Below, piece after piece: positions 1 to 64,000 of a stretch of DNA of 64,000 bases (the stretch's first letter is position 1; the number at the start of each line of letters is the position of its first letter). Below the pieces are notes generated by a model. It did not search any database. It was not told where the DNA came from and saw nothing but the letters and a program-made list of their open reading frames with translations. Source of the DNA: Dehalococcoidia bacterium (GTDB lineage Bacteria; Chloroflexota; Dehalococcoidia; UBA2979); contig OZ242017.1 in NCBI GenBank assembly GCA_965204835.1, positions 365,384 through 429,383 of the forward strand, written 5' to 3'. The translations under genes were made by a program, and so were the position numbers.

Positions 1-1551
1 CTTCGCCAGCTTCTCGGTGACCTCGTCGCCCGCGCTGGCGATGACCTTGCCCCTGGCGTTGGTCACGTCGGCGGTGAGCACGCGGCCGACCAGCTCCGGG
101 CTGGCCTTGCCGACCTCCTGCCGCACGGGGCGGTAGGGGGTCTCGATGAAGCCGAAGTCGTTGATCCGCCCGTACGTGGCGAGGTTGCCGATGAGGCCGA
201 TGTTCGGACCCTCGGGCGTCTCGATGGGGCAGATCCGGCCGTAGTGGCTGAAGTGCACGTCGCGCACGTCGAAGCCGGCGCGGTCGCGCGAGAGGCCGCC
301 GGGGCCGAGCGCGGAGAGGCGCCGCTTGTGGGCGAGCTCGGCGAGCGGGTTGGTCTGGTCCATGAACTGCGAGAGCTGGGAGCCGCCGAAGAACTCCTTC
401 ATGGCGGCCACCACGGGCCGCACGTTGACGAGCGCCGAGGGCGTTGCCTCGTCGGGGTCGGTGATGGTCATGCGCTCGCGCACGACGCGCTCCATGCGGA
501 GCAGGCCGACGCGGAACTGGTTCTGGATCAGCTCACCCACGGACCGAACGCGGCGGTTGCCGAGGTGGTCGATGTCGTCGGGGTCGCCGACGTGGTTGTT
601 GATCTCGATCATCTTGGTGACGATCGTGATGATGTCCTCGCTGCGCAGCGTGCGCTCCGCCGGGTCGCCGGGGAACGCGAGGCGCTTGTTGACCTTGTAG
701 CGGCCGACACGGCCGAGGTCGTAGCGGCGCTCGCCGAAGAACAGCGTGTCGAGGAGGTTGCGGGCGTTCTCCGCCGTGGGCGGGTCGCCGGGGCGGATGC
801 GCCGGTAGAACTCCTCCAGGGCCTGGCGGCGGTCCTCGGTGGGGTCCTTGGCGAGCGTGGCGTCGACGAAGGAGTGCTCCTCGTCGGTGTCGACGGCGCC
901 GAGCATGCGGCGGATGCGCTCGTCGGTGCCGAGGTCCTCGTCGCTCATGTCCTCGTCGATGTCGATGGCGCGGAGCAGGATGGTGACGGGGATCTTGCGC
1001 TTGCGGTCGACCTTCACGGACAGGATGTCCTTGTTGGAGGTCTCGAACTCCAGCCATGCGCCGCGGTTGGGGATGAGCTTGGCCTGCGTCAGGCGCCGGC
1101 CCGTGGCCGGGTCCACGGTCTCGGTGAAGTAGACGCCGGGCGAGCGCACGAGCTGGGAGACAACGACGCGCTCGGCGCCGTTGATGATGAAGGTGCCCTG
1201 CTCGGTCATGAGCGGGAGGTCGCCCAGGTAGAGCTCCTGCTCCTTGACCTCGCCGGTCTCCTTGACGGTCAGCTCGGCGATGACCTTGAGCGGGGCGCCG
1301 TAGGTGGCGTCGCGCTGGCGGCACTCACGCTCGTCGAGCTTGGGGCTCTCGATGTAGTAGTCGATGAAGGACAGCGCCATGCGTGTGCCGGTGAAGTCCT
1401 CGATCGGCGAGATCTCGTCGAACAGCTCGCGGAGCGAGCGGTCCAGGAACCGCTCGTAGGAGCGCTTCGGCATGTCGATCAGGTGCGGGACGTCCAGCAC
1501 CGGACGCGACTTGCCGTAGTCGCGCGTGATGAGATGTCCGCTCATTGGCAT
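1..1551 (-). CDS. rpoB: DNA-directed RNA polymerase subunit beta, 5' part (runs off the window edge)
   Basis: Not in the ORF track. Manual translation from ATG 1551 (alt. 1545) gives [25 protein letters not shown]...[33 protein letters not shown]...[43 protein letters not shown], diagnostic RpoB motifs. Confidence 0.98.
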
Positions 1552-1782
1552 GCTGGCTCGCTCGGTGGTGACCAAGTAGCGACTCCTTCGCATTCGTCAC
1601 GGTCGACCGTGCAGCGTTGTGCGCCTGGTTCCAGTCCTGCGCCTGGTTGGGGCTGTAGGGGAGAGTCTCGACACAGCTACGCAGCGCCGGTTGCATACCG
1701 GTGCTGCACGAAGTGTCGTCGCTAATGGAATTTGCCGCGCCCAACGCCTTGGCTATGGTACCCGATCGCGCGCAGAAAAGCG

Positions 1783-1811
1783 AGGGTATCGAGGACGCCT
1801 CGCCCTGTCAA
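1783..1811 (-). promoter_or_regulatory. sigma70-type promoter for rpoB
   Basis: Minus strand TTGACA (1811-1806), 17 nt spacer, TACCCT (1788-1783), ~230 nt upstream of the rpoB start. Confidence 0.7.
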
Positions 1812-1901
1812 CGTTTTGTCCAAGTTCCATGCACGATCGCCCGTGGCCGGGAACCGCCCGCGCCATATCCTGAAGAAGTTCCAACCTGTACCATAGATCG
1901 C

Positions 1902-2429
1902 ATGATTCACGATCGTAATAGTACGCCGGGCCAGGCTGCACGGGCGGCTTACGACATGGCGCTGTGGCAGTTGACTGAACAGGTCGACGAGAGTCGGTCG
2001 TTCGACACGAAGGCAGGCGTGGTCGTCACAGTGGCTGCAGCCTTCGCCGGGTTGTTCGGGGCCGCTGTTGTCAGCAGCACGATGGGCGATATCAGTCACA
2101 CAGCCCTCATTGCGGCGACCTGCGGCGGGGTCGCGGTCCTCGGCGTGTTCGGCTGGACCATGTTCGCCTTCTACAGAACCGTTAGGCCCAATCTCTGGGC
2201 GCGTGGTCCCGATCCTCACGAGCTGATTGAGCGCGCCGGGAGCTATGAGGAGCTGCCGGTGCGCCTCTGGATCGCCGAGGCGCTGGCAGAGTCGGTCGTC
2301 GTCAACGAGGTCGCGGCCCGGGACAAAGCGAGGTGGTTCCGTCGCGAGCTCTTTGGCGCGATGGCGCTCGGCGTGCTCACCGTGGTGGCGGTACTGGCTA
2401 TCGCGCTGGCTGGGATGGCTGCGGGCTGA
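1902..2429 (+). CDS. 3-TM membrane protein, Pycsar-effector-like architecture
   Basis: FDTKAG followed by two TM helices, a soluble linker, then N...K and a third TM helix. Start uncertain (1902 or 1956); the 1701 start would overlap the rpoB promoter. Confidence 0.55.
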   Translation: MIHDRNSTPGQAARAAYDMALWQLTEQVDESRSFDTKAGVVVTVAAAFAGLFGAAVVSSTMGDISHTALIAATCGGVAVLGVFGWTMFAFYRTVRPNLWARGPDPHELIERAGSYEELPVRLWIAEALAESVVVNEVAARDKARWFRRELFGAMALGVLTVVAVLAIALAGMAAG

Positions 2430-2436
2430 CCGCTGA

Positions 2437-2625
2437 CTACGACGTCACGTTCACGGTGCGCTCGTGATCCGCGCCCTCCGGGATGTCGCCGAAACCGTAG
2501 CCACTCGTCATGTAGAAGAGCTTCGCCCTGGGGAGTCCGGAGACCCCCACGTCCTGTTCGGGCTCGCGCATGCCGTCCGGCTGCTGCCCATTCTGTTTCG
2601 GGGGACGGTGCTTAGAGTTCGTCAT
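2437..2625 (-). CDS. small hypothetical protein (62 aa)
   Basis: C-terminal part of ORF 2437..2961 from ATG 2625 (MTNSKHRPPK...). Fills the intergenic gap; no motif. Confidence 0.3.
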   Translation of the reverse strand: MTNSKHRPPKQNGQQPDGMREPEQDVGVSGLPRAKLFYMTSGYGFGDIPEGADHERTVNVTS

Positions 2626-2668
2626 CTCGATTCGAGTATGCCACACGCGGGGTGGTGCGCGTCCAAGC

Positions 2669-3820
2669 CTACCGCTCACCCTCTTCCGCACCCTCCACCG
2701 GCCGGCTGGCCTCCTCCTCCCACACCGCCCACGCATCCTTAGGCCGGTCCTGCGCGTCGCGCAGGCCCACGCTGGAGAGCAGGTCCAGGGTCGGCGCGTC
2801 CGCCACGTACGCGGGGTCCCGAGCCGCGAACCACACGACGAACGGCGCCTCGAGGGTGTCGGCGTCGCTGAGCAGGCGTTGCAGGAAGCGCCGCTGCTCC
2901 GCCGGCGTCGAGGCGTGCACGCCGTCTGGCTGCGCGGCCGAGGCGAACCCCACCGACGCAAACGCGATCGGCAGGTGCGTGTGGTCGCGGATCTGCTGGT
3001 AGTAGAGCAGCGGCAGGTCGTTCGCTACCTCGTACCTGACCGATGGGAACGTGGCGACCGCGAAGAGGTCGATCCGGCCCGCGAAGTCGTCCAGGAGTTC
3101 CCAGCGCGGCGGCCGCGAGGGCTCCCACGGCACCACCCCCAGCAGCTGCTCGTACTGGAACGTGGCGAAGACGAGTGTCTCCGGGCTGACGGCCTTCACC
3201 GCCCGGTACGCCTCCCCGTACGCGCCGAGGAACGCCCGGTACTGCGACGGTGAGCGCTCGAACGTCGCGTTGACCTCGATGCCGAGCGCGAGGTACGCGG
3301 GCGTGTAGCTGGTGGCGATGAACCGCGCTTCCGCCACGAAGGCCGCGCGCAGGTCCGGGTCTGCGAGGTCGGCCTGCTCGTAGCCGGCCGGGACGCCGGC
3401 CAGGCGCCCGCGGTCGACGGGGTCGAAGGGGTCGAGGGCGTAGAAGAGGGCGAGCTCGCGTTCCTCGGCGGCGACGAGTTCGCGCGTCGTGACCTCGGTC
3501 AACCGTGGGGACGGCTCGACGCCGGGGAGGAACTCGGACCACTCGGGCGCGCGCTGGATCAGCAGCAGCTCGCCGTAGCGCGCCGCGAGGTCCAGCGCCG
3601 CGATGTAGGCGTCCTGCGTCAGCTCGGCGGGGGCCGACGAGAAGCCGAGCAGGAACGGCCGCGGCGCGCCTGCCTGCTGCCGAGGCTCCGGCACGAAGCC
3701 GGGCTCCCGCACGTGCTCCTCGCGGCATCCCGTGAGGAGCGAGGCGATGAGTGACACGATCAGCACCGCTCCCGCGAGCGCGGCGCGTCGCCCCTTGCCG
3801 GCCGATCGAGTGTTCCGCAC
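2669..3820 (-). CDS. lipoprotein with glycoside-hydrolase-like TIM barrel
   Basis: Signal/lipobox SLLTGC, YLALGIEVN, C-terminal SVGLRDAQDRPKDAWAVW typical of clan GH-A-like barrels. Start set at GTG 3820. Confidence 0.65.
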   Translation of the reverse strand: MRNTRSAGKGRRAALAGAVLIVSLIASLLTGCREEHVREPGFVPEPRQQAGAPRPFLLGFSSAPAELTQDAYIAALDLAARYGELLLIQRAPEWSEFLPGVEPSPRLTEVTTRELVAAEERELALFYALDPFDPVDRGRLAGVPAGYEQADLADPDLRAAFVAEARFIATSYTPAYLALGIEVNATFERSPSQYRAFLGAYGEAYRAVKAVSPETLVFATFQYEQLLGVVPWEPSRPPRWELLDDFAGRIDLFAVATFPSVRYEVANDLPLLYYQQIRDHTHLPIAFASVGFASAAQPDGVHASTPAEQRRFLQRLLSDADTLEAPFVVWFAARDPAYVADAPTLDLLSSVGLRDAQDRPKDAWAVWEEEASRPVEGAEEGER

Positions 3821-3902
3821 GTCACGATTGTCTGGACGGCGGGCTAGCGCGGTCAAACGGGGCAGCCGGTCGGCGGCGGCGCGCGAGGTGTAGACTCGGC
3901 GC

Positions 3903-4358
3903 ATGGACGGCCCGCAGAACATCGACATGGACGGGCTGCGCGCATCGCTCAGGTCCGTCGAGCACCTGCTGCTGCGCTTCACGCCCGTCGCCGAGCGGCT
4001 GCTGCTCGACTTCCGCACGCGCGAGGGCGTCGGGCCGGGCGTGGCGCTGCTGCCCCCGGTCGACTCCTTCGCCGAGCGCCTGCGCACCATCGAGCGTGAG
4101 CGGCCGGGATTCCCGCGGCCGGAGCGCATCCATGTCGTGAACTGGCCGCTGCGCGTCGAGTCCCTCGAGCGCCTCAACGTGCTCGACGCGGTGCGGAGCC
4201 GCCTTGCCGACATGGATGCGTTCGACGCGATCAACAGCCTGGATGCGACCTACCAGCGCCTGCTCGAGATCGAGCGCGAGGAGACGAAGCGAGCGATCGA
4301 GGGCGAGGGCTACCACACGATCTGGCCGGCGGAGACGCGCGGCCGTCGCGGCGCCTGA
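3903..4358 (+). CDS. hypothetical protein
   Basis: 151-aa ORF with host-like codon usage, co-oriented with the downstream gene. Confidence 0.75.
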   Translation: MDGPQNIDMDGLRASLRSVEHLLLRFTPVAERLLLDFRTREGVGPGVALLPPVDSFAERLRTIERERPGFPRPERIHVVNWPLRVESLERLNVLDAVRSRLADMDAFDAINSLDATYQRLLEIEREETKRAIEGEGYHTIWPAETRGRRGA

Positions 4359-4373
4359 CCACCCACGGCCCCG

Positions 4374-4736
4374 ATGCACCGCGACCGTTTCCGCCGCCTC
4401 GTGCAGCAGGCGCTGGACTCGTTGCCGCCGCATATCGACGGCTACCTCGACAACGTCGCGATCGTGATCGAGCGTGAACCGACACCCGAGGACCTGGACG
4501 ACGCCGGGATCCCCCGCGGCACGGAGCTGTTCGGGCTGTACATCGGCACGCCGCTGATCGACCGCAGCGAGTACCACATGACGCTCCCGGACCGGATCGC
4601 GATCTACCAGGGCCCGCTGGAGCGCGCGTTCCACCCGCGCGTGATCCCGGAGGAGGTGCGTCGCACGGTCCTCCACGAGATCGCCCACCACTTCGGGTTC
4701 GACGAGGACGAGATGGAGCGCCTCGACCTCCACTAG
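4374..4736 (+). CDS. zincin-like metallopeptidase family protein
   Basis: LFGLYIG, PDRIAIYQGP and HEIAHHFG (HExxH) motifs. Confidence 0.9.
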   Translation: MHRDRFRRLVQQALDSLPPHIDGYLDNVAIVIEREPTPEDLDDAGIPRGTELFGLYIGTPLIDRSEYHMTLPDRIAIYQGPLERAFHPRVIPEEVRRTVLHEIAHHFGFDEDEMERLDLH

Positions 4737-4850
4737 CCCACCCGTCTACGCGGAGCCCGTCTCGCCATGTTGCTATGCTGATCAGTGCGCTCCTGCATGG
4801 TTGTGTATTACAGTGCTTGTCGCGATTAAATTGGCGATAGAAGGTGACGG

Positions 4851-5876
4851 GTGGTCTTCGGAATTACGAATCTCCTGCGCGACACCCACCGGACAGACGG
4901 CGTCGATCCGGCGATGGACGAGTACGAAGCTCTGTACACGGAGAGCACGCGCGGCGGGTTGGATAGCAGGGCCTCGAGCCACAGGACGTTCAACGATATC
5001 TACTACGACTTGGTCTCGGACTTCTTCGAGTTCGGATGGGGCCGGTCATTCCACTTCGCGCCGCGGGTGCCCGGCGAGAGCTTCAAGGCGTCGCTTGCGC
5101 GCCACGAGCATTACATCGCGCACGTGCTCGGGCTCAGGCCCGGCATGGTCGTCGCCGACTTCGGATGCGGCATCGGTGGGCCGCTGATCGAGATCGCCCG
5201 CTTTTCAGGCGCCCGGATTGTCGGCATCAACAGCAACGCGCATCAGTTGAAGCGCGGCCGGGCCCTCACCGAGGAGGCGGGGCTCTCTGATCAGTCAGAG
5301 TTCATGCACTGCGACTTCCTCGACGTCGACGCCCCGGACCATTCGTTCGACGCGATCTACTCCATAGAGGCGACCTGCGTCGCGCCCGACAAGCGAAGCG
5401 TGTACAGCGAGGTATTCCGCTTGCTGAAGCCCGGCGGGAGCTTCGCGGCGTACGAGTACTGCATGACGGATCGTTTCGACGAGACGAATCCCCACCACCT
5501 GAGGCTCAAGGCCGACATCCAGCTCGGAGGCGGCCTGCTGGTCATCGACCGCCCCCAGACGGTCAATGACGCCCTGCGGACCTTGGGGTTCGAGGTGCTG
5601 GAAACGCGCGACCTCGCCGAGTATCCGCCCCCGCCGGTTCCGTGGTATCAGCCGCTGGCGGCTCCTGGTCTGTCCCTGGCCGGCCTCGGCAGCTCCAGGC
5701 TGGGACGCGGGCTGACCCAGCACTCGCTGCGGGTGCTCGAGGCGATCCACGTCGTGCCCGAGGGCGCCGCTCGCGTATCCCGCAACCTCAACCTCTGCGC
5801 GGCGGCAATGGCCGAGGCAGGCCGCCTCGGCATCTTCACGCCCATGTACTTCCTGCTCGCCCGCAAGCCGGCGTAG
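4851..5876 (+). CDS. sterol 24-C-methyltransferase (SMT/ERG6-like)
   Basis: YYDLVSDFFEFGWGRSFHFAPR, LARHEH, DFGCGIGGP, YSIEATCVAP, LKPGG and C-terminal GIFTPMY are the SMT signature regions. Confidence 0.9.
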   Translation: MVFGITNLLRDTHRTDGVDPAMDEYEALYTESTRGGLDSRASSHRTFNDIYYDLVSDFFEFGWGRSFHFAPRVPGESFKASLARHEHYIAHVLGLRPGMVVADFGCGIGGPLIEIARFSGARIVGINSNAHQLKRGRALTEEAGLSDQSEFMHCDFLDVDAPDHSFDAIYSIEATCVAPDKRSVYSEVFRLLKPGGSFAAYEYCMTDRFDETNPHHLRLKADIQLGGGLLVIDRPQTVNDALRTLGFEVLETRDLAEYPPPPVPWYQPLAAPGLSLAGLGSSRLGRGLTQHSLRVLEAIHVVPEGAARVSRNLNLCAAAMAEAGRLGIFTPMYFLLARKPA

Positions 5877-5918
5877 CGCCCGCAAGACGCCGGCGCGGCG
5901 CGACCCCGTCCGGGCCGC

Positions 5919-7634
5919 CTACTCCCCGCTCAGCGTCAGGATCCGCGCGGCCTCCTCCAGCGTCGACGTGACGCGCAGCGCGTCCCACACGTCCGTGCCG
6001 CGCGCGTAGCTGCCGTGGCCGCGCACGACGACGATCGGGTGCTCGCGCAGCGCCTCGGCGACGGGCTGCGCCGAGGACTCCCACTCCGCCTCCACCACCG
6101 GCACGCTACCGAGGAAGAGCCGCCCCTCGAGGTTCGCCGGGTCGATCGCGTCGCGCCCGTACGCGAGTGCGATGGCGTGGACGGGGTGGGCGTGGACCAC
6201 CGCGCCAGCGTCGGCGCACGCCTCGTAGATGGCGAGGTGCACCGCAGTGTCGGACGAGGGCGCCGGGGCGTCCTCGTCGCGCGACGCGCCGTCGGCCTCG
6301 ACGGCCACGAGCAGGTCGTCGGTGAGCCGCCCGAGCATCGCGCCCGTCGCGGAGATCACGGCGCCGCCACGCACGCGGCGGGCGGATACGTTGCCGCCGT
6401 GCGAGGTGACCAGGCCGTCGGCGCGCAGGTCCTTGCCCGCCTCGACCAGCTCGCGCGCGGCCGCCTCCTCCGCCGCGATGGCCGCCGTGTCCCACGTGCC
6501 CCGCCGCAGGAGGCGCTCGGCTGCGCCCTCGGCCAGCTCCGCGGCGCGACGCATCGCCTCGGCCTGGAAGATGCGGTCCGTGGTCAGCGTCTCGAAGTCG
6601 ACGACGCCCGAGGTGGCGCCGTCGACGGCGCCCGCCACCACGACGCACGGCGTCTCGTAGCGCTCGGCGAGCGCGGTCACGAGCTCGACCGACTTGCCGA
6701 ACGCGGTCTGCGCATCCAGCCGCCCCTCGCCGGTGATGACGAGGTCGGCGTCGCGGATGGCGTCCTCGAGGCCCACGGCCTCGGCGACGAGCGCGGCGCC
6801 GGACTCGATGCCGCCGCCGACGGTGCCGATCAGCCCGGCCGCCATGCCCCCGCCCGCGCCGCCGCCGGCGAGGTCGGTGATCTCGACGCCGAGGTCGGCC
6901 TCGATGACGCGCGCCCAGCGCGCCAGCGCGTCCTCGAGCGGCTGCATCGTGTCGCCGTCGACGCCCTTCTGCGGGCCGTAGATCACGGTCGCGCCCTGCA
7001 GGCCAAGCAGCGTGTTCGTCACGTCGACGGCGACGGTCAGGTCGATCTCGCCGAGCCGCAGGTCGATCGCCGCGTGGTCCAGAGAGCCGAGCTCGCGCAG
7101 GTCGAGGGCCGGGATAGGCTCGCGCAGCGCAAACCCGTCGCTGCCCACGAGCTGGTAGCCGACCGCCTGCGCGGCGCCCGCGCCGCCGTCGTTGGTGGCG
7201 GTCCCGCCGACCCCGACGATGAGCTCGCGGGCCCCGCGGTCGAGGGCGGCGCGGATGAGCTGGCCCACGCCGTACGTGGTGGCGCGTGCGGGGTTGAGCC
7301 GGCCCTCCGGCACGAGCGAGAGCCCGGCCGCCTCGGCTGCCTCGACGACGGCGCCCGGCGGGTCGCCCTCGGAGCGGGGCGGGAGCAGCGCGAAGCGCGC
7401 GCTCACCGGCGTATCGAGTGGCCCGGTGACCTCGACCTCGACGAGCTCGCCGCCGCGCGCGGCCGCGAGGATGGCTGCGGTGCCCGGCCCGCCGTCGGCG
7501 AGGGGCATCTCGGTGACCTCGGCGTCGGGCTCGGCGGCCCGTGCGCCGGCGGCGATGGCGGCGGCGGCCTCGAAGGCGGTGAGGGAGCCCTTGAACTCCT
7601 GCGGGCAGACCAGGATCCGAAGCGGCGTGCTCAT
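5919..7634 (-). CDS. glycerate kinase fused to class II aldolase/adducin domain
   Basis: N-terminal PQEFKGSL, ADGGPGT, GVGGTATNDGGAG, ITGEGRLDAQT (GlxK type). C-terminal GGNVSAR, PSSD, VHAHP, VRGHG (class II aldolase). Confidence 0.85.
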   Translation of the reverse strand: MSTPLRILVCPQEFKGSLTAFEAAAAIAAGARAAEPDAEVTEMPLADGGPGTAAILAAARGGELVEVEVTGPLDTPVSARFALLPPRSEGDPPGAVVEAAEAAGLSLVPEGRLNPARATTYGVGQLIRAALDRGARELIVGVGGTATNDGGAGAAQAVGYQLVGSDGFALREPIPALDLRELGSLDHAAIDLRLGEIDLTVAVDVTNTLLGLQGATVIYGPQKGVDGDTMQPLEDALARWARVIEADLGVEITDLAGGGAGGGMAAGLIGTVGGGIESGAALVAEAVGLEDAIRDADLVITGEGRLDAQTAFGKSVELVTALAERYETPCVVVAGAVDGATSGVVDFETLTTDRIFQAEAMRRAAELAEGAAERLLRRGTWDTAAIAAEEAAARELVEAGKDLRADGLVTSHGGNVSARRVRGGAVISATGAMLGRLTDDLLVAVEADGASRDEDAPAPSSDTAVHLAIYEACADAGAVVHAHPVHAIALAYGRDAIDPANLEGRLFLGSVPVVEAEWESSAQPVAEALREHPIVVVRGHGSYARGTDVWDALRVTSTLEEAARILTLSGE

Positions 7635-7707
7635 CGCTGCGTCCTTCCCTCGGTGGCGACGCGCCCGAGGTACGCGCGGCCGTCGGCCGTCGCGCCCCGC
7701 ACGCCAG

Positions 7708-7887
7708 TCATGTGCCCCAGAAGCCGGCGAGGCGCAACACGGCGCTGATCAGGATCGCGGCCACGTAGGCCCAGCCGAGCGTGCGCGCGTTGCGGCCGAG
7801 CTGGCGGAACCGCCTGGGCTGCATGATGGTCATCCAGATGATCGCCAGCCCGACGACCACGAATATCCAGTAGACGAGGCGCCACAT
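7708..7887 (-). CDS. small 2-TM membrane protein
   Basis: MWRLVYWIFVVVGLAIIW...LGWAYVAAILISAVLRL; two hydrophobic helices. Confidence 0.6.
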   Translation of the reverse strand: MWRLVYWIFVVVGLAIIWMTIMQPRRFRQLGRNARTLGWAYVAAILISAVLRLAGFWGT

Positions 7888-7941
7888 CGCCTCGCATCGT
7901 AGCGGAGCCCGCCCGCGAGCGGGCGTCGCACCCGGACGGAC

Positions 7942-7987
7942 TGGACGCGAACGCACGTTCTGACTAGACTATGTGAAACGTCTGTTC
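7942..7987 (+). promoter_or_regulatory. sigma70 promoter with two LexA (SOS) boxes
   Basis: -35 TGGACG (7942-7947), 17 nt, -10 TAGACT (7965-7970). Perfect GAAC-GCAC-GTTC at 7949-7960 in the spacer; near-consensus AAAC-GTCT-GTTC at 7976-7987. Confidence 0.75.
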
Positions 7988-8002
7988 GCACGGAGCCGTC
8001 CG

Positions 8003-8254
8003 ATGGTCACCACTGCCCCCACACCCACCCGCACCGTCGAGCGTCCCGCGCGCCCGCGCCGGGCCGTGGCGGACGCCGAGGCTGCCGCCGCCGAGGCGGT
8101 CACGCAGGTGCGCGAGCCGCGCAGGCTGCGTCGCATGGTCGCGTTCGGGCCGCGCTGCCCGGAGTGCGCCGGGCCGCTCGCCTTCGGCGAGGGCTGCTCG
8201 CTCTGCCCCGTCTGCGGCTACTCGAGCTGCACCCCCGCGCGTAGAGGCCCGTAG
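8003..8254 (+). CDS. small zinc-ribbon protein
   Basis: GGAG RBS at 7992-7995, ATG 8003. CPECAGPLAFGEGCSLCPVCGYSSC resembles the C-terminal Zn ribbon of class II ribonucleotide reductases. Confidence 0.7.
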   Translation: MVTTAPTPTRTVERPARPRRAVADAEAAAAEAVTQVREPRRLRRMVAFGPRCPECAGPLAFGEGCSLCPVCGYSSCTPARRGP

Positions 8255-8349
8255 AACGCCTGCGGGAGCTGGGTTTTCGCCGTTCCAAGCGTAGCCCTTG
8301 TGCGTGACCGTTCGTATACTCGCCAAAATCCCCGGGGCGCAGAGGCGAC

Positions 8350-9219
8350 ATGGTCATCGGCGCGGCACGTGACACGGACCTGACCGCGCTGGGCAGGCGC
8401 ATCCGTCGCCATGTCGTGCGCATGGTCTACGACGCCAAATCCGGCCACATCGGCGGCTCGCTCTCCGCCGTCGAGATCATGAGCGTGCTCTACTGCCGCG
8501 TCATGCAGCACGACCCCGACCGGCCCGACTGGCCTGCGCGCGACCGCTTCATCATGAGCAAGGGCCACTGCACGCCGGTGCAGTACGCGCTCCTCGCCGA
8601 GCTCGGCTACTTCCCCGTCGAGGAGCTCTCGACGTTCCGCCAGCTCGGCACGCGCCTGCAGGGGCATTCCGTCCGCAACCGCCCGCTCGGCGTCGAGAAC
8701 TCGGCCGGCTCGCTCGGCATGGGGCTCTCGTTCGGCCTCGGCATGCGGCTCGCGGCGCGGCTCGGCGAGGGCGACGTGCCCGCCGACGCGCGCGCGTGGG
8801 TGCTGATGGGCGACGGCGAGCAGAACGAGGGCCAGGTCTGGGAGGCGGCGATGGCCGCCGCCCACCACGACGCCGAGGGCCTCATCGCGCTCATCGACCG
8901 CAACGGCATCCAGAACGACGACTTCACCCGCTCGACGATGGTCACGGAGCCGCTCGACGAGAAGTACGCCGCCTTCGGCTGGGAGGTCATCTCCGGCGTC
9001 GACGGCCACGACATCGACGCCGTCGAGGAGGCGCTGCTGCGCGCCCGCGACGTGCGGGGGCGTCCAGCCTGCGTGATCTTCGATACGGTGAAGGGCCACG
9101 GCGTCTCGTTCATGGAGCACAACCCCGGCTTCCACGGCGCACCGCCCAGCCCCGAGCAGTTCGACGAGGCGATGCGCGAGCTCGCCGACCCCGACGACGT
9201 GAACGGAGCCGCCTCGTGA
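8350..9219 (+). CDS. transketolase, N-terminal subunit
   Basis: SGHIGGSLS, DRFIMSKGH, LQGH, GSLGMGLS and the TPP motif GDGEQNEG. Confidence 0.95.
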   Translation: MVIGAARDTDLTALGRRIRRHVVRMVYDAKSGHIGGSLSAVEIMSVLYCRVMQHDPDRPDWPARDRFIMSKGHCTPVQYALLAELGYFPVEELSTFRQLGTRLQGHSVRNRPLGVENSAGSLGMGLSFGLGMRLAARLGEGDVPADARAWVLMGDGEQNEGQVWEAAMAAAHHDAEGLIALIDRNGIQNDDFTRSTMVTEPLDEKYAAFGWEVISGVDGHDIDAVEEALLRARDVRGRPACVIFDTVKGHGVSFMEHNPGFHGAPPSPEQFDEAMRELADPDDVNGAAS

Positions 9220-10166
9220 CGACCACCGAGGCGCCCGCCCCCGCCGCGACGCGCGAGGCCCTGGGGCCGACGCTGATCCGGCTGCGCGAGGAGGGCATGG
9301 ACCTCGTCGTCGTCGACGCCGACCTCGGCAACTCGACCTCGGCGCGCAAGTTCCAGGCTGCCTACCCGGAGCGCTTCTTCACGCTCGGCGCGGCCGAGCA
9401 GAACATGATCTCGGTCGCGGCCGGGATGGCGGCGATCGGCAAGGTCGCCTTCGCCTCCACCTTCGCGGTCTTCGCCGAGCACGCCTACGACCAGCTCCGC
9501 ATGTCGGTGTCGCAGCCGAACCTCGACGTGAAGCTCGTGGCCTCGCACGGCGGGCTCTCCGTCGGCGAGGACGGAGCGTCGGCGCAGTCGGTCGAGGACA
9601 TCGCGGTGATGTCCTCGCTCGTGAACTTCCGCGTGATCGTCCCGGCCGACGTGGTCGAGGCTGCGGCGGCCGTCGAGGTCGCGGCGCGCACGCCGGGGCC
9701 GTTCTACATCCGCACGGACCGCCCCAAGCACCGCGTGCTCTACCCCGAGGGCGCGCGCTTCCAGCTCGGCCGCGCCGACATGCTGCGCGACGGCTCGGAC
9801 GTCACGCTCGTCTCCTACGGCCTGATGGTGGAGCGCACGCTCGACGCGGCCGAGGAGCTTGCCGAGTCCGGCGTCTCGGCGCGCGTGCTCAACATGGCCA
9901 CGATCCGCCCCCTCGACGTCGACGCGCTGGAGCGCGCGGCCGCCGACACGGGCGCGATCGTCGTGGCCGAGGAGCACCTCGTGCACTCCGGCCTCGGCGC
10001 GATGGCCGCGCAGGCGCTCGCCTCGCGGCGTCCGGTGCCGATGGAGTTCGTCGGGGTGCAGGACCGCTACGGCGAGTCCGGCCTGTGGCACGAGGTCCTC
10101 GACGCCGTCGGCCTCACGGCGGAGAACATCGCCGCCGCCGCCCGCCGCGTCATCGCCCGCAAGTAG
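9216..10166 (+). CDS. transketolase, C-terminal subunit
   Basis: GTG overlaps the upstream TGA. DADLGNST, GAAEQNMISVAAG, GEDGASAQ, EEHLVHSGLG. Confidence 0.93.
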   Translation: MTTTEAPAPAATREALGPTLIRLREEGMDLVVVDADLGNSTSARKFQAAYPERFFTLGAAEQNMISVAAGMAAIGKVAFASTFAVFAEHAYDQLRMSVSQPNLDVKLVASHGGLSVGEDGASAQSVEDIAVMSSLVNFRVIVPADVVEAAAAVEVAARTPGPFYIRTDRPKHRVLYPEGARFQLGRADMLRDGSDVTLVSYGLMVERTLDAAEELAESGVSARVLNMATIRPLDVDALERAAADTGAIVVAEEHLVHSGLGAMAAQALASRRPVPMEFVGVQDRYGESGLWHEVLDAVGLTAENIAAAARRVIARK

Positions 10167-10177
10167 CCGGGTAGCCG

Positions 10178-10207
10178 CTACTCCACGCCCAGGTACGGCC
10201 ACGTCTC
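10178..10207. repeat. 30-bp direct repeat, copy 1 (duplicate of HAD gene 3' end)
   Basis: CTACTCCACGCCCAGGTACGGCCACGTCTC, identical to 10939-10968. Confidence 0.9.
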
Positions 10208-10263
10208 GCACAGAGCCTGTCACGGCACTCGGCGTGTAGACTCCAGTTCGACAGGAGCGTCGC

Positions 10264-10536
10264 ATGCAGCGTCGTAGACCCACGGAAGAGACAGCGCGCC
10301 TTGGGCGCGAGCTGTACGAGCGCGACGTGGCGCCGCAGCTCGACGCAGCGCGGATGGACTCCTACGTCGCTCTCGACATCGACAGCGGTGAATGGACCAT
10401 CGCCGAACGGGACATCGACGCGTGCGATGCGCTGTATGAGCGCTGCCCGGGCGCGGTGAACGTTTATATCGCACGCGTCGGGCACCGCGCGGCGGTCCGG
10501 CTGAGGCGTGCTCGGACTGGTGCGGCGCCTCGCTGA
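10264..10536 (+). CDS. small DUF5678-like protein
   Basis: GRELYERDV...SYVALDIDSGEW pattern; AGGAG RBS; TGATG coupling to the downstream protease. Confidence 0.7.
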   Translation: MQRRRPTEETARLGRELYERDVAPQLDAARMDSYVALDIDSGEWTIAERDIDACDALYERCPGAVNVYIARVGHRAAVRLRRARTGAAPR

Positions 10537-10904
10537 TGGATGGGGTGGTGAACGCCGGGCGAGAGCCCGTCGTACCGCTCGGTCTCTCCGCGGGAGCATC
10601 GGTCCGAATTGTCGACGCCCTGATTGACACAGGTTTCACGGGCTGGCTAACGCTCCCGCCGGATATCGTTGCGGAGATGGACCTGAGATCCGCCGGGACC
10701 AGCTACGGCGTGCTCGCCGACGGTCAAGAAGTCGCCCTCGACGCGTACTACGTGACGGTGATGCTGGATGGCACCCCGCGCAGGGTCATCGCACAGGTCG
10801 CCCCGCCGCCGGTGCTCGCCGGGATGGAGTTGTTCGACGGCTACCTGATCTGCATCGAGGACAGCTTCGGGGGCTCCGTAACGGTCCGTCCGATTGATGC
10901 CTAA
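10536..10904 (+). CDS. clan AA (retropepsin-like) aspartic protease, AF_0612-like
   Basis: ALIDTGFTGWLTLP, LADG, LAGMELF. Confidence 0.85.
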   Translation: MDGVVNAGREPVVPLGLSAGASVRIVDALIDTGFTGWLTLPPDIVAEMDLRSAGTSYGVLADGQEVALDAYYVTVMLDGTPRRVIAQVAPPPVLAGMELFDGYLICIEDSFGGSVTVRPIDA

Positions 10905-10938
10905 CGGCTGCTCTGAGACCAGCGACCCGACGCCGTCC

Positions 10939-10968
10939 CTACTCCACGCCCAGGTACGGCCACGTCTC
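10939..10968. repeat. 30-bp direct repeat, copy 2
   Basis: Identical to 10178-10207; encodes ETWPYLGVE-stop of the HAD gene. Confidence 0.9.
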
Positions 10969-11682
10969 CCGTAGCTCCCGCACCTCGACGTCCGGGACCA
11001 GGTCGCCACTCTCGACGCGCCAGTCGCCGCGGTTGACCCAGATGGCGCCGGCGCCGGCGGCGCGCGCGCCGACCACGTCGTGGTACGGGTTGTCGCCGAT
11101 GTAGACGGTCGCCTCCGCTGGTACGCCGAGGGGGCCGAGGGCGAGGTCGAAGATGGCCGGGTCCGGCTTCTGGACGCCCGCCTCGCCCGAGACCACGACC
11201 ACCTCGAAGTAGCGTTCGAGGTCGAAGCGGTCGATCTTCGGGCGCTGGATCCGGGAGAGGCCGTTGGTGATGAGCGCGAGCGGGTAGCGTGCGCCGACCG
11301 CCTCGAGTGTCTCGATGGCGTCGGGGTAGATGCCGACGTAGTCCACGTGGATCGCCCGGTAGTGGTCGGCGAGGCGGCCGGCGAGCGCGGGGTCGGGGCG
11401 CAGGTGCGTGGCGATCAGGCGCTCGTACGCCTCGAGGGTGAAGCGTTCGTCCCACTCGCCGCGGCCGGCCGCACGGAACGCGTCCTCCGTGTAGTGGCGG
11501 AAGTAGCCGTCGTAGATCTCCTCGGGGCTGCCGAGGGCCTGCAGGGCGGGCTCGGCAGCGTGCAGCTCGGCGATCGAGGCGGCGAAGCCCGCGCGCCACG
11601 ATCCGCGAGCGTCAATGAGCGTGTCGTCGAGGTCGAACAGGACCGCCTGGAGCTGGTCGGGGGCGGGCAGGCCGTTACTCAT
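10939..11682 (-). CDS. HAD-superfamily hydrolase
   Basis: FDLDDTL, LITNG, KPDP, YIGDNPYHDVVGA. Confidence 0.93.
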   Translation of the reverse strand: MSNGLPAPDQLQAVLFDLDDTLIDARGSWRAGFAASIAELHAAEPALQALGSPEEIYDGYFRHYTEDAFRAAGRGEWDERFTLEAYERLIATHLRPDPALAGRLADHYRAIHVDYVGIYPDAIETLEAVGARYPLALITNGLSRIQRPKIDRFDLERYFEVVVVSGEAGVQKPDPAIFDLALGPLGVPAEATVYIGDNPYHDVVGARAAGAGAIWVNRGDWRVESGDLVPDVEVRELRETWPYLGVE

Positions 11683-11760
11683 GGTCGCCGTGCCCGGCTG
11701 GGGGTCATGATCGCCGTACCCGGCAGCTGCTCACGATCGCCGTGCCCGGCTGGGGGCGCC

Positions 11761-12099
11761 CTACGCGGGCTCCTCGTCGCCATCACCGTCGCCGTCCGCG
11801 TCTTCGCCGTCCTCCGAGGAGTCGTCGTCGGCGAAGACGCCCATCTCCTCGCCGCGCCACACGGTCACGATGAGATCCTCGCGGTACGGGTCGGCCGAGG
11901 TCACGATCTGGTCGTCGATGGCCTCGATCAGGTCCTGCACCCGCTCGTCGTCGAGGGCGGCGTGGACGACGAGCGTCGCGTGGGCGGCTGAGCCCGTGTA
12001 GTGCACGTCGACGCGGCCGAGGGCGTGCTCGCCGTCGTCGATGGCGTAGACCTCGGAGTACGGCGTGCGGGCCTCGCGGTTGAAGCGGTAGTCGGCCAT
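11761..12099 (-). CDS. acidic hypothetical protein
   Basis: 112-aa ORF with GAGGAG RBS (RTPYSEVY...IVTVWRG) and acidic tail. Confidence 0.75.
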   Translation of the reverse strand: MADYRFNREARTPYSEVYAIDDGEHALGRVDVHYTGSAAHATLVVHAALDDERVQDLIEAIDDQIVTSADPYREDLIVTVWRGEEMGVFADDDSSEDGEDADGDGDGDEEPA

Positions 12100-12129
12100 C
12101 GGGTCTCCTCGTTCGCGGCGGTCGGCGCG

Positions 12130-13401
12130 CTACGTCCGCACCTGGCCCGTGCCGAGCACCACCCACTTGTACGACGTCAGCTCGCGCAGGCCCATGGGGC
12201 CGCGGGCGTGCATCTTCCCGGTGGAGATGCCGACCTCGCAGCCGAGCCCGAACTGCGCGCCGTCGTTGAAGTACGTCGAGGCGTTCACGAACACCGCCGA
12301 GGCGTCCGCCTCGCGCTGGAAGCGCTGCGCCGCGGCGTACGAGTCCGTCACGATCGCCTCGGAGTGCCCGCTGCCGTGCACCTCGATGTGCTCCAGCGCA
12401 TCGTCCAGCGAATCGACGACGCGCAGCGAGCAGTCGAGCGAGAGCCACTCGCGGTCATAGTCCTCGGGCGCGACCGGGAACGTCGGCGCGTCCTCGCCGA
12501 CGAGCGGCGCGGCGCGGTCGTCGACGTGGAGCGTGACGCCGCGCTCGCCGAGAGCGCGCGCGACGCGCGGCACGAACGACGCGGCGACGCCGGCGTGGAC
12601 GAGCAGCGTGTCCATGGCGTTGCAGACCGAGGGGCGCTGCGTCTTCGCGTTGACCACGATGCGCTCGGCCATCTCCAGCTCGGCCTCGTCGTCGACGTAG
12701 GTGTGGCAGACGCCGATGCCGCCGGCGATGACCGGCATGGTCGCCTCGTCGCGCACGCGGCGGATCAGGTCTGCGCCGCCGCGCGGGACCATGAGGTCGA
12801 TGTAGTCGGCGGCGCGGAGCATCGCGCCCACCTCGGAGCGGTCGGTGGACTGGATGAACTCGACGCTGTGCTCATGCAGGCCCGCGGCGGCGGTCTCGCG
12901 TTGGAGGATCGCGGCAAGGGCGCCCGAGGTGGCGTGCGCGTCGGTGCCGGAGCGCAGCAGCACGCCGTTGCCGGACTTCAGGCACACGGCCGCGATGTCC
13001 ACGGTCACGTTCGGCCGTGACTCGTAGATGGCGCCGATGACGCCGAGCGGCACGCGCATGCGGCCAATCTGCAGCCCGTTCGGGCGCGTGGTCATCTCCT
13101 CGACCTCGCCGACGGGGTCGGGCAGGGCGACGATCGCGCGCACGTCGCGGGCGATGCCGGCGATGCGCTCGGGCGTGAGCGTCATGCGGTCGAGGAAGGC
13201 GTCGGTCAGTCCGTTCTCGCGGGCGCGGTCGAGCTCCGGGCCGTTCACGGCGAGGAGCGCGTCGGTCTCGGCCTCGATGGCGTCGGCGACGCGCAGGAGC
13301 GCGGCGTTCTTGAGGTCGGTGGAGGCGGTGCCGAGTTGCCGCGCTGCCCCGCGCACCCGCGCGGCCCGCTCGACGGCCTCGACCTGTGTCGTCGTAGTCA
13401 T
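12130..13401 (-). CDS. proA: gamma-glutamyl phosphate reductase
   Basis: VPLGVIGAIYESRPNVT, PSVCNA, VNASTYFNDG, EVGISTGKMHARGPMGL. Confidence 0.97.
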   Translation of the reverse strand: MTTTTQVEAVERAARVRGAARQLGTASTDLKNAALLRVADAIEAETDALLAVNGPELDRARENGLTDAFLDRMTLTPERIAGIARDVRAIVALPDPVGEVEEMTTRPNGLQIGRMRVPLGVIGAIYESRPNVTVDIAAVCLKSGNGVLLRSGTDAHATSGALAAILQRETAAAGLHEHSVEFIQSTDRSEVGAMLRAADYIDLMVPRGGADLIRRVRDEATMPVIAGGIGVCHTYVDDEAELEMAERIVVNAKTQRPSVCNAMDTLLVHAGVAASFVPRVARALGERGVTLHVDDRAAPLVGEDAPTFPVAPEDYDREWLSLDCSLRVVDSLDDALEHIEVHGSGHSEAIVTDSYAAAQRFQREADASAVFVNASTYFNDGAQFGLGCEVGISTGKMHARGPMGLRELTSYKWVVLGTGQVRT

Positions 13402-13456
13402 GGCAGTGAGTGTACCCGCCGTCCCCGCTGTGCGCGTCTCCGCACGGCGTCGCGGC

Positions 13457-14389
13457 TCACTCGCTCGCGGCGAGGATCAGCGGCACGACGGCCCGAGGCG
13501 GCGGGTAACCTTGGCCCCCGGAGACGTTCTCCTCGAACACCTCGAGGTGCGCGAGCTGCCGCTCTGCCGACTCGTACTCGACGGTGAACGCGAACGTCGC
13601 CGGGCCGTCCACGCCGCCGCCGGTCGCATGGCCCATCGCCAGCACCTCGCCCGCGCGGTCGAGGAGCCGCCACACGACGTTCGACTCGAAGGTGCGCGAG
13701 CAGCCGGCCACCTCGAACCCGCTCGCCACCTCCTCGCCCGAGGCTGGCGAGTGCACGAGGACGAGTGCGGCGTCGGGCAGGCTGTCGTCGCACGCGGGCG
13801 CGGCGGCGGCCTCGACCTGGCCGCCAATGGGCTCAAGCTCCTCGAGCGACTCGCCCGCGAGGCGGAACTTGCGGATGACGGGGATGGACGGCACTTCAGC
13901 GAAGGGCGCGTCCGGGGGCCGGTCGAGCATGAAGACCATGATGACGCCGTCGTGGATGGCGACGCCCTCGACGCGGATGCGGTCGCCGAGGAAGGCGGTG
14001 TCGGCGTCGTGCAGCTCGCCCTCTTCGCGCAGCAGCGCGTGCAGGATACGGAACCTGCCGCTGCCGCCCGGCTCCTCGACGGTGATCGCCGCGGCGTCGC
14101 CGACGCCGTCGCCGTTGAGGTCGCCGACGGTCGCCCGGGTCAGGGTGATCACGAGTTCGCTTGCCGAGCCCGGCGCCACTGGCGCGCGGAACTCGCCGTC
14201 CTCGAGGGTCGCGAGGCCGGTATCGGTGTTCTCGGTGAGGATGGTTGCGCCCTCGAGGTCCTCGCGGTCCGGCGGCAGGGTATCGCCGCCGGCGGGCCCC
14301 TCGCAGGAGGTGAGCAGCGCGGCCACGAGCAGCGCGGGGAGCGCGGCCCACGCGGCCGTGCGTAGCCGGGATGAACGCCTGGCGGTCAT
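13457..14389 (-). CDS. lipoprotein with C-terminal Gmad2-like Ig domain
   Basis: Lipobox LLTSC, GDLNGDG..DAA motif, C-terminal VAGCSRTFESNVVWRL. Confidence 0.7.
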   Translation of the reverse strand: MTARRSSRLRTAAWAALPALLVAALLTSCEGPAGGDTLPPDREDLEGATILTENTDTGLATLEDGEFRAPVAPGSASELVITLTRATVGDLNGDGVGDAAAITVEEPGGSGRFRILHALLREEGELHDADTAFLGDRIRVEGVAIHDGVIMVFMLDRPPDAPFAEVPSIPVIRKFRLAGESLEELEPIGGQVEAAAAPACDDSLPDAALVLVHSPASGEEVASGFEVAGCSRTFESNVVWRLLDRAGEVLAMGHATGGGVDGPATFAFTVEYESAERQLAHLEVFEENVSGGQGYPPPRAVVPLILAASE

Positions 14390-14408
14390 GGCAGCCTTCC
14401 TTCGCGGT

Positions 14409-16712
14409 TCAGTTACACAGCAGACCGAACGTGTAGCCACGGGCGGCCAGCCCGTCGAGGATCGCGCCGAGCGCGCCAACGGTCTGGGAGCGGTCGCCGC
14501 CCCCGTCGTGCATGAGGACGATCGAGCCCGGCCGCACGTTGGAGAGGACGTGCGAGACGATCTGGCCCACGCCCGGCCGCCGCCAGTCCTGGGTGTCCAC
14601 GCTCCACAGCACGACGGACTTGCCAAGCTCGGCGGCGAGATCGCGGGTGTGCTCGTTCATCGCCGCGTACGGGGGCCGGAGGCACGCGATCGGGTCGACG
14701 CGCCCGCCGGCCGCCGCGTGCAGCGCGTCGTCGGCGGCGGTGACCTGCGAGATGAAGAGGTCGCGCGGGGCCCTGTCGAGCCAGACGTGGTCGAAGGTGT
14801 GGTTCTCCGCCTGGTGCCCCTCGGCGACCATGCGCTCGACGATCTCCGGGTACCGCGTCGCGCTCTCGCCGAGCACGAAGAACGTCGCCGGTGCGTTGTA
14901 CAGCTCGAGGAGCTCGAGCACACGCGGCGTCCACGTCGGGTGCGGTCCGTCGTCGAAGGTGAGGTAGACGACCGGCGCGCCCGCCTGGTCGTGGGGGACG
15001 GGCTGCACGGGCTGCACGTTCATCGCCGGGGACGCGGGCTCGGACTCCTGCCACGCGGCGTCGACGGCGCCCCACGTCGCCTCATCGACGACGCCCGTCG
15101 GTTCGAGGTCGGCCCGCTGCTGGATCTCGATCACCGCCTCGCGGGTCGCGGCGTCGTACACGTCGTAGTACGCGCCGGGATCGAGGAAGCCGAGGCCGCG
15201 CACGCGGGCGAGCCGCTGGTGCAGCGCCTGCACGAAGCGCCCGCGGTCGCCCGAGCCCAGCGTGTACCCCTCGGCGAACCACTCGGGGTCCGGGCCGGGC
15301 TCGAGGTCGGGGGCCGAGGGGGTAGCGGGCGGGGCGCCCGGCGTGCGCGCCGCACCGTCGAGGAAGCCCACCACCTGCCGCAGGAACGTGTCGCCGGGGG
15401 CGAGCTCGGCCGCGCGGCGCGCCGCTTCGCGCGCGCGCTCCAGGTCGTCGGGCGATGCGAGCGCGAGTCCGAGTGCGCGCACCGCGTGGATGGCGGCCTC
15501 GTCCGGCCGCTGGCCGAGCGCGCGCTCGGTGTAGTCGAGGATGGTGACGGCCATCGTCGCCAGGTCGAGCTCAGCGGCGGTGCCGGCGATGAGCGGCCCG
15601 TCGAGGGCCAACGCGGCCCGCGGCTCGTGCGCACGCATGAGGTCGAGCGCCGCGGCGTACTCGCCCGCGAGGACGTTGGTGAGCAGCGGCTGGCCGGGCG
15701 AGCCCGCGTGGGCGAGCCGCTGCGCCGCGGCCTGGTTCACGAGGATCGAGAGCCAGCGTAGGCCATCGTCGCGCGGCGTCCGCCGCGATGTGGCGACGGC
15801 GAGCGCGGCCGCCTGCCGCCACAGGTCCGCCTCGGCGAGCGAGACCACGCGTGCCGCGGCGGTCTGGACGTCACCGTCCAGGCCCGGGGGCGCCTCCAGC
15901 CGGACCTCGGCCAGCGCCGCGCCGTCCCAGCGGTGGATCGCGACCGAGTGCTCCTCGACGGCGCAGGCGTAGCAGAAGACGTAGGGGTTCGACGTGTTGA
16001 GTACGAACTCGGGGACGCCGTCGCCGTCGAGGTCGGTGACCTCCCCGGCGTTCGGGCGCGAGCTGAGGTGCGAGATGGCGGTATCGAGGCTGCCGTCGGC
16101 AGGGTCGAACCGGATCACGTCGAGCGTGCCGGCGTGCGCGCCGGTCGGGCCCCGGACCACGATCCACGCGGAGCCGTCCGGTGCGTGCGCGACTTCGACG
16201 TCGCCCGTGCGCTGTGGCGCGGTCTCGATCTCGACGCGGGCGAGCTCCGGCGACCACGAGCCGTCCGGGTTGAGCCGGTACGCGGCGACGACGTGGAAGA
16301 AGTTGACGGGCTCACCGTCATCGTCGCGGTACACGGGCTGCGGGCCGTCGGTGAGGACAGCCCAGTAGCCGCCCTCGGCGGCGTCGAGTCCGAGGTCGAT
16401 CGCCCTCGCGTCGAGCTCGTGCTGTCCGAACTCGTCGGCGATCTCCGCCAGCACGGCCGTTTCGAGGTCCTCGGTCCGCTGCTCGATCTCGGCGTCCGTT
16501 GGTGTCGAGGTGGGCGTGGGCGTCGCCTGTGAGGGCGTGGTCGGTGTGGGCGTCGCGGTGACCCGTCCGGGCGACGGGCTTGCGGTCGCGGTCGGCCCGG
16601 TCGCGTCGTCGCCGCCGCCGAAGGGGTTGCACGCGACGAGGGTGGCGGCGAGGAGCGCCAGCGCGGGGAGGGCGAGGAGCCGGGCTTTCATCGGGCCGAA
16701 CGTAGCAGGCAT
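14409..16712 (-). CDS. lipoprotein with peptidoglycan-binding and NodB polysaccharide deacetylase domains
   Basis: Lipobox LVAC, DLDGDGVPE, PG-binding ATREAVIEIQQRADLEPTGVVDEATW, NodB motifs LTFDDGP, NHTFDH, LRPPY, DTQDW, VLMHD. Start 16712 or 16691. Confidence 0.85.
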   Translation of the reverse strand: MPATFGPMKARLLALPALALLAATLVACNPFGGGDDATGPTATASPSPGRVTATPTPTTPSQATPTPTSTPTDAEIEQRTEDLETAVLAEIADEFGQHELDARAIDLGLDAAEGGYWAVLTDGPQPVYRDDDGEPVNFFHVVAAYRLNPDGSWSPELARVEIETAPQRTGDVEVAHAPDGSAWIVVRGPTGAHAGTLDVIRFDPADGSLDTAISHLSSRPNAGEVTDLDGDGVPEFVLNTSNPYVFCYACAVEEHSVAIHRWDGAALAEVRLEAPPGLDGDVQTAAARVVSLAEADLWRQAAALAVATSRRTPRDDGLRWLSILVNQAAAQRLAHAGSPGQPLLTNVLAGEYAAALDLMRAHEPRAALALDGPLIAGTAAELDLATMAVTILDYTERALGQRPDEAAIHAVRALGLALASPDDLERAREAARRAAELAPGDTFLRQVVGFLDGAARTPGAPPATPSAPDLEPGPDPEWFAEGYTLGSGDRGRFVQALHQRLARVRGLGFLDPGAYYDVYDAATREAVIEIQQRADLEPTGVVDEATWGAVDAAWQESEPASPAMNVQPVQPVPHDQAGAPVVYLTFDDGPHPTWTPRVLELLELYNAPATFFVLGESATRYPEIVERMVAEGHQAENHTFDHVWLDRAPRDLFISQVTAADDALHAAAGGRVDPIACLRPPYAAMNEHTRDLAAELGKSVVLWSVDTQDWRRPGVGQIVSHVLSNVRPGSIVLMHDGGGDRSQTVGALGAILDGLAARGYTFGLLCN

Positions 16713-16727
16713 GGCCGGTGTCCGTGC

Positions 16728-17873
16728 CTACACGAGCACGAGGTTGTTGCGGTGGACCACCTCGTCGCCGTAGTCGTAGCCGAGCACATCCTCGATGCGG
16801 TCCGAGTGCAGTCCGCGGATGCGCTCGACGTCGTCGGCCGCGTAGTTCGTGGTGCCGCTGGCGATGTGCTCGCCCTCGCGCGTCTCGACGCGCACCACGT
16901 CGCCGCGCCCGAAGTCGCCCGAGGCGGCGACGATGCCCGCGGGCAGCAGCGACTTGCCGTCGCGCACCAGCGCGCGCACCGCGCCTTCGTCGACCGTGAT
17001 GCGGCCCCGCTCGCGCAGCGCGGAGAGCAGGAAGCGCCGGCGGCTCTCCAGGCGGTCGACGGTCGGCAGGAAGTGCGTGCCGACTCCCTCGCCCCGCACC
17101 GCGCGGGGCACGACGTCCGCCGCCCGGCCGTCCGCGATCACGACGTGCGCGCCGGACTGCGTCGCGAGCCGCGCCGCCTCGACCTTGGTGGCCATGCCGC
17201 CCGTGCCGCGCTGCCCCGCCTGCCCGGCCGCTGCCTCCTCGATGGCGCGGCCGATGTGGTCGACGTGCTCGATGAGCCGGGCGTTGGGGTCGGCCGCCGG
17301 GTCAGCGGTGTAGAGCCCGGCGGTGTCGGTGAGCAGCAGCAGCAGGTCGGCGTCGACGAGGTTGGCGACCTGCGCGGAGAGGTTGTCGTTGTCGCCGATC
17401 GCCGCGTCCTGGATCTCCTCGATGGAGACGACGTCGTTCTCGTTGACGATCGGCACCACGCCGAGGTCGAGGAGGGCGAGCAGCGTGTTACGCGCGTTGA
17501 GGTAGCCCTGGCGGTCGGCGAGGTCGCCGCGGGTGAGCAGCGCCTGGGCGGTCGTGATGCCGTACCCGGCGAGGAGCTCGTCCCAGTACCAGAAGAGCTG
17601 CGCCTGGCCGACGGCGGCGAGCACCTGGCGGCGCGTGAGGTGCTGCGGGCTCGCCGCGCGCGGCCCGAGCCGCGCCCGCCCGGCCGCGATGGCGCCCGAG
17701 GTGACCAGGATCACCTCGCACCCCATCTCGCGGACGTCCGCGATCTGGCCTGCGATGGCCGCCATCACGTCGCGGTCGAGCTGCTCCGTGCCGGCGGTGA
17801 GCAGGTTGGTGCCGCACTTGACGACGAGCCGCCGGAGCTGGCGGTCATCGTTCCCGGATCTGCGTTCAACCAC
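16728..17873 (-). CDS. proB: glutamate 5-kinase
   Basis: VVKCGT, SGAIAAG, NENDVV, GDNDNL, GTGGMATK and C-terminal PUA domain. Confidence 0.97.
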   Translation of the reverse strand: MVERRSGNDDRQLRRLVVKCGTNLLTAGTEQLDRDVMAAIAGQIADVREMGCEVILVTSGAIAAGRARLGPRAASPQHLTRRQVLAAVGQAQLFWYWDELLAGYGITTAQALLTRGDLADRQGYLNARNTLLALLDLGVVPIVNENDVVSIEEIQDAAIGDNDNLSAQVANLVDADLLLLLTDTAGLYTADPAADPNARLIEHVDHIGRAIEEAAAGQAGQRGTGGMATKVEAARLATQSGAHVVIADGRAADVVPRAVRGEGVGTHFLPTVDRLESRRRFLLSALRERGRITVDEGAVRALVRDGKSLLPAGIVAASGDFGRGDVVRVETREGEHIASGTTNYAADDVERIRGLHSDRIEDVLGYDYGDEVVHRNNLVLV

Positions 17874-17965
17874 GCTGGACCTCGTCAGCTTCGTCGGGAA
17901 GCCCGATCATAGGATCACCACCCCGGCGCTGTGGGTCGAGCCGCCGAGGTGAGAAGGAGCGACGC

Positions 17966-18994
17966 GTGCCCGAGCCTGCGACGCCACCGGAGCCTGCGGT
18001 CGAGGAGTGGCCGTGGCGGCGCGTGCTCGTGCTCGCGACGGTGGTGCTGCGGCGCGCGACCGCGAACTTCATCGACGACCGCGGCACGCAGCTGGCCGCG
18101 GGCGTCTCGTACTTCGCGCTGATCTCGCTGTTCCCGCTCGTGCTCCTGGCGTTCTCGGCCTTCGGACTGCTGCTACGCGACGCGGCTCTGCAGGCGCGCG
18201 TGCTGGACGAGCTCGTGGGCGCGCTGCCCGTGCAGGCGCCGCTGGTCGAGGACACGCTGACGGCGATGGCGAACGAGGGCGTCACCATCGGCGCGCTCGC
18301 GCTCCTCGGCACGGTCTGGACCGGGAGTGCGCTCGCCGCCGCGCTGCGGAACGCGCTGAACATCGCGTTCGACGTGCGGCAACGCCGCCCGCTGGTCATG
18401 GGCAAGCTGATCGACTTCACGATCGCACCGGTGCTCGGGTCGCTGCTGCTGGCGTCGTTCGTGCTGACGACCGTCTGGCGCGTGGCGCAGGCCGCGGCCG
18501 TCGACATCGGCATCCTGCGAGAACAGTCGTTGTTCTGGGAGCTGGGCGCCGTCGTCATCGCCGGGGTGATGAGCTTCCTGGCGTTCCTGTTCCTGTACTG
18601 GCTGCTCCCGAACTCGCATCTGCGCGTGCGCTACCTGTGGCCCGGAGCGCTGCTCGCGGCGGTGGGGTTCGAGGTGGTGAAGCTGGGCTTCGCCTTCTAC
18701 CTCGCCAGCTACTCCCACTACGACGTGGTCTACGGGGCGCTCGGGGGGCTGATCACGTTGCTGGTATGGGTCTACCTGAGCGCGAACATCATCCTCTTCG
18801 GCGCGGAGGTCTCGGCGGAGCTCCCTCGCGTGCTGGAGGGGCGCGGCCGCCACGGCTACGAGGACGCGCGCGATGTCGGCTGGCGAGAGTCGGCGTACGT
18901 GCTGCTGCGCGGCCTCTTCCTCGGACCTACCGGGGAGGAGCCGGAGCCGCGGCGGGCGGGAGCGCCGGGCGAGCGGCCGGAGGGCGAGGGCTGA
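17966..18994 (+). CDS. YihY/virulence factor BrkB family membrane protein
   Basis: AAGVSYFALISLFP, YWLLP, VYGALG...LVWVYLSANIILFGAE. Confidence 0.9.
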   Translation: MPEPATPPEPAVEEWPWRRVLVLATVVLRRATANFIDDRGTQLAAGVSYFALISLFPLVLLAFSAFGLLLRDAALQARVLDELVGALPVQAPLVEDTLTAMANEGVTIGALALLGTVWTGSALAAALRNALNIAFDVRQRRPLVMGKLIDFTIAPVLGSLLLASFVLTTVWRVAQAAAVDIGILREQSLFWELGAVVIAGVMSFLAFLFLYWLLPNSHLRVRYLWPGALLAAVGFEVVKLGFAFYLASYSHYDVVYGALGGLITLLVWVYLSANIILFGAEVSAELPRVLEGRGRHGYEDARDVGWRESAYVLLRGLFLGPTGEEPEPRRAGAPGERPEGEG

Positions 18995-19053
18995 CCCGGC
19001 TTGGTATCATCCGAGCCACTCCCACCATCGGTAATATGCACGCTGGTCGTTAA

Positions 19054-19072
19054 TAACGCCCGGCGTTACTAT
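19054..19072 (+). promoter_or_regulatory. palindromic higBA operator overlapping -10
   Basis: Perfect inverted repeat TAACGCC-C-GGCGTTA (19054-19068) overlapping TACTAT (19067-19072). Confidence 0.7.
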
Positions 19073-19083
19073 GGGTGTGTGCT

Positions 19084-19362
19084 GTGGAGAGGTTCAGGGA
19101 CAGGGACACGCTTCGCGTGTTTCTTGGGCTCCGAGTACGGCGGATGCCGCCAGATCTGGAACGCCGGGCGCGTATGAGGCTGCAGCGAGTGGTAGCGGCG
19201 GGCACGCTTGCTGACCTGCGAGTGCCACCCTCTCATCGCCTACACGCACTGCGAGGCAACCGGCGAGGGCAGTACAGCATTCGCATCAACGACCAGTGGC
19301 GGGTCTGCTTCGTCTGGACCGAACAGGGGGCGATGGAAATCGAGATCGCGGACTACCACTAG
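19084..19362 (+). CDS. higB: HigB (RelE/ParE family) toxin
   Basis: DLRVPPSHRLHALRGNRRGQYSIRINDQWRVCF...IADYH. Start 19084 or 19075. Confidence 0.9.
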   Translation: MERFRDRDTLRVFLGLRVRRMPPDLERRARMRLQRVVAAGTLADLRVPPSHRLHALRGNRRGQYSIRINDQWRVCFVWTEQGAMEIEIADYH

Positions 19363-19373
19363 GGGACACAGGC

Positions 19374-19688
19374 ATGACGACGACGGCCTCGGCGATTCAT
19401 CCGGGCGAGCACCTCGCCGAGATGCTGGACGAGCTTGGCATCAGCCAGTACCGCCTCGCGAAGGCCATTGGCGTGCCCGCGGTCCGCATCAATGAGATCG
19501 TGCACTGCCGCCGCGGCGTCACCGCCGACACCGCCCTGCGCATCGGCCGCGCGCTCCGCATGACACCCGAGTTCTGGCTCAACCTCCAGCGGATGTACGA
19601 CCTCGAGGTTGCCCGAGCGTCCGTCGATGTCGACGTGATCGAGCCGCTCGTCGAGCCGCCGGACGGGCCACTGCCCTCCGCTGACTGA
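19374..19688 (+). CDS. higA: HigA antitoxin
   Basis: IHPGEHL, HTH, TADTALR, PEFWLNLQ. Confidence 0.92.
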   Translation: MTTTASAIHPGEHLAEMLDELGISQYRLAKAIGVPAVRINEIVHCRRGVTADTALRIGRALRMTPEFWLNLQRMYDLEVARASVDVDVIEPLVEPPDGPLPSAD

Positions 19689-19702
19689 CGCTCCGCGGCT
19701 CC

Positions 19703-22700
19703 CTACGCCCGCCAGAGCGTGAACCGCACCTTGATCCCCTCGATGCTCGCCTCGGTCGACGCCGCGCCGTCCGGCGCGTCGCCGTCGAGCGGGTCGAGGG
19801 AGCGCGCGAGCGTCTCCCCGGCCACGTACTCGCCGTGGGCATCGAGGACCGATTGGAGGTCGTCGCCACCCTCGTAGCGGACGTGGATGCGGTCGGTGAT
19901 GTCGAGGCCCGCCTCGCGGCGCAGATCCTGCAGCCGCCGCACCACGTCGCGCGCGATGCCCTCGGCGACGAGATCCGGCGTGAGCGCCGTCTCGACGAGC
20001 GCGCTGTACCCGGCGTCCTCCGCGGCGCTCCAGCCCTCGGCCGCCTCGACGTCCACGAGCACGTCGGACGCGGAGAGGTCGAAGCCGTCGAGTTGGAGCG
20101 AACCCTCGGCGCGCATCGTCGCGACGAGCGCGCGCGGGTCGGCGCCGGCGATGGCGGCGCGGATGCGTCCCACCTCGCGGCCGTAGCGCGGGCCCAGTGC
20201 GGGGAGGTTCGGACGCAGCGAGTAGACCAGGCGCTCGCCCGCGTCGGCGACCGCCTCGACGCGCTGCACGTTGAGCTCGTCGGCCACCTGCGGCGCGAGG
20301 CGATCGAGGGCCTCGAGTTCGGCGGCCGAGCGCGGGATGAGCACGGCGCTGGCCAGTGGCTGGCGCACCTTGATCCCGGCGCGCGAGCGCGCGCCGCGGC
20401 CGAGCGAGACCATGCGCTGCACCAGCGCCACGTCGCGCGAGAGCTGCTCGTCGATGGCGTCGGCGTCGGCCTCGGGCCACGCGGCGAGGTGTACTGAGTC
20501 CGGCGCGTCGGGCCGCTGTCCCGCCTCGAGGTTGCGGTATAGCGCCTCGGCGAGGAACGGCGTGAACGGCGCGATCAGCTTCGCGAGGGTGGTGAGGCAC
20601 TCGTAGAGCGTGTGCAGCGCCGCCTGCGTGTCGGCGGAGTCGTCGGACTTCCAGAAGCGGCGGCGGCTGCGTCGCACGTACCAGTTCGAGAGCTGCTCGA
20701 TCAGCTCCGCGATCGGGCGCGCGCCCTCGAGCGGCTCGTAGTCGTCGAGCGCTTCCGTGACGCTGCGCACGGCCTGGTGCAGCTCCGAGCGGATCCAGCG
20801 GTCGAGCTCGGTGCGCGACTCCGGCGCGGGCGCGCTCCCCGGGTCGAAGCCGGCGATGTTGGCGTAGGTGACGAAGAACGAGTAGGTGTTCCACAGCGTC
20901 GAGAGCACGCGCCGCTGCGCCTCGCGCACGATCTCGGGCGAGAAGCGCCGCGAGTTGCCGGGCGGGGCGGCGGTGTACATCGTCCAGCGCAGCGCATCGG
21001 CGCCGTAGGCGTCGAGCACCTCCCAGTGGTCGACGATGTTGCCGCGGGACTTGGACATCTTCTGCCCCTCGGCGTCCTCGATGAGGCCGAGGCAGATCAC
21101 GTTGCGGAACGAGACGCCCGCCGAGACGTCGCCCGTGCTGTGCAGCAGCGTGGCGAGGGCGTGCAGGGTGTAGAACCATCCCCGCGTCTGGTCCACCGCC
21201 TCGCAGATGAAGTCGGCGGGGAAGCGCTCCTCGAACAGCTCCCGGTTCTCGAACGGGTAGTGCGACTGCGCGTAGGGCATCGCGCCCGAGTCGAACCACG
21301 CGTCGGCGACCTCGGGCGTGCGACGCATCTCGCCGCCGCAGTCGAGGCAGGCCAGCGTGACCTCGTCGATAAACGGGCGGTGCGGGTCCGGGGGCGGGGC
21401 GTCGAGGCCCGCGCGCTCGGCCAACTCCTCGTAGGAGCCGATGCAGTCCGTGCGTCGGCACCCCTCGCAGACCCAGAACGGCAGCGGCGTGCCCCAGTAG
21501 CGCTCGCGCGAGAGCGCCCAGTCCACGTTGCCGTCGAGCCACTCGCCGAAGCGGCCGTCGCGGATGTGGTTGGGCACCCAGTGGATGTCCTGGTTGTTCG
21601 CCACCAGCGCGTCGCGCACGGCCGTCGTGCGGATGTACCACGACGGCTTGGCGTAGTAGAGCACCGGCGTGTCGCAGCGCCAGCAGAACGGGTAGGTGTG
21701 GTGGATGATATCGCTGTCGAGGAGCAGCCCGCGCGCATCGAGGTCCGCGGTGATGTCGGGGTCGGCTTCCTTCGCGAAGCGCCCGTCGAACGGCCCGCCC
21801 GTGAGCGTCCCGTCGAGCGCGACGGGCTCGAGGAACATCAGCCCCTCGTCGCGGCCCAGCTCGTAGTCCTCCTCGCCGAACGCGGGCGCGATGTGCACCA
21901 CGCCCGTGCCGTCGTCGGTGGCGACGAACTCCGCGCCGACGACCCGCCGGTCGGGCGCGTCGCCGGGCTCGACGAACTGCGATCGGCCGTCGATGAAGGC
22001 GAGCGTCTCGACGCCCTCCCACTCGCGCGACTCGTAGAGCGGCTCGTAGCGCAGCCCGACGAGGGATGAGCCTTCGAAGCGCGCGAGGACGGTGTTCGCG
22101 TCGCCCTCCGGCAGCACCTCGCGGCGGCGCGCCTCTGCGACGATGAGCCGCCGGTCGCCGTCCTCGACGAGCGCGTACTCCGCGTCGGGCGCGACGGCGA
22201 GGGCGGTGTTGCCCGGCAGCGTCCACGGCGTCGTGGTCCAAGCGAGCACGGAGGTCGGGACGCCGTCGGCGAGCCGCAGCTCCTTGTCGGCCCCGGCGTT
22301 CGCGCCGTTGGCGGCGAGGGTGAACAGCACGGTCACGCTCGGGTCGGGCGTGTCCTCCTGGTAGCCGAGCGCGATCTCGTGGCTCGAGAGGCTGGTGCCG
22401 CAGCGCGGGCAGTGCGGGGTGACGCGGTAGTCGCGGAAGATCAGGTCGTTCTCCCACAGCCGCTGCAGCACCCACCAGCACGACTCGACGTACTCGTTCG
22501 AGTAGGTCACGTAGGCGTCGTCGGTGTCGATCCAGAACCCGATGCGCTCGGTCATGCGCTCCCAGTCGGAGACGTAGCGGAACACGGACTCGCGGCACTG
22601 CGCGTTGAAGGCGGCGACGCCGTACTCCTCGATGTCGCGCTTGTCGCGCAGGCCGAGCTCGCGCTCGACCTCGAGCTCGACGGGGAGGCCGTGGGTGTCC

Positions 22701-22990
22701 CAGCCACCCTTCCGGGGGGCGCGGTAGCCACGCATGGTCTTGTAGCGCGGGATCAGGTCCTTGAAGACGCGCGCGAGGACGTGGTGCACGCCCGGCGTGC
22801 CGTTCGCCGTCGGCGGCCCCTCGTAGAACGAGAACAGGTTGTCGGCGGGGCGCTCTTCGATGCTGCGCCGGAAGACGTCGTGCTCGCGCCAGAACGCGAG
22901 GATGTCCTGCTCCATCTCGGGGAACGAGACCCGCGAGGGCGCCGCCTCAAAGCGCGCCCGCACTTCGGACCCCACCTCGGCGTCCACCAC
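19703..22990 (-). CDS. ileS: isoleucine--tRNA ligase, type 2
   Basis: YEGPPTANGTPGVHH, GWDTHGLP, WTTTPWTL, DWALSRERYWG, DQTRGWF, KMSKS. Confidence 0.98.
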   Translation of the reverse strand: MVDAEVGSEVRARFEAAPSRVSFPEMEQDILAFWREHDVFRRSIEERPADNLFSFYEGPPTANGTPGVHHVLARVFKDLIPRYKTMRGYRAPRKGGWDTHGLPVELEVERELGLRDKRDIEEYGVAAFNAQCRESVFRYVSDWERMTERIGFWIDTDDAYVTYSNEYVESCWWVLQRLWENDLIFRDYRVTPHCPRCGTSLSSHEIALGYQEDTPDPSVTVLFTLAANGANAGADKELRLADGVPTSVLAWTTTPWTLPGNTALAVAPDAEYALVEDGDRRLIVAEARRREVLPEGDANTVLARFEGSSLVGLRYEPLYESREWEGVETLAFIDGRSQFVEPGDAPDRRVVGAEFVATDDGTGVVHIAPAFGEEDYELGRDEGLMFLEPVALDGTLTGGPFDGRFAKEADPDITADLDARGLLLDSDIIHHTYPFCWRCDTPVLYYAKPSWYIRTTAVRDALVANNQDIHWVPNHIRDGRFGEWLDGNVDWALSRERYWGTPLPFWVCEGCRRTDCIGSYEELAERAGLDAPPPDPHRPFIDEVTLACLDCGGEMRRTPEVADAWFDSGAMPYAQSHYPFENRELFEERFPADFICEAVDQTRGWFYTLHALATLLHSTGDVSAGVSFRNVICLGLIEDAEGQKMSKSRGNIVDHWEVLDAYGADALRWTMYTAAPPGNSRRFSPEIVREAQRRVLSTLWNTYSFFVTYANIAGFDPGSAPAPESRTELDRWIRSELHQAVRSVTEALDDYEPLEGARPIAELIEQLSNWYVRRSRRRFWKSDDSADTQAALHTLYECLTTLAKLIAPFTPFLAEALYRNLEAGQRPDAPDSVHLAAWPEADADAIDEQLSRDVALVQRMVSLGRGARSRAGIKVRQPLASAVLIPRSAAELEALDRLAPQVADELNVQRVEAVADAGERLVYSLRPNLPALGPRYGREVGRIRAAIAGADPRALVATMRAEGSLQLDGFDLSASDVLVDVEAAEGWSAAEDAGYSALVETALTPDLVAEGIARDVVRRLQDLRREAGLDITDRIHVRYEGGDDLQSVLDAHGEYVAGETLARSLDPLDGDAPDGAASTEASIEGIKVRFTLWRA

Positions 22991-23009
22991 GATGCACCTC
23001 CATACGCGG

Positions 23010-23338
23010 GCACGAAAAACGCCCGCCCCTCACGGGACGGGCGACACGCGCCCGCGGTACCACCCGCGTTGCGCCGCTGCCCCGCCCTCGGGACGCGCGA
23101 CGCCGCTCACCACGCCACGCCGGGCCGCGGCTCCGCGGCACGCCGGTTATGGCGCTGCCCCTGGTAACGGTGGGCGCTCCGGCCGAGCCTACTGGCGTCG
23201 AACGCCCGGCGACGGGGCTCGCGCGTTGGGTCGGCGGCTCGGGAGGGATCTTCGCCCGTCGCGGCCACGCCCGGCTCGCACCGTCCCGGGCTCGCTCGGC
23301 GGCCGCTGACGACGGGCTACTCGCTCCGTCTCAGCCTG
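23010..23338 (-). ncRNA. T-box riboswitch (Ile), transcriptional type
   Basis: AGTA box, GGTGCGAG loop, specifier loop GAAGATCCC with Ile codon ATC (23249-23247), T-box AACGCGGGTGGTACCGCG (~23070-23053), then terminator GCCCGTCCCGTGAGGGGCGGGC-GTTTTT. Confidence 0.9.
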
Positions 23339-23344
23339 TCTGTT

Positions 23345-23434
23345 GAGTCTAGGTGCGCCCCCGGCGACCGATCAATCGACCGCCGGCGGACGACGCTGGC
23401 GAGTCCAGGTGCGCCCCCGGCGACCGATCAATCG
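23345..23434 (-). repeat. 34-bp direct repeat containing the ileS promoter
   Basis: 23345-23378 and 23401-23434 match at 33/34 positions. Copy 1 reads TTGATC-N18-TAGACT on the minus strand; copy 2 has TGGACT at -10. Confidence 0.8.
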
Positions 23435-23461
23435 CCAGCCGCCCGGGCGCGTCGAAGGGTG

Positions 23462-23920
23462 CTACAGCCCGAAGCCGCTCGGGGCCTCGGTGCGCTCTGC
23501 CGCCGGGCCCTCGCCCTCGGGGCGCTCGGACTGTGCGCCGCCGGCAAGCTGCGCGGCGAGGCGCTGCGCGGCGGCCTCCTCCTCGGCCTCCTGGCGCTCG
23601 CGCACCGCGTTGTAGCAAGACGAGCAGAACACCGGGCGGTCGCCTCGAGGCAGGAACGGGACCTCGGTGGTCTGGTGGCACTGCGCGCAGGTGGCGACGT
23701 TGAGCTGCCGCGGCGTGCGGCCGCCCCACGAGACGTAGGTGCCGTAGGTGGGGGCCTCGAAGCGGTCCTCGGGGCGCATGGCCTTGCGGTTGGCGCGGCA
23801 GGAGGGGCAGCGGACGGGGTCGTGCTGCAGGCCCTTGGAGGCGTAGAACTCCTGCTCGCCGGCGGTGAAGACGAAGGTGGAGCCGCAGTCGCGGCAGTTC
23901 AGTTGCCGGTCGCTCGCCAT
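23462..23920 (-). CDS. zinc-ribbon / CxxC-x17-CxxC domain protein
   Basis: LNCRDCGSTFVFTAGEQEFYASKG..PVRCPSCR and TCAQC...VPFLPRGDRPVFCSSC. Confidence 0.9.
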   Translation of the reverse strand: MASDRQLNCRDCGSTFVFTAGEQEFYASKGLQHDPVRCPSCRANRKAMRPEDRFEAPTYGTYVSWGGRTPRQLNVATCAQCHQTTEVPFLPRGDRPVFCSSCYNAVRERQEAEEEAAAQRLAAQLAGGAQSERPEGEGPAAERTEAPSGFGL

Positions 23921-24026
23921 TCGGAACTCCTCGCAATGCACATGCGCGCGACGGTGCCCGTCGCGTGTGGTGAGTGGCCTTGTGGGTGTGGGCCGCGATC
24001 AAGTATAGCAGGGGCGCGCGAGTGAC

Positions 24027-24899
24027 CTACTTGTCGCGCCGTTCGGGCAGTTCGGCATGGGTGCCGAGGACGAGGCCTGCGTCACGAACCTGGTCGACGA
24101 GCGAGGTCCACAGTTCGAACAACTCGTTGGGTGAGGCATCGCACGTTTGCTTGAAGCCTTGGCACTTCGTGCGCTTGAAGTACCTGCTAGGGAGAGTGAT
24201 GCTCGGTCGCTTGAAGCCTGCATCTCGGCTCGACTGCGCTGCGGGAAAGAAGCTGAACATGTCATCGACTGGCTCCGAAGGGGTCGCACCCGTGTACAGC
24301 CGCAGCGCGAGGTCTGGGCTCTCGTTCCAGACGATCGGTTCCGCGGTTACGTCGATGAACTCCTGCGGCACGAGCCCCGCCACGTCCTCCTTCATGCTCT
24401 CGGCGCGATAGTCGACGGAAGCCGCCACCACGAAGACGGTATCGAGAACCCACTCGTTGTCGACGCAGCTTCCGAAAACGACTAATGAGCCTCGTGCGAG
24501 TTGCTTCAGTGTCTTACCCGGGCCTCGTGAGCCCCGCCGCTGAGCGCAATTCGAGTACACGAAGTGGTCGCCGAAGATGAAGGGATCGGTGTTGTGCAGC
24601 TCCTCGAAGTCGGCGCGTGCTGTGTAGTGAGGACGCCAGAGACTGCTCGGGAACTGTCTTGAGTCATTACCCGGTGCCTCGAGCTGGCTGACCTTCACGG
24701 ACTCAGCTTCCCACTCCCCCCACGCGTGAAGCTCATCGGGGTGCGTTTGCCCCTCAGCATCAGTCCATGCGCCGTGGAACTCGAGGAACTTGCGTTGGTG
24801 GGCGTGATCACCTGCGAACGAATGCCAATTCTCAGCACATGCATGTCCGTGCTCCCAGCCGGGGTGGTGGAGCTGTATGAAGCAGCGACTATCGGCCAT
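24027..24899 (-). CDS. hypothetical protein, possibly Nmad/PUA-like nucleotide-modification-associated
   Basis: Lower-GC ORF from ATG 24899 with GGAGG RBS. Blocks HPGWEH, RKF, WGEWE, NTDPFIFG..F.YSNC.Q, GSLVVFGS, LDTVFVV. Confidence 0.65.
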   Translation of the reverse strand: MADSRCFIQLHHPGWEHGHACAENWHSFAGDHAHQRKFLEFHGAWTDAEGQTHPDELHAWGEWEAESVKVSQLEAPGNDSRQFPSSLWRPHYTARADFEELHNTDPFIFGDHFVYSNCAQRRGSRGPGKTLKQLARGSLVVFGSCVDNEWVLDTVFVVAASVDYRAESMKEDVAGLVPQEFIDVTAEPIVWNESPDLALRLYTGATPSEPVDDMFSFFPAAQSSRDAGFKRPSITLPSRYFKRTKCQGFKQTCDASPNELFELWTSLVDQVRDAGLVLGTHAELPERRDK

Positions 24900-25731
24900 C
24901 TCGGTACGCCTCCAAGAGGATCGTGCCCAACTCGCGCTTCTGTGAGTCGTGGAGCAGTCCGAACGGTTTCTGCGCAGCCGGACCGAACACGAACAGCGCG
25001 GGCTCGTCGCCGACCCGATACCAGCGTGCTCGCACCTCGTACGGTCGAGAGCGCAACTCGCCGCTTCCTGTTCGATCAAACGTATGGATCAGGTCCCAGC
25101 CGCCGCTGAGTGGCTCGAAGTCAACCCGAGCGAGGTGGTGCTTGGCAACCGATATTGCGACGACATCGGGTTGGAGCGCCTCGAGCAACCCATGCCAGAG
25201 CGGTCCGCCGTCGGCCTCGAGCATCGAGCGCTCGGCGTCGTGCAGCTTGCTCCACGTCGGGCTCGTAGCGACTGGCGAGCAGATGTCGGTGTGGAGCGCC
25301 GTCGAGGTCTCGCCCGCGTAGTAGCTCGCTCCCGCGCCGTTGAGCAGCGGCTCGAAGGCGCTGAACCAGCCCCTGTACGGGTCGGTTCGGTAGTAGGCGG
25401 ACAGCGCCGCGAGGTAGCGCTCGGGCTCGCGGCCTTCGGAGCCCCCGGCGAGTGGGAAGCGCGAGAACGGGTCGTCGGCGGGGAACTCCGCCAGCGACGG
25501 GTTGAGCCCGACGGTCACGACGCGCAGCGGCGACGCAAGGTACGCGTCGAGGTCACCGAAGAACAGGATGGGCGCGGCAGGGCTGACCCGCGACGGTAGC
25601 CTCGCCGCGTCGTCGTACGCGCGCCAGGCGGCTGCCACCAAGTCGAAGAGGTCTGCTTGTGCTGCCAGACGCCGAGCCCCCTGCTCCACACGATCGTAAT
25701 GGTAGTCGAGGCCTCGTGTCGGGCTACTCAC
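24889..25731 (-). CDS. uracil-DNA-glycosylase-fold hypothetical protein
   Basis: PILFFGD...VVTVGLNPS (GxNP motif), HTDICSP, LQPDVV. Overlaps both the murJ stop and the next gene start. Confidence 0.65.
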   Translation of the reverse strand: MSSPTRGLDYHYDRVEQGARRLAAQADLFDLVAAAWRAYDDAARLPSRVSPAAPILFFGDLDAYLASPLRVVTVGLNPSLAEFPADDPFSRFPLAGGSEGREPERYLAALSAYYRTDPYRGWFSAFEPLLNGAGASYYAGETSTALHTDICSPVATSPTWSKLHDAERSMLEADGGPLWHGLLEALQPDVVAISVAKHHLARVDFEPLSGGWDLIHTFDRTGSGELRSRPYEVRARWYRVGDEPALFVFGPAAQKPFGLLHDSQKRELGTILLEAYRDGR

Positions 25732-27391
25732 CCTCGCTACCAGCAGCCCTCAACCACGCCACCCCCGCACGCCACTCCTCGCTCCCCAGCCCCGCCGACA
25801 CCCCGACGAACACCGCAAACCCGCCGAGCCCGCCGGCCGCCACCAGCGCCAGCGCGCCGAGGAGCTCGCCGGCCTCGGCGCCCGCTTCGCCCAGCCCGAC
25901 CAGCACGAGCACGACCACGGTCGACATCACCGCCGTCGCGGCGGCGGTGCGGAGCAGGGAGCGGCCGAGCGTGGCGGCGCCGAGGGTCGTGACGCCTCGG
26001 CCCGCCAGGCGGCGGCGCAACGCCCACAGCAGCAGCGCGAACTCCCCGACCGCGGCGATCGAGGCGGCCGCGGCCAGCCCCGCGATGCCGAACGGCTCAA
26101 CGAACGCCGCGCAGAACGCGACGTTGACCAGCATCCCGAAGACGGCGATGGCGACCGGCGTACGGGTGTCCGAGAGCGCGTAGAAGCCCCGGCTCATGAT
26201 CTCGACCGACGCGTGCGCCCACACCGCCACCGCGTAGACCACGAGCGCGTCGACCACGAGCGACGTCGAGGCCGCGTCGAACGCGCCGCGCTGGAGCAGC
26301 AGCCGCACGGCCGGGTCGGCGAGCAGCACGAGGCCCGCCGAGGCGGGGATCGCGAGGAACAGGATCATCCGCAGCGAGCCGTCGAGCGCGCGGCCGAGGC
26401 CCTCGTAGTCCTCCTCGGCGCCGAGGTTCGCGAGGGTCGGGAAGGCGGCGGTCGCGATCGCCATCCCGACCACGCCGACGGGGAGCAGCATCACGAGGAA
26501 CGCGAAGTTGACCGCGCTGATCGCCTCGTCGGAGACGAACGAGGCGAAGAACATCACGACGACGAGGTTGAGCTGCGCTGCGGCGAGGCCGATCACGCGC
26601 GGGCCCATGAGCCGCATCACCTCGCGCACGCCCGCCGAGGCGACGCCGAGGCTCGGCCGCCAGCGCATGCCGACCGCCCACAGCGCGGGCACCTGCACCA
26701 CGAGGTGGCCGGCGCTGCCGATCACCACGCCCCACGCCAGCCCGTGCACGCCCCAGCGGTCGGCGAGCACGACCGCGCCGAGGATGATGCCGAGGTTGTA
26801 GAGCAGCGGCGCGATCGAGGGCGCGAGGAAGTGCTGGCGGCCGTTGAGGATGCCCGTGAGCATGCCGGAGACGCCGAACATGAGCGGTGAGATCAGCATC
26901 ACGCGCGTGAGCTCGACTGCCAGCGCGTGCAGCTCGTCGGCGCGCCCGGTCTCCTCGCCGAGCCCCGGTGCGAGCAACGGCACGACGAAGGGCGCGAGGG
27001 CGAACGCGAGCGCGGCGAGGACGAAGGTGGCGAGGCTAATCAGGTTGAGCACGCTCGAGGCGAGCCGCCACGCCTCGTCCTCGCCCTCGTCGAGTACGAC
27101 GCGGCTGAAGACGGGGATGAAGGCCGAGGCGAGCACCGCGCCGGCGAGGAGCTGGAAGACGAGGTCCGGCACGCGGAACGCGACGAAGTAGGCACCGAGC
27201 TCGGGCTCGGTGCCGAAGGCGTCGGCGATCGCGACGGAGCGCAGCAGCCCGAGCAGCCTCGATGCGATGAAGCCCGTCGCGACGAGGCCCGCCGCACCGG
27301 CGACGCTGCGCGGTGAGAGTGCTTGGCGCAGGGCCGCGCCGGCCACGCGCCGCCACCGGGCGCCTCGCGAGTGTTCGCGTCCCTCGCTCAT
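25724..27391 (-). CDS. murJ: lipid II flippase MurJ (MviN)
   Basis: SRLLGLLR, AFRVPD, SAFIPVF, RGAFD, RGFYALSDTRTP; many TM helices. Confidence 0.93.
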   Translation of the reverse strand: MSEGREHSRGARWRRVAGAALRQALSPRSVAGAAGLVATGFIASRLLGLLRSVAIADAFGTEPELGAYFVAFRVPDLVFQLLAGAVLASAFIPVFSRVVLDEGEDEAWRLASSVLNLISLATFVLAALAFALAPFVVPLLAPGLGEETGRADELHALAVELTRVMLISPLMFGVSGMLTGILNGRQHFLAPSIAPLLYNLGIILGAVVLADRWGVHGLAWGVVIGSAGHLVVQVPALWAVGMRWRPSLGVASAGVREVMRLMGPRVIGLAAAQLNLVVVMFFASFVSDEAISAVNFAFLVMLLPVGVVGMAIATAAFPTLANLGAEEDYEGLGRALDGSLRMILFLAIPASAGLVLLADPAVRLLLQRGAFDAASTSLVVDALVVYAVAVWAHASVEIMSRGFYALSDTRTPVAIAVFGMLVNVAFCAAFVEPFGIAGLAAAASIAAVGEFALLLWALRRRLAGRGVTTLGAATLGRSLLRTAAATAVMSTVVVLVLVGLGEAGAEAGELLGALALVAAGGLGGFAVFVGVSAGLGSEEWRAGVAWLRAAGSEGE

Positions 27392-27492
27392 CGGCGGCAT
27401 CATCCCACGCGGGTGATCAGTCGGCGACGGCGCGCCGATAGACGCTCGCAAGGGGCGCCGTTACCGTAGAAGGCCGCGACGGAGGATGGGGC

Positions 27493-27765
27493 ATGGCCCA
27501 CTCGAGACAGGCGAAGAAGCGCGCGCGCCAGAACGTGGTGCGCGCGGCGCGCAACCGCCCGTACCGCACGGGCGCCTCGAGGCGCCTGCGCGACGCGCGC
27601 TGGGCGATCGAGGACGGGGACGCGGACGCGGCCGAGCAGGTGCGGCTGGCGCAGTCGGCGCTAGACCAGGCTGCGAAGCGCGGGATCATCCACCGCAACA
27701 CGGCGGCCCGCAAGAAGTCGCGCCTCGCGGCACAGTTGAAGGCGCTGCAGACCGCCGAGGCGTAG
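27493..27765 (+). CDS. rpsT: 30S ribosomal protein S20
   Basis: AHSRQAKKRARQ...LDQAAKRGIIHRNTAARKKSRL. Confidence 0.95.
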   Translation: MAHSRQAKKRARQNVVRAARNRPYRTGASRRLRDARWAIEDGDADAAEQVRLAQSALDQAAKRGIIHRNTAARKKSRLAAQLKALQTAEA

Positions 27766-27848
27766 CCGCCCCTCGTACGCGCACACACGTCGAGCCCCCG
27801 CAAGGGGGCTCCGTCTTGTAGAGCGCGCTGCGCCGACCCGGATCCGGA

Positions 27849-28097
27849 CTACTCGGGGATGGAGACCGTGGCCAATGAGTCGCGCGCGATGACCGCGCGC
27901 GCGTAAGCCGTGCAGGCAAGGATGTCGTCGAGTTCGAGGTCGGGGTAATCGTCGAGGATCTCGCCTGGCGTTGCCCCCTGCGCGAGCAGGCCGAGGATCA
28001 ACTCCACGGAGATGCGCATATCCCGGATGATCGGCTTGCCGCCGAACACATCGGGTCGTGCGGTGATGCGTCGAAGCAGCTCGTCGTACGACGGCAT
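27849..28097 (-). CDS. DUF433 domain protein (VapB45-like antitoxin)
   Basis: RITARPDVFGGKPIIRDMRISV..IL...EILDDYPDL...DI.A. Confidence 0.9.
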   Translation of the reverse strand: MPSYDELLRRITARPDVFGGKPIIRDMRISVELILGLLAQGATPGEILDDYPDLELDDILACTAYARAVIARDSLATVSIPE

Positions 28098-28300
28098 CTT
28101 GCCTCCATGGAACCGGCGTCGTTCCGTTGGCTGCGAGGATACCCGCCACGGCCGAACCTGATCGTCCCGCATTCTGCGGCTCGGGGAGCCACGGCCCGAC
28201 CAGTTGCGATCATGCGGTAGCAGCACCTGCGCCGCGCTGCGATACTCTGGCTCGAGCGGACCGGCTCCCCTAACCCAGCGACCACACGACCGGACGACCC

Positions 28301-29347
28301 ATGCGCGCGACCATCTTCGAGGAACCCGGCAAGGTATCCGTCCAGGACCGCCCCACCCCCGACGCGGGTCCCGGCGAGGTGCGGCTGCGCGTCGCGGCCT
28401 CCTCGCTGTGCGCCTCCGACGTGCGCGTCTACCGCGGCGAGAAGTACGCACGCGCCGGCGTCATCCCGGGCCACGAGATCGCGGGCGTCGTCGACGCCGT
28501 CGGCGAAGGCGTCGAGGGTGTCGCCGAGGGCGACCGCGTCATCGTCTGCCCCATCGTCTCCTGCGGGCACTGCCGCTTCTGCCAGACGGGGAAGCGCAAC
28601 CGCTGCACCAGCCGCCAGACGCTCGGCTACGACATCGACGGCGGGTTCGCCGAGTCGCTGCTGGTGCCGGCAGCCATCGTCGGGCTCGGGCAGGTGTTCC
28701 AGGTGCCCGACGACCTGCCGCTCGACGTGGCCGCGCTCACCGAGCCTGCGGCGTGCGTGACGGCGTCGCTCGAGCTGTGCCGGACCGGCATCGGCGACTC
28801 GCTGTTCATCATCGGCGCGGGCCCGATGGGGCTGATGCACGTCATCATGGCGCGCGCGGCCGGCGCGGCCCCGATCATCGTCAGCGAGCCGGTCGCCGAC
28901 CGACGCGAGACCGCGCGGCGCTGGGGCGCCGACCTCGTGCTCGACCCGGAGCGTGACGACGTCACCGCCGCCGTGAAGGACGCCACGTACGGCGCCGGCG
29001 CCGACGGCGTCGTGGTCTCGGTCGGCATCCCGCAGCTCGTCGAGCCGGCCCTGGCGGCCGTGCGGCCGCAGGGCATCGTGAACCTGTTTGCGGGGTTCCC
29101 GCCGGGCAACCCCGTCCCGTTCGACCCGAACCTCGTGCACTACGGCGAGGTAGTCCTGACCGGCTCGCAGAACGCCACCAGCGACCAGTACCGGCGCACC
29201 GTGGCGATGCTCGGCCACGTCCCGCACATCGACGAGGTCGTGACGAACCGCTACCGCATCGAGGATGCCCCGCAGGCGTACGCCTCGCGGCTGGCGCTGG
29301 ACGGCCTGAAGTCCCTGGTCGAGTTCCCCGGGGTGGACCGGCATTGA
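28301..29347 (+). CDS. zinc-dependent alcohol/sugar dehydrogenase (MDR family)
   Basis: LCASD, PGHEIAG, CGHCRFC......C, EP, IIGAGPMG. Confidence 0.92.
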   Translation: MRATIFEEPGKVSVQDRPTPDAGPGEVRLRVAASSLCASDVRVYRGEKYARAGVIPGHEIAGVVDAVGEGVEGVAEGDRVIVCPIVSCGHCRFCQTGKRNRCTSRQTLGYDIDGGFAESLLVPAAIVGLGQVFQVPDDLPLDVAALTEPAACVTASLELCRTGIGDSLFIIGAGPMGLMHVIMARAAGAAPIIVSEPVADRRETARRWGADLVLDPERDDVTAAVKDATYGAGADGVVVSVGIPQLVEPALAAVRPQGIVNLFAGFPPGNPVPFDPNLVHYGEVVLTGSQNATSDQYRRTVAMLGHVPHIDEVVTNRYRIEDAPQAYASRLALDGLKSLVEFPGVDRH

Positions 29348-30126
29348 GCTTCCTCGGCGGCTGGGGCCCGCGCGGGATCGGCGACGCCGCGGACGAGCCG
29401 AGCGCCGTCGCGCTGACCGAGGACCCCGAAGACGGTCTCGGTTCCTGGCTGCGCACCCGCCGCGAGGAGCGCGGGTACGACCTCGACCGCGTCGAGCGCG
29501 ACACGCGCATCAGCCGCGGGTACATCGAGGCGATCGAGCGCGAGCAGTACGACACGCTGCCGGCGCCGGTGTACGCGCGCGGCTTCGTGCGCAGCTATGC
29601 GCGCTACCTGGGCCTCGATGAAGACGAGGCGCTCGGCAAGATGCCGGGCGAGCTTCCACGCCCGCCGGGCCTCGAGCCGCTGCCGGGGCTGCGACGCCGC
29701 GAGGGACCGCCGGCGATCCCGGCTCTGCCGTGGCGCTGGGTCGCGGTCCTCATCGTCGTCGTCGCGGCCGGGGCCACCGCGTTCTTCTTCGGGGTGCCGG
29801 CCATCACCGACATGCTCGGCGACGAAGGGGACGGTACGGAGCAGGTCGGGGACGTGCCGCCCGCGGCCACCGTCGGCCCGTTCGAGGAGGGCACGATGCC
29901 CGACCTCCGCAACGTGGAGCTCGCCGAGGCGAGGCGCGTGCTGGCCGAGATCGGCGTAGCCGCCACGCGCGTGATCGAGTTCGAGATCGTGACGGATGAC
30001 ACCCCGCCGGGCCGCGTCTTCGGCCACTCGCCGTCGCCGGGCCAGCCCCTTGGTGAGGATGAGGTCGTCAACCTCTTCATCTCGGCGGCGCCACCGCCCG
30101 AGGAGTCCGCGGAGGCAGACGAGTAG
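29344..30126 (+). CDS. RodZ-like HTH membrane protein with C-terminal PASTA domain
   Basis: LGSWLR..RE, YARGFVRSYARYLGL, one TM helix, MPDLRN...VFGHSPSPG. Confidence 0.8.
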   Translation: MSFLGGWGPRGIGDAADEPSAVALTEDPEDGLGSWLRTRREERGYDLDRVERDTRISRGYIEAIEREQYDTLPAPVYARGFVRSYARYLGLDEDEALGKMPGELPRPPGLEPLPGLRRREGPPAIPALPWRWVAVLIVVVAAGATAFFFGVPAITDMLGDEGDGTEQVGDVPPAATVGPFEEGTMPDLRNVELAEARRVLAEIGVAATRVIEFEIVTDDTPPGRVFGHSPSPGQPLGEDEVVNLFISAAPPPEESAEADE

Positions 30127-30156
30127 CGGGGCGCTCCGCTCGCCCCGCATCGGCGG

Positions 30157-31497
30157 TTGACGCCGACTGCTCCCCGGCCCCAGCCTGCTCACGTGCGGTA
30201 CCACCTCGTCACCCTCGGCTGCGCCAAGAACACCGTCGACTCGATGCGGCTGGAGCGCGCGCTGCGCAACGCGCGCCACGCGCCGGTAGACGAGCCCGGC
30301 GACGCCGACCTCGTGCTCGTGAACACCTGCGGCTTCATCGACGCCGCCAAGGCCGAGTCGATCGAGGTCGTCTCGGAGCTTGACCGCAACCGGCCCGCCG
30401 ACCAGCGGCTCTATGTCGTGGGGTGCATGACGCAGATCGCCGAGGAGGAGGTGCGCGCCGCCGTGCCGGGCGTCGACGCGACGTTCGGCGTCGAGGCGTG
30501 GGACGCGGTGGCCGCCTCGCTCGGCCCCGCCGACCCCCGGTACGACATCCCGCAGCAGAGCGTGCTGCCGATGGGTCCGAGCGCGTACCTCAAGATCTCG
30601 GACGGCTGCGACCGGCCGTGCACGTTCTGCATCATCCCCACCATCAAGGGAGGGATGCGCTCGGAGCCCACCGAGCGCCTGCTCGGCGAAGCGCGCATGT
30701 ACGCCGCCGCGGGCGTGCGCGAGCTGGTGCTCGTGGCGCAGGACTCGACGGCGTATGGCGAGGATCGCCGCGACCGTGACGGCCTCGCGGCGCTGCTGGG
30801 GCAGCTCGCCGCCGAGGTCCCCGAGGTGCCGTGGATCCGGCTGATGTACGCCTACCCCGGCCGAGTGACGCGGCGGCTGGCCGAGACGATGGCGGCGCTG
30901 CCGAACGTGGTGCCCTACCTCGATATCCCGTTGCAGCACGGCTCCGACGCGATGCTGCGGCGGATGAAGCGCCCCTCGCTCCGCACCGCCCGGCGCAGCC
31001 TCGACGCGATCCGCTCGGCCATGCCCGACGTGACAGTGCGCACGACGTTCATCGTGGGCTTCCCCGGCGAGACCGACGCGGAGTTCGAGGAGTTGTTCGA
31101 CTTCGTCGAGGAGCAGCGCTTCGACCACGTCGGCGCGTTCACATACTCGCCGCAGGCCGGCACGCCCGCCGCGGGATACGCCGAGCCCGTGCCGCACGAG
31201 GTGGTCGCGGAGCGCTACGGCGCGCTCATGGAGCTCGCGCAGGAGGTCTCGCACGAGCGCAACCGCGAGCTTGTGGGCAGCGAGCTCGACGTGCTCATCG
31301 AGTCCGAGGCGCCCACGCCGAGCGCGAGCGGCGACCTCGTGTCGGTCGGGCGGAGCGTCCGCGACGCCCCCGAGGTGGACGGCCTCTCGTTCGTGCGCGG
31401 TGAGTTCGCGACCGGCTCGCTGGTCCGTGCGCGCGTCGACGGCGCGATGCCGTACGACCTGCTGTGCTCGCCCGTGGGTGCGCCGATCCGCGCCTGA
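30157..31497 (+). CDS. rimO: ribosomal protein S12 methylthiotransferase RimO
   Basis: LGCAKNTVDS, NTCGFI, CDRPCTFC, RLMYAYP, DAPEVDG. Confidence 0.95.
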   Translation: MTPTAPRPQPAHVRYHLVTLGCAKNTVDSMRLERALRNARHAPVDEPGDADLVLVNTCGFIDAAKAESIEVVSELDRNRPADQRLYVVGCMTQIAEEEVRAAVPGVDATFGVEAWDAVAASLGPADPRYDIPQQSVLPMGPSAYLKISDGCDRPCTFCIIPTIKGGMRSEPTERLLGEARMYAAAGVRELVLVAQDSTAYGEDRRDRDGLAALLGQLAAEVPEVPWIRLMYAYPGRVTRRLAETMAALPNVVPYLDIPLQHGSDAMLRRMKRPSLRTARRSLDAIRSAMPDVTVRTTFIVGFPGETDAEFEELFDFVEEQRFDHVGAFTYSPQAGTPAAGYAEPVPHEVVAERYGALMELAQEVSHERNRELVGSELDVLIESEAPTPSASGDLVSVGRSVRDAPEVDGLSFVRGEFATGSLVRARVDGAMPYDLLCSPVGAPIRA

Positions 31498-31569
31498 CCT
31501 CAGTGCTCGCTAGAGACCCGTAGATGTCGCGGAGGGACGCTAGAGGCGCGGGACTGCAGACGTGCGTGG

Positions 31570-31872
31570 CTAGTCGTCACCGAAGTCGAGCGGCCTCGCA
31601 CTCTCGATGGTAATGATCTCGATCCGCCAGCGTTCCCAATTCGGCGAGTCGTGTGATGCCAACTGGTACACGATGCTGAAGTCATCGTCTCCGTAGACAG
31701 TGCAAATAGCCGGCAAGAGCTTGGTGTAATAGAACTTCGTCACGCCGTCGACGGACGGATCGTCTTCGAGAAGATCGAAGATATGGTCGAGTTTGGCCTG
31801 CGCCTCAGGCCCCGCTGATTCGTAGAACCAGCGGGGCTTGGGGTAGAGATGGACGTGGTATGAGCGGGGCAG
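31570..31872 (-). CDS. putative RelE/ParE-like toxin (non-canonical start)
   Basis: Manual translation LPRSYHVHLYPKPRWFYESAGPEAQAKLDHIFDLLEDDPSVDGVTK...YGDDDFSIVYQ...IEIITI. No ATG/GTG/TTG at the 5' end; CTG 31872 lies just after the upstream stop. Confidence 0.5.
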   Translation of the reverse strand: MPRSYHVHLYPKPRWFYESAGPEAQAKLDHIFDLLEDDPSVDGVTKFYYTKLLPAICTVYGDDDFSIVYQLASHDSPNWERWRIEIITIESARPLDFGDD

Positions 31873-31877
31873 ACTCG

Positions 31878-32051
31878 CTACTTCCGCTTCAGATCTTCTC
31901 GAGGCGTGAGATCGGCCTCTGTGTAGTTGGATTCGAAGTGCTTCGTTACCGATTCCGTGAGGCGTTCGTCATTGTGGATGGCGCGAACGCGGGCAGTTGC
32001 CTCTCGGTGGCGCGTCACCTGCGACTCGATCTCCTTCCGAACTGTGACCAT
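31878..32051 (-). CDS. putative antitoxin (57 aa)
   Basis: Strong GAGGAGG RBS; MVTVRKEIESQVTRHREATARVRAIHNDERLTESVTKHFESNYTEADLTPREDLKRK. Shorter than any ORF listed in the track. Confidence 0.6.
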   Translation of the reverse strand: MVTVRKEIESQVTRHREATARVRAIHNDERLTESVTKHFESNYTEADLTPREDLKRK

Positions 32052-32230
32052 GTTTGCCTCCTCAACGAGACTTACGCAGCTTGTTGCTGGTTCTTACTAC
32101 GAACCGTGACCTTCCTGGCGACCGGTGTCAAGGATGGTGACGCGTGTAGGCGCGTTCCCTGATTTGAGACGCCACCCGCAGACAGACTTCATCAAACGGA
32201 AGCCGCTCGATGCCGGAACTCATGAATACC

Positions 32231-32533
32231 TCATTCCAGGTCCAGCACGTACTCCTCGACGACGCGGTCGATGACCTCGGCGCGGCCGAGGAGTTCACGG
32301 TCGGCGAAGCGCTGCGCCTCGTCGGCGAGCCGCCGCGCCGTCGCGAGGTCGCCCGAGACGACGGCGAACCCCACCTCGGCGCGCTGCGCGAGGTCCTGCG
32401 CGCCCACCTCGGCGGCGGAGACGTCGAGGCGCGCCCGCAGCCGCTCGACGAGCGAGCGCACGACGGCGCGTTTCTCCTTCAGGCTCTGCGCGGCGGGCAG
32501 GTACAGCGTGAGGACCACGCTGACGGTCACCAT
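32231..32533 (-). CDS. DUF503 domain protein
   Basis: LPAAQSLKEKRAVV...VSAAEV..QD...A..GFAVVS. Confidence 0.9.
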   Translation of the reverse strand: MVTVSVVLTLYLPAAQSLKEKRAVVRSLVERLRARLDVSAAEVGAQDLAQRAEVGFAVVSGDLATARRLADEAQRFADRELLGRAEVIDRVVEEYVLDLE

Positions 32534-32539
32534 CGGAGG

Positions 32540-33235
32540 CTAGAGGTCGAGCGGCGGCTGGACCGCCGCGTCCGGGTCGGCGGCCGCGGGCACATCGCCG
32601 TTGTGACCGTCCGAGGGGGCCTCGGGCTCCGCGTCGCCGGACGCCGGCTCCTCGGGCAGCACGTGCTGCACGCCCTCGTCTAGGCCCAGCAACTCGGCAA
32701 GCTCATCGAGGCCGGGGAGGTGGTCGGCCTGCTCGAGCCCGAAGTGCTCGAGGAAGCGCTGCGTGGTGCCGTAGAGCCCGGGGCGGCCCGGCCCGTCGGC
32801 GCGGCCGACGCGCTCGACGAGCCCGCGCGCGCGCAGCGTGGCGAGCACGCCGTCGCTGCTGGTGCCCCGGATCGCCTCGATGGCCGCGCGGGTGACCGGC
32901 TGGCGGTAGGCGATCACCGCCAGCGTCTCGAGCGCTGCCGTCGAGAGCCGCCGCGAGGACTCCAGGCCGAGGAAGTGCTCGACGACTGCCGCCGCCTCCG
33001 GCGCCGTGATGAGCTGCACGCCCTCGGGGCCGCTCTGCAGCCGGATGCCGCGGCCGTCGAGGCCGTCGCGGATCGTGTTCAGCCCTCGCCGCACCTTGCC
33101 GGGCGTGACGCCGAGCGTGCGCGCCAGCGTCGCCTCGACCACCGGGCCGTCGGCGACGAAGAGCAGCGCTTCGAGGAGCCCGGGCAACTCCTCGGCGGTC
33201 GGTTCGTCGAAGGGGGGTCGTGGTTCGTCCGGCAT
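32540..33235 (-). CDS. scpB: SMC-Scp complex subunit ScpB
   Basis: LEALLF, LSTAALETLAVIAYRQPVTR..IEAIRG, GRPGLYGTT..FLEHFGL. Confidence 0.95.
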   Translation of the reverse strand: MPDEPRPPFDEPTAEELPGLLEALLFVADGPVVEATLARTLGVTPGKVRRGLNTIRDGLDGRGIRLQSGPEGVQLITAPEAAAVVEHFLGLESSRRLSTAALETLAVIAYRQPVTRAAIEAIRGTSSDGVLATLRARGLVERVGRADGPGRPGLYGTTQRFLEHFGLEQADHLPGLDELAELLGLDEGVQHVLPEEPASGDAEPEAPSDGHNGDVPAAADPDAAVQPPLDL

Positions 33236-33317
33236 CGGGCCCGTGGCGGGGGGAGTAGCCAGGTGGAGCGCGGCGACGGGAGCCGTCGTTGCGCCGTCGT
33301 CCCGTACGATGCGCCGG

Positions 33318-34196
33318 ATGATCGTAGATGTCCACACCCACGCCTTCCCGCCCGCGATGGTGGCCGCGCGCGACCGCCTCGCGGGCGCCGATGCCGGCTT
33401 CGAGGCGCTCTACGCCAACCCCCGTGCGCGCATGGCGACGGCGGACGAGGTGATCGAGGCGATGGACGGGGCGGGCGTCGACCGTGCGGTCGTCGCGGGC
33501 TTCGCGTGGGAGTCGCCCGACCTCTGCGCCGTGCATGCCGACTACCTGCTCGACGCCGCCGAGGGCTCAGGCGGCCGGCTGCTGCCGTTCGTGCCGGTGC
33601 CGACGGCGTTCCTCGGTGGCGTCGACATCGAGGCCGACGCGATGCGGGCGTGGCTCGAACCCATCGCGGCGCGCGGCGCGGCGGGCCTCGGCGAGATCCG
33701 GCTGGGCGGCGGGCCCCGCCCCGCCACCATCGAGGAGCAGGTGTTCGCAGCGAACCGGCTCGCCTCGCTCGTCGCGGGGTTCGACCTGCCGTTGCTCGCG
33801 CACGCCTCGGAGGAGGCGGGGCACGAGTACCCCGGTAAGGCGGGCGGGTTCACGTCCGGCGGGCTGTGGCGGCTGCTGGCGTCGCACCCCGTGCGCGTGA
33901 TCGCCGCGCACTGGGGTGGGGGGCTGCCGTTCCACGCCCTCATGCCCGAGGTGCGCGCCGTCCTCAACGAGGGTCGCCTGCTCTTCGACTCGGCCGCGTC
34001 GAAGTACCTCTACGACCCGCCCATCTTCGGCACCGTCTCGGGGCTGGTGGGCACAGAGCATGTGGCGTGGGGCTCGGACTACCCGCTGCGCGGCATGGCA
34101 ACCGACCGCGCGGACGCCGAGGCGGCAACGGGCGAGGGCGCGCTCCGCGACGCCGTGCTCGGCGGCAACGCCGCGCGCTTCCTCGGCATCGAGTAG
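33318..34196 (+). CDS. amidohydrolase family protein
   Basis: IVDVHTH, GLGE, GHEYPGK, AAHWGGG, WGSDYP. Confidence 0.9.
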   Translation: MIVDVHTHAFPPAMVAARDRLAGADAGFEALYANPRARMATADEVIEAMDGAGVDRAVVAGFAWESPDLCAVHADYLLDAAEGSGGRLLPFVPVPTAFLGGVDIEADAMRAWLEPIAARGAAGLGEIRLGGGPRPATIEEQVFAANRLASLVAGFDLPLLAHASEEAGHEYPGKAGGFTSGGLWRLLASHPVRVIAAHWGGGLPFHALMPEVRAVLNEGRLLFDSAASKYLYDPPIFGTVSGLVGTEHVAWGSDYPLRGMATDRADAEAATGEGALRDAVLGGNAARFLGIE

Positions 34197-34197
34197 C

Positions 34198-34752
34198 GTG
34201 CGCCTCTTCCTCGCCCTCGAACTGCCCGACGCCTGGCTGGCCGAGGCTGGGCGCGCCCTCGACGCGCTGACCGCTGCCCTCGACGACGACGCCGACGTGC
34301 TGCGACCGGTCGCGCTCGACCGCATGCACCTCACCGTGCGCTTCCTCGGCGAGGTCGACGAGGACGTCGTGCCGGCGCTCGACGCAGCGCTCCGCGAGCA
34401 CGTCCCGCCGGTCGGCGTCGACCTCGAGCTCGCCGCGGCCGGGACGTTCGGCTCGGCCGCGCGCACCTCGGTCGCATGGCTCGGCCTCGGCGGCGACCTC
34501 GACGCGCTCCGGGCGCTCGCCGGCCGCGTCGAGGTGGCCGTGGAGGCGGCGGGCCTGCCCTCGGAGCGCCGCGAGCTACGCCCCCACGTCACCCTCGCGC
34601 GCGTCCGCCAGCGCGCCTCGGCCGCCCAGCGCCGTGCCCTCGCCGCCCTCGACGCGCCGGGCCCGCACCCGCACCGCGCGTCCGAGGTGGTGCTGGTGCG
34701 CTCGCACCTCGGGTCGGGCCAGCCGCGGTACGAGGTGCTGGGGCGGTATTGA
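34198..34752 (+). CDS. thpR: RNA 2',3'-cyclic phosphodiesterase
   Basis: RLFLAL start and two HxT motifs (MHLTVRFLG, PHVTLAR). Confidence 0.9.
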   Translation: MRLFLALELPDAWLAEAGRALDALTAALDDDADVLRPVALDRMHLTVRFLGEVDEDVVPALDAALREHVPPVGVDLELAAAGTFGSAARTSVAWLGLGGDLDALRALAGRVEVAVEAAGLPSERRELRPHVTLARVRQRASAAQRRALAALDAPGPHPHRASEVVLVRSHLGSGQPRYEVLGRY

Positions 34753-34844
34753 GCCGGTGTGCCACATCCTTGCTCGGGATGCTCGGCACCAATGCCACAC
34801 TTGCCTCACCGAGGGTTCGTGCGACGCAAGGCTGGGGGCCGAGA

Positions 34845-35732
34845 ATGGCTGCGGGAACAAGGCATGAGAGGGCGGCGCGGACCGCATTGTCGTCCGCACT
34901 GGTCAGCGTGGCCACAGACGAGTTCCTACGCCTCAGTCAGCGAGGGGGCGAACAGAACGCAGCTCGCGCCGTCGAGTCCGCCCTCCGCGAGCTTGGGGGT
35001 CTGCGGCGCGATGTGATGCCGAACTACAACGACCCATGGGTCGTGCTGTTCTATGCCCTTCGGTATCACGCATCGCACGTGAATCTCGCGTTCTCCACTA
35101 TCCGCAGGGTGCTTCGTGTCAGATCTGGGCACGTGCAGGTCGTAGACTTCGGTGCGGGCACTCTCGCAACACAGTTCGGAGTCGCGCTCACACTTGCCGA
35201 ATCGGGGGCCGACGTGAGCGCAAACGTTCACTGCATCGATGAGAGTCCCGAGATGATGGATCTCGGAGCGAGAATCTGGGAGGCGTTCTCTGAGCGCATC
35301 AGGGATGAGGATCGGCGGATCTACGATGCCTGCGATCGCGTTGCTGCTGTCCGCGTCCGGGAGGACACCGTGGCGATACAAGCCAACGCGAGCAGGTTGC
35401 TCACGGTCTTTCACGCCGCATACGGAGAGAACTCAAGGGAAGTGGCGCAGTCCCTGGCTAAGCTCGGGAAACGGCTCGATCCGCACGCGTGTATTGTGAC
35501 CGCTCAAGAGAGCAAGGCCCCGCTAGCGGCGCGTATGGCGCCAGTAGGCGTTGCTCGCGCCGAGGATGTCCGGCCGATGCTCCGTGGTGACCTCCCGAAG
35601 GTGACAGAGGTGCGGAAGAGGATCTGGTCCTCGATCGGGAGACCATCGGGAATTACCGAGCGCTTCCTGACCATGAGAGTGGGCTGGGAGTGGCCAGGGT
35701 CGGCAATTCTCACCTTCGCCCGTTCGTCATGA
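34845..35732 (+). CDS. SAM-dependent methyltransferase-like hypothetical protein
   Basis: Lower-GC ORF. FYALRY...H, VVDFGAGT (motif I), IDESPEM (motif II). Confidence 0.6.
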   Translation: MAAGTRHERAARTALSSALVSVATDEFLRLSQRGGEQNAARAVESALRELGGLRRDVMPNYNDPWVVLFYALRYHASHVNLAFSTIRRVLRVRSGHVQVVDFGAGTLATQFGVALTLAESGADVSANVHCIDESPEMMDLGARIWEAFSERIRDEDRRIYDACDRVAAVRVREDTVAIQANASRLLTVFHAAYGENSREVAQSLAKLGKRLDPHACIVTAQESKAPLAARMAPVGVARAEDVRPMLRGDLPKVTEVRKRIWSSIGRPSGITERFLTMRVGWEWPGSAILTFARSS

Positions 35733-36658
35733 ACCCCGGCGAGCCGCCCGACCAACCCTCGCTGTTTGACTCCCCACCAGGACAGCCCACCGCATACGAC
35801 GCGGCGTTCCGCACGGGACGCGTCGAGGTCTCCTCGAAGTCCGCGCGCGAGATCCTGATGCGCGCGACCGGGTTCATGGGCGAGTACGACTTCACCCTCA
35901 ACCCGTACAGCGGCTGCGCCTTCGGATGCACGTACTGCTACGCGGCGTTCTTCAGCCGCACGGCCGAGCGACGCGACACGTGGGGCGGATGGGTCGAGGT
36001 CAAGGAGAACGCCGTCGAGCTGATCATGCGGCGCAAGATCGGGAAGCTCGACGGCAAGTGCATCTACATGAGCAGCGTCACCGACCCGTATCAGCCCGTC
36101 GAGCGCACGGTTGGGCTGACGCGCGGGGTGTTGCAGGTGCTCGCCGACCGCCACGCCCCGAAGCTGGTCGTGCAGACGCGCAGTCCAGACGTGGTGCGCG
36201 ACCGCGACCTGTTCCAGCAGATCGAGGATGGCGGCGGGCGTGTCCGCGTCAACATGACTGTGACCACCGACAACGAGGACGTGCGGCGCACGTTCGAGCC
36301 CTTCTGCCCCTCGAATGACCAGCGACTGGAGGCCGTGGCGGAACTGCGCCGGGCCGGCATCGATGTCGGCGTGACGATGACGCCGCTGCTGCTGGTCCGC
36401 GACGCCGAGGCGTTCGCGGAGCGCCTGGTCGAGACCGGGGCGGAGCACTTCATCGCGCAGCCGTTCCACTTCGCGCGCGGCAAGTTCGTCGCCTCGACGC
36501 GCGAGGGGGCGCTGGCGCTGATGGCGGAGAAGCTGGGCTGCGAGGTGGCCGTGTTCCAGTCGCGCTACCTCGATCACTACCGCGAGGTCTTCGAGGTGCT
36601 GGACGCGGCGCTGCCGGAGCTGGGCGAGGGCAAGGACGGATTCGCGCCGCCGTTCTGA
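35729..36658 (+). CDS. radical SAM protein, SPL/Rv2578c-like
   Basis: LNPYSGCAFGCTYCYA, SSVTDPYQPVE, QTRS...RD, FEP. ATGA overlap with the upstream gene. Confidence 0.9.
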   Translation: MNPGEPPDQPSLFDSPPGQPTAYDAAFRTGRVEVSSKSAREILMRATGFMGEYDFTLNPYSGCAFGCTYCYAAFFSRTAERRDTWGGWVEVKENAVELIMRRKIGKLDGKCIYMSSVTDPYQPVERTVGLTRGVLQVLADRHAPKLVVQTRSPDVVRDRDLFQQIEDGGGRVRVNMTVTTDNEDVRRTFEPFCPSNDQRLEAVAELRRAGIDVGVTMTPLLLVRDAEAFAERLVETGAEHFIAQPFHFARGKFVASTREGALALMAEKLGCEVAVFQSRYLDHYREVFEVLDAALPELGEGKDGFAPPF

Positions 36659-36687
36659 TAACGGTCGTGTATCCCTCGGCGTGGATG

Positions 36688-36717
36688 TTGACGAGGGCGG
36701 CGCGGGACGCCTAGTCT
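36688..36717 (+). promoter_or_regulatory. sigma70-type promoter
   Basis: TTGACG (36688-36693), 18 nt, TAGTCT (36712-36717). Confidence 0.6.
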
Positions 36718-36870
36718 CGACGTGATGGGTGCTCACGACGGGTTCGTCATCCCACCGGACGCAGCGCAGGCTCCTCTACGTCAACGCCGCGGCGTGTGCC
36801 GCGGCGTCGTCTTGCGCGCCGCCCGCACGCACCCTCCGACGCGCACTCCCCGCATCGGACAGGAGGCCTG

Positions 36871-37116
36871 ATGCACTCGGGCATGATTGGCAAGGTCGAG
36901 AAGGCGCGCCGCTACTCGCGCGAGCGCGACCGCCTGCGGTTCTCGCAACTCACCGTATCGATCGACGGTGACAACGGCGTACACGAGGTGCGCTTCGAGG
37001 ACGGACGCTGGGAGTGCAGATGCGACTTCTTCGCGCATCGCCGCACCTGCGCACACGTCATGACGCTCGAGCTCGTGCTCGAAGGGATGCTGCCGCAGGA
37101 GGCCGCCGTCGCCTGA
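36871..37116 (+). CDS. small SWIM zinc-finger-like protein
   Basis: AGGAGG RBS; MHSGMIGKVEKARRY...WECRCDFF....TCAH (CxC-x8-CxH). Confidence 0.8.
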   Translation: MHSGMIGKVEKARRYSRERDRLRFSQLTVSIDGDNGVHEVRFEDGRWECRCDFFAHRRTCAHVMTLELVLEGMLPQEAAVA

Positions 37117-37324
37117 CCCCGGCGACTCGCGCGACCTCGCCCGCAACGCCGAGGCGACATGCCGCCTCGGCGCGCCCGTGGCACGCCTCGACGCCGCCGA
37201 CCTCGGCGGCGGTGGACCGTCGGCTTCGCGCTTGCCCGCGTTGCGTTCTGGGCGGCCCGCCGGGACATCGCCATCCGAAGACCACATCGACCAGACCGAG
37301 GCTGTCCTGGACCGACCGTCGGGA

Positions 37325-37765
37325 TTACCGTTCGTCGCTCAGCACGACCCGTCCCGTGCTCCCCATGTACGTCATGGTGAAGTGCTGAAGTAGATCCCGG
37401 CCGAGCAGCGCCACATACGGGTGCCCACCCTCGGCGAGGCGCACACCACTGAAGACGCCATGCAGCGTGATGCCCAGTTCCGGCACCCTCATCTGGGCGG
37501 CGTAGCGCGCGGCGTCCGTCGGTCCCGAGACGCCCGATATGGTGAGCCGGTCTACTTCCGGGAGGCCGAGGCGTTGCGCCAGCCGTTCGTCGATACAACT
37601 TCCGGCCGCGCCAGTGTCGATGAGTGCCGCATGCTGGTCGCCGGGCAAGCGCGGGAGCCCGGCGCTGCCCGTCCAACCCGGATCGAAGCCGATCGCTATG
37701 TACGCTGTCGGTCCGAACTCGAGCAGGAGGTCTCCGGACTCGAACCCACACTCAAGCGCGGGCAC
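37325..37765 (-). CDS. clan AA (retropepsin-like) aspartic protease
   Basis: ALIDTGAAGSCID...LGL, ALLGRDLL. Confidence 0.85.
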   Translation of the reverse strand: MPALECGFESGDLLLEFGPTAYIAIGFDPGWTGSAGLPRLPGDQHAALIDTGAAGSCIDERLAQRLGLPEVDRLTISGVSGPTDAARYAAQMRVPELGITLHGVFSGVRLAEGGHPYVALLGRDLLQHFTMTYMGSTGRVVLSDER

Positions 37766-38012
37766 GGGACGACCCGAAGGTGACCGAGGCGGGGAGGCGC
37801 GGCGGTGGTGCGCCGACCTGCCGGATCAGGTACGGGCCTCTCCCGAACTTGCGCATCGCCGTCGTGATCGCTTCGTCGTACGTGGCGTAGGCGCCGATCA
37901 GCGACTCGTCGTGGAACACGACCCAGCGGCCGTGATGGTCGCGTTCGAGTCGCTCACGATGCGTGTCATACGCCGCGATCTGCCGGTCCAGGGCATCCAT
38001 GTGCTTGCTCAT
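37752..38012 (-). CDS. small DUF5678-like protein
   Basis: AY......LE..HHGRWVVFHD..LIG.Y.T..EA......FG.GPYLIRQVG; overlaps the protease start. Confidence 0.75.
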   Translation of the reverse strand: MSKHMDALDRQIAAYDTHRERLERDHHGRWVVFHDESLIGAYATYDEAITTAMRKFGRGPYLIRQVGAPPPRLPASVTFGSSRARA

Positions 38013-38092
38013 TCCCGCTGTGGGAGCGGTACGTGCGGGCCGACCTTAGCACGGTCGTGTGTGGATCCAGGCGGGGCGAGCGGCAGGACAGG

Positions 38093-39352
38093 CTAGTCGT
38101 CGAAGCGCTGGAGCGCGAGCACGGCGTTCTGGCCGCCGAAGCCGAACGAGTTCTTGAGCATCGTCCGCACGTCGGCGTTGCGCGACTCCTTCGGCACGTA
38201 GTCGAGGTCGCACTCCGGGTCGGGGTTATCGAGGTTGATCGTCGGGGCGATCCGGCCCGTCAGGAGCGCCTGGATCGCGGCGATCGTCTCGACGCCGCCG
38301 GCGCCGCCGAGCAGGTGCCCGACCTGCGACTTGAAGGCCGTCACCGGCACCCGGTAGGCGTGCTCGCCGAAGACCGCGCGGATCGCCTTCGTCTCCGCGA
38401 TGTCGCCCACCTCGGTCGCCGTGGCGTGCGCCGAGATGTAGTCGATCTCCTCGGCGGCGAGGCCCGCGGCGTCCAGCGCCGACTGCATCGCGCGCGCCGC
38501 GCCCTCGCCACCGTCGGGGGGCGCGACCAGGTAGGCGGCGTCCGCGCTCACGCCGTAGCCGAGCACCTCGACGAGCGGGCGCGCGCCGCGCGCCTGCGCG
38601 TGCTCGAGGCTCTCCAGCACGAGCAGCCCGGCGCCCTCCGACGGCGCGAAGCCGTCGCGGTCGCGGTCGAAGGGGCGCGAGGACTCGGCGGGGCGGTCGT
38701 TGAAGCCGGTGGTGAGGGCGCGCATGGCGCAGAACGCCGCAAGGCCGAGCTCGGAGATGCCGGCCTCGCTGCCGCCGGCGAGCATCACGTCGGCCTCGCC
38801 GCGGCGGATCACCTCGGCGGCGTCGCCGATGGCCTGGGTGCCGGCCGCGCAGGCCGTGGTCACGGTGTTGGTGTGGCCGAGCAGGCCGAGCTGGATGGTG
38901 AGGTTCCCGGCCGCCATGTTCGGCAGCATCTTCGCGAGGTACAGCGGGTCGACGCGCATCCCGCCCCGGCCCAGCACCGTGCGCATCGCGCGGTCGGTCT
39001 CCGGGAGCCCGCCGCCGCCGTTGCCGAGCACCGTGCCGACGCGGCGGCGGTCGATGGTGTCGAGGTCCAGCGCGGCGTCGTCGAGGGCCTGCTTGCCGGC
39101 GGCGATGGCGAACTGTGAGAAGCGCGCCATGCGGCGCGCGGTGCGGCGGTCCATCCACTCGGTCGGGTCGAACTCCTCGACCTGGCCGGCGACCTTGCAG
39201 GGGTAGTCGGTGGGGTCGATGGCGGTGAGCTCGGTGATCCCGGACTCGCCTGCGGCGGCGCGCTGCCACATCTCGTCGACGGTGTTGCCGAGCGGCGAGA
39301 TGACGCCCATGCCCGTGATGACGATGCGCCCGCGTCCGTTGCCCGATGCCAT
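38093..39352 (-). CDS. fabF: 3-oxoacyl-ACP synthase II
   Basis: IVITGMG, TACAAG (Cys), AHATAT (His), GHLLGGAG (His), NSFGFGG. Confidence 0.95.
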   Translation of the reverse strand: MASGNGRGRIVITGMGVISPLGNTVDEMWQRAAAGESGITELTAIDPTDYPCKVAGQVEEFDPTEWMDRRTARRMARFSQFAIAAGKQALDDAALDLDTIDRRRVGTVLGNGGGGLPETDRAMRTVLGRGGMRVDPLYLAKMLPNMAAGNLTIQLGLLGHTNTVTTACAAGTQAIGDAAEVIRRGEADVMLAGGSEAGISELGLAAFCAMRALTTGFNDRPAESSRPFDRDRDGFAPSEGAGLLVLESLEHAQARGARPLVEVLGYGVSADAAYLVAPPDGGEGAARAMQSALDAAGLAAEEIDYISAHATATEVGDIAETKAIRAVFGEHAYRVPVTAFKSQVGHLLGGAGGVETIAAIQALLTGRIAPTINLDNPDPECDLDYVPKESRNADVRTMLKNSFGFGGQNAVLALQRFDD

Positions 39353-39388
39353 GGTTACTCGCGGCCTCCGTGAAGCGTACGCGCCAGT

Positions 39389-40747
39389 CTAGCGCAGTCC
39401 GTACGCCCGGTCGCCGGTGACGCCGAGGATGTGCTCGCGCGCCTCGGAGACCGTGTACAGCGAACCCGTGATGAGCACCGTGCCGGCCTCACCCGCAAGC
39501 GTCCGGGCGAGCTCCGCCGCCGCCGCCACGTCGGGAGCGCGCTGCACCGCCGCCCCCTCGGCGCGGAACGCCTCCTCGACCTCGCCGGGGTCGGCGGCGC
39601 GCTCCGAGGACGGCGAGGTGACGATGACCGTGGTCATCGCCTCGCCGTCGGGGCCGAGCAGCGCCCGGGCCACCGCCGCGGCGTCGCGGCCGCCGAGGAA
39701 GCCCGCGACCAGCACGCGCGGCCGGGCCAGCCCGAGCGCGTCGACGGTCTCGCGGAAGCGCGTGGCCGCGAGCGGGGTGTGGAGCGCGTCGGCGACGATC
39801 AGCGGGCGGCGTCGCAGCACCTCGAAGCGCCCGGGCCACGCGACGCGCCCGAGACCCCGCGCGACGGCCTGGGCGGGCAACTCCTCGCCCGCCACGGCCC
39901 ACGCCAGCTCGGCGGCGCGCACCGCCGCCGCGGCGTTCTCGGCCTGGTGGCGGCCGATCAGCGGGAGCTGGAGCCGCCGGTACGTGCGCAGCGGCGTACG
40001 CAGGTCGAAGGTCTGGCCGTCGAGGTTCTGGCCCGTCACGCGCATCGCGCACTCGGTCGCGACCTCGTGCAGCGTCGCGCCCGCCTCGGCGGCCTTCGCG
40101 CGGACCACGCCGATCGCGCTCTCGCGCAGCGGCGCGACGACCGCCTCGCAGGGGCCGGTGAGGATGCCGGCCTTCTCGGCGGCCACCTCCGGGATCGTGT
40201 CGCCGAGGATGGCCGTGTGCTCGAGGTCGATGGGCAGCACCATCGCCACATCCTTGCGGGCGATGACGTTGGTGGTGTCGAGGCGGCCGCCGAGGCCGAC
40301 CTCGAGGACCTGCCAGTCGCACGCGGCCTCGGCGCCCGCGAGCCAGCCGAGCACCGTGACGAGCTCGAAGTACGACCAGCCCTCCGTCGCCTCGTCACCG
40401 AGCAGCGCCTGCGAGAGGCGCGCGAACGTCGCATGGTCCAGCGGCTCGCCGTCGACGCGGACGCGCTCGCGCGACTGGTGTACGTCCGGCGAGGTCAGGA
40501 GCAGCGTGTGCGCGCCGGCCGCGCGCAGGAGCGACTCGACCATCGCGGCGGTCGAGCCCTTGCCCTTGGAGCCGGCGACGTGGACGGTGCGGCGCTCCTC
40601 GGGCTTGCCGGCGCGGTCCAGGTAGTCGCGGATGTGGGTGACGCGGAAGCGCTTGGCCTCCTGCGGGTTGCCGCTGCGCTCGAAGCCGCCGCGGCCCAGC
40701 AGGCCGCGCACAGCCTCGACGTACGCCTGGACCGACTCGTCGAGCAT
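39389..40747 (-). CDS. folC: folylpolyglutamate synthase/dihydrofolate synthase
   Basis: HVAGSKGKGST, SYFE, EVGLGGRLDTTN, EKAGI, WPGRFE, TGSLY. Start approximate. Confidence 0.92.
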   Translation of the reverse strand: MLDESVQAYVEAVRGLLGRGGFERSGNPQEAKRFRVTHIRDYLDRAGKPEERRTVHVAGSKGKGSTAAMVESLLRAAGAHTLLLTSPDVHQSRERVRVDGEPLDHATFARLSQALLGDEATEGWSYFELVTVLGWLAGAEAACDWQVLEVGLGGRLDTTNVIARKDVAMVLPIDLEHTAILGDTIPEVAAEKAGILTGPCEAVVAPLRESAIGVVRAKAAEAGATLHEVATECAMRVTGQNLDGQTFDLRTPLRTYRRLQLPLIGRHQAENAAAAVRAAELAWAVAGEELPAQAVARGLGRVAWPGRFEVLRRRPLIVADALHTPLAATRFRETVDALGLARPRVLVAGFLGGRDAAAVARALLGPDGEAMTTVIVTSPSSERAADPGEVEEAFRAEGAAVQRAPDVAAAAELARTLAGEAGTVLITGSLYTVSEAREHILGVTGDRAYGLR

Positions 40748-40779
40748 GTTGGGGTCCGCGCTTCGCGGCGCGGTCGCGT

Positions 40780-41214
40780 CTACGACTGCCGCCGTCGCGC
40801 GATCATATAGGTGACGCGGCCCACCGCGACCGTCGTGCCCGCGGCGTCGGTCACCTCGACCGTGGTGTAGACGACGCGGCGGCCGCCTCCGAGCACGCGC
40901 GCCTCGGCGGTCACGTCGCTGGTGGCGGCTGCGAGGTAGCTCACGTTGAGGTCCGTGCTGGCGAAGCCACCCCACGTCTCGTCGTCGTCCTGGCGCGTGG
41001 TGAGCAGCGCGGCGGAGCCCGCTGCGTCGATGAGCGAGGCGAGCACGCCGCCGTGCAGGGTGTCCGGCCGGCGCGTCTCCAGCTCCGGCCGCGCGGGAAT
41101 GCGCAGGCGCGCCATGCCCTCCTCCGCCCCGACCACCTCGATGCCGAGGGTGCGCCAGAACGCCACCTCGTCGGGGGCGATGCGGGCGAGGAGCTGCTCC
41201 TGCGTCGGCGTCAC
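40780..41214 (-). CDS. PaaI family thioesterase
   Basis: LHGGVLASLIDAAG, STDLNVSYL; GTG start overlaps the ABC gene stop. Confidence 0.88.
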   Translation of the reverse strand: MTPTQEQLLARIAPDEVAFWRTLGIEVVGAEEGMARLRIPARPELETRRPDTLHGGVLASLIDAAGSAALLTTRQDDDETWGGFASTDLNVSYLAAATSDVTAEARVLGGGRRVVYTTVEVTDAAGTTVAVGRVTYMIARRRQS

Positions 41215-43177
41215 CGGGCTGCGCCCTCCCGCGGGGCGGTGGCTGCGCCGCCCGCGCCGTTCCCGCCGACCCCGTCGCCGCCGAGGCCGTCGCCGTCCTC
41301 GGAGCGGCGGTAGGTCATGCGGTAGAGGTCGGCGTAGATGCCGTCCTCGGCGATGAGCTCCTGGTGGTTGCCGATCTCGACGATCTCGCCGTCGCGCATC
41401 ACGACGATGCGGTCGGCGCTGCGGATGGTCGAGAGCCGGTGCGCGATCACCAACGAGGTGCGGCCCCGCAGGATCGTCCTCAGCGCCTGCTGAATCAGCC
41501 GCTCGGAGTGCGTGTCGATGTTCGCGGTGGCCTCGTCGAGGATGAGGATGCGCGGCTCCGCGATGATCGCGCGCGCGAAGGCGATGAGCTGGCGCTGGCC
41601 GACCGAGAGGTTGGTGCCGCGCTCGTGCAGGTCGCTGTGGTAGCCGTCCGGGAGCCGCTCGATGAAGTCGTGCGCGCCGACCGCGCGCGCGGCGTCGGCG
41701 ATCTCCTCGTCGGTGGCGTCGAGGCGGCCGTAGCGGATGTTGTCGGCGATGGTGCCGGAGAACAGGTACGGCTCCTGCAGCACGACGCTCATGCGGCGGG
41801 TCAGCGAGGCGCGCTGGATCTCGCGCAGGTCGGTGCCGTCGACGAGGATCGAGCCGCCCTCGATGTCGTAGGAGCGGTTGACCAGCGCGGTGACGGTGGT
41901 CTTGCCCGCGCCGGTGTGGCCGACGAAGGCGATGGTCTCGCCGGGCTCGATGTGGAGGTCGAACTTGCGGAGCACGGGCACGTTCTTGACGTAACTGAAG
42001 TCGACCTCGTTGAAGTCGATCCGCCCCTCGACGTCTGCGAGCACCTTCGCGTCCGGTGGGTCGACGATCTCGGGCTCGGTGTCGAGGACCTCGAAGATGC
42101 GGTGCGCGCCGGCCATGGCGCGCTGGAGCATCGTGTACTGGAGGACGATGTCGCGCACGGGGTTGAAGAAGCGCTGGATGTAGAGCAGGAAGCCGATCGA
42201 GTAGGCGAGCGCCTCGCCTGCGCCGAGATCGCCGGCGAACGTGCGCACGCCGATCACCACCAGCACGACCGCCGTCGCCACCGTCGAGAGGAACTCGACC
42301 ATCGGGATGACGGCGGCCTGGAGCTTCACGGCGTCCATGTTGGCGTCGAGGTTGACGCGGTTGAGGCGCTCGAACTGGCGGAGGTTCTCGTCCTCGCGGT
42401 TGAGCGACTGCACGATGCGCACGCCGGAGACGTTCTCGTTGATCGAGCCGTTGACGATGGAGATGCCCTGGCGCACGCGGATGAAGGCCTGCGCCGCGGG
42501 GGTCTGCCACCACACCATGAAGATCATCAGCAGCGGGATCACCGACAGCGAGATCACCGCCAGCAGCGGGTCGAGCAGGAACAGGAACAGCACGATCAGC
42601 CCCAGCCCGACGATGTCGGCGAGGATGTTGAGGAAGCCCGAGGTGATCAGCTCCTGCAGCGTGACCACGTCGGACGTGACGCGCGACATCACGCGCCCGA
42701 CCTCCTCGCGGTCGAAGAAGCTGAGCGAGAGCTTGTTGAGGTGCTCGAACATCTGCGAGCGCAGGTCGCGCAGGATGCGGTGCCCGACGTACCCCGTCAT
42801 CAGCCGCTGCAGCGCCGCGGAGGCGAACGAGAACGTCGCGAGGCCCACCAGCAGCGCGCCGAAGTTCAGGATCTCGTTGTCGACCGCGGCAAGCTCAGCG
42901 GGCGTCCCTGAGCGCAGCTTTTCGACGATCGACTCGGTCGCGACGGCCATCACGTATGGCTGGGCGTAGGAGGCGACGGCGAAGACGAGCATCGCGATGG
43001 TGGCGACGATCGTCTGCACCTTGTACGGCCCGAGGAACGGGAACAGCCGCTTGACCAGGTCCGGCTCGTAGACACGGCCAAGCTCGGCGTAGTCCCAGCC
43101 GTCGACGGCGCGGCCGCCTCGCACGCCGCGCTGGTCGCCGGACCATCCGCCCGCCTGTCCGCCGCCCCAGTACGCCA

Positions 43178-43178
<1 letters not shown>
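41211..43178 (-). CDS. ABC exporter, fused TMD-NBD, subunit 2
   Basis: GHTGAGKT, LSVGQRQ, ILILDEAT, IAHRLST. Confidence 0.95.
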
Positions 43179-45064
<1,886 letters not shown>

Positions 45065-45195
45065 TCTACCTCACGTCTTACGTTAAGGGCGGGTGGGCTC
45101 CCGTAGTCCGAATGTAATTATCGAGCACGCGACCGCCCGTCGTTCCGTAATCATCATGTTCGTCGTACAATCACGTTGCTTATAGAGGGCGCGGT

Positions 45196-46173
45196 ATGGG
45201 CTTACCCGTTGTCCGGCATCTGCTGCGGCCCCGGCACGCGCCGGCGTGGCTGCTGCTCGCCGTGGCGCTCGCGTGCGTCGCGCTGGCGGGCTGCACGGGG
45301 CGCGAGGGAGACGACGCGCCCGTCGAGGCGCCGCAGGCAACGGCAACCCCGGCCGCGCCCGCACCGGCGACCGCAACGGCGACTGCGGCGCCGACCCTCG
45401 ACATGCCGTCGCCGGAGTCGCTGGATGCGGCGCTGCAGGCGTTGATCGGCAGCATGCGCGGTGGCGGGACCGATCCGTTCGGGGGGCCGCCCGAGGCGCT
45501 CCCGCCGGAGCTGCGCGCGCTACTCGAGGCGCTCGGCATCGACCTGCTGCTCGGCGCGGCCGTGAACGAGGCGCGTGGCGGCCTGGCCGTCGAGGTGGTG
45601 TTCGCCGGCTCGCCCGCCGAGCAGGCCAAACTCCGCACCGGCGACGTGATCGTCGCGATCGATGGTGTGCCGGTGAGTTCCGGCGCGGAGCTTCGCGCGG
45701 CGGTGCAGGCCATGACGGCCAGCGAGGTCTTCGTCCTCACGCTGGACCGTGGCGGGGCCACGCGCATGATCGGCGTCGTGCGCCCGTCCTCGGAGGAGTC
45801 GTTCTGGCGCTCGGACATGCTCAGGACGCTCGCGCTGGGTCTCATGCTGGCGAACCGCCCGGGCGGGCTCGCGCTGCCGCCGTCGCTGCTCGGCGAGCTG
45901 ATGGAGGAGACGCCGGACGGTCTGCGCGTGTTCGCGGTGTTCCCCGGCTCGCCCGCAGACGCCGCTGGACTGCGCGCCGGCGACTACGTGCTTGCGATCG
46001 AAGGCCGCGCGATGCGCACGCTCGACGACCTCAACGAGTTCATGACGAGCTTCAATCCCCTCGCCGGTGACACCGAGGTGACGCTGCGGCGGGATGGCCG
46101 CGAGATGACGGTCCGCGTCGCGTTCCGGATCGGCGGGCTGTTCGGCGCCGGGGCGCCCGCCCCCGCCGAGTAG
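45196..46173 (+). CDS. lipoprotein with two PDZ domains
   Basis: Lipobox LAGC; GSPAEQAKLRTGDVIVAIDG and GSPADAAGLRAGDYVLAIEG. Confidence 0.85.
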   Translation: MGLPVVRHLLRPRHAPAWLLLAVALACVALAGCTGREGDDAPVEAPQATATPAAPAPATATATAAPTLDMPSPESLDAALQALIGSMRGGGTDPFGGPPEALPPELRALLEALGIDLLLGAAVNEARGGLAVEVVFAGSPAEQAKLRTGDVIVAIDGVPVSSGAELRAAVQAMTASEVFVLTLDRGGATRMIGVVRPSSEESFWRSDMLRTLALGLMLANRPGGLALPPSLLGELMEETPDGLRVFAVFPGSPADAAGLRAGDYVLAIEGRAMRTLDDLNEFMTSFNPLAGDTEVTLRRDGREMTVRVAFRIGGLFGAGAPAPAE

Positions 46174-46185
46174 CCGGGCGACCCC

Positions 46186-47451
46186 TCATGTCGCGGCCTC
46201 CAGCAGGCCCGTGTCGTCGCGAGGAAACACCGGCGCCCACGAGATGTCCGTGCGCACGCCGTCGAACGTGCGGCCCGTGTGGTGGGCGAGCACGCGCAGC
46301 GTGAGCGCGTCGCGCTGCCGCAGCGCGGCGGTGCGGATCAGCCGCTTGCGCGCCACCTTGCGCAGCAGTGGGTCGAGCTCGATGCGCAGCGCGACGCCGG
46401 AGTGGTCGCCGCCGCCGTCGCCGAACGCGACGCGCGGCGTCTCCGCCAGGTCGTGCAGCGTGCGGTACACCAGGTCGACGTAGTCGACGTGCAGGCGCAC
46501 GCCGCCGCCCTGCAGCAGGTCCAGCAGGTAGGCGCGCGCCTGCTCCGGCAGCTCCCACACCGCGCCCGGCTGCACCGCGATGTCGCGTGACGCCTCGACG
46601 TTCTCGAGGACGGCGATGGGGTTCCCGGACAGCTCGATGATGCGGCTGAGCTGCGTGAGCGCGCGGTTGAGCTCGACGATCGACTCGCGCAGCGGCTCGA
46701 TGTCGGAGACGCCCCAGAGGTGCTTGGGGCGCGGGACGTTGGGGTAGATGACGAACGGGATCACGCCGTACGGGTTGGCGCGCGCCTCCGCCAGCTCCTC
46801 CTCTACCCAGAACTCGAAGCGCTCGGCCGTCCACACCTCGGTGACCTGCACCGAGGCCGGCGGGCGGCCGCCCGCGCCGCGCGGGAGCCGGCCCGTGCGC
46901 GCCTCGACCTGCTCGGGCGCCACCTCGTAGCGCGACGCGACGCGCCAGATGCGGCGCACGTCGTCGCCGAGGCTCCAGGCGTGGAGGCCCTGCACGTCGG
47001 GCGCGGAGACTACGACACGCTGCTCGCGCTCGTCCCACGTCACCTTGTAGGCGCCGTCGCCGAGCACGGCGGTGTCCAGCTCGCCGTCGAGGTCGAGGCG
47101 CAGCAGGTCGTTCGCCTCCCACATCTCGAGGAGCGCGCGCTCCGCCTCGGCGGCGCGACGCCGGCCCTCGGGCGTCTCCTCGGCGGCGGTGACCACGGGG
47201 CGGTGGTCGCTCACGAGGTAGGCCGCGCCCTTCTCGACGAAGGCGCGGGCGTAGTTGAAGTGCAGCATCCGCTCGCGCCGCGACCCGGGCGCCGCGCCGC
47301 GCCGGCCCTCGAAGAAGTCGAGCAGCTCGCGGTAGCGTGCGAAGCGGTCGCGGTCACGCTGCGCGAGCGCGCGCGGGAACGCGACGTGCCCGGCGGACGA
47401 GGCCGCCGAGGGCGCCGAGGGGATGCCGAGGCTTGCGGCGGTCGTGGTCAT
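46186..47451 (-). CDS. phage portal protein (SPP1 gp6-like)
   Basis: 421 aa from ATG 47451. LDFFEG, FNYARAFVEK, AVLGDG, NPYGVIPFVIYPN....WGVSD, SGVAL, I.W.PVFP.D. Confidence 0.85.
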   Translation of the reverse strand: MTTTAASLGIPSAPSAASSAGHVAFPRALAQRDRDRFARYRELLDFFEGRRGAAPGSRRERMLHFNYARAFVEKGAAYLVSDHRPVVTAAEETPEGRRRAAEAERALLEMWEANDLLRLDLDGELDTAVLGDGAYKVTWDEREQRVVVSAPDVQGLHAWSLGDDVRRIWRVASRYEVAPEQVEARTGRLPRGAGGRPPASVQVTEVWTAERFEFWVEEELAEARANPYGVIPFVIYPNVPRPKHLWGVSDIEPLRESIVELNRALTQLSRIIELSGNPIAVLENVEASRDIAVQPGAVWELPEQARAYLLDLLQGGGVRLHVDYVDLVYRTLHDLAETPRVAFGDGGGDHSGVALRIELDPLLRKVARKRLIRTAALRQRDALTLRVLAHHTGRTFDGVRTDISWAPVFPRDDTGLLEAAT

Positions 47452-47822
47452 CGAGGCATCTCCTCCATGCTGCGTCGCGGAGTGGCGGCCGCCCGGGCCG
47501 GGTCGCGGGGCGCGCCCTCCAGGGCGCGGAACACCGTGCGGCGCGAGACCTGGAAGCGGCGCGCAATCTCGTTCACGGCGACGCCGCCGTCCAGGCGCAT
47601 GCGCCGGATCTCGCGGTCGCGCACGCGGTTGAGCATGGCGCGCACGCCGCCCGGCTCGTCGTAGCGGCAGCGTGGGAGCGGGCAGCTCAGGCACGAGGGG
47701 AACAGGTCGCAGCCGCGGTCGCGGTAGTCGACATGCTCCGGCAGCGCGTCCTCGCGGATCAGCCGCGGCGGCGCCGCGGGTGCGTCGAGGGCGGGCGTCG
47801 GGCTCGGTGAAGCAAGACTCAT
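47448..47822 (-). CDS. Cys4-motif + helix-turn-helix protein
   Basis: 124 aa from ATG 47822. YRDRGCDLFPSCLSCPLPRC then VNEIARRFQVSRRTVFRAL. Confidence 0.8.
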   Translation of the reverse strand: MSLASPSPTPALDAPAAPPRLIREDALPEHVDYRDRGCDLFPSCLSCPLPRCRYDEPGGVRAMLNRVRDREIRRMRLDGGVAVNEIARRFQVSRRTVFRALEGAPRDPARAAATPRRSMEEMPR

Positions 47823-49252
47823 GTGGTGACCTCCATCGAAGCAGGCGCGCCGAGCGCGCCGCGGCCCCGCGCCGTGCGTGAGCCGCCGCCGTGGCGAGCG
47901 GCGTCGACGGCCAGCGCGAGGCTCATCAGGTAGTCGTCGTGCCCGTCGGCGGGGTCGACGTGGAATTGCATCGTGCGCTCGTCGCGGTAGACGGCGCGGG
48001 CCAGCTCCAGCTGGCGGCGGCACTCGGCCGCCTCGGCCGAGCCGTCCGCGCGGTACAGCCGGAGCCGGCCGGAGTGCGCCGCCGCCAGCAGCCCGAAGCC
48101 GAGCTGCGACTTGCGCGGGGTGCTGAACACGACCGCGTCGACGCGGCCGCTGGGGAGACGGCGCGCGAGCAGGTCGGCGATCGGCGCGCCGAGGCCCGTC
48201 GCGTCGACGGCGAGGCGGCGCACGCGCCACGTGTTGCGCAGCCGGTCGGCCAGCGTCTCGACGATCGCGTCGGTCGCCTCGCCTCGCCACGCCTGGTGCT
48301 CGACCACCTCGATGGTGGGGAGCCCACCGGCGGTCGAGCGCACGCGCGCGATCGTGAGCACGGTCCAGTCGCGGTCGCGCGCGTGCGTGTGACCGTCGAG
48401 GGCCGGCCCGGCGAGGTCGAGGCCCGCGACGTAGTGCTCGCCGGGGAAGGGCGAGCGCAGCCGCTCGTGGCGCCCCTCGAGCTGCGCGCGCACCGCCGCG
48501 TCCAGCAGGCGGTCCTCGTCGTGCAGGACGTCGAGGAGGTACTGCGTGCGGAAGATCGGGTGGCGCTCGCCGAGCCGCGCGCGTTCGCCCTCGACATACG
48601 CGCCGTACGCGGGATTCGCGTCGGCGACCCGCTCCCAGTCCACGCGGAAGTGGCGGCGCGGGCCGCCGGCGCGCTCGGCGTCGAGGTGCTGTGCCTCGGC
48701 CTGCGCGAGCAGCGAGCGCGGCCCCCACGGCGTGCCGTAGTAGACCACCGGCGCGTTCGTCGACGCCGCCATCGGGCGGAAGTCGCGGTCGAACTTGTCG
48801 GGCCGCACGTCCTGCGCCTCGTCGACCTCGAGCAGCACGTCGGCCGTGTGGCCCACGACGTTCGCGCCGGGCTCGGCGGAGAGGTAGCGCACGCTCGCGT
48901 GGCCGCAGCGCACCGTCGCGGCGCCCTCGCGCGCGACGACGCGTTCGAGGCCCGCCTCGCGGGCGCGGGCGAGCAGGCGGTCGCGCGAGAGCATGGCCTG
49001 CGGGGAGAACGTCGGGGCGCACTTCACGGCCGTGCCGCCGCGCACGGCGCGCGTGAGCAGCAGCGCGAGCTCGACCTGCGCCGAGATCTCGTTCTTGCCG
49101 CCCTGGCGCGCGATCAGCACGGAGATCGAGCCGCCCTCGCGCGCTGCGGTCAGCCCGAGGATCGCGCGGGCGACCTCGGCCTGGTACGGGCGCAGCTGCG
49201 GCAGCGCCCGCGAGCGCTCCTCGGCGCGTGCGGCCGTCGCGGTGGCGCTCAT
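47819..49252 (-). CDS. phage terminase large subunit
   Basis: LRPYQ, Walker A-like ARQGGKNE, Walker B LEVDEAQD, coupling motif YGTP, nuclease acids AGLDLAG, VDATGLG, HDD. Confidence 0.88.
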   Translation of the reverse strand: MSATATAARAEERSRALPQLRPYQAEVARAILGLTAAREGGSISVLIARQGGKNEISAQVELALLLTRAVRGGTAVKCAPTFSPQAMLSRDRLLARAREAGLERVVAREGAATVRCGHASVRYLSAEPGANVVGHTADVLLEVDEAQDVRPDKFDRDFRPMAASTNAPVVYYGTPWGPRSLLAQAEAQHLDAERAGGPRRHFRVDWERVADANPAYGAYVEGERARLGERHPIFRTQYLLDVLHDEDRLLDAAVRAQLEGRHERLRSPFPGEHYVAGLDLAGPALDGHTHARDRDWTVLTIARVRSTAGGLPTIEVVEHQAWRGEATDAIVETLADRLRNTWRVRRLAVDATGLGAPIADLLARRLPSGRVDAVVFSTPRKSQLGFGLLAAAHSGRLRLYRADGSAEAAECRRQLELARAVYRDERTMQFHVDPADGHDDYLMSLALAVDAARHGGGSRTARGRGALGAPASMEVTT

Positions 49253-49482
49253 CAGCCCGCCACCCGGCTGAGCAGCTCGGTGATGCCGACCCCGACCACG
49301 GTCAGGAACAGCGCCGTGATGCGCCCGCGCAGCTCGGACAGCTCGCGCTCGACACGGTCGAGGCGGCCCGCGAGGTCGTGCGCCGGGGGAGGCGGCTCCT
49401 CGCGTCGCGCGCCGCCGCGCGGAGACGCGAGCCTGCGCACGGCGCGGGCGAGGCGGTCGGGGGGCGGGCGGCGCCTACTCAC
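49252..49482 (-). CDS. small coiled-coil protein with C-terminal TM helix
   Basis: RLDRVERELSELRGRI then TALFLTVVGVGIT; overlaps both neighbours. Confidence 0.7.
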   Translation of the reverse strand: MSRRRPPPDRLARAVRRLASPRGGARREEPPPPAHDLAGRLDRVERELSELRGRITALFLTVVGVGITELLSRVAG

Positions 49483-49795
49483 GGGGCGCTCCCAGCACCT
49501 CGCCGAACTCCTCGAGCACGTTCGCGACGGCGTCGCCCAGGTGCTCGGCCTGCTTCGGGGAGAGGCGGTGCTGCGCCAGCAGCGCCTGCACCAGCAGGCG
49601 CACGCCGCTCTGCAGCACCTTCGGGTCGACGTCCGCGTCGCGGTCGGCGAGGGCGCGACGGAGCTGCAGCCGCAGCAGCGCGACCTCGTCGTCGAGACCC
49701 TCGACCTCGCGCGCGACGTGGAAGTCGTGGCGGTCGGCGGCGTCGAGCACCGAGTCGTAGAAGCTGGCGCGCGTCGGGCGCTCGGCGGGGCTCAC
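49475..49795 (-). CDS. putative terminase small-subunit-like protein
   Basis: Helical 106 aa with SFYDSVLD...EGLDDEVALLRL, two genes upstream of TerL. Function is inferred. Confidence 0.55.
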   Translation of the reverse strand: MSPAERPTRASFYDSVLDAADRHDFHVAREVEGLDDEVALLRLQLRRALADRDADVDPKVLQSGVRLLVQALLAQHRLSPKQAEHLGDAVANVLEEFGEVLGAPRE

Positions 49796-49938
49796 CGGCG
49801 CTCCACGCTGAGCAGCGCGACCATCTCGTCGCGCGTGTCGGGTGCGGCCACGTCGAGGGCGTGCAGCACGCCGAGCACGAGCCGCAGCGCGGCCGCTTCG
49901 TAGCGCTGCTCGCGGAGCGCGGCGTCCAGGGCGCTCAT
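49792..49938 (-). CDS. 48-aa hypothetical protein
   Basis: MSALDAALREQRYEAAALRLVLGVL...; ATGA and GTGA overlaps on both sides. Confidence 0.6.
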   Translation of the reverse strand: MSALDAALREQRYEAAALRLVLGVLHALDVAAPDTRDEMVALLSVERR

Positions 49939-50216
49939 CGCCCGGCCCCCATCGCGATCACCGCGCCGGTGGCGGCGTTGGCGAGCAGTAGCGGTGCGCG
50001 CAGCAGCGCGCCCGCCGCGCCCGGCTCGGAGAGCCCGACCGCCGCGAGGGCGTCGAGGCTGATGGCGGCGAACAGCGCCGTGAGCAGGAGCGCACCGAGC
50101 CGGCGCGCTCCTCCGGCGCGGAACGCGCGGTGCGCGAAGTAGGCGGCGTTCGCCGCGCCGGTGCCGGCGATGGCGGCATGCTCGGCGAACGTGACGGCGG
50201 ACCAGAATGGATGCAC
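49935..50216 (-). CDS. small multi-TM membrane protein
   Basis: GGAAGGGAAG RBS, GTG 50216; 93 aa with about three hydrophobic segments. Confidence 0.6.
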   Translation of the reverse strand: MHPFWSAVTFAEHAAIAGTGAANAAYFAHRAFRAGGARRLGALLLTALFAAISLDALAAVGLSEPGAAGALLRAPLLLANAATGAVIAMGAGR

Positions 50217-50259
50217 GGTCTTCCCTTCCCGGTGGCCGGGAGCGGGCCACGTGGGAAGG

Positions 50260-50289
50260 AGGGTAGAACACCCGTTCGTGCGCAGCCAA
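50260..50289 (-). promoter_or_regulatory. promoter overlapped by a LexA (SOS) box
   Basis: Minus strand TTGGCT (50289-50284), 18 nt, TACCCT (50265-50260; same -10 as the rpoB promoter). Perfect GAAC-N4-GTTC at 50266-50277. Confidence 0.7.
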
Positions 50290-50338
50290 GTCACAATCGG
50301 CATTTACAACAAACCCGATAAACGAGGATCGTCCGGAT

Positions 50339-50968
50339 CTAGAGGACGACCGCCGGAATGCTCACCCTGCGCGCGAGGTGCTCGCGCGTCTCCGTCGCCA
50401 GCGGGTGGATCTCGCGGCCCATCGCGCGGTCGCGCTGCTCGGTGAGGGTGAGGTAGGCGAGCGCCGCCGCCTCGAGCGAGTCGTCGGCGAGGTCGAGCAC
50501 CTGCTGGAGCGCGGGCCAGGCGGCGAGCTTCTTCTCCTCGACCTTGTCGGCGACGAACATCGACCACGCCTCGAGGCCGTAGTCGGGGTGGCCGGTGGTG
50601 TGGTAGCGGATCGCGTCGAGCACGCGCGGGTCCTGCACGTTGAAGCGCTCCTCGAGCTCGATGGCGGCGAGGGGGCCGTGCAGCAGCACCGGGCGCTCGC
50701 GCTCCAGCGGGAGCATCGGCAGGCCGCGTTCATCGGCCCGCCGCAGCCACTCCTGCTTCGAGAGGGCGCGCAGCAGGTCGTGCCCCTGGGCAGCGCGCAG
50801 CGCGGCCGCGAGGTCGGCGCCGTGGCGGCGCGCGAAGAGCTCGGTGAGCCCGACGACGCGCGCGATGTGCGCCATCATCTCGGTCGGCACCTCGGGCGCC
50901 ATGCGGCCGCGCAGCGCGAAGTGGTCGGGCTCCGGGCGGAAGCGCGGGCGGTCGTCGTTCGCTGGCAT
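50339..50968 (-). CDS. yqeK: YqeK-like HD-domain Ap4A hydrolase
   Basis: H..RV, GHDL, LLHGP, IRYHTTG, FVADKVE. Confidence 0.8.
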   Translation of the reverse strand: MPANDDRPRFRPEPDHFALRGRMAPEVPTEMMAHIARVVGLTELFARRHGADLAAALRAAQGHDLLRALSKQEWLRRADERGLPMLPLERERPVLLHGPLAAIELEERFNVQDPRVLDAIRYHTTGHPDYGLEAWSMFVADKVEEKKLAAWPALQQVLDLADDSLEAAALAYLTLTEQRDRAMGREIHPLATETREHLARRVSIPAVVL

Positions 50969-51076
50969 CGACGCCGATTGTACGGACGCGGCGGCCAGTC
51001 CGCCCACGCGAAGGCAGCGCCGGGTTCCGGCGCCGCCCGTGCGTTGGGCCGCGTGCCTGTGTGCGTCGCGTCGAGG

Positions 51077-52444
51077 CTACCGGCCGGCCTCGGCGGTGAC
51101 GGGGACGGGGGCCGCGCCGCGGCGCAGCGCGAGCGCCTCGAGCATGCGCCCGCGCTCCTCGGCCTCGACCTCGGGGGCGAAGCGCACGACGAGCACCAGG
51201 CTGGAGACCAGCACCACGAACCCGCCGAGGAACATGAACGCGTCCTGCGTCGTGATGCTCTCCGCGCGGAACAGGAAGCCCGCCGCGACCGCGCCCGCGT
51301 TGCCGCCCGCGCCGACGATCCCGGCCACCGAGCCGAGCGCCTTGCGGTTCACGAACGGCACGACCGAGAACGTCGCGCCCTCCGACATCTGCACGAAGAT
51401 GCTGAACACGATCATCGCGGGAATCGCGAGCAGCAGGACGTCCATCCGCGAGAACACGATGAGCGCGATGCCCTCGAGCAGCAGCACGATGCCGAGGAAC
51501 AGCACCCGCCCGCGCAGCCCGAAGCGCACGCCGGCGAAGTCGCCGAAGACGCCGCCGAGCGTCCGCGCGAAGAGGTTCATGAGCCCGAACAGCCCCGCGA
51601 TGAGTCCGGCCATGCCGACGCTCAGCCCGAAGTGGTCGTGGTAGTAGAGCGCGGCGACGTTGTTGATGGTCAGCTCGATGCCGAAGCACGCACCGTAGAT
51701 GACGAACAGCGCCCACACGCGCGGGTCGCGCGCCGCCTCCCAGAACGAGCCCTTCGCCGCCTCGGCGGAGTCGAGCGCGCCCTGCGCCCGCAGCTCGTCG
51801 AAGTTGCCGTCCGGGGCGTCCTGGGTGAAGCGGTGGTAGGCGAGGCCGGTGATGAGCAGCGCCACGCCGGGCACCACCATCGCGACGCGCCAGCCGACGG
51901 TCTCGCCGACGCCGAGCATCAGCACGCCCGCGAGCAGCAGCGGCATCACCATCTGCGTCACGCCGCCGCCGAGGTTCCCCCAGCCGGCCGTCGTCGCGTT
52001 GGCGGTGCCGACGACGTTCGGGGCGAACATCACCGAGGTGTGGTACTGCGTGATGACGAACGCCGCGCCGATGACGCCGATCGCGAGGCGGAAGAGCAGG
52101 AACGACTCGTAGTTCTGCGCCAGGCCGATGCCCATCACGGGCAGCGAGCCGATGATGAGCAGCCAGGTGTACGCGCGGCGCGGACCGATGCGGTCGCTCA
52201 GCCAGCCGATGACGAGCCTCGCGACGATGGTGATCGCGACCGACGCGATGATGGTGTTGCCGATCTGCGTCTGCGTCAGGTCCAGGTCGTCACGCACGAT
52301 GACCATCAGGGGCGCGATCCCGAACCAGCCGAAGAACGCGAGGAAGAACGCGAACCACGACATGTGGAACGCGCGCATCTGCACGGTCTTCAGTGAGAAC
52401 AGGGAAATGCTGGTCGCCTTGTTCTGGATCTGCGCCGAGTTCAC
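51077..52444 (-). CDS. NarK/NRT2 family nitrate/nitrite MFS transporter
   Basis: MRAFHMSWFAFF, GTANATTAGWGNLGGG, GAGGNAGA. Start GTG 52444 after GAGGAAGGAG. Confidence 0.93.
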   Translation of the reverse strand: MNSAQIQNKATSISLFSLKTVQMRAFHMSWFAFFLAFFGWFGIAPLMVIVRDDLDLTQTQIGNTIIASVAITIVARLVIGWLSDRIGPRRAYTWLLIIGSLPVMGIGLAQNYESFLLFRLAIGVIGAAFVITQYHTSVMFAPNVVGTANATTAGWGNLGGGVTQMVMPLLLAGVLMLGVGETVGWRVAMVVPGVALLITGLAYHRFTQDAPDGNFDELRAQGALDSAEAAKGSFWEAARDPRVWALFVIYGACFGIELTINNVAALYYHDHFGLSVGMAGLIAGLFGLMNLFARTLGGVFGDFAGVRFGLRGRVLFLGIVLLLEGIALIVFSRMDVLLLAIPAMIVFSIFVQMSEGATFSVVPFVNRKALGSVAGIVGAGGNAGAVAAGFLFRAESITTQDAFMFLGGFVVLVSSLVLVVRFAPEVEAEERGRMLEALALRRGAAPVPVTAEAGR

Positions 52445-52482
52445 AGCCGGGTCTCCTTCCTCGCCTCGTGCGGTCGAGTAGC

Positions 52483-52591
52483 AGGCTAGGGTCGGCGCGT
52501 TACCGCGCCGTGCCATCGGCGTGAACTTCGGGAGACGGGCCGGTTGCCGGGGCGTGACGGCGGGTTGTCGGCGACGTAAACGCGGTGTTTC
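52483..52591 (-). promoter_or_regulatory. array of GlnR-like boxes and -10 upstream of the nitrate transporter
   Basis: Pentamers at exact 11-bp period: GAAAC, TTTAC, GACAA, GTCAC, GCAAC, GTCTC, TTCAC, GGCAC, GTAAC, then 10 nt and TAGCCT. Confidence 0.7.
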
Positions 52592-52617
52592 GCGCGCTCC
52601 GACCGCGCTCTGCCCGC

Positions 52618-54780
52618 TCAGGCCGCGAGTGGCTCGACGCGGACCGCGGCGAACTTGAGCTCGGGCTGCTTCGAGCGCGCGTCGATGGCCTCGCTCGTGG
52701 CGTTGTTGGTGATGGCGTGGCGGTTGAAGAGCTCGCCCCAGTGGAAGGGCGCGAAGACCGCGCCGCTGCGGATCGCGTCGGTGACGCGCGCCCGCACCTC
52801 CAGGCTGCCTCGGCGCGAGGTGACGCGCACGAGCTGCTTGTCGCGGACGCCGAGGTACCCGGCGTCGTCGGGGTGGATCTCCAGGAAGGGGTCGCGCTCG
52901 CTGCGCATCAGCTTCGGCACCTTGCCGGTGCGGGTCATCGTGTGCCACTGGTCCTTGACCCGCCCGGTGAGCAGCGCGAGCGGGTACTCGTCGCTCAGGA
53001 TCTCCGCGGGCTTGCGGTAGCCCGGCGCGTGGAAGCGCGCCCGCCCGTCGGCCGTCGGGAACCGCCCCGCCTCGAACAGCCGCGGCGAGGACTCCACGCC
53101 GTTCCCGCCCCCCCCGTCGAGGGTCGCTCCCTCGGGAAACGGCCACTGGACGCCGGTGCCCGCCTCGCGCAGCACGTCGTAGCTGAGCCCGGTGATGTCG
53201 AGGTCGCGGCCGCGCGTCAGCTCGCGGTACTCGTCGAAGATCGCCTCGGTGTCCTCGTAGTCGAAGGCGTCACCGTGGCCGAGCGCGGCGGCGATGCGGC
53301 AGATGATCTGCCAGTCCGGCAGCGCCGAGCCGGGCGCCTCCCCGATCTGCTCGAGGAGGCAGATGCGCCGCTCGCTGTTGGTCATCGTGCCCGGCCGCTC
53401 GGACCACTGCGCCGCGGGCAGCAGCACGTCCGCGATGCGCCCCGTCTCGGTCGGGTAGTACGCGTCCTGCACCACGACCAGCTCGGCGCGTCGCAGCGCG
53501 GCGCGCACCCGCTCGGCGTTGGGCAGCGACGCGACGGGGTTGGTGGCGGCGATCCACACCACCTTCACCTCGTCGCGCTCGAGCGCCTCGACCATCTCGA
53601 TCGCGGTCAGGCCGGGGCGGTGGGAGATCGAGCCGGGATCGAGGCCCCACGCGCGCTCCACCTCGGCGCGGTGCCCGGCGTCGGCGACGAGGCGGTGGCC
53701 GGGCAGCGTTGTGGCGAGGCCGCCGCACTCGCGGCCGCCCATGGCGTTGGGCTGGCCGGTGAGCGAGAACGGCCCCGCGCCCGGCTTCCCGATGTTGCCC
53801 GTGGCCAGCGAGAGGTTGATCAGCGCGAGGTTCTTGTCGACCCCCGACGTGCTCTGGTTCGCGCCCATCGTCCACAGGCTGAGCATCGGCCCGTTCGTCG
53901 CGATGATGCGCGCCGCGTCGACGATCTCCTGCGCGTCGAGCCCCGTCACCGACGACGCCCGCTCGGCGGACCAGCCGTCGAGCGCCTGCTCGACCGCCGC
54001 CCACCCGCTCGTGTGCTCCTCGATGAACGCTGCGTCGAGGCCGCCCGCGAGGCGCACCTCGAAGAGCAGCGAGAGCAGCAACGCGACGTCGGTGCCGGGC
54101 AGCACCGGCAGGTGGATGTCGGCGATCTCGGCGGTGCGGGTGCGCCGCGGGTCGACGACGATGACCTTGACGCCGTCGCGGTCGGCGCGCTTCCGCGCCT
54201 TGATGCGGTCGAAGAGGATCGGGTGGCAGGCTTCGACGTTCGCGCCGAGGATCAGGAACGTGTTGGCCGCCTCGATGTCCTCGTAGGACGCGGGCGGCGA
54301 GTCCGCGCCGAAGGCGAGGTTGTAGGCCGCGACGGCGCTGGCCATGCACAGCCGCGAGTTCGTGTCCTGGTTGTTGGTGCCGATGAACCCCTTCGCGAGC
54401 TTCCCGAACAGGTAGTAGTCCTCCGTCGGCAGCTGGCCGGAGCCGTAGAGCATGACCGAGTCCGGCCCATGCTCGGCGACGTTGCGGCGGATCGCGTCGG
54501 CGACGCGGTCGATGGCCTCGTCCCAGCCGGTGACGCGGGTGTGCGCGCCCTTGCGGTCGCGGACCATCGGGGTGAGCAGGCGGTCGCCGGTGTCGAAGAC
54601 CTGGCCGAGCAGCGCGCCCTTGGCGCAGAGCTTGCCCTTGTTGACCGGGTGGTCGGGGTCGCCTCGCACTTCGAGCGCGACGCCGTCCTTCGCGCGTGCG
54701 AGCAGGCCGCAGCCGGTGCCGCAGTAGCAGCAGACCGAGCGTCGCCAGCCGTCACCCGCGAGCAGCGGCAGCCTTGCCAC
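52618..54780 (-). CDS. assimilatory nitrate reductase, molybdopterin (NarB/NasA type)
   Basis: CCYCGTGC, HPVNKGKLCAKG, DTNSRLCMASA, LTGQPNAMGGRE, WHTMTRT, SKQPELK. Confidence 0.95.
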   Translation of the reverse strand: MARLPLLAGDGWRRSVCCYCGTGCGLLARAKDGVALEVRGDPDHPVNKGKLCAKGALLGQVFDTGDRLLTPMVRDRKGAHTRVTGWDEAIDRVADAIRRNVAEHGPDSVMLYGSGQLPTEDYYLFGKLAKGFIGTNNQDTNSRLCMASAVAAYNLAFGADSPPASYEDIEAANTFLILGANVEACHPILFDRIKARKRADRDGVKVIVVDPRRTRTAEIADIHLPVLPGTDVALLLSLLFEVRLAGGLDAAFIEEHTSGWAAVEQALDGWSAERASSVTGLDAQEIVDAARIIATNGPMLSLWTMGANQSTSGVDKNLALINLSLATGNIGKPGAGPFSLTGQPNAMGGRECGGLATTLPGHRLVADAGHRAEVERAWGLDPGSISHRPGLTAIEMVEALERDEVKVVWIAATNPVASLPNAERVRAALRRAELVVVQDAYYPTETGRIADVLLPAAQWSERPGTMTNSERRICLLEQIGEAPGSALPDWQIICRIAAALGHGDAFDYEDTEAIFDEYRELTRGRDLDITGLSYDVLREAGTGVQWPFPEGATLDGGGGNGVESSPRLFEAGRFPTADGRARFHAPGYRKPAEILSDEYPLALLTGRVKDQWHTMTRTGKVPKLMRSERDPFLEIHPDDAGYLGVRDKQLVRVTSRRGSLEVRARVTDAIRSGAVFAPFHWGELFNRHAITNNATSEAIDARSKQPELKFAAVRVEPLAA

Positions 54781-54786
54781 GTCGCA

Positions 54787-56313
54787 TCACCCGACGGCGA
54801 CGAGGGCGCGCTCGCGCAGCGCCCCGGCCCCACGCAGCGACCGTAGCTGCGCCGCCACCGCCTCCGGCAGGTCCGGCGTCAGCACGCCCTCGGCGATGCG
54901 ATCGCCGAGCCGCGCGCTGTCACCGAGGCAGCCGCCGGCGAAGATGTCCGCCGCGTCCAGGATCTCGCCGTCGACGCGCTGGCGGTCGCCGAGCAGGCCG
55001 ATCTCGCCCGCGCGGTGCTGGCCGCAGGCGTGCGGGCAGCCCGACATCTGGATGCGCACCGGCTCGTCGATCTCGTAGCGCTCCTCGAGCGCGCCGGCGA
55101 GCTTCAGCGCCTCGGCCTTGGTGTCGATGAGGCTGAAGTGGCAGTAGTCGTTGCCCGTGCACGTCACCATCGAGCGCACCCACGGCGAGGGCTTCGGGCT
55201 GTACGTCTCCAGCAGCGGCTCGGCGAGCAGCGCGCCGAGGGACTCGTCGGGCACGTCGGGGATGAGCACGTTCTGCTGCACGGTGAGCCGCAGCTCGGCG
55301 CTGCCGTACTCGGCGGCCAGCCGCCCGAACTCGATCAGGTCGTCGCCGCTCACGCGCCCCACGGGCACGAGGCACCCGACCACGCTGCGCCCGGGCTGGC
55401 GCTGCGGCGAGATGCCGATGTGGTCGCCGCCGTGCCTGGTCGTCGCGGACTCGGCCGCGCGCTCCAGCGCGACGCCCATGCGCTCCTCGACGGCCGCGCG
55501 GAAGCGCTCGATGCCCCACTCGCCGAGCAGCACCTTGAGCCGCGCCTGCTTGCGCTGCTCGCGCGGCCCGTGGTCCCGGAACACCTCGAGGATCGCGAGC
55601 GCGACCGGCACGACGCCCTCGGCCTCCACGAACACGTCGAGGGGCCGTGCCAGCTCGGGCTGCTGCCCGCCGAGTGCGCCGCCGACGAGCACGTTGAAGC
55701 CGGCGACCTCGCGGCCGGCCTCGACGCGCGTCGCGGGCGCGAACGAGAGGTCGTGCGTCTGGGCGTGCGTGCAGTCCTCGCGGCATCCGGTGATGGAGAG
55801 GTTGAACTTGCGCGGCAGGTTGCTGAACCGCTTGCCGCCGATGATCGCCTGCTGGAGCCGCTCGCCGAGCGTGCGCGCGTCGATCAGCTCGTCGGCGTCG
55901 AGGCCCGCGAGGGGGCAGCCGACGACGTTGCGGACGTTGTCCATGCCGCTCTGCTGCGAGTTGAGCCCGGCGGCGGCTAGGCGCTGCAGGACCCACGGGG
56001 CGTCCTCGATGGTGATCCAGCGGAGCTGGATGTTCTGGCGTGTGGTGATGTCGGCCGTGCCGCGGCCGCAGCGGTTGGCGATCTCGCCGATGGCCGTGAT
56101 CTGCTCCGACGTGAGCACGCCGTTGGGGATGCGCATCCGCAGCATGAAGTAGCCCGGCGTCGCCTTGCGGTGGAAGAGGCCGTACCACTTGAGGCGCTCG
56201 AAGTCGTCGGCCGGGATGGCGTCGACGCCCTCGACGGCGTAGCGGTAGAGGTCGGGCAGGACGTCGAGGCCGTCCTTCGCGTCCTTGATCGCCTCGATGC
56301 GGTTGGGAGCCAT
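54787..56313 (-). CDS. nirA: ferredoxin--nitrite reductase
   Basis: LKWYGLF, ITTRQNIQ, NLPRKFN, TCTGNDYC, SGCPHACGQ. Confidence 0.93.
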   Translation of the reverse strand: MAPNRIEAIKDAKDGLDVLPDLYRYAVEGVDAIPADDFERLKWYGLFHRKATPGYFMLRMRIPNGVLTSEQITAIGEIANRCGRGTADITTRQNIQLRWITIEDAPWVLQRLAAAGLNSQQSGMDNVRNVVGCPLAGLDADELIDARTLGERLQQAIIGGKRFSNLPRKFNLSITGCREDCTHAQTHDLSFAPATRVEAGREVAGFNVLVGGALGGQQPELARPLDVFVEAEGVVPVALAILEVFRDHGPREQRKQARLKVLLGEWGIERFRAAVEERMGVALERAAESATTRHGGDHIGISPQRQPGRSVVGCLVPVGRVSGDDLIEFGRLAAEYGSAELRLTVQQNVLIPDVPDESLGALLAEPLLETYSPKPSPWVRSMVTCTGNDYCHFSLIDTKAEALKLAGALEERYEIDEPVRIQMSGCPHACGQHRAGEIGLLGDRQRVDGEILDAADIFAGGCLGDSARLGDRIAEGVLTPDLPEAVAAQLRSLRGAGALRERALVAVG

Positions 56314-56333
56314 GGGCGTCCTCCTCCGCGGTC

Positions 56334-56398
56334 AGGGTGGCGAGCGCGCGTTACGTCGCCGGGAAGCTCGCGTGAACGGCGCGTGAACACTCGTTTAC
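56334..56398 (-). promoter_or_regulatory. GlnR-like boxes and -10 upstream of nirA
   Basis: GTAAA, TTCAC, TTCAC, TTCCC, GTAAC at 11-bp period, then 10 nt and CACCCT. Confidence 0.65.
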
Positions 56399-56531
56399 CG
56401 GCGCGTTGCGAAATCCGTGGCGTTCGAGGGCTCAAACAGGGCGCACAGCACCGCGCCCTGGGCCACAATGGAAGCGGTGGGGCAGGGCCGGGCGGAGGTG
56501 CAGCCTCGGTCCACATACGGAGGGATCCGCC

Positions 56532-57317
56532 ATGACCATGCGCAGCCACGTGATCGACTACCGCATCCACGGCGACGACTTGCAGTTCGTCGAGGTCGAG
56601 CTCGACCCCGGCGAGACCGTCATCGGCGAGGCCGGCGCGATGATGTTCCTCGACGCGGGCGTGAAGTTCGAGACCAAGCTCGGCGACGGCAGTGACCCGG
56701 ATCAAGGGAAGCTCAGGAGCTTCTGGGGCGCGGCCAAGCGCGTCATGTCGCAGGAGTCGTTCTTCATCACGCACTTCACCAACGAGGGGCGCGGCAAGCA
56801 GACCGTGGCCTTTTCGGCTGAGTTCCCCGGCAAGATCGTCCCAATGGACCTCGGAGCGCTCGGCGGCGAGATCATCGCTCAGAAGGACGCGTTCCTCTGC
56901 GCGGCACTCGGCACCAAGCTCGACATCGCCTTCCAGCGGCCGATGGCCGGCCTCTTCGGCGGCGAGGGCTTCATCCTCCAGCGCCTCCAGGGCGACGGGC
57001 TGGCCTTCGTCTCGGTCGGCGGCACGGTGATCGAGAAGGATCTGCAGGGCGGGGCGATCTCCGTAGACACCGGCTGCATCGTCGCCTTTGAGCCCTCTGT
57101 CGATTACTCCATCGAGCGTGCCGACAACCTCAAGTCGATGATCTTCGGCGGCGAAGGCCTGTTCCTCGCGCGGCTGTCCGGTCACGGCAAGGTGTGGTTG
57201 CAGTCGTTGCCGTTCTCGCGCCTGGCGAACCGGATCATCGCGAACGCCCCGAGCGCGGGCGGCAGTTCCAGCGGCGAGGGCTCCATCCTCGGCGGCTTCG
57301 GGCTCGGCCAGCGCTAG
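56532..57317 (+). CDS. TIGR00266/AIM24 family protein
   Basis: GDDLQFVEVELDPGE...EAGAM, GLFGGEGFILQ, FGGEGLF, VWLQSLPFSR. Confidence 0.92.
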   Translation: MTMRSHVIDYRIHGDDLQFVEVELDPGETVIGEAGAMMFLDAGVKFETKLGDGSDPDQGKLRSFWGAAKRVMSQESFFITHFTNEGRGKQTVAFSAEFPGKIVPMDLGALGGEIIAQKDAFLCAALGTKLDIAFQRPMAGLFGGEGFILQRLQGDGLAFVSVGGTVIEKDLQGGAISVDTGCIVAFEPSVDYSIERADNLKSMIFGGEGLFLARLSGHGKVWLQSLPFSRLANRIIANAPSAGGSSSGEGSILGGFGLGQR

Positions 57318-57985
57318 CCGGGGCGCAGCACCTCGGCGCCCAGCGCCGCGAACGCGGCGATCGATGCCAGCCGCAGGTCAGGGGGAGGCGGTGACGCCTC
57401 CCCCGCGCGCGCGTAGCGCCCCTGCTCCACGAGCACCGTCGTCACCCGCTCGCCGAGCGCGGCCTTGATGGCGGCGTGGATCGCGGGGTTGTCGTCCACG
57501 ACGACGTAGTGGCCGGCGGGGTAGCGCACGCGGATGTCGTCCAGCTCGCGCTCCTTGTGGGCGTAGACGAGCACGCGGCCCTCGACGGCCGCGTCGACGC
57601 CCGTCGCGCGCGCCTTGTGACGCTGGAACCCCGAGTCGCCGTCCGTCACCAGCACCGGGAGCCCGAGGGTGCGCGCGTGTGCAAGCGCGTCGAGGGCGCC
57701 CGGGAACAGCAGCGCGGCGTAGTCCACGCCGTACACCGCCTGCGCCAGCGGCGGGAGCAGCGACGCGTCGCCGCGCTCGCGCCCGAGCCGCTTCATCGCC
57801 TCGCGCACGTCGACGTAGCCAAGAGCCTCGCGCACCTCCTCGTAGCACCCCCAGAAGCGCCCCGCGGTCGCTTCGCCGAGCGACGCGCGGATGCCGGCGT
57901 CGATCGCCGCACGCGCGCCGTCGGCGTCGAGGAGGGTGTTGTCGAGGTCGAACAGCAGGACCGTGGAGGCCTCGGAGGTCGACAC
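57314..57985 (-). CDS. HAD-like hydrolase
   Basis: FDLDNTLLD, TDGD..FQ..K, VVDD. Confidence 0.85.
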   Translation of the reverse strand: MSTSEASTVLLFDLDNTLLDADGARAAIDAGIRASLGEATAGRFWGCYEEVREALGYVDVREAMKRLGRERGDASLLPPLAQAVYGVDYAALLFPGALDALAHARTLGLPVLVTDGDSGFQRHKARATGVDAAVEGRVLVYAHKERELDDIRVRYPAGHYVVVDDNPAIHAAIKAALGERVTTVLVEQGRYARAGEASPPPPDLRLASIAAFAALGAEVLRPG

Positions 57986-57998
57986 GAGTCGCGGCGGG

Positions 57999-59234
57999 CT
58001 AGCCGGAGATGCGGTCGACGGCCGTCTTGCCGCCCTGCATGACGAGGCAGATGCGCTCGCGCTGCTGCAGCAGCGTGATGTCGGCCAGCGGGTCGCCGTC
58101 GACGACGATGAGGTCGGCGAGCTTGCCGGGTTCGAGGGTGCCGACCTCGGCGTCCATGTGAACGCACTCGGCGGCCGTCTTCGTGGTCGCGACGATGGCT
58201 TCCATCGGCGTCATGCCGTGCTCGACCATGAGCTCGAGTTCCCACGCGTTGGTGCCGTGCGTACCCACCCCGCAGTCGGTCCCCATCGCGACCTTCACGC
58301 CCGCCTCGTGCGCCGCGCGGAAGCTGCGCGCGTTCGCCTCGATCACCTCGTGCGCCTTGCGCAGCGACTGCGGCAGTACCGACTCGGGCGACGCCTCGGC
58401 GTTGAGCACGACGCTGCGAGGGGCGTGCAGCGTGGGCACGAGGAACGAGCCCTGCTCTTGCATGATCGCGATCGCCTCGTCGTCCAGGTAGAAGCCGTGC
58501 TCGATGGACTCGACGCCGGCGCGCAGCGCGTTCTTGATGCCCTCGGTGGCCTGCGCGTGCGACATGCACGTCTTCCCGTGCATGCGCGCCTCGTAGACCA
58601 TGATCGCGATCTCGTCCTGCGTGAACTGCGGCGAGCCCGGCTCGTCCGAGGGGGAGAGCACGCCGCCCGTGGCGTGCAGCTTGATGAAGTCGGCGCCCGC
58701 TCGCAGCACCGTGCGCACCGTCTTGCGCACCTCGTCGGGGCCGTCGCAGATGTGCTCCGGCCACTCCGGCCCGCGGTCGCCGCTGAGCGTCCCGCCTGAC
58801 GGCATCGTGCCGTCGCCATGCCCGCCGGTCTGCGAGAGCGCGACGATGGCGAGCCGCATCCGCGGCGCGGGGATCAGCCCGCGCTCGGCCGCGAGCTTGA
58901 AGCCGACGGGCGTCCCGGCCGCGTCGCGCACCGTGGTGAAGCCCGCCTCGAGGGTCTCGCGGGCGTTCTCCGCCGCCTCGAACGCGTTGAGCGTCGGCGG
59001 GGTGAGCGCGCGCTGCTGCATCGTCTTGCGAGAGCCGTAGAGGTGGACGTGCGAGTCGATCATGCCGGGCATGACCGTCGCGCCGCCCGCGTCGATCACC
59101 TCGGCGTTATCGGGCAGTGTGTCGATGCGCCCCACGGCCGCGATGCGGCCTTCCTCGATGACCACGCTGGCGTTGGGGACGGGGTCGGCGCCCGTGCCGT
59201 CGATGAGCGTGGCGCCGGTGACGACGGTGGTCAT
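57999..59234 (-). CDS. metal-dependent amidohydrolase (prolidase-like)
   Basis: MPGMIDSHVH, GFTTVRDAAG, GADFIK, SHA, SIEHG, MGTD, GKLADL. Confidence 0.92.
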   Translation of the reverse strand: MTTVVTGATLIDGTGADPVPNASVVIEEGRIAAVGRIDTLPDNAEVIDAGGATVMPGMIDSHVHLYGSRKTMQQRALTPPTLNAFEAAENARETLEAGFTTVRDAAGTPVGFKLAAERGLIPAPRMRLAIVALSQTGGHGDGTMPSGGTLSGDRGPEWPEHICDGPDEVRKTVRTVLRAGADFIKLHATGGVLSPSDEPGSPQFTQDEIAIMVYEARMHGKTCMSHAQATEGIKNALRAGVESIEHGFYLDDEAIAIMQEQGSFLVPTLHAPRSVVLNAEASPESVLPQSLRKAHEVIEANARSFRAAHEAGVKVAMGTDCGVGTHGTNAWELELMVEHGMTPMEAIVATTKTAAECVHMDAEVGTLEPGKLADLIVVDGDPLADITLLQQRERICLVMQGGKTAVDRISG

Positions 59235-59359
59235 GGGTGGCCTCCTCGCGCGTTTCGCATGATAGCCGGGGCGGGGCGGCATGGGACGCGCGCGGGTGCC
59301 ACAATGCGCGCGAGCACGGGTGCGGCGCGCTGGTGGCGTCGCGCGAGTCCTGGAGCACG

Positions 59360-59731
59360 ATGATGGCGACGTACTTCCTGCTGATCACCCTCACGCCCGA
59401 GGGGCGCGCGGCCTCGTTCGAGGATCCGGCGCGGCTGCTGCGCATCGAGCGCGAGACCGAGGGGCCGGGCGTCGAGTGCCTCGGGCTCTACGGCGTGCTC
59501 GGCCACTACGACTTCATCAGCATGGTCGAGGCCGACGACAACGAGGCGGTCGCGCAGTTCTCGCTGGAGTACGGCGTGCGCGCCGGCGCGCACATCGAGA
59601 CGCTGCCCGCCGTCCCGATCAGCCGCTTCGAGCACCACGACCCGCGGGGCCTGGATACGGGAGACGCCGAGGTGGTGCTGAACCTCCCCGGCGTCTCCGG
59701 ACTGGACGATCCGGACGGCGCTCCCGCCTAG
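59360..59731 (+). CDS. GYD domain protein
   Basis: TYFLLITLT.EG, LGHYDF, ETLPA. Confidence 0.8.
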   Translation: MMATYFLLITLTPEGRAASFEDPARLLRIERETEGPGVECLGLYGVLGHYDFISMVEADDNEAVAQFSLEYGVRAGAHIETLPAVPISRFEHHDPRGLDTGDAEVVLNLPGVSGLDDPDGAPA

Positions 59732-59740
59732 GCTCGCTCC

Positions 59741-61171
59741 CTAGTTCGGGATCGCCATCGGCAGCGCCAGGTCGTCGCGCGACCAGGGGCTGCCCTGCAC
59801 GGACAGCATCTCGTCGAGCTCGTCCTGGAAGAAGAACTTCTCCTCGCCGAACGCGGGCTCGAGGTCGTCGAGCCAGCGGGCGGTCTCGCTGTACTTCGCG
59901 AAGAAGGGGCGGCCCACCCAGTCCGGGTTCCGGCCCTGCAGCATGCGCAGCACGATCACCTTCTCGCCGGCGACCTCGGAGACACCGAGGACCTGCACCT
60001 TGCCCGGCGTCGCCGACATGCTGGGCCCGCGCACCGTGCGCGAGTTGCCGCCGACCATCGAGTAGGCCTCGCGGAAGATGTTCCAGCACTCGATGAGCGG
60101 GAGCTCGAAGTAGTGCCGCGCGCCGGTGTCGCGCTCCACGAAGAGGTAGTAGGGGATGCAGCCGAGCTGCGTCTGCAGCCGCCACATCCGCGCGAGCGTC
60201 GCGGCGTCGTCGTTGATGTGCCGCAGCACCGGCGTCTGGGTGCGGATCTGCGCGCCCGTCGCGCGCACGTTGCGGATCGCCTCCTGGACGATCGAGGTCT
60301 CGAGCTCGACCGGGTGGCTGAAGTGCGCCATGAACGACAGCTGCCGCCCGGAGTCGACGACCTCCTTGAACAGCGCCAGCAGGTCCTCGGCGTCGTCGTC
60401 GGAGACGAAGCGCTGCGGCCAATAGGCGAGCGCCTTGGAGCCGATGCGGATGGTCGAGAGGTTGGGCGCGCCGCCCGGCTCGAGCAGCGGCTCGATGTAG
60501 CGGCGCAGCACGCGCGTGCGCATGATCAGCGGGTCGCCGCCGGTGAACAGCACGTCCGAGATGTCACCGTGTGCCTCGACGTAGTCGCGCAGCAGCGTGG
60601 CCTCGCGCATCGCGAACTTCTGGTCCTCGAGGCCGACGAACTGCGGCCAGCGGAAGCAGAACGTGCAGTAGGCGTGGCAGGTCTGGCCCTGGCTCGGGAA
60701 GAACAGCACCGTCTCGCGGTACTTGTGCTGCATCCCGTTCAGCGGCCGGCCGTCCAGCGCGGGCACGTTGTGGTCCATCTGGCCGGCGGGGTGCGGGTTG
60801 AGCGTCCAGCGGATCTCGTCCGCGGCCTGCTTGAGTTGCTCGTCCGAGACGCCCGCGTCCAGCAGCGACGCCATGCGCTGGTAGTTCTCGGGCGTGAGCA
60901 TGTCGCCCATGGGGAACGTGAGCCGGTACATCGGGTCGTCCGGCACGTTGTCCCAGTTGATGAGGTGGTCGATGACGTACTTGTTGGACTTGAACGGCAG
61001 CACGTTGCCGACGACGCGGATCTCCTCGCGCAGGTCGGCCGGGAGCGCGGCCAACTGCGGGACCTGCTCGAAGTTGTGGAGGTTGATCGCCTCGTAGGGC
61101 TCCTCCATGTAGTCGTCGAGGTCTCCGAACGACTCGATGTGATAGCTGGGGGTAACTCGCTCGATGGTCAT
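59741..61171 (-). CDS. KamA family radical SAM protein (lysine 2,3-aminomutase-like)
   Basis: QHKYRETVLFF, CHAYCTFCFR, LFTGGDP, IRIGSK, AHFSHP.E, PYYLF. Confidence 0.9.
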   Translation of the reverse strand: MTIERVTPSYHIESFGDLDDYMEEPYEAINLHNFEQVPQLAALPADLREEIRVVGNVLPFKSNKYVIDHLINWDNVPDDPMYRLTFPMGDMLTPENYQRMASLLDAGVSDEQLKQAADEIRWTLNPHPAGQMDHNVPALDGRPLNGMQHKYRETVLFFPSQGQTCHAYCTFCFRWPQFVGLEDQKFAMREATLLRDYVEAHGDISDVLFTGGDPLIMRTRVLRRYIEPLLEPGGAPNLSTIRIGSKALAYWPQRFVSDDDAEDLLALFKEVVDSGRQLSFMAHFSHPVELETSIVQEAIRNVRATGAQIRTQTPVLRHINDDAATLARMWRLQTQLGCIPYYLFVERDTGARHYFELPLIECWNIFREAYSMVGGNSRTVRGPSMSATPGKVQVLGVSEVAGEKVIVLRMLQGRNPDWVGRPFFAKYSETARWLDDLEPAFGEEKFFFQDELDEMLSVQGSPWSRDDLALPMAIPN

Positions 61172-61296
61172 TCGTCGTGGCTCCTTCAGCACCGGGTATG
61201 ACGGTCTGCCACAAGCATTCTAGCTGGAACACGGTCGCGATGCTGTGACGCCGCGCACAGGGGCGTACGGGCGGGCGCCGTGCTACCGTCCCGCAC

Positions 61297-62349
61297 ATGC
61301 CGGACTGGCCGTTCGACCCGCCTCGCAAGCCGATGGAAGCGCGCGTCCGCGAGCGCTTCCCGGAGCCGCCCGGCTGGGCCTACGAGCCGAAGTGGGACGG
61401 CTTCCGCGCCCTGGCCTGGAGCGCCGGCTCCGAGGGCGAACCGCGCCTCGACAGCCGCAACGAGCGCCCGCTGCTGCGCTACTTCCCCGAGCTCCGGGGC
61501 GCCCTCGACGCGCTCCCGGCGGGCACGGTCGTCGACGGCGAGATCGTCGTGGTGACCGGCGAGGTGACGGACTTCGACGCGCTCCAGCAGCGCATCCATC
61601 CGGCCGAGTCGCGCATCGAGCGGCTGTCGGGGGAGACGCCCGCGCAGCTCGTCGCATTCGACCTGCTGGCGATCGAGGGCGAGGACCTGCGCCCGCAGCC
61701 CTTCGAGGTGCGCCGCGCGCGCCTCACCGCGCTGCTCGCGGGCCTCGACGCCCCATGGTCGCTGACGCCGTCCACGCACGACCTCGCCACGGCTCGCGCG
61801 TGGCACGCCCGCTTCGAGGCGGCGGGGTGCGACGGCATCGTCGCGAAGCGGCTCGACGGGACGTACATCGAGGGCAAGCGGGAGATGCTGAAGATCAAGC
61901 ACCGCCACACCCTCGACGCCGTCGTCGGCGGCTACCGAGTACACAAGGAAGGCGACCGCATCGGCTCGCTGCTGCTCGGCCTCCATGACGAGGCCGGGCG
62001 GATGCACTTCGTCGGGCACATCTCGGGCTTCGCGGACGAAGAGCGCGTGGCGCTCCTCGCGCGCTTCGAGGCGATGCGAGTCGAGGAGAGCTTCGACGAG
62101 GACGCGCGGCGGCCGGGCATGGAGAGCCGCTGGTCGCAGGGCCGCGAGGCCGGGTTCGTGCCCGTGGAGCCCGATGTCGTGGTCGAGGTCAGCTACGACC
62201 AGATCACCGGCGGACGGCTGCGCCACGCCGCGCGCTTCGAGCGCTGGCGGCCGGACAAGGACCCCGCCGAGTGCACCATGGACGCCCTCGCGAGGCCCGA
62301 GGGCGCGGGATTCGGCGAGGTCATCGCGGAGGCGCACCCGGACGCGTGA
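61297..62349 (+). CDS. ATP-dependent DNA ligase (LigC type)
   Basis: YEPKWDGFR, DGEIV, AFDLL, DGIVAK, KIKH, RLRH.ARF.RWRPDK. Confidence 0.93.
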   Translation: MPDWPFDPPRKPMEARVRERFPEPPGWAYEPKWDGFRALAWSAGSEGEPRLDSRNERPLLRYFPELRGALDALPAGTVVDGEIVVVTGEVTDFDALQQRIHPAESRIERLSGETPAQLVAFDLLAIEGEDLRPQPFEVRRARLTALLAGLDAPWSLTPSTHDLATARAWHARFEAAGCDGIVAKRLDGTYIEGKREMLKIKHRHTLDAVVGGYRVHKEGDRIGSLLLGLHDEAGRMHFVGHISGFADEERVALLARFEAMRVEESFDEDARRPGMESRWSQGREAGFVPVEPDVVVEVSYDQITGGRLRHAARFERWRPDKDPAECTMDALARPEGAGFGEVIAEAHPDA

Positions 62350-62373
62350 GGGCCGTGTACCATCGCGGCCGAG

Positions 62374-63285
62374 ATGACCGACCGCGAGAGCCTCCCCCAC
62401 GACCTCCCCGACGACAGCGTCGAGTTCGAACCCGAGCCCGCGCCGGACCACCCGACGCAGCCCGATGCCGCGGCGGGCATGCCGGGCGCGGCCGAGCCCG
62501 TCACCGAGCAGCCCGGGGCCCAGTCGGAGTGGGCGCGTCCCGTCACGCCCCCACCTCCGCCCGAGCCGGAGCCTGCGGAGCAACCCATCGCTCCTCCCCC
62601 GTCCCCGGCCCAGCCCCGGCCCGCTCCGGTCTTCGCCGCGCCCCCACCTCCGCCCGAGCCGGAGCCCCCCTCGCAGCCCACCGTCGCAGCTCCACCCGAG
62701 CCCGAGCCGGAGCCCGCCGCCGAACCCAGCGCCCCGCCACCACCGACGCCCGAGCCCCGGCCGGCGCCCGTCTTCGCCTCGCCGCCGCCAGAGCCCGAGT
62801 CGGTCACGGCGGCGTCGGCGGAGATCGAGCGGCTGCGGCTCGAGATCGCGCACCGCGACCAGCTCCTGCTCTCCGCGCGTGAGCGCCGCGTCGGGCTCGA
62901 GCGCGAGATCGGGCGGCTCGAACGCCAGCTCGACACGGCCATCGAGGCACAGCGCGAGGCCGCCACGGAGCGCGCGGAGCTGCGGCGGCTGCTCGGCAAC
63001 GCCCAGCTCCAGGTGCAGTCGCTGATACAGCTCCCGCCCCCCGCGGACGAAGCGGACAACCTCGAGGATCCGGAGTCGGCCGAGCAGTCGGCCTCGGGCG
63101 CCTCGGCGCGCCCGCGCATCCGCCGCACGGCCGAGTCGATCGTGTACGCGCAGAGCGCCGACGCCACCGAGCCGGCCTCCGACGAGGCCTCGCGCGAGGC
63201 TCCGCAGCGTCGCGCACCCGCGCAGCGGCGCGGCCTGGTCGAAGACGCGCGGGACGTGCTCTCCAACCTGCGACGGCTGTTCTAG
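62374..63285 (+). CDS. proline-rich, coiled-coil hypothetical protein
   Basis: Pro/Glu-rich repeats followed by a coiled coil (ERAELRRLLGNAQ). Confidence 0.7.
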   Translation: MTDRESLPHDLPDDSVEFEPEPAPDHPTQPDAAAGMPGAAEPVTEQPGAQSEWARPVTPPPPPEPEPAEQPIAPPPSPAQPRPAPVFAAPPPPPEPEPPSQPTVAAPPEPEPEPAAEPSAPPPPTPEPRPAPVFASPPPEPESVTAASAEIERLRLEIAHRDQLLLSARERRVGLEREIGRLERQLDTAIEAQREAATERAELRRLLGNAQLQVQSLIQLPPPADEADNLEDPESAEQSASGASARPRIRRTAESIVYAQSADATEPASDEASREAPQRRAPAQRRGLVEDARDVLSNLRRLF

Positions 63286-63297
63286 GGAGCCGAGCCG

Positions 63298-63798
63298 ATG
63301 CTCGTGGTGATCGTGGGACTCATCGGCGGGCTCGCGGGGGCGGCGGCGATGTTCGCCGCGCGCACGCCCGAGATGCGCACCGAGCCCCCCGACACTTCGC
63401 TACTGCTGGCCCGCATCAGCGGCGGCGACGCGCGCGACTACCCGACCCTCGGCGGGCTCGTGCAGCTCGGCTACGGCGCGGTCCTCGGCGGCGTCTTCGC
63501 CTACGTCACCGCGCGCGTGCCGGGCTGGAGCGTGAGCGTCTCCGAGTGGACGACCGCGCTCCCGGACTGGACGCTGAGCGTGCCCGCGTGGGACGAGCGC
63601 CTGTGGGTCGCCGGCCTGCTCTACGGCCTGCTCCTCGCCATCCTCGGGCTCGGCTTCTGGGCCCCTGTGATCGGCCTGCAGGAGCGCCTCGACGCCATGG
63701 AGCCCGGCGCCCGCGCGCAACGGACGGCGATGCTCGTCGGCGCGCACGTGCTGTACGGCGTCATCCTCGGCGCGGTGTTGCAGGTGCTCACGGCGTAG
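63298..63798 (+). CDS. membrane protein
   Basis: Four hydrophobic helices; ends AHVLYGVILG. Confidence 0.75.
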   Translation: MLVVIVGLIGGLAGAAAMFAARTPEMRTEPPDTSLLLARISGGDARDYPTLGGLVQLGYGAVLGGVFAYVTARVPGWSVSVSEWTTALPDWTLSVPAWDERLWVAGLLYGLLLAILGLGFWAPVIGLQERLDAMEPGARAQRTAMLVGAHVLYGVILGAVLQVLTA

Positions 63799-63876
63799 CG
63801 CGCTACGATGACGGCGTGAGCCCGCGCGCGGCCGCACGAGCCGGGCAGCGCGGCCACGCACCGACGGGAGCACCTC

Positions 63877-64000
63877 GTGAGCGACGAGCAGCCCGCGCAC
63901 CGCAACCGCCTCGCCGACGAGACCAGCCCCTACCTGCTCCAGCACGCCTCCAACCCGGTCGATTGGTACCCGTGGGGCGAGGAGGCCTTCGAGCGCGCGC
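63877..64000 (+). CDS. thioredoxin-domain protein YyaL/SPATA20-like, 5' fragment
   Basis: [38 protein letters not shown]; runs off the window. Confidence 0.9.

Follow-up and report, generated by a model that had tools for sequence, protein, structure and literature searches.

A candidate domesticated phage structural system, split over two loci and preceded by a putative SOS promoter, in a Dehalococcoidia bacterium

The window analysed here, the whole stretch of 64,000 nucleotides from contig OZ242017.1 of a Dehalococcoidia bacterium (genome G000), contains a compact operon, locus A. A preliminary description of the window had read seven overlapping minus-strand genes in it. The ORF check recovered all seven, and the junctions were as described: ATGA between the 93-aa and 48-aa genes, between TerL and CysHTH and between CysHTH and the portal gene; GTGA between the 48-aa and 106-aa genes; an 8-nt overlap between the 106-aa and 76-aa genes; and TGATG between the 76-aa gene and TerL. 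The features of locus A, and of a second locus (locus B) in the same genome, are as follows.

50260-50289, minus strand: putative SOS promoter, with -35, LexA box and -10 read from the sequence
49935-50216, minus strand: 93-aa membrane protein, first gene after the promoter, GTG start
49792-49938, minus strand: 48-aa protein (p48), an ORF with ATGA and GTGA overlaps
49475-49795, minus strand: 106-aa protein (p106), candidate small terminase by position only
49252-49482, minus strand: 76-aa protein (p76), with a basic N-terminus, a coiled-coil-like middle and a C-terminal hydrophobic segment
47819-49252, minus strand: TerL, large terminase (ATPase and RNaseH-like nuclease), 477 aa
47448-47822, minus strand: Cys-cluster/HTH protein (CysHTH), 124 aa
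46186-47451, minus strand: SPP1-type portal protein, 421 aa
G000:C1:2424032-2428416, about 2 Mb from locus A: locus B, five genes (scaffold-like protein, epsilon15-type capsid protein (MCP), SU10-type adaptor, 658-aa hub-like protein and 68-aa protein)

TerL, a single-copy gene in G000, matched PF17289 (Terminase_6C, 7.6e-7) and phrog_7579 (5e-9). Its catalytic motifs had been described as intact, and the alignment agreed: ARQxGKN, LLExDExQ, YGT, D279, D350 and HDD439-440 were unchanged in all 19 aligned homologues, down to 43% identity. The last residue of Walker A is N and not S/T, which counts against the explanation that we favour below. The portal protein matched PF05133 (SPP1_portal, 3.5e-10), as no other protein of the genome did, and phrog_64 (1.1e-18). 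CysHTH matched HTH_7 (1.5e-5) and phrog_836, "late transcriptional activator" (7.8e-8), and is a candidate late-gene activator; C47 and C52 were invariant in the alignment, C38 and C44 nearly so, and in 17 of the 80 mobile relatives the gene is placed elsewhere in the order.

The four small proteins (93, 48, 106 and 76 aa) had no match in Pfam or PHROG. p106, described as TerS-like, carries that label by position: among relatives, both chromosomal and mobile, it sits directly before TerL (65 of 80 IMG/VR loci). Fold and profile searches returned nothing. Its AF2 model is all-helical with five helices (pLDDT 75), and the predicted complex with TerL residues 1-260 scored weakly at 0.46 (best control, 0.00). 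By its position, p106 is a candidate small terminase (TerS). The 93-aa protein, which an alternative ATG upstream of the GTG would extend to 122 aa, had been assigned three transmembrane segments; hydropathy gave two strong ones (runs 39-65 and 69-92), the third being only weak. It is kept in loci across the family, gave no leads in Pfam, PHROG, NCBIfam or Atlas, and is possibly a holin-like lysis or membrane factor. The membrane segment ascribed to p76 was confirmed by hydropathy as single and C-terminal (run 53-76). p76 is kept between p106 and TerL in Dehalococcoidia loci and has the highest omega in the module (0.35-0.59), while p48 gave tblastn matches of 40-98% identity in most but not all family loci, with omega of 0.18-0.30 against the three closest species.

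Structural genes had been expected elsewhere in the genome, and locus B was located there through a PF05065 search. The capsid protein matched phrog_212 (2.6e-72) and NF045672, epsilon15 gp7 (207.5 bits; cut-off 75), and the adaptor matched PF24175, SU10_adaptor (2.3e-8). The 658-aa protein has beta-propeller and baseplate-hub parts (predicted fold, pLDDT 90); its fold matched baseplate hubs and central spikes (7b5h_AJ, 4.9e-16; Mu gp44, 1.5e-12; T4 gp27; VgrG) as well as sialidase and lectin propellers, and the propeller is well conserved. PF04586, PF04233, PF10145 and PF04984 gave no match, and genes for an endolysin, a tail fibre or a prohead protease were likewise not recognised. All 12 ORFs of the two loci are intact in G000. 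Nine genus genomes have TerL and MCP on one contig, at distances of 0.3-2 Mb: about 2 Mb for G000 and 305-783 kb for the eight relatives. In three other genera the distance is 12-33 kb, and in G046, G050 and G059 the genes are contiguous. Gene order and content are unchanged after the separation of the loci.

The promoter read upstream of locus A has a -35 element TTGGCT (50289-50284) and a -10 element TACCCT (50265-50260) with an 18-nt spacer, inside which a motif search placed the LexA box GAACGGGTGTTC (50266-50277); 50 bp separate this box from the GTG start of the 93-aa gene downstream. A simple sigma-70 scan did not call this promoter. The TTG.../box/TAnnnT layout was the same in 23 of the 23 box-bearing loci listed, from 19 distinct genomes, and the box position is kept across genera with a variable 4-nt spacer; 14 of the 21 genome loci in the family TerL clade have the box. 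The motif recurs at ruvB and 42 bp ahead of recA, and lexA has a box with one mismatch. Genome-wide, 15 of 33 matches to the motif fell in the 16.5% of sequence outside called genes. In 7 of 7 genus genomes read, the box was missing from the 260 bp that precede the scaffold-like gene of locus B. Host LexA control of the operon, as proposed earlier, is thus supported at the level of sequence by a box within a conserved promoter whose motif recurs at recA and ruvB, and locus A putatively stands behind a DNA-damage (SOS) promoter, the conserved architecture pointing to LexA binding. A comparable arrangement occurs in phage GIL01, an active temperate phage that is tailless and replicates as a linear plasmid. 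According to PMC4551915, host LexA directly represses GIL01 genes at promoter SOS boxes, and in G000 phage-derived genes are likewise predicted to be under host LexA at a promoter box; the G000 genes differ in being chromosomally fixed and incapable of independent replication.

Orthologous clusters and separate capsid/tail loci, for which the preliminary description had proposed a search, were both found. Locus A is syntenic in the genus and seven further genera of the family, and loci A and B are both syntenic across the genus and about half of the family, with host flanks common across genera. The family forms one TerL clade (21 genome loci, SH-like support 100; no integrase matches). Over 20 genomes the TerL and RecA trees gave the same groupings except for G006, and identity to G000 tracked that of RecA (Spearman 0.92, 0.97 and 0.93 for TerL, portal and MCP, the kin compared not being independent). 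The dS of the module equals that of flanking host genes (against G018: TerL 0.31, portal 0.37, ABC_A 0.34, NasA 0.30). The recognisable genes showed omega of 0.06-0.32 at dS 0.1-0.4, a purifying range and the same as in flanking host genes; in close pairs it was 0.16-0.27 for TerL and 0.06-0.18 for the portal. Synteny, tree congruence apart from G006 and matching dS bear out the proposed vertical inheritance, and on these comparisons loci A and B appear to have been inherited vertically with the host.

We consider that locus A probably represents the packaging part of a small tailed phage that has been domesticated; together the two loci would form a domesticated phage structural system and a candidate GTA- or PBSX-like particle. 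The earlier inference of a vertically inherited, LexA-controlled module with structural genes elsewhere was upheld in its testable parts, whereas the co-conservation of capsid, adaptor and tail-tip genes speaks against its alternative of a repurposed DNA-translocation machine. LexA would bind the box between -35 and -10, and DNA damage would lift the repression; the Cys-HTH protein would then turn on locus B. Capsids would assemble on the portal, TerS and TerL would cut DNA and pump it in, the adaptor and hub would close the particle, and the membrane proteins may aid release. Since the loci lie at least 0.3 Mb apart in the genus and the relatives measure only about 18 kb, the particle could not accommodate the genes that encode it. 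Its content would be host DNA, like that of a GTA or PBSX-like particle, if the capsid capacity of the relatives applies.

In RcGTA, phage-derived head, packaging and tail genes lie at several loci under host regulation, integrase and replication genes are absent, and inheritance is vertical under purifying selection with losses in some lineages. The G000 system shares several traits with these RcGTA-type gene transfer agents of Alphaproteobacteria (Rhodobacter capsulatus; see PMC10883770 and PMC9765227): phage-derived genes for head, packaging and tail, no integrase or replication genes, a split over more than one locus, predicted host control, vertical inheritance under purifying selection, and losses in part of the lineages. 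It differs in having no demonstrated sequence kinship with RcGTA, an epsilon15 gp7-type capsid and an SPP1-type portal, only an adaptor and a hub-like protein (tube, tape-measure and sheath genes were not found), and apparently direct control by a LexA operator in the promoter; it comprises about 12 genes and has a putative function.

An SOS-induced PBSX-type particle that kills or lyses, or a DNA-release route, packing host DNA with no productive delivery, is unlikely but deserves weight; its benefit would be kin competition or eDNA instead of gene transfer. PBSX of Bacillus is a chromosomally fixed, SOS-inducible defective phage that packs host DNA into heads too small for its own genes, and has a contractile tail, its own repressor and one contiguous locus. 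The G000 system is likewise chromosomally fixed, with predicted SOS-type LexA promoter control, and would package host DNA in undersized heads; it differs by its stub tail, cut down to adaptor and hub, its two loci and its host LexA box. The first gene of the operon, encoding a small membrane protein, could be a holin, and the genomic signature would be identical to that of a particle that delivers its DNA, delivery and killing being indistinguishable from sequence. Against mere killing, the conserved propeller of the hub-like protein could bind the cell surface, as expected for attachment and delivery.

Losses and damaged copies bear on a further alternative, a functionless cryptic prophage remnant in slow decay, conserved through recent common ancestry only, which we regard as distinctly unlikely. 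Within the genus, TerL was found in 18 of 18 species, portal in 16 and MCP in 17; among 61 relatives including G000, the counts were 46, 46 and 39 (RecA control, 55). Patchy distribution and pseudogenisation, both named beforehand as adverse signs, are partly present. Nine of the 18 other genera of the family had no TerL match, and four of the 18 genus species have damaged copies: G009 lacks the first four operon genes and the first 212 TerL residues, G014 and G017 have a truncated TerL and no portal, and G012 has a frameshift in TerL. All four belong to a subclade with a one-mismatch left half-box (GCAC or GTAC). G029 and G030 retain only fragments, some with stop codons. These losses show the system to be dispensable. 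Decay without function nevertheless fits poorly with a full-length, stop-free TerL in 14 of the 18 species, the 12 intact ORFs of G000, host-like omega, invariant TerL motifs, a promoter and box kept across genera, and order and content preserved after the loci separated.

Outside the family, relatives with 43-52% TerL identity and 35-69% MCP identity to G000 have all genes contiguous. These elements of about 18 kb (IMG/VR and Dehalococcoidia MAGs, L125-L204) share the order p106, TerL, portal, scaffold, MCP, adaptor and hub but fall into a TerL clade of their own and frequently have a tyrosine integrase (just upstream in 36 of 80 IMG/VR loci), in contrast to the split, integrase-free family of the window with its host flanks and LexA promoter. 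One of them, L167, is an 18.4 kb IMG/VR contig with a 62-bp terminal repeat, which suggests a complete circular element. All structural genes that can be recognised in L167 have homologues in G000; the other L167 genes have none there, apart from recombinase-like matches to the integrase. The integrase-bearing elements are the likely source lineage. An ancestor of this type, still present in Chloroflexota metagenomes, would have lost its integrase and non-structural genes in the ancestor of this Dehalococcoidia family, while the complete structural set was retained and passed on vertically.

A satellite-like or anti-phage role appears very doubtful: the remnant of a capsid-forming island, induced by damage or infection, would exploit an incoming phage or disturb it, for instance by redirecting packaging or stealing tails. 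The capsid-forming PICIs (cf-PICIs) are small elements that supply TerS, TerL, portal, capsid and head-tail adaptor themselves and take tails from a helper; they retain modules for integrase, regulation and replication. The G000 set of TerS candidate, TerL, portal, scaffold, MCP and adaptor resembles theirs, and the upstream integrases of mobile relatives, one of which also has a Z1/ResIII helicase gene, fit such an origin. Unlike cf-PICIs, the G000 system lacks those three modules, and it and its relatives encode their own hub-like tail-tip protein, so tail stealing is unnecessary. Family copies have no integrase and no recognised replication genes, and the element, being split into loci A and B, is therefore immobile.

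An active temperate phage or mobile element with its other genes outside the regions examined is highly improbable: IMG/VR classes relatives as viral contigs, one with the terminal repeat, but about 2 Mb separate the loci in G000, and 305 kb or more in the eight other genus genomes with both on one contig, host flanks are conserved, the TerL tree agrees with that of RecA, and integrase, att repeats and tRNA genes were not found in the regions scanned. The reported lack of integrase and att repeats was confirmed, with no integrase-like match in 46322-50752, no exact direct repeats flanking the operon and no tRNA gene in 38-58 kb of the window; the integrase-like matches in G000 were only two distant chromosomal recombinase genes (26-29% identity). 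The nearest relatives outside the family are elements that bear integrase; sequenced phages are distant (best TerL 30.7%, best MCP 42.1%). Of the reported flanking genes, the PDZ lipoprotein was confirmed, whereas yqeK (50339-51007) had no Pfam match at E<=0.1. The GC content of 46-50 kb is 0.74-0.77, within a range of 0.61-0.77 for the whole window, and GC3 of the module genes is 0.87-0.96, with a genome median of 0.94.

The source genome, G000, is a single-contig assembly of 2.73 Mb with a GC content of about 72%. ORF calling in the window recovered in full the row of seven minus-strand genes that the preliminary description had taken for a phage DNA-packaging operon, and a start/stop overlap was read at every junction, as had been claimed. 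The operon, hereafter locus A (46186-50289, minus strand), encodes in order a 93-aa membrane protein, small proteins of 48, 106 and 76 aa (p48, p106 and p76), the large terminase (TerL), a 124-aa Cys-HTH protein and the portal. In the proposed profile search of the seven products, the portal, TerL and the Cys-HTH protein proved recognisable, while the four small proteins had no Pfam, PHROG or NCBIfam match. The portal aligned with model positions 10-377 of 416 of PF05133 (SPP1 Gp6-like) at 39.9 bits against a Pfam gathering score of 25.5 and also matched phrog_64 (1.1e-18), which identifies it as a putative SPP1 Gp6-like portal. TerL matched PF17289 (7.6e-7) and phrog_7579 (5e-9). Its ARQxGKN, LLExDExQ and YGT motifs and residues D279, D350 and D439-D440, which we take to be the Walker A, Walker B and coupling motifs of the ATPase and the acidic triad of the RNaseH-like nuclease, were unchanged in all 19 homologues compared, the most divergent of which has 43% identity; the last residue of Walker A is N, not S/T. 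These features fit a predicted tailed-phage large terminase with an N-terminal ASCE ATPase and a C-terminal RNaseH-like nuclease. In the Cys-HTH protein, which matched HTH_7 (1.5e-5) and the 'late transcriptional activator' family phrog_836 (7.8e-8), C47 and C52 were invariant and C38 and C44 nearly invariant among 18 homologues. Comparison of the 93-aa membrane protein with the ESM Atlas returned only unnamed archaeal clusters (0.88-0.90), with recognition under the mark. Elsewhere in the window, the 1-kb bins at 1001-2000, 24001-25000, 31001-32000 and 35001-36000 had a GC content of 0.61-0.65 against about 0.72 for the remainder, and correspond to the lower-GC cassettes reported earlier.

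The small terminase (TerS) is a DNA-binding, oligomerising protein that binds TerL. A PDB profile search with p106 gave designed helical proteins and the like only (best E 0.0031), and a Foldseek search of its predicted fold against BFVD gave 0 matches at E<=0.001. In complex prediction with TerL residues 1-260, p106 reached a median score of 0.46 (runs of 0.46, 0.60 and 0.02; best control, 0.00). In calibration, 58 of 80 solved complexes attained the mark of this scale, as did 2 of 110 mismatched pairs; only 7 of the solved complexes, and both mismatches, attained it with a score of 0.60 or less. Agreement between runs reached at least 25% of contacts; the pLDDT of the partner was 47-53. Given that the fold and profile searches gave no credible match and the complex score was weak, we keep p106 as a TerS candidate by its position upstream of TerL alone.

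The structural genes had been predicted to lie elsewhere in the genome. A search of G000 with PF05065 located a single capsid gene approximately 2 Mb from locus A, and capsid, adaptor and hub-like genes were found together at G000:C1:2424032-2428416. This locus B consists of five minus-strand genes flanked by ruvB and a rimI-like acetyltransferase gene.

Genes of locus B (G000:C1:2424032-2428416, minus strand)
152-aa acidic coiled protein; scaffold-like from position and composition
296-aa major capsid protein (MCP); phrog_212, 2.6e-72; NF045672 (epsilon15 gp7 type), 207.5 bits against a cut-off of 75
206-aa adaptor; PF24175 SU10_adaptor, 2.3e-8
658-aa protein b658; predicted-fold matches to baseplate hubs and central spikes
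68-aa protein b68; no family match

The identification of b658 came through a Foldseek fold search, not through the sequence profile. Its model (pLDDT 90) matched the baseplate hubs and central spikes of the Anabaena CIS (7b5h_AJ, 4.9e-16), Mu gp44 (1.5e-12), T4 gp27 and VgrG, and also sialidase and lectin propellers; the PDB sequence profile gave a marginal sialidase BNR match alone (E 0.052). Since the BNR-like stretch covers residues 121-145 and a tail-protein PHROG match covers residues 569-637, these positions and the fold matches suggest an N-terminal propeller followed by a C-terminal hub. For b68, which had no PDB profile match, a spike or OB-fold is an impression only. Four further structural families, PF04586 prohead protease, PF04233 Mu F, PF10145 tape measure and PF04984 sheath, were searched for in G000 (94.65% complete) and not found. 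The gene complement implies a predicted particle composed of a head with a short adaptor-hub tail.

The preliminary description had linked locus A to the SOS response. The box GAACGGGTGTTC occupies 50266-50277, between the -35 and -10 elements and 50 bp upstream of the first gene's GTG start; it conforms to GAAC-N4-GTTC, which we take to be the Gram-positive-type LexA box and the type used by Dehalococcoides. The window holds 2 such matches against an expected mean of 0.38, an excess that is weak taken alone (6 of 100 shuffles reach 2), and the genome holds 33 against 22.4 ± 4.6 in Markov-1 simulations. Fifteen of the 33 fall outside called genes (16.5% of the sequence), among them the recA box, 42 bp upstream of its gene; the ruvB box was scored within a mis-called ORF and is not counted among the 15, and lexA carries a one-mismatch box. 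The decisive evidence for a predicted SOS promoter is comparative conservation of the box position. The box was present in 26 of 51 loci scanned (22 of 47 distinct), and in the 23 listed box loci (19 distinct genomes) a TTG-type -35 precedes it by 5-8 nt and a TAnnnT -10 follows it immediately, with a 4-nt inner spacer that varies between loci. The SOS link was thereby upheld at the level of a putative LexA site: locus A sits behind a LexA-type promoter that is conserved in orthologous promoters and whose box is common to recA and ruvB. This promoter was read from the alignment of relatives, not from a sigma-70 consensus scan, which returned 0 promoters and 0 terminators in window 45900-50500. 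No box was present upstream of the scaffold-like gene of locus B in 7 of 7 genus genomes read, and the Cys-HTH protein is therefore proposed as a relay to locus B.

Further boxes were observed. The second in the window, GAACGCACGTTC at 7949-7960, lies between small divergent ORFs at 7708-7956 (minus strand) and 7973-8254 (plus strand). Other intergenic GAAC-N4-GTTC boxes occur at G000:C1 908382, 909838, 1890949, 89449 and 810816, of which two flank a divergent pair of 405-aa and 1162-aa genes and one precedes a 510-aa gene; these genes may represent an error-prone polymerase cassette and a comM-like gene. In another Chloroflexota clade (L056-L060), two boxes were seen, one about 1.3 kb upstream of TerL and one at -298 between p106 and TerL.

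The distribution of the hallmark genes was compared with that of RecA among the 18 species of the genus and among 61 relatives.

Occurrence of hallmark genes (genus species; count in 61 relatives including G000)
TerL: 18/18; 46
portal: 16/18; 46
MCP: 17/18; 39
RecA (control): 17/18; 55

Gene order in locus A was maintained throughout the family, with ABC transporter genes beside the portal and a 'yqeK' gene upstream as common flanks; the order of locus B was maintained throughout the class, often adjoining ruvB. Identity to G000 followed RecA identity, with Spearman coefficients, computed over non-independent kin, of 0.92 for TerL (n=31), 0.97 for the portal (n=31) and 0.93 for MCP (n=27). The suggested comparison of TerL with a species marker supported vertical descent, the RecA and TerL trees of 20 genomes giving matching groups in which G006 alone shifts. 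In a 134-row TerL tree, the 21 genome loci of the family grouped in a single clade (SH-like support 100) containing no integrase-bearing or IMG/VR member. The class-level copies of three metagenome-assembled genomes (MAGs), G049, G050 and G059, fell among mobile elements in the same tree, so that vertical descent is shown at the level of the family only and not of the class as a whole. In close pairs, TerL, portal, MCP, adaptor and p106 had NG86 dN/dS (omega) values of 0.06-0.32, which bears out the expectation of purifying selection. Against three close species, most module genes had an omega of 0.10-0.30, p76 the highest (0.35-0.59) and flanking host genes 0.06-0.40, and module-gene dS equalled flanking-gene dS. 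Collectively, these comparisons indicate that the structural set is vertically inherited under purifying selection in one Dehalococcoidia family.

No close sequenced phage was found, the best matches being 30.7% for TerL (Bacillus phage vB_BboS-125) and 42.1% for MCP (Pseudomonas phage PaMx28). IMG/VR yielded 196 relatives, of which 80 (L125-L204) were retained for comparison; their genes are contiguous, with a TerL identity of 43-52%. TerL was present in 80 of these loci, the portal in 77, MCP in 73, the scaffold-like gene in 68, p106 in 65, the adaptor in 58 and the hub in 38, and 36 carried a tyrosine integrase, mostly 1-2 kb upstream of p106. In one relative, the 18.4 kb contig L167, a 62-bp terminal repeat suggests that the circular element is complete. 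Apart from recombinase-like matches to the L167 integrase, homologues in G000 were found for its structural genes only; G000 retains the structural set recognisable in L167, with no integrase match in the family loci and no replication gene recognised. The other 44 of the 80 'viral' contigs lack an integrase on the compared stretch, and most are short. Of practical relevance, some of them may be host chromosome with a domesticated copy, not viruses. Extra cargo was seen in two mobile relatives: L183 has a gene for a leucine-rich-repeat protein between MCP and adaptor (13766-14857), and L148 has a helicase-like gene of the Z1/ResIII kind (7052-8905) not far from its integrase.

The spacing of TerL and MCP forms a graded series. 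The two are contiguous in G046, G050 and G059, lie 12-33 kb apart with host genes in between in G020, G034 and G035, and within the genus are separated by 305-783 kb (eight genomes) or about 2 Mb (G000). With the capacity of the predicted head taken from the 18.4 kb relative L167, a particle of that size would probably be unable to hold both loci at such distances.

Patchiness and pseudogenisation in relatives, named beforehand as signs against a domesticated system, were found in part: TerL was present in every genus species, whereas 9 of the 18 other family genera had no TerL match and several genus copies were damaged. G009 lacks the first four locus A genes and TerL residues 1-212, G014 and G017 have a truncated TerL and no portal, and G012 has a TerL frameshift, possibly an assembly error. 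All four (L205-L208; also L025-L027) fall within the second genus subclade, in which the left half of the box carries one mismatch (GCAC or GTAC in place of GAAC), and decay and loss of LexA control may be linked there; the intact copies of this subclade had an omega of 0.06-0.32. In G029 and G030, fragments remain, some with stop codons. Some lineages are losing the system, which is dispensable; losses are also known for GTAs (gene transfer agents). In G012, moreover, MCP occurs twice (C4:3591-4478 versus C1:2061070-2061894): an intact copy with 92% identity lies on a different contig from a copy with 82-83% identity that is broken into two pieces, which could be a strain mixture or a duplication.

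A GTA is recognised by phage-like structural genes that are a fixed part of the host genome, lack accompanying integrase and replication genes, and are vertically inherited under purifying selection; by a particle unable to carry its own encoding genes; and by particles whose content, essentially random host DNA, reaches recipient cells. On comparative grounds, the G000 system is host-fixed with no integrase match in the family loci, vertically descended and under purifying selection. We consider it fairly probable that it is a domesticated phage system that forms particles, and we infer that DNA-filled particles would be made after DNA damage; true gene transfer by them is a more doubtful proposition. 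Host LexA would control locus A directly, via the operator within the promoter, and the phage-derived Cys-HTH activator would pass the signal to the capsid locus up to 2 Mb distant; these bacteria, which are uncultured and slow-growing, would then respond to DNA damage by packaging chromosomal DNA and exporting it to kin. The joint reading, offered tentatively, would be a family-wide, independently arisen, minimal GTA of about 12 genes, derived from an 18-kb podovirus-like temperate element, LexA-switched, relayed by Cys-HTH and exporting DNA to kin.

Several alternatives were weighed against the GTA reading. The predicted particles may kill or lyse, in the manner of PBSX, in place of transferring DNA, or they may interfere with phages. 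A capsid-forming PICI or other phage satellite, which has integrase, regulatory and replication modules and depends on helper tails, is disfavoured: the family loci have no integrase match, no replication genes were recognised, and G000 has its own hub-like tail-tip gene. An intact prophage, which is a contiguous, att-bounded locus with integration, lysogeny-control, replication, structural and lysis modules, was dismissed on two loci about 2 Mb apart among host genes, with no exact flanking repeats around locus A, no tRNA within window 38-58 kb and no integrase-like match in window 46322-50752 (L001).

GTAs and GTA-like particles are known from a handful of lineages, namely Alphaproteobacteria, Bartonella, Brachyspira, Desulfovibrio and Methanococcus. 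Full-text literature searches found no published description of one in Chloroflexota. The IME1 elements of Dehalococcoides are described as without tailed-phage hallmark proteins and are a different entity (10.64898/2026.09.15.751708). If particles are made, the system would represent a domestication that arose independently, in a phylum that matters for the subsurface and for organohalide cycling and where gene flow is poorly understood, and a very compact case (one promoter, one operator, two loci) of a host taking over phage genes. It would also preserve the stages of domestication, from integrase-bearing mobile through contiguous chromosomal, 12-33 kb split and 0.3-2 Mb split to decaying forms.

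Additional arrangements of the packaging genes were noted in more distant genomes. A lone TerL homologue at 44% identity occurs in cultured Ktedonobacteria (L088, 10001-11443, Thermogemmatispora tikiterensis T81; also L084 and L089-L092), between a HEAT-repeat protein and a Ser/Thr kinase, with Walker A ARQMGKN and intact Walker B and nuclease acidic residues. These queries found no MCP or portal in two Thermogemmatispora genomes (G061 and G062) or in the MAG G063, and the Thermogemmatispora TerL looks like an orphan conserved terminase. In the MAG G056 (L039, L040 and others), seven sequences matched TerL, of which four are full-length (46-48% identity), against only one portal and one MCP match; at L040, p106-p76-TerL stands without a portal, and the whole looks like a paralogue expansion limited to packaging genes. 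In G064, p106-TerL adjoins homoserine dehydrogenase and histidine kinase genes (L066 and G064:C11:471904-474646), and the portal and MCP lie at a separate site of the same MAG, a second, independent locus split.
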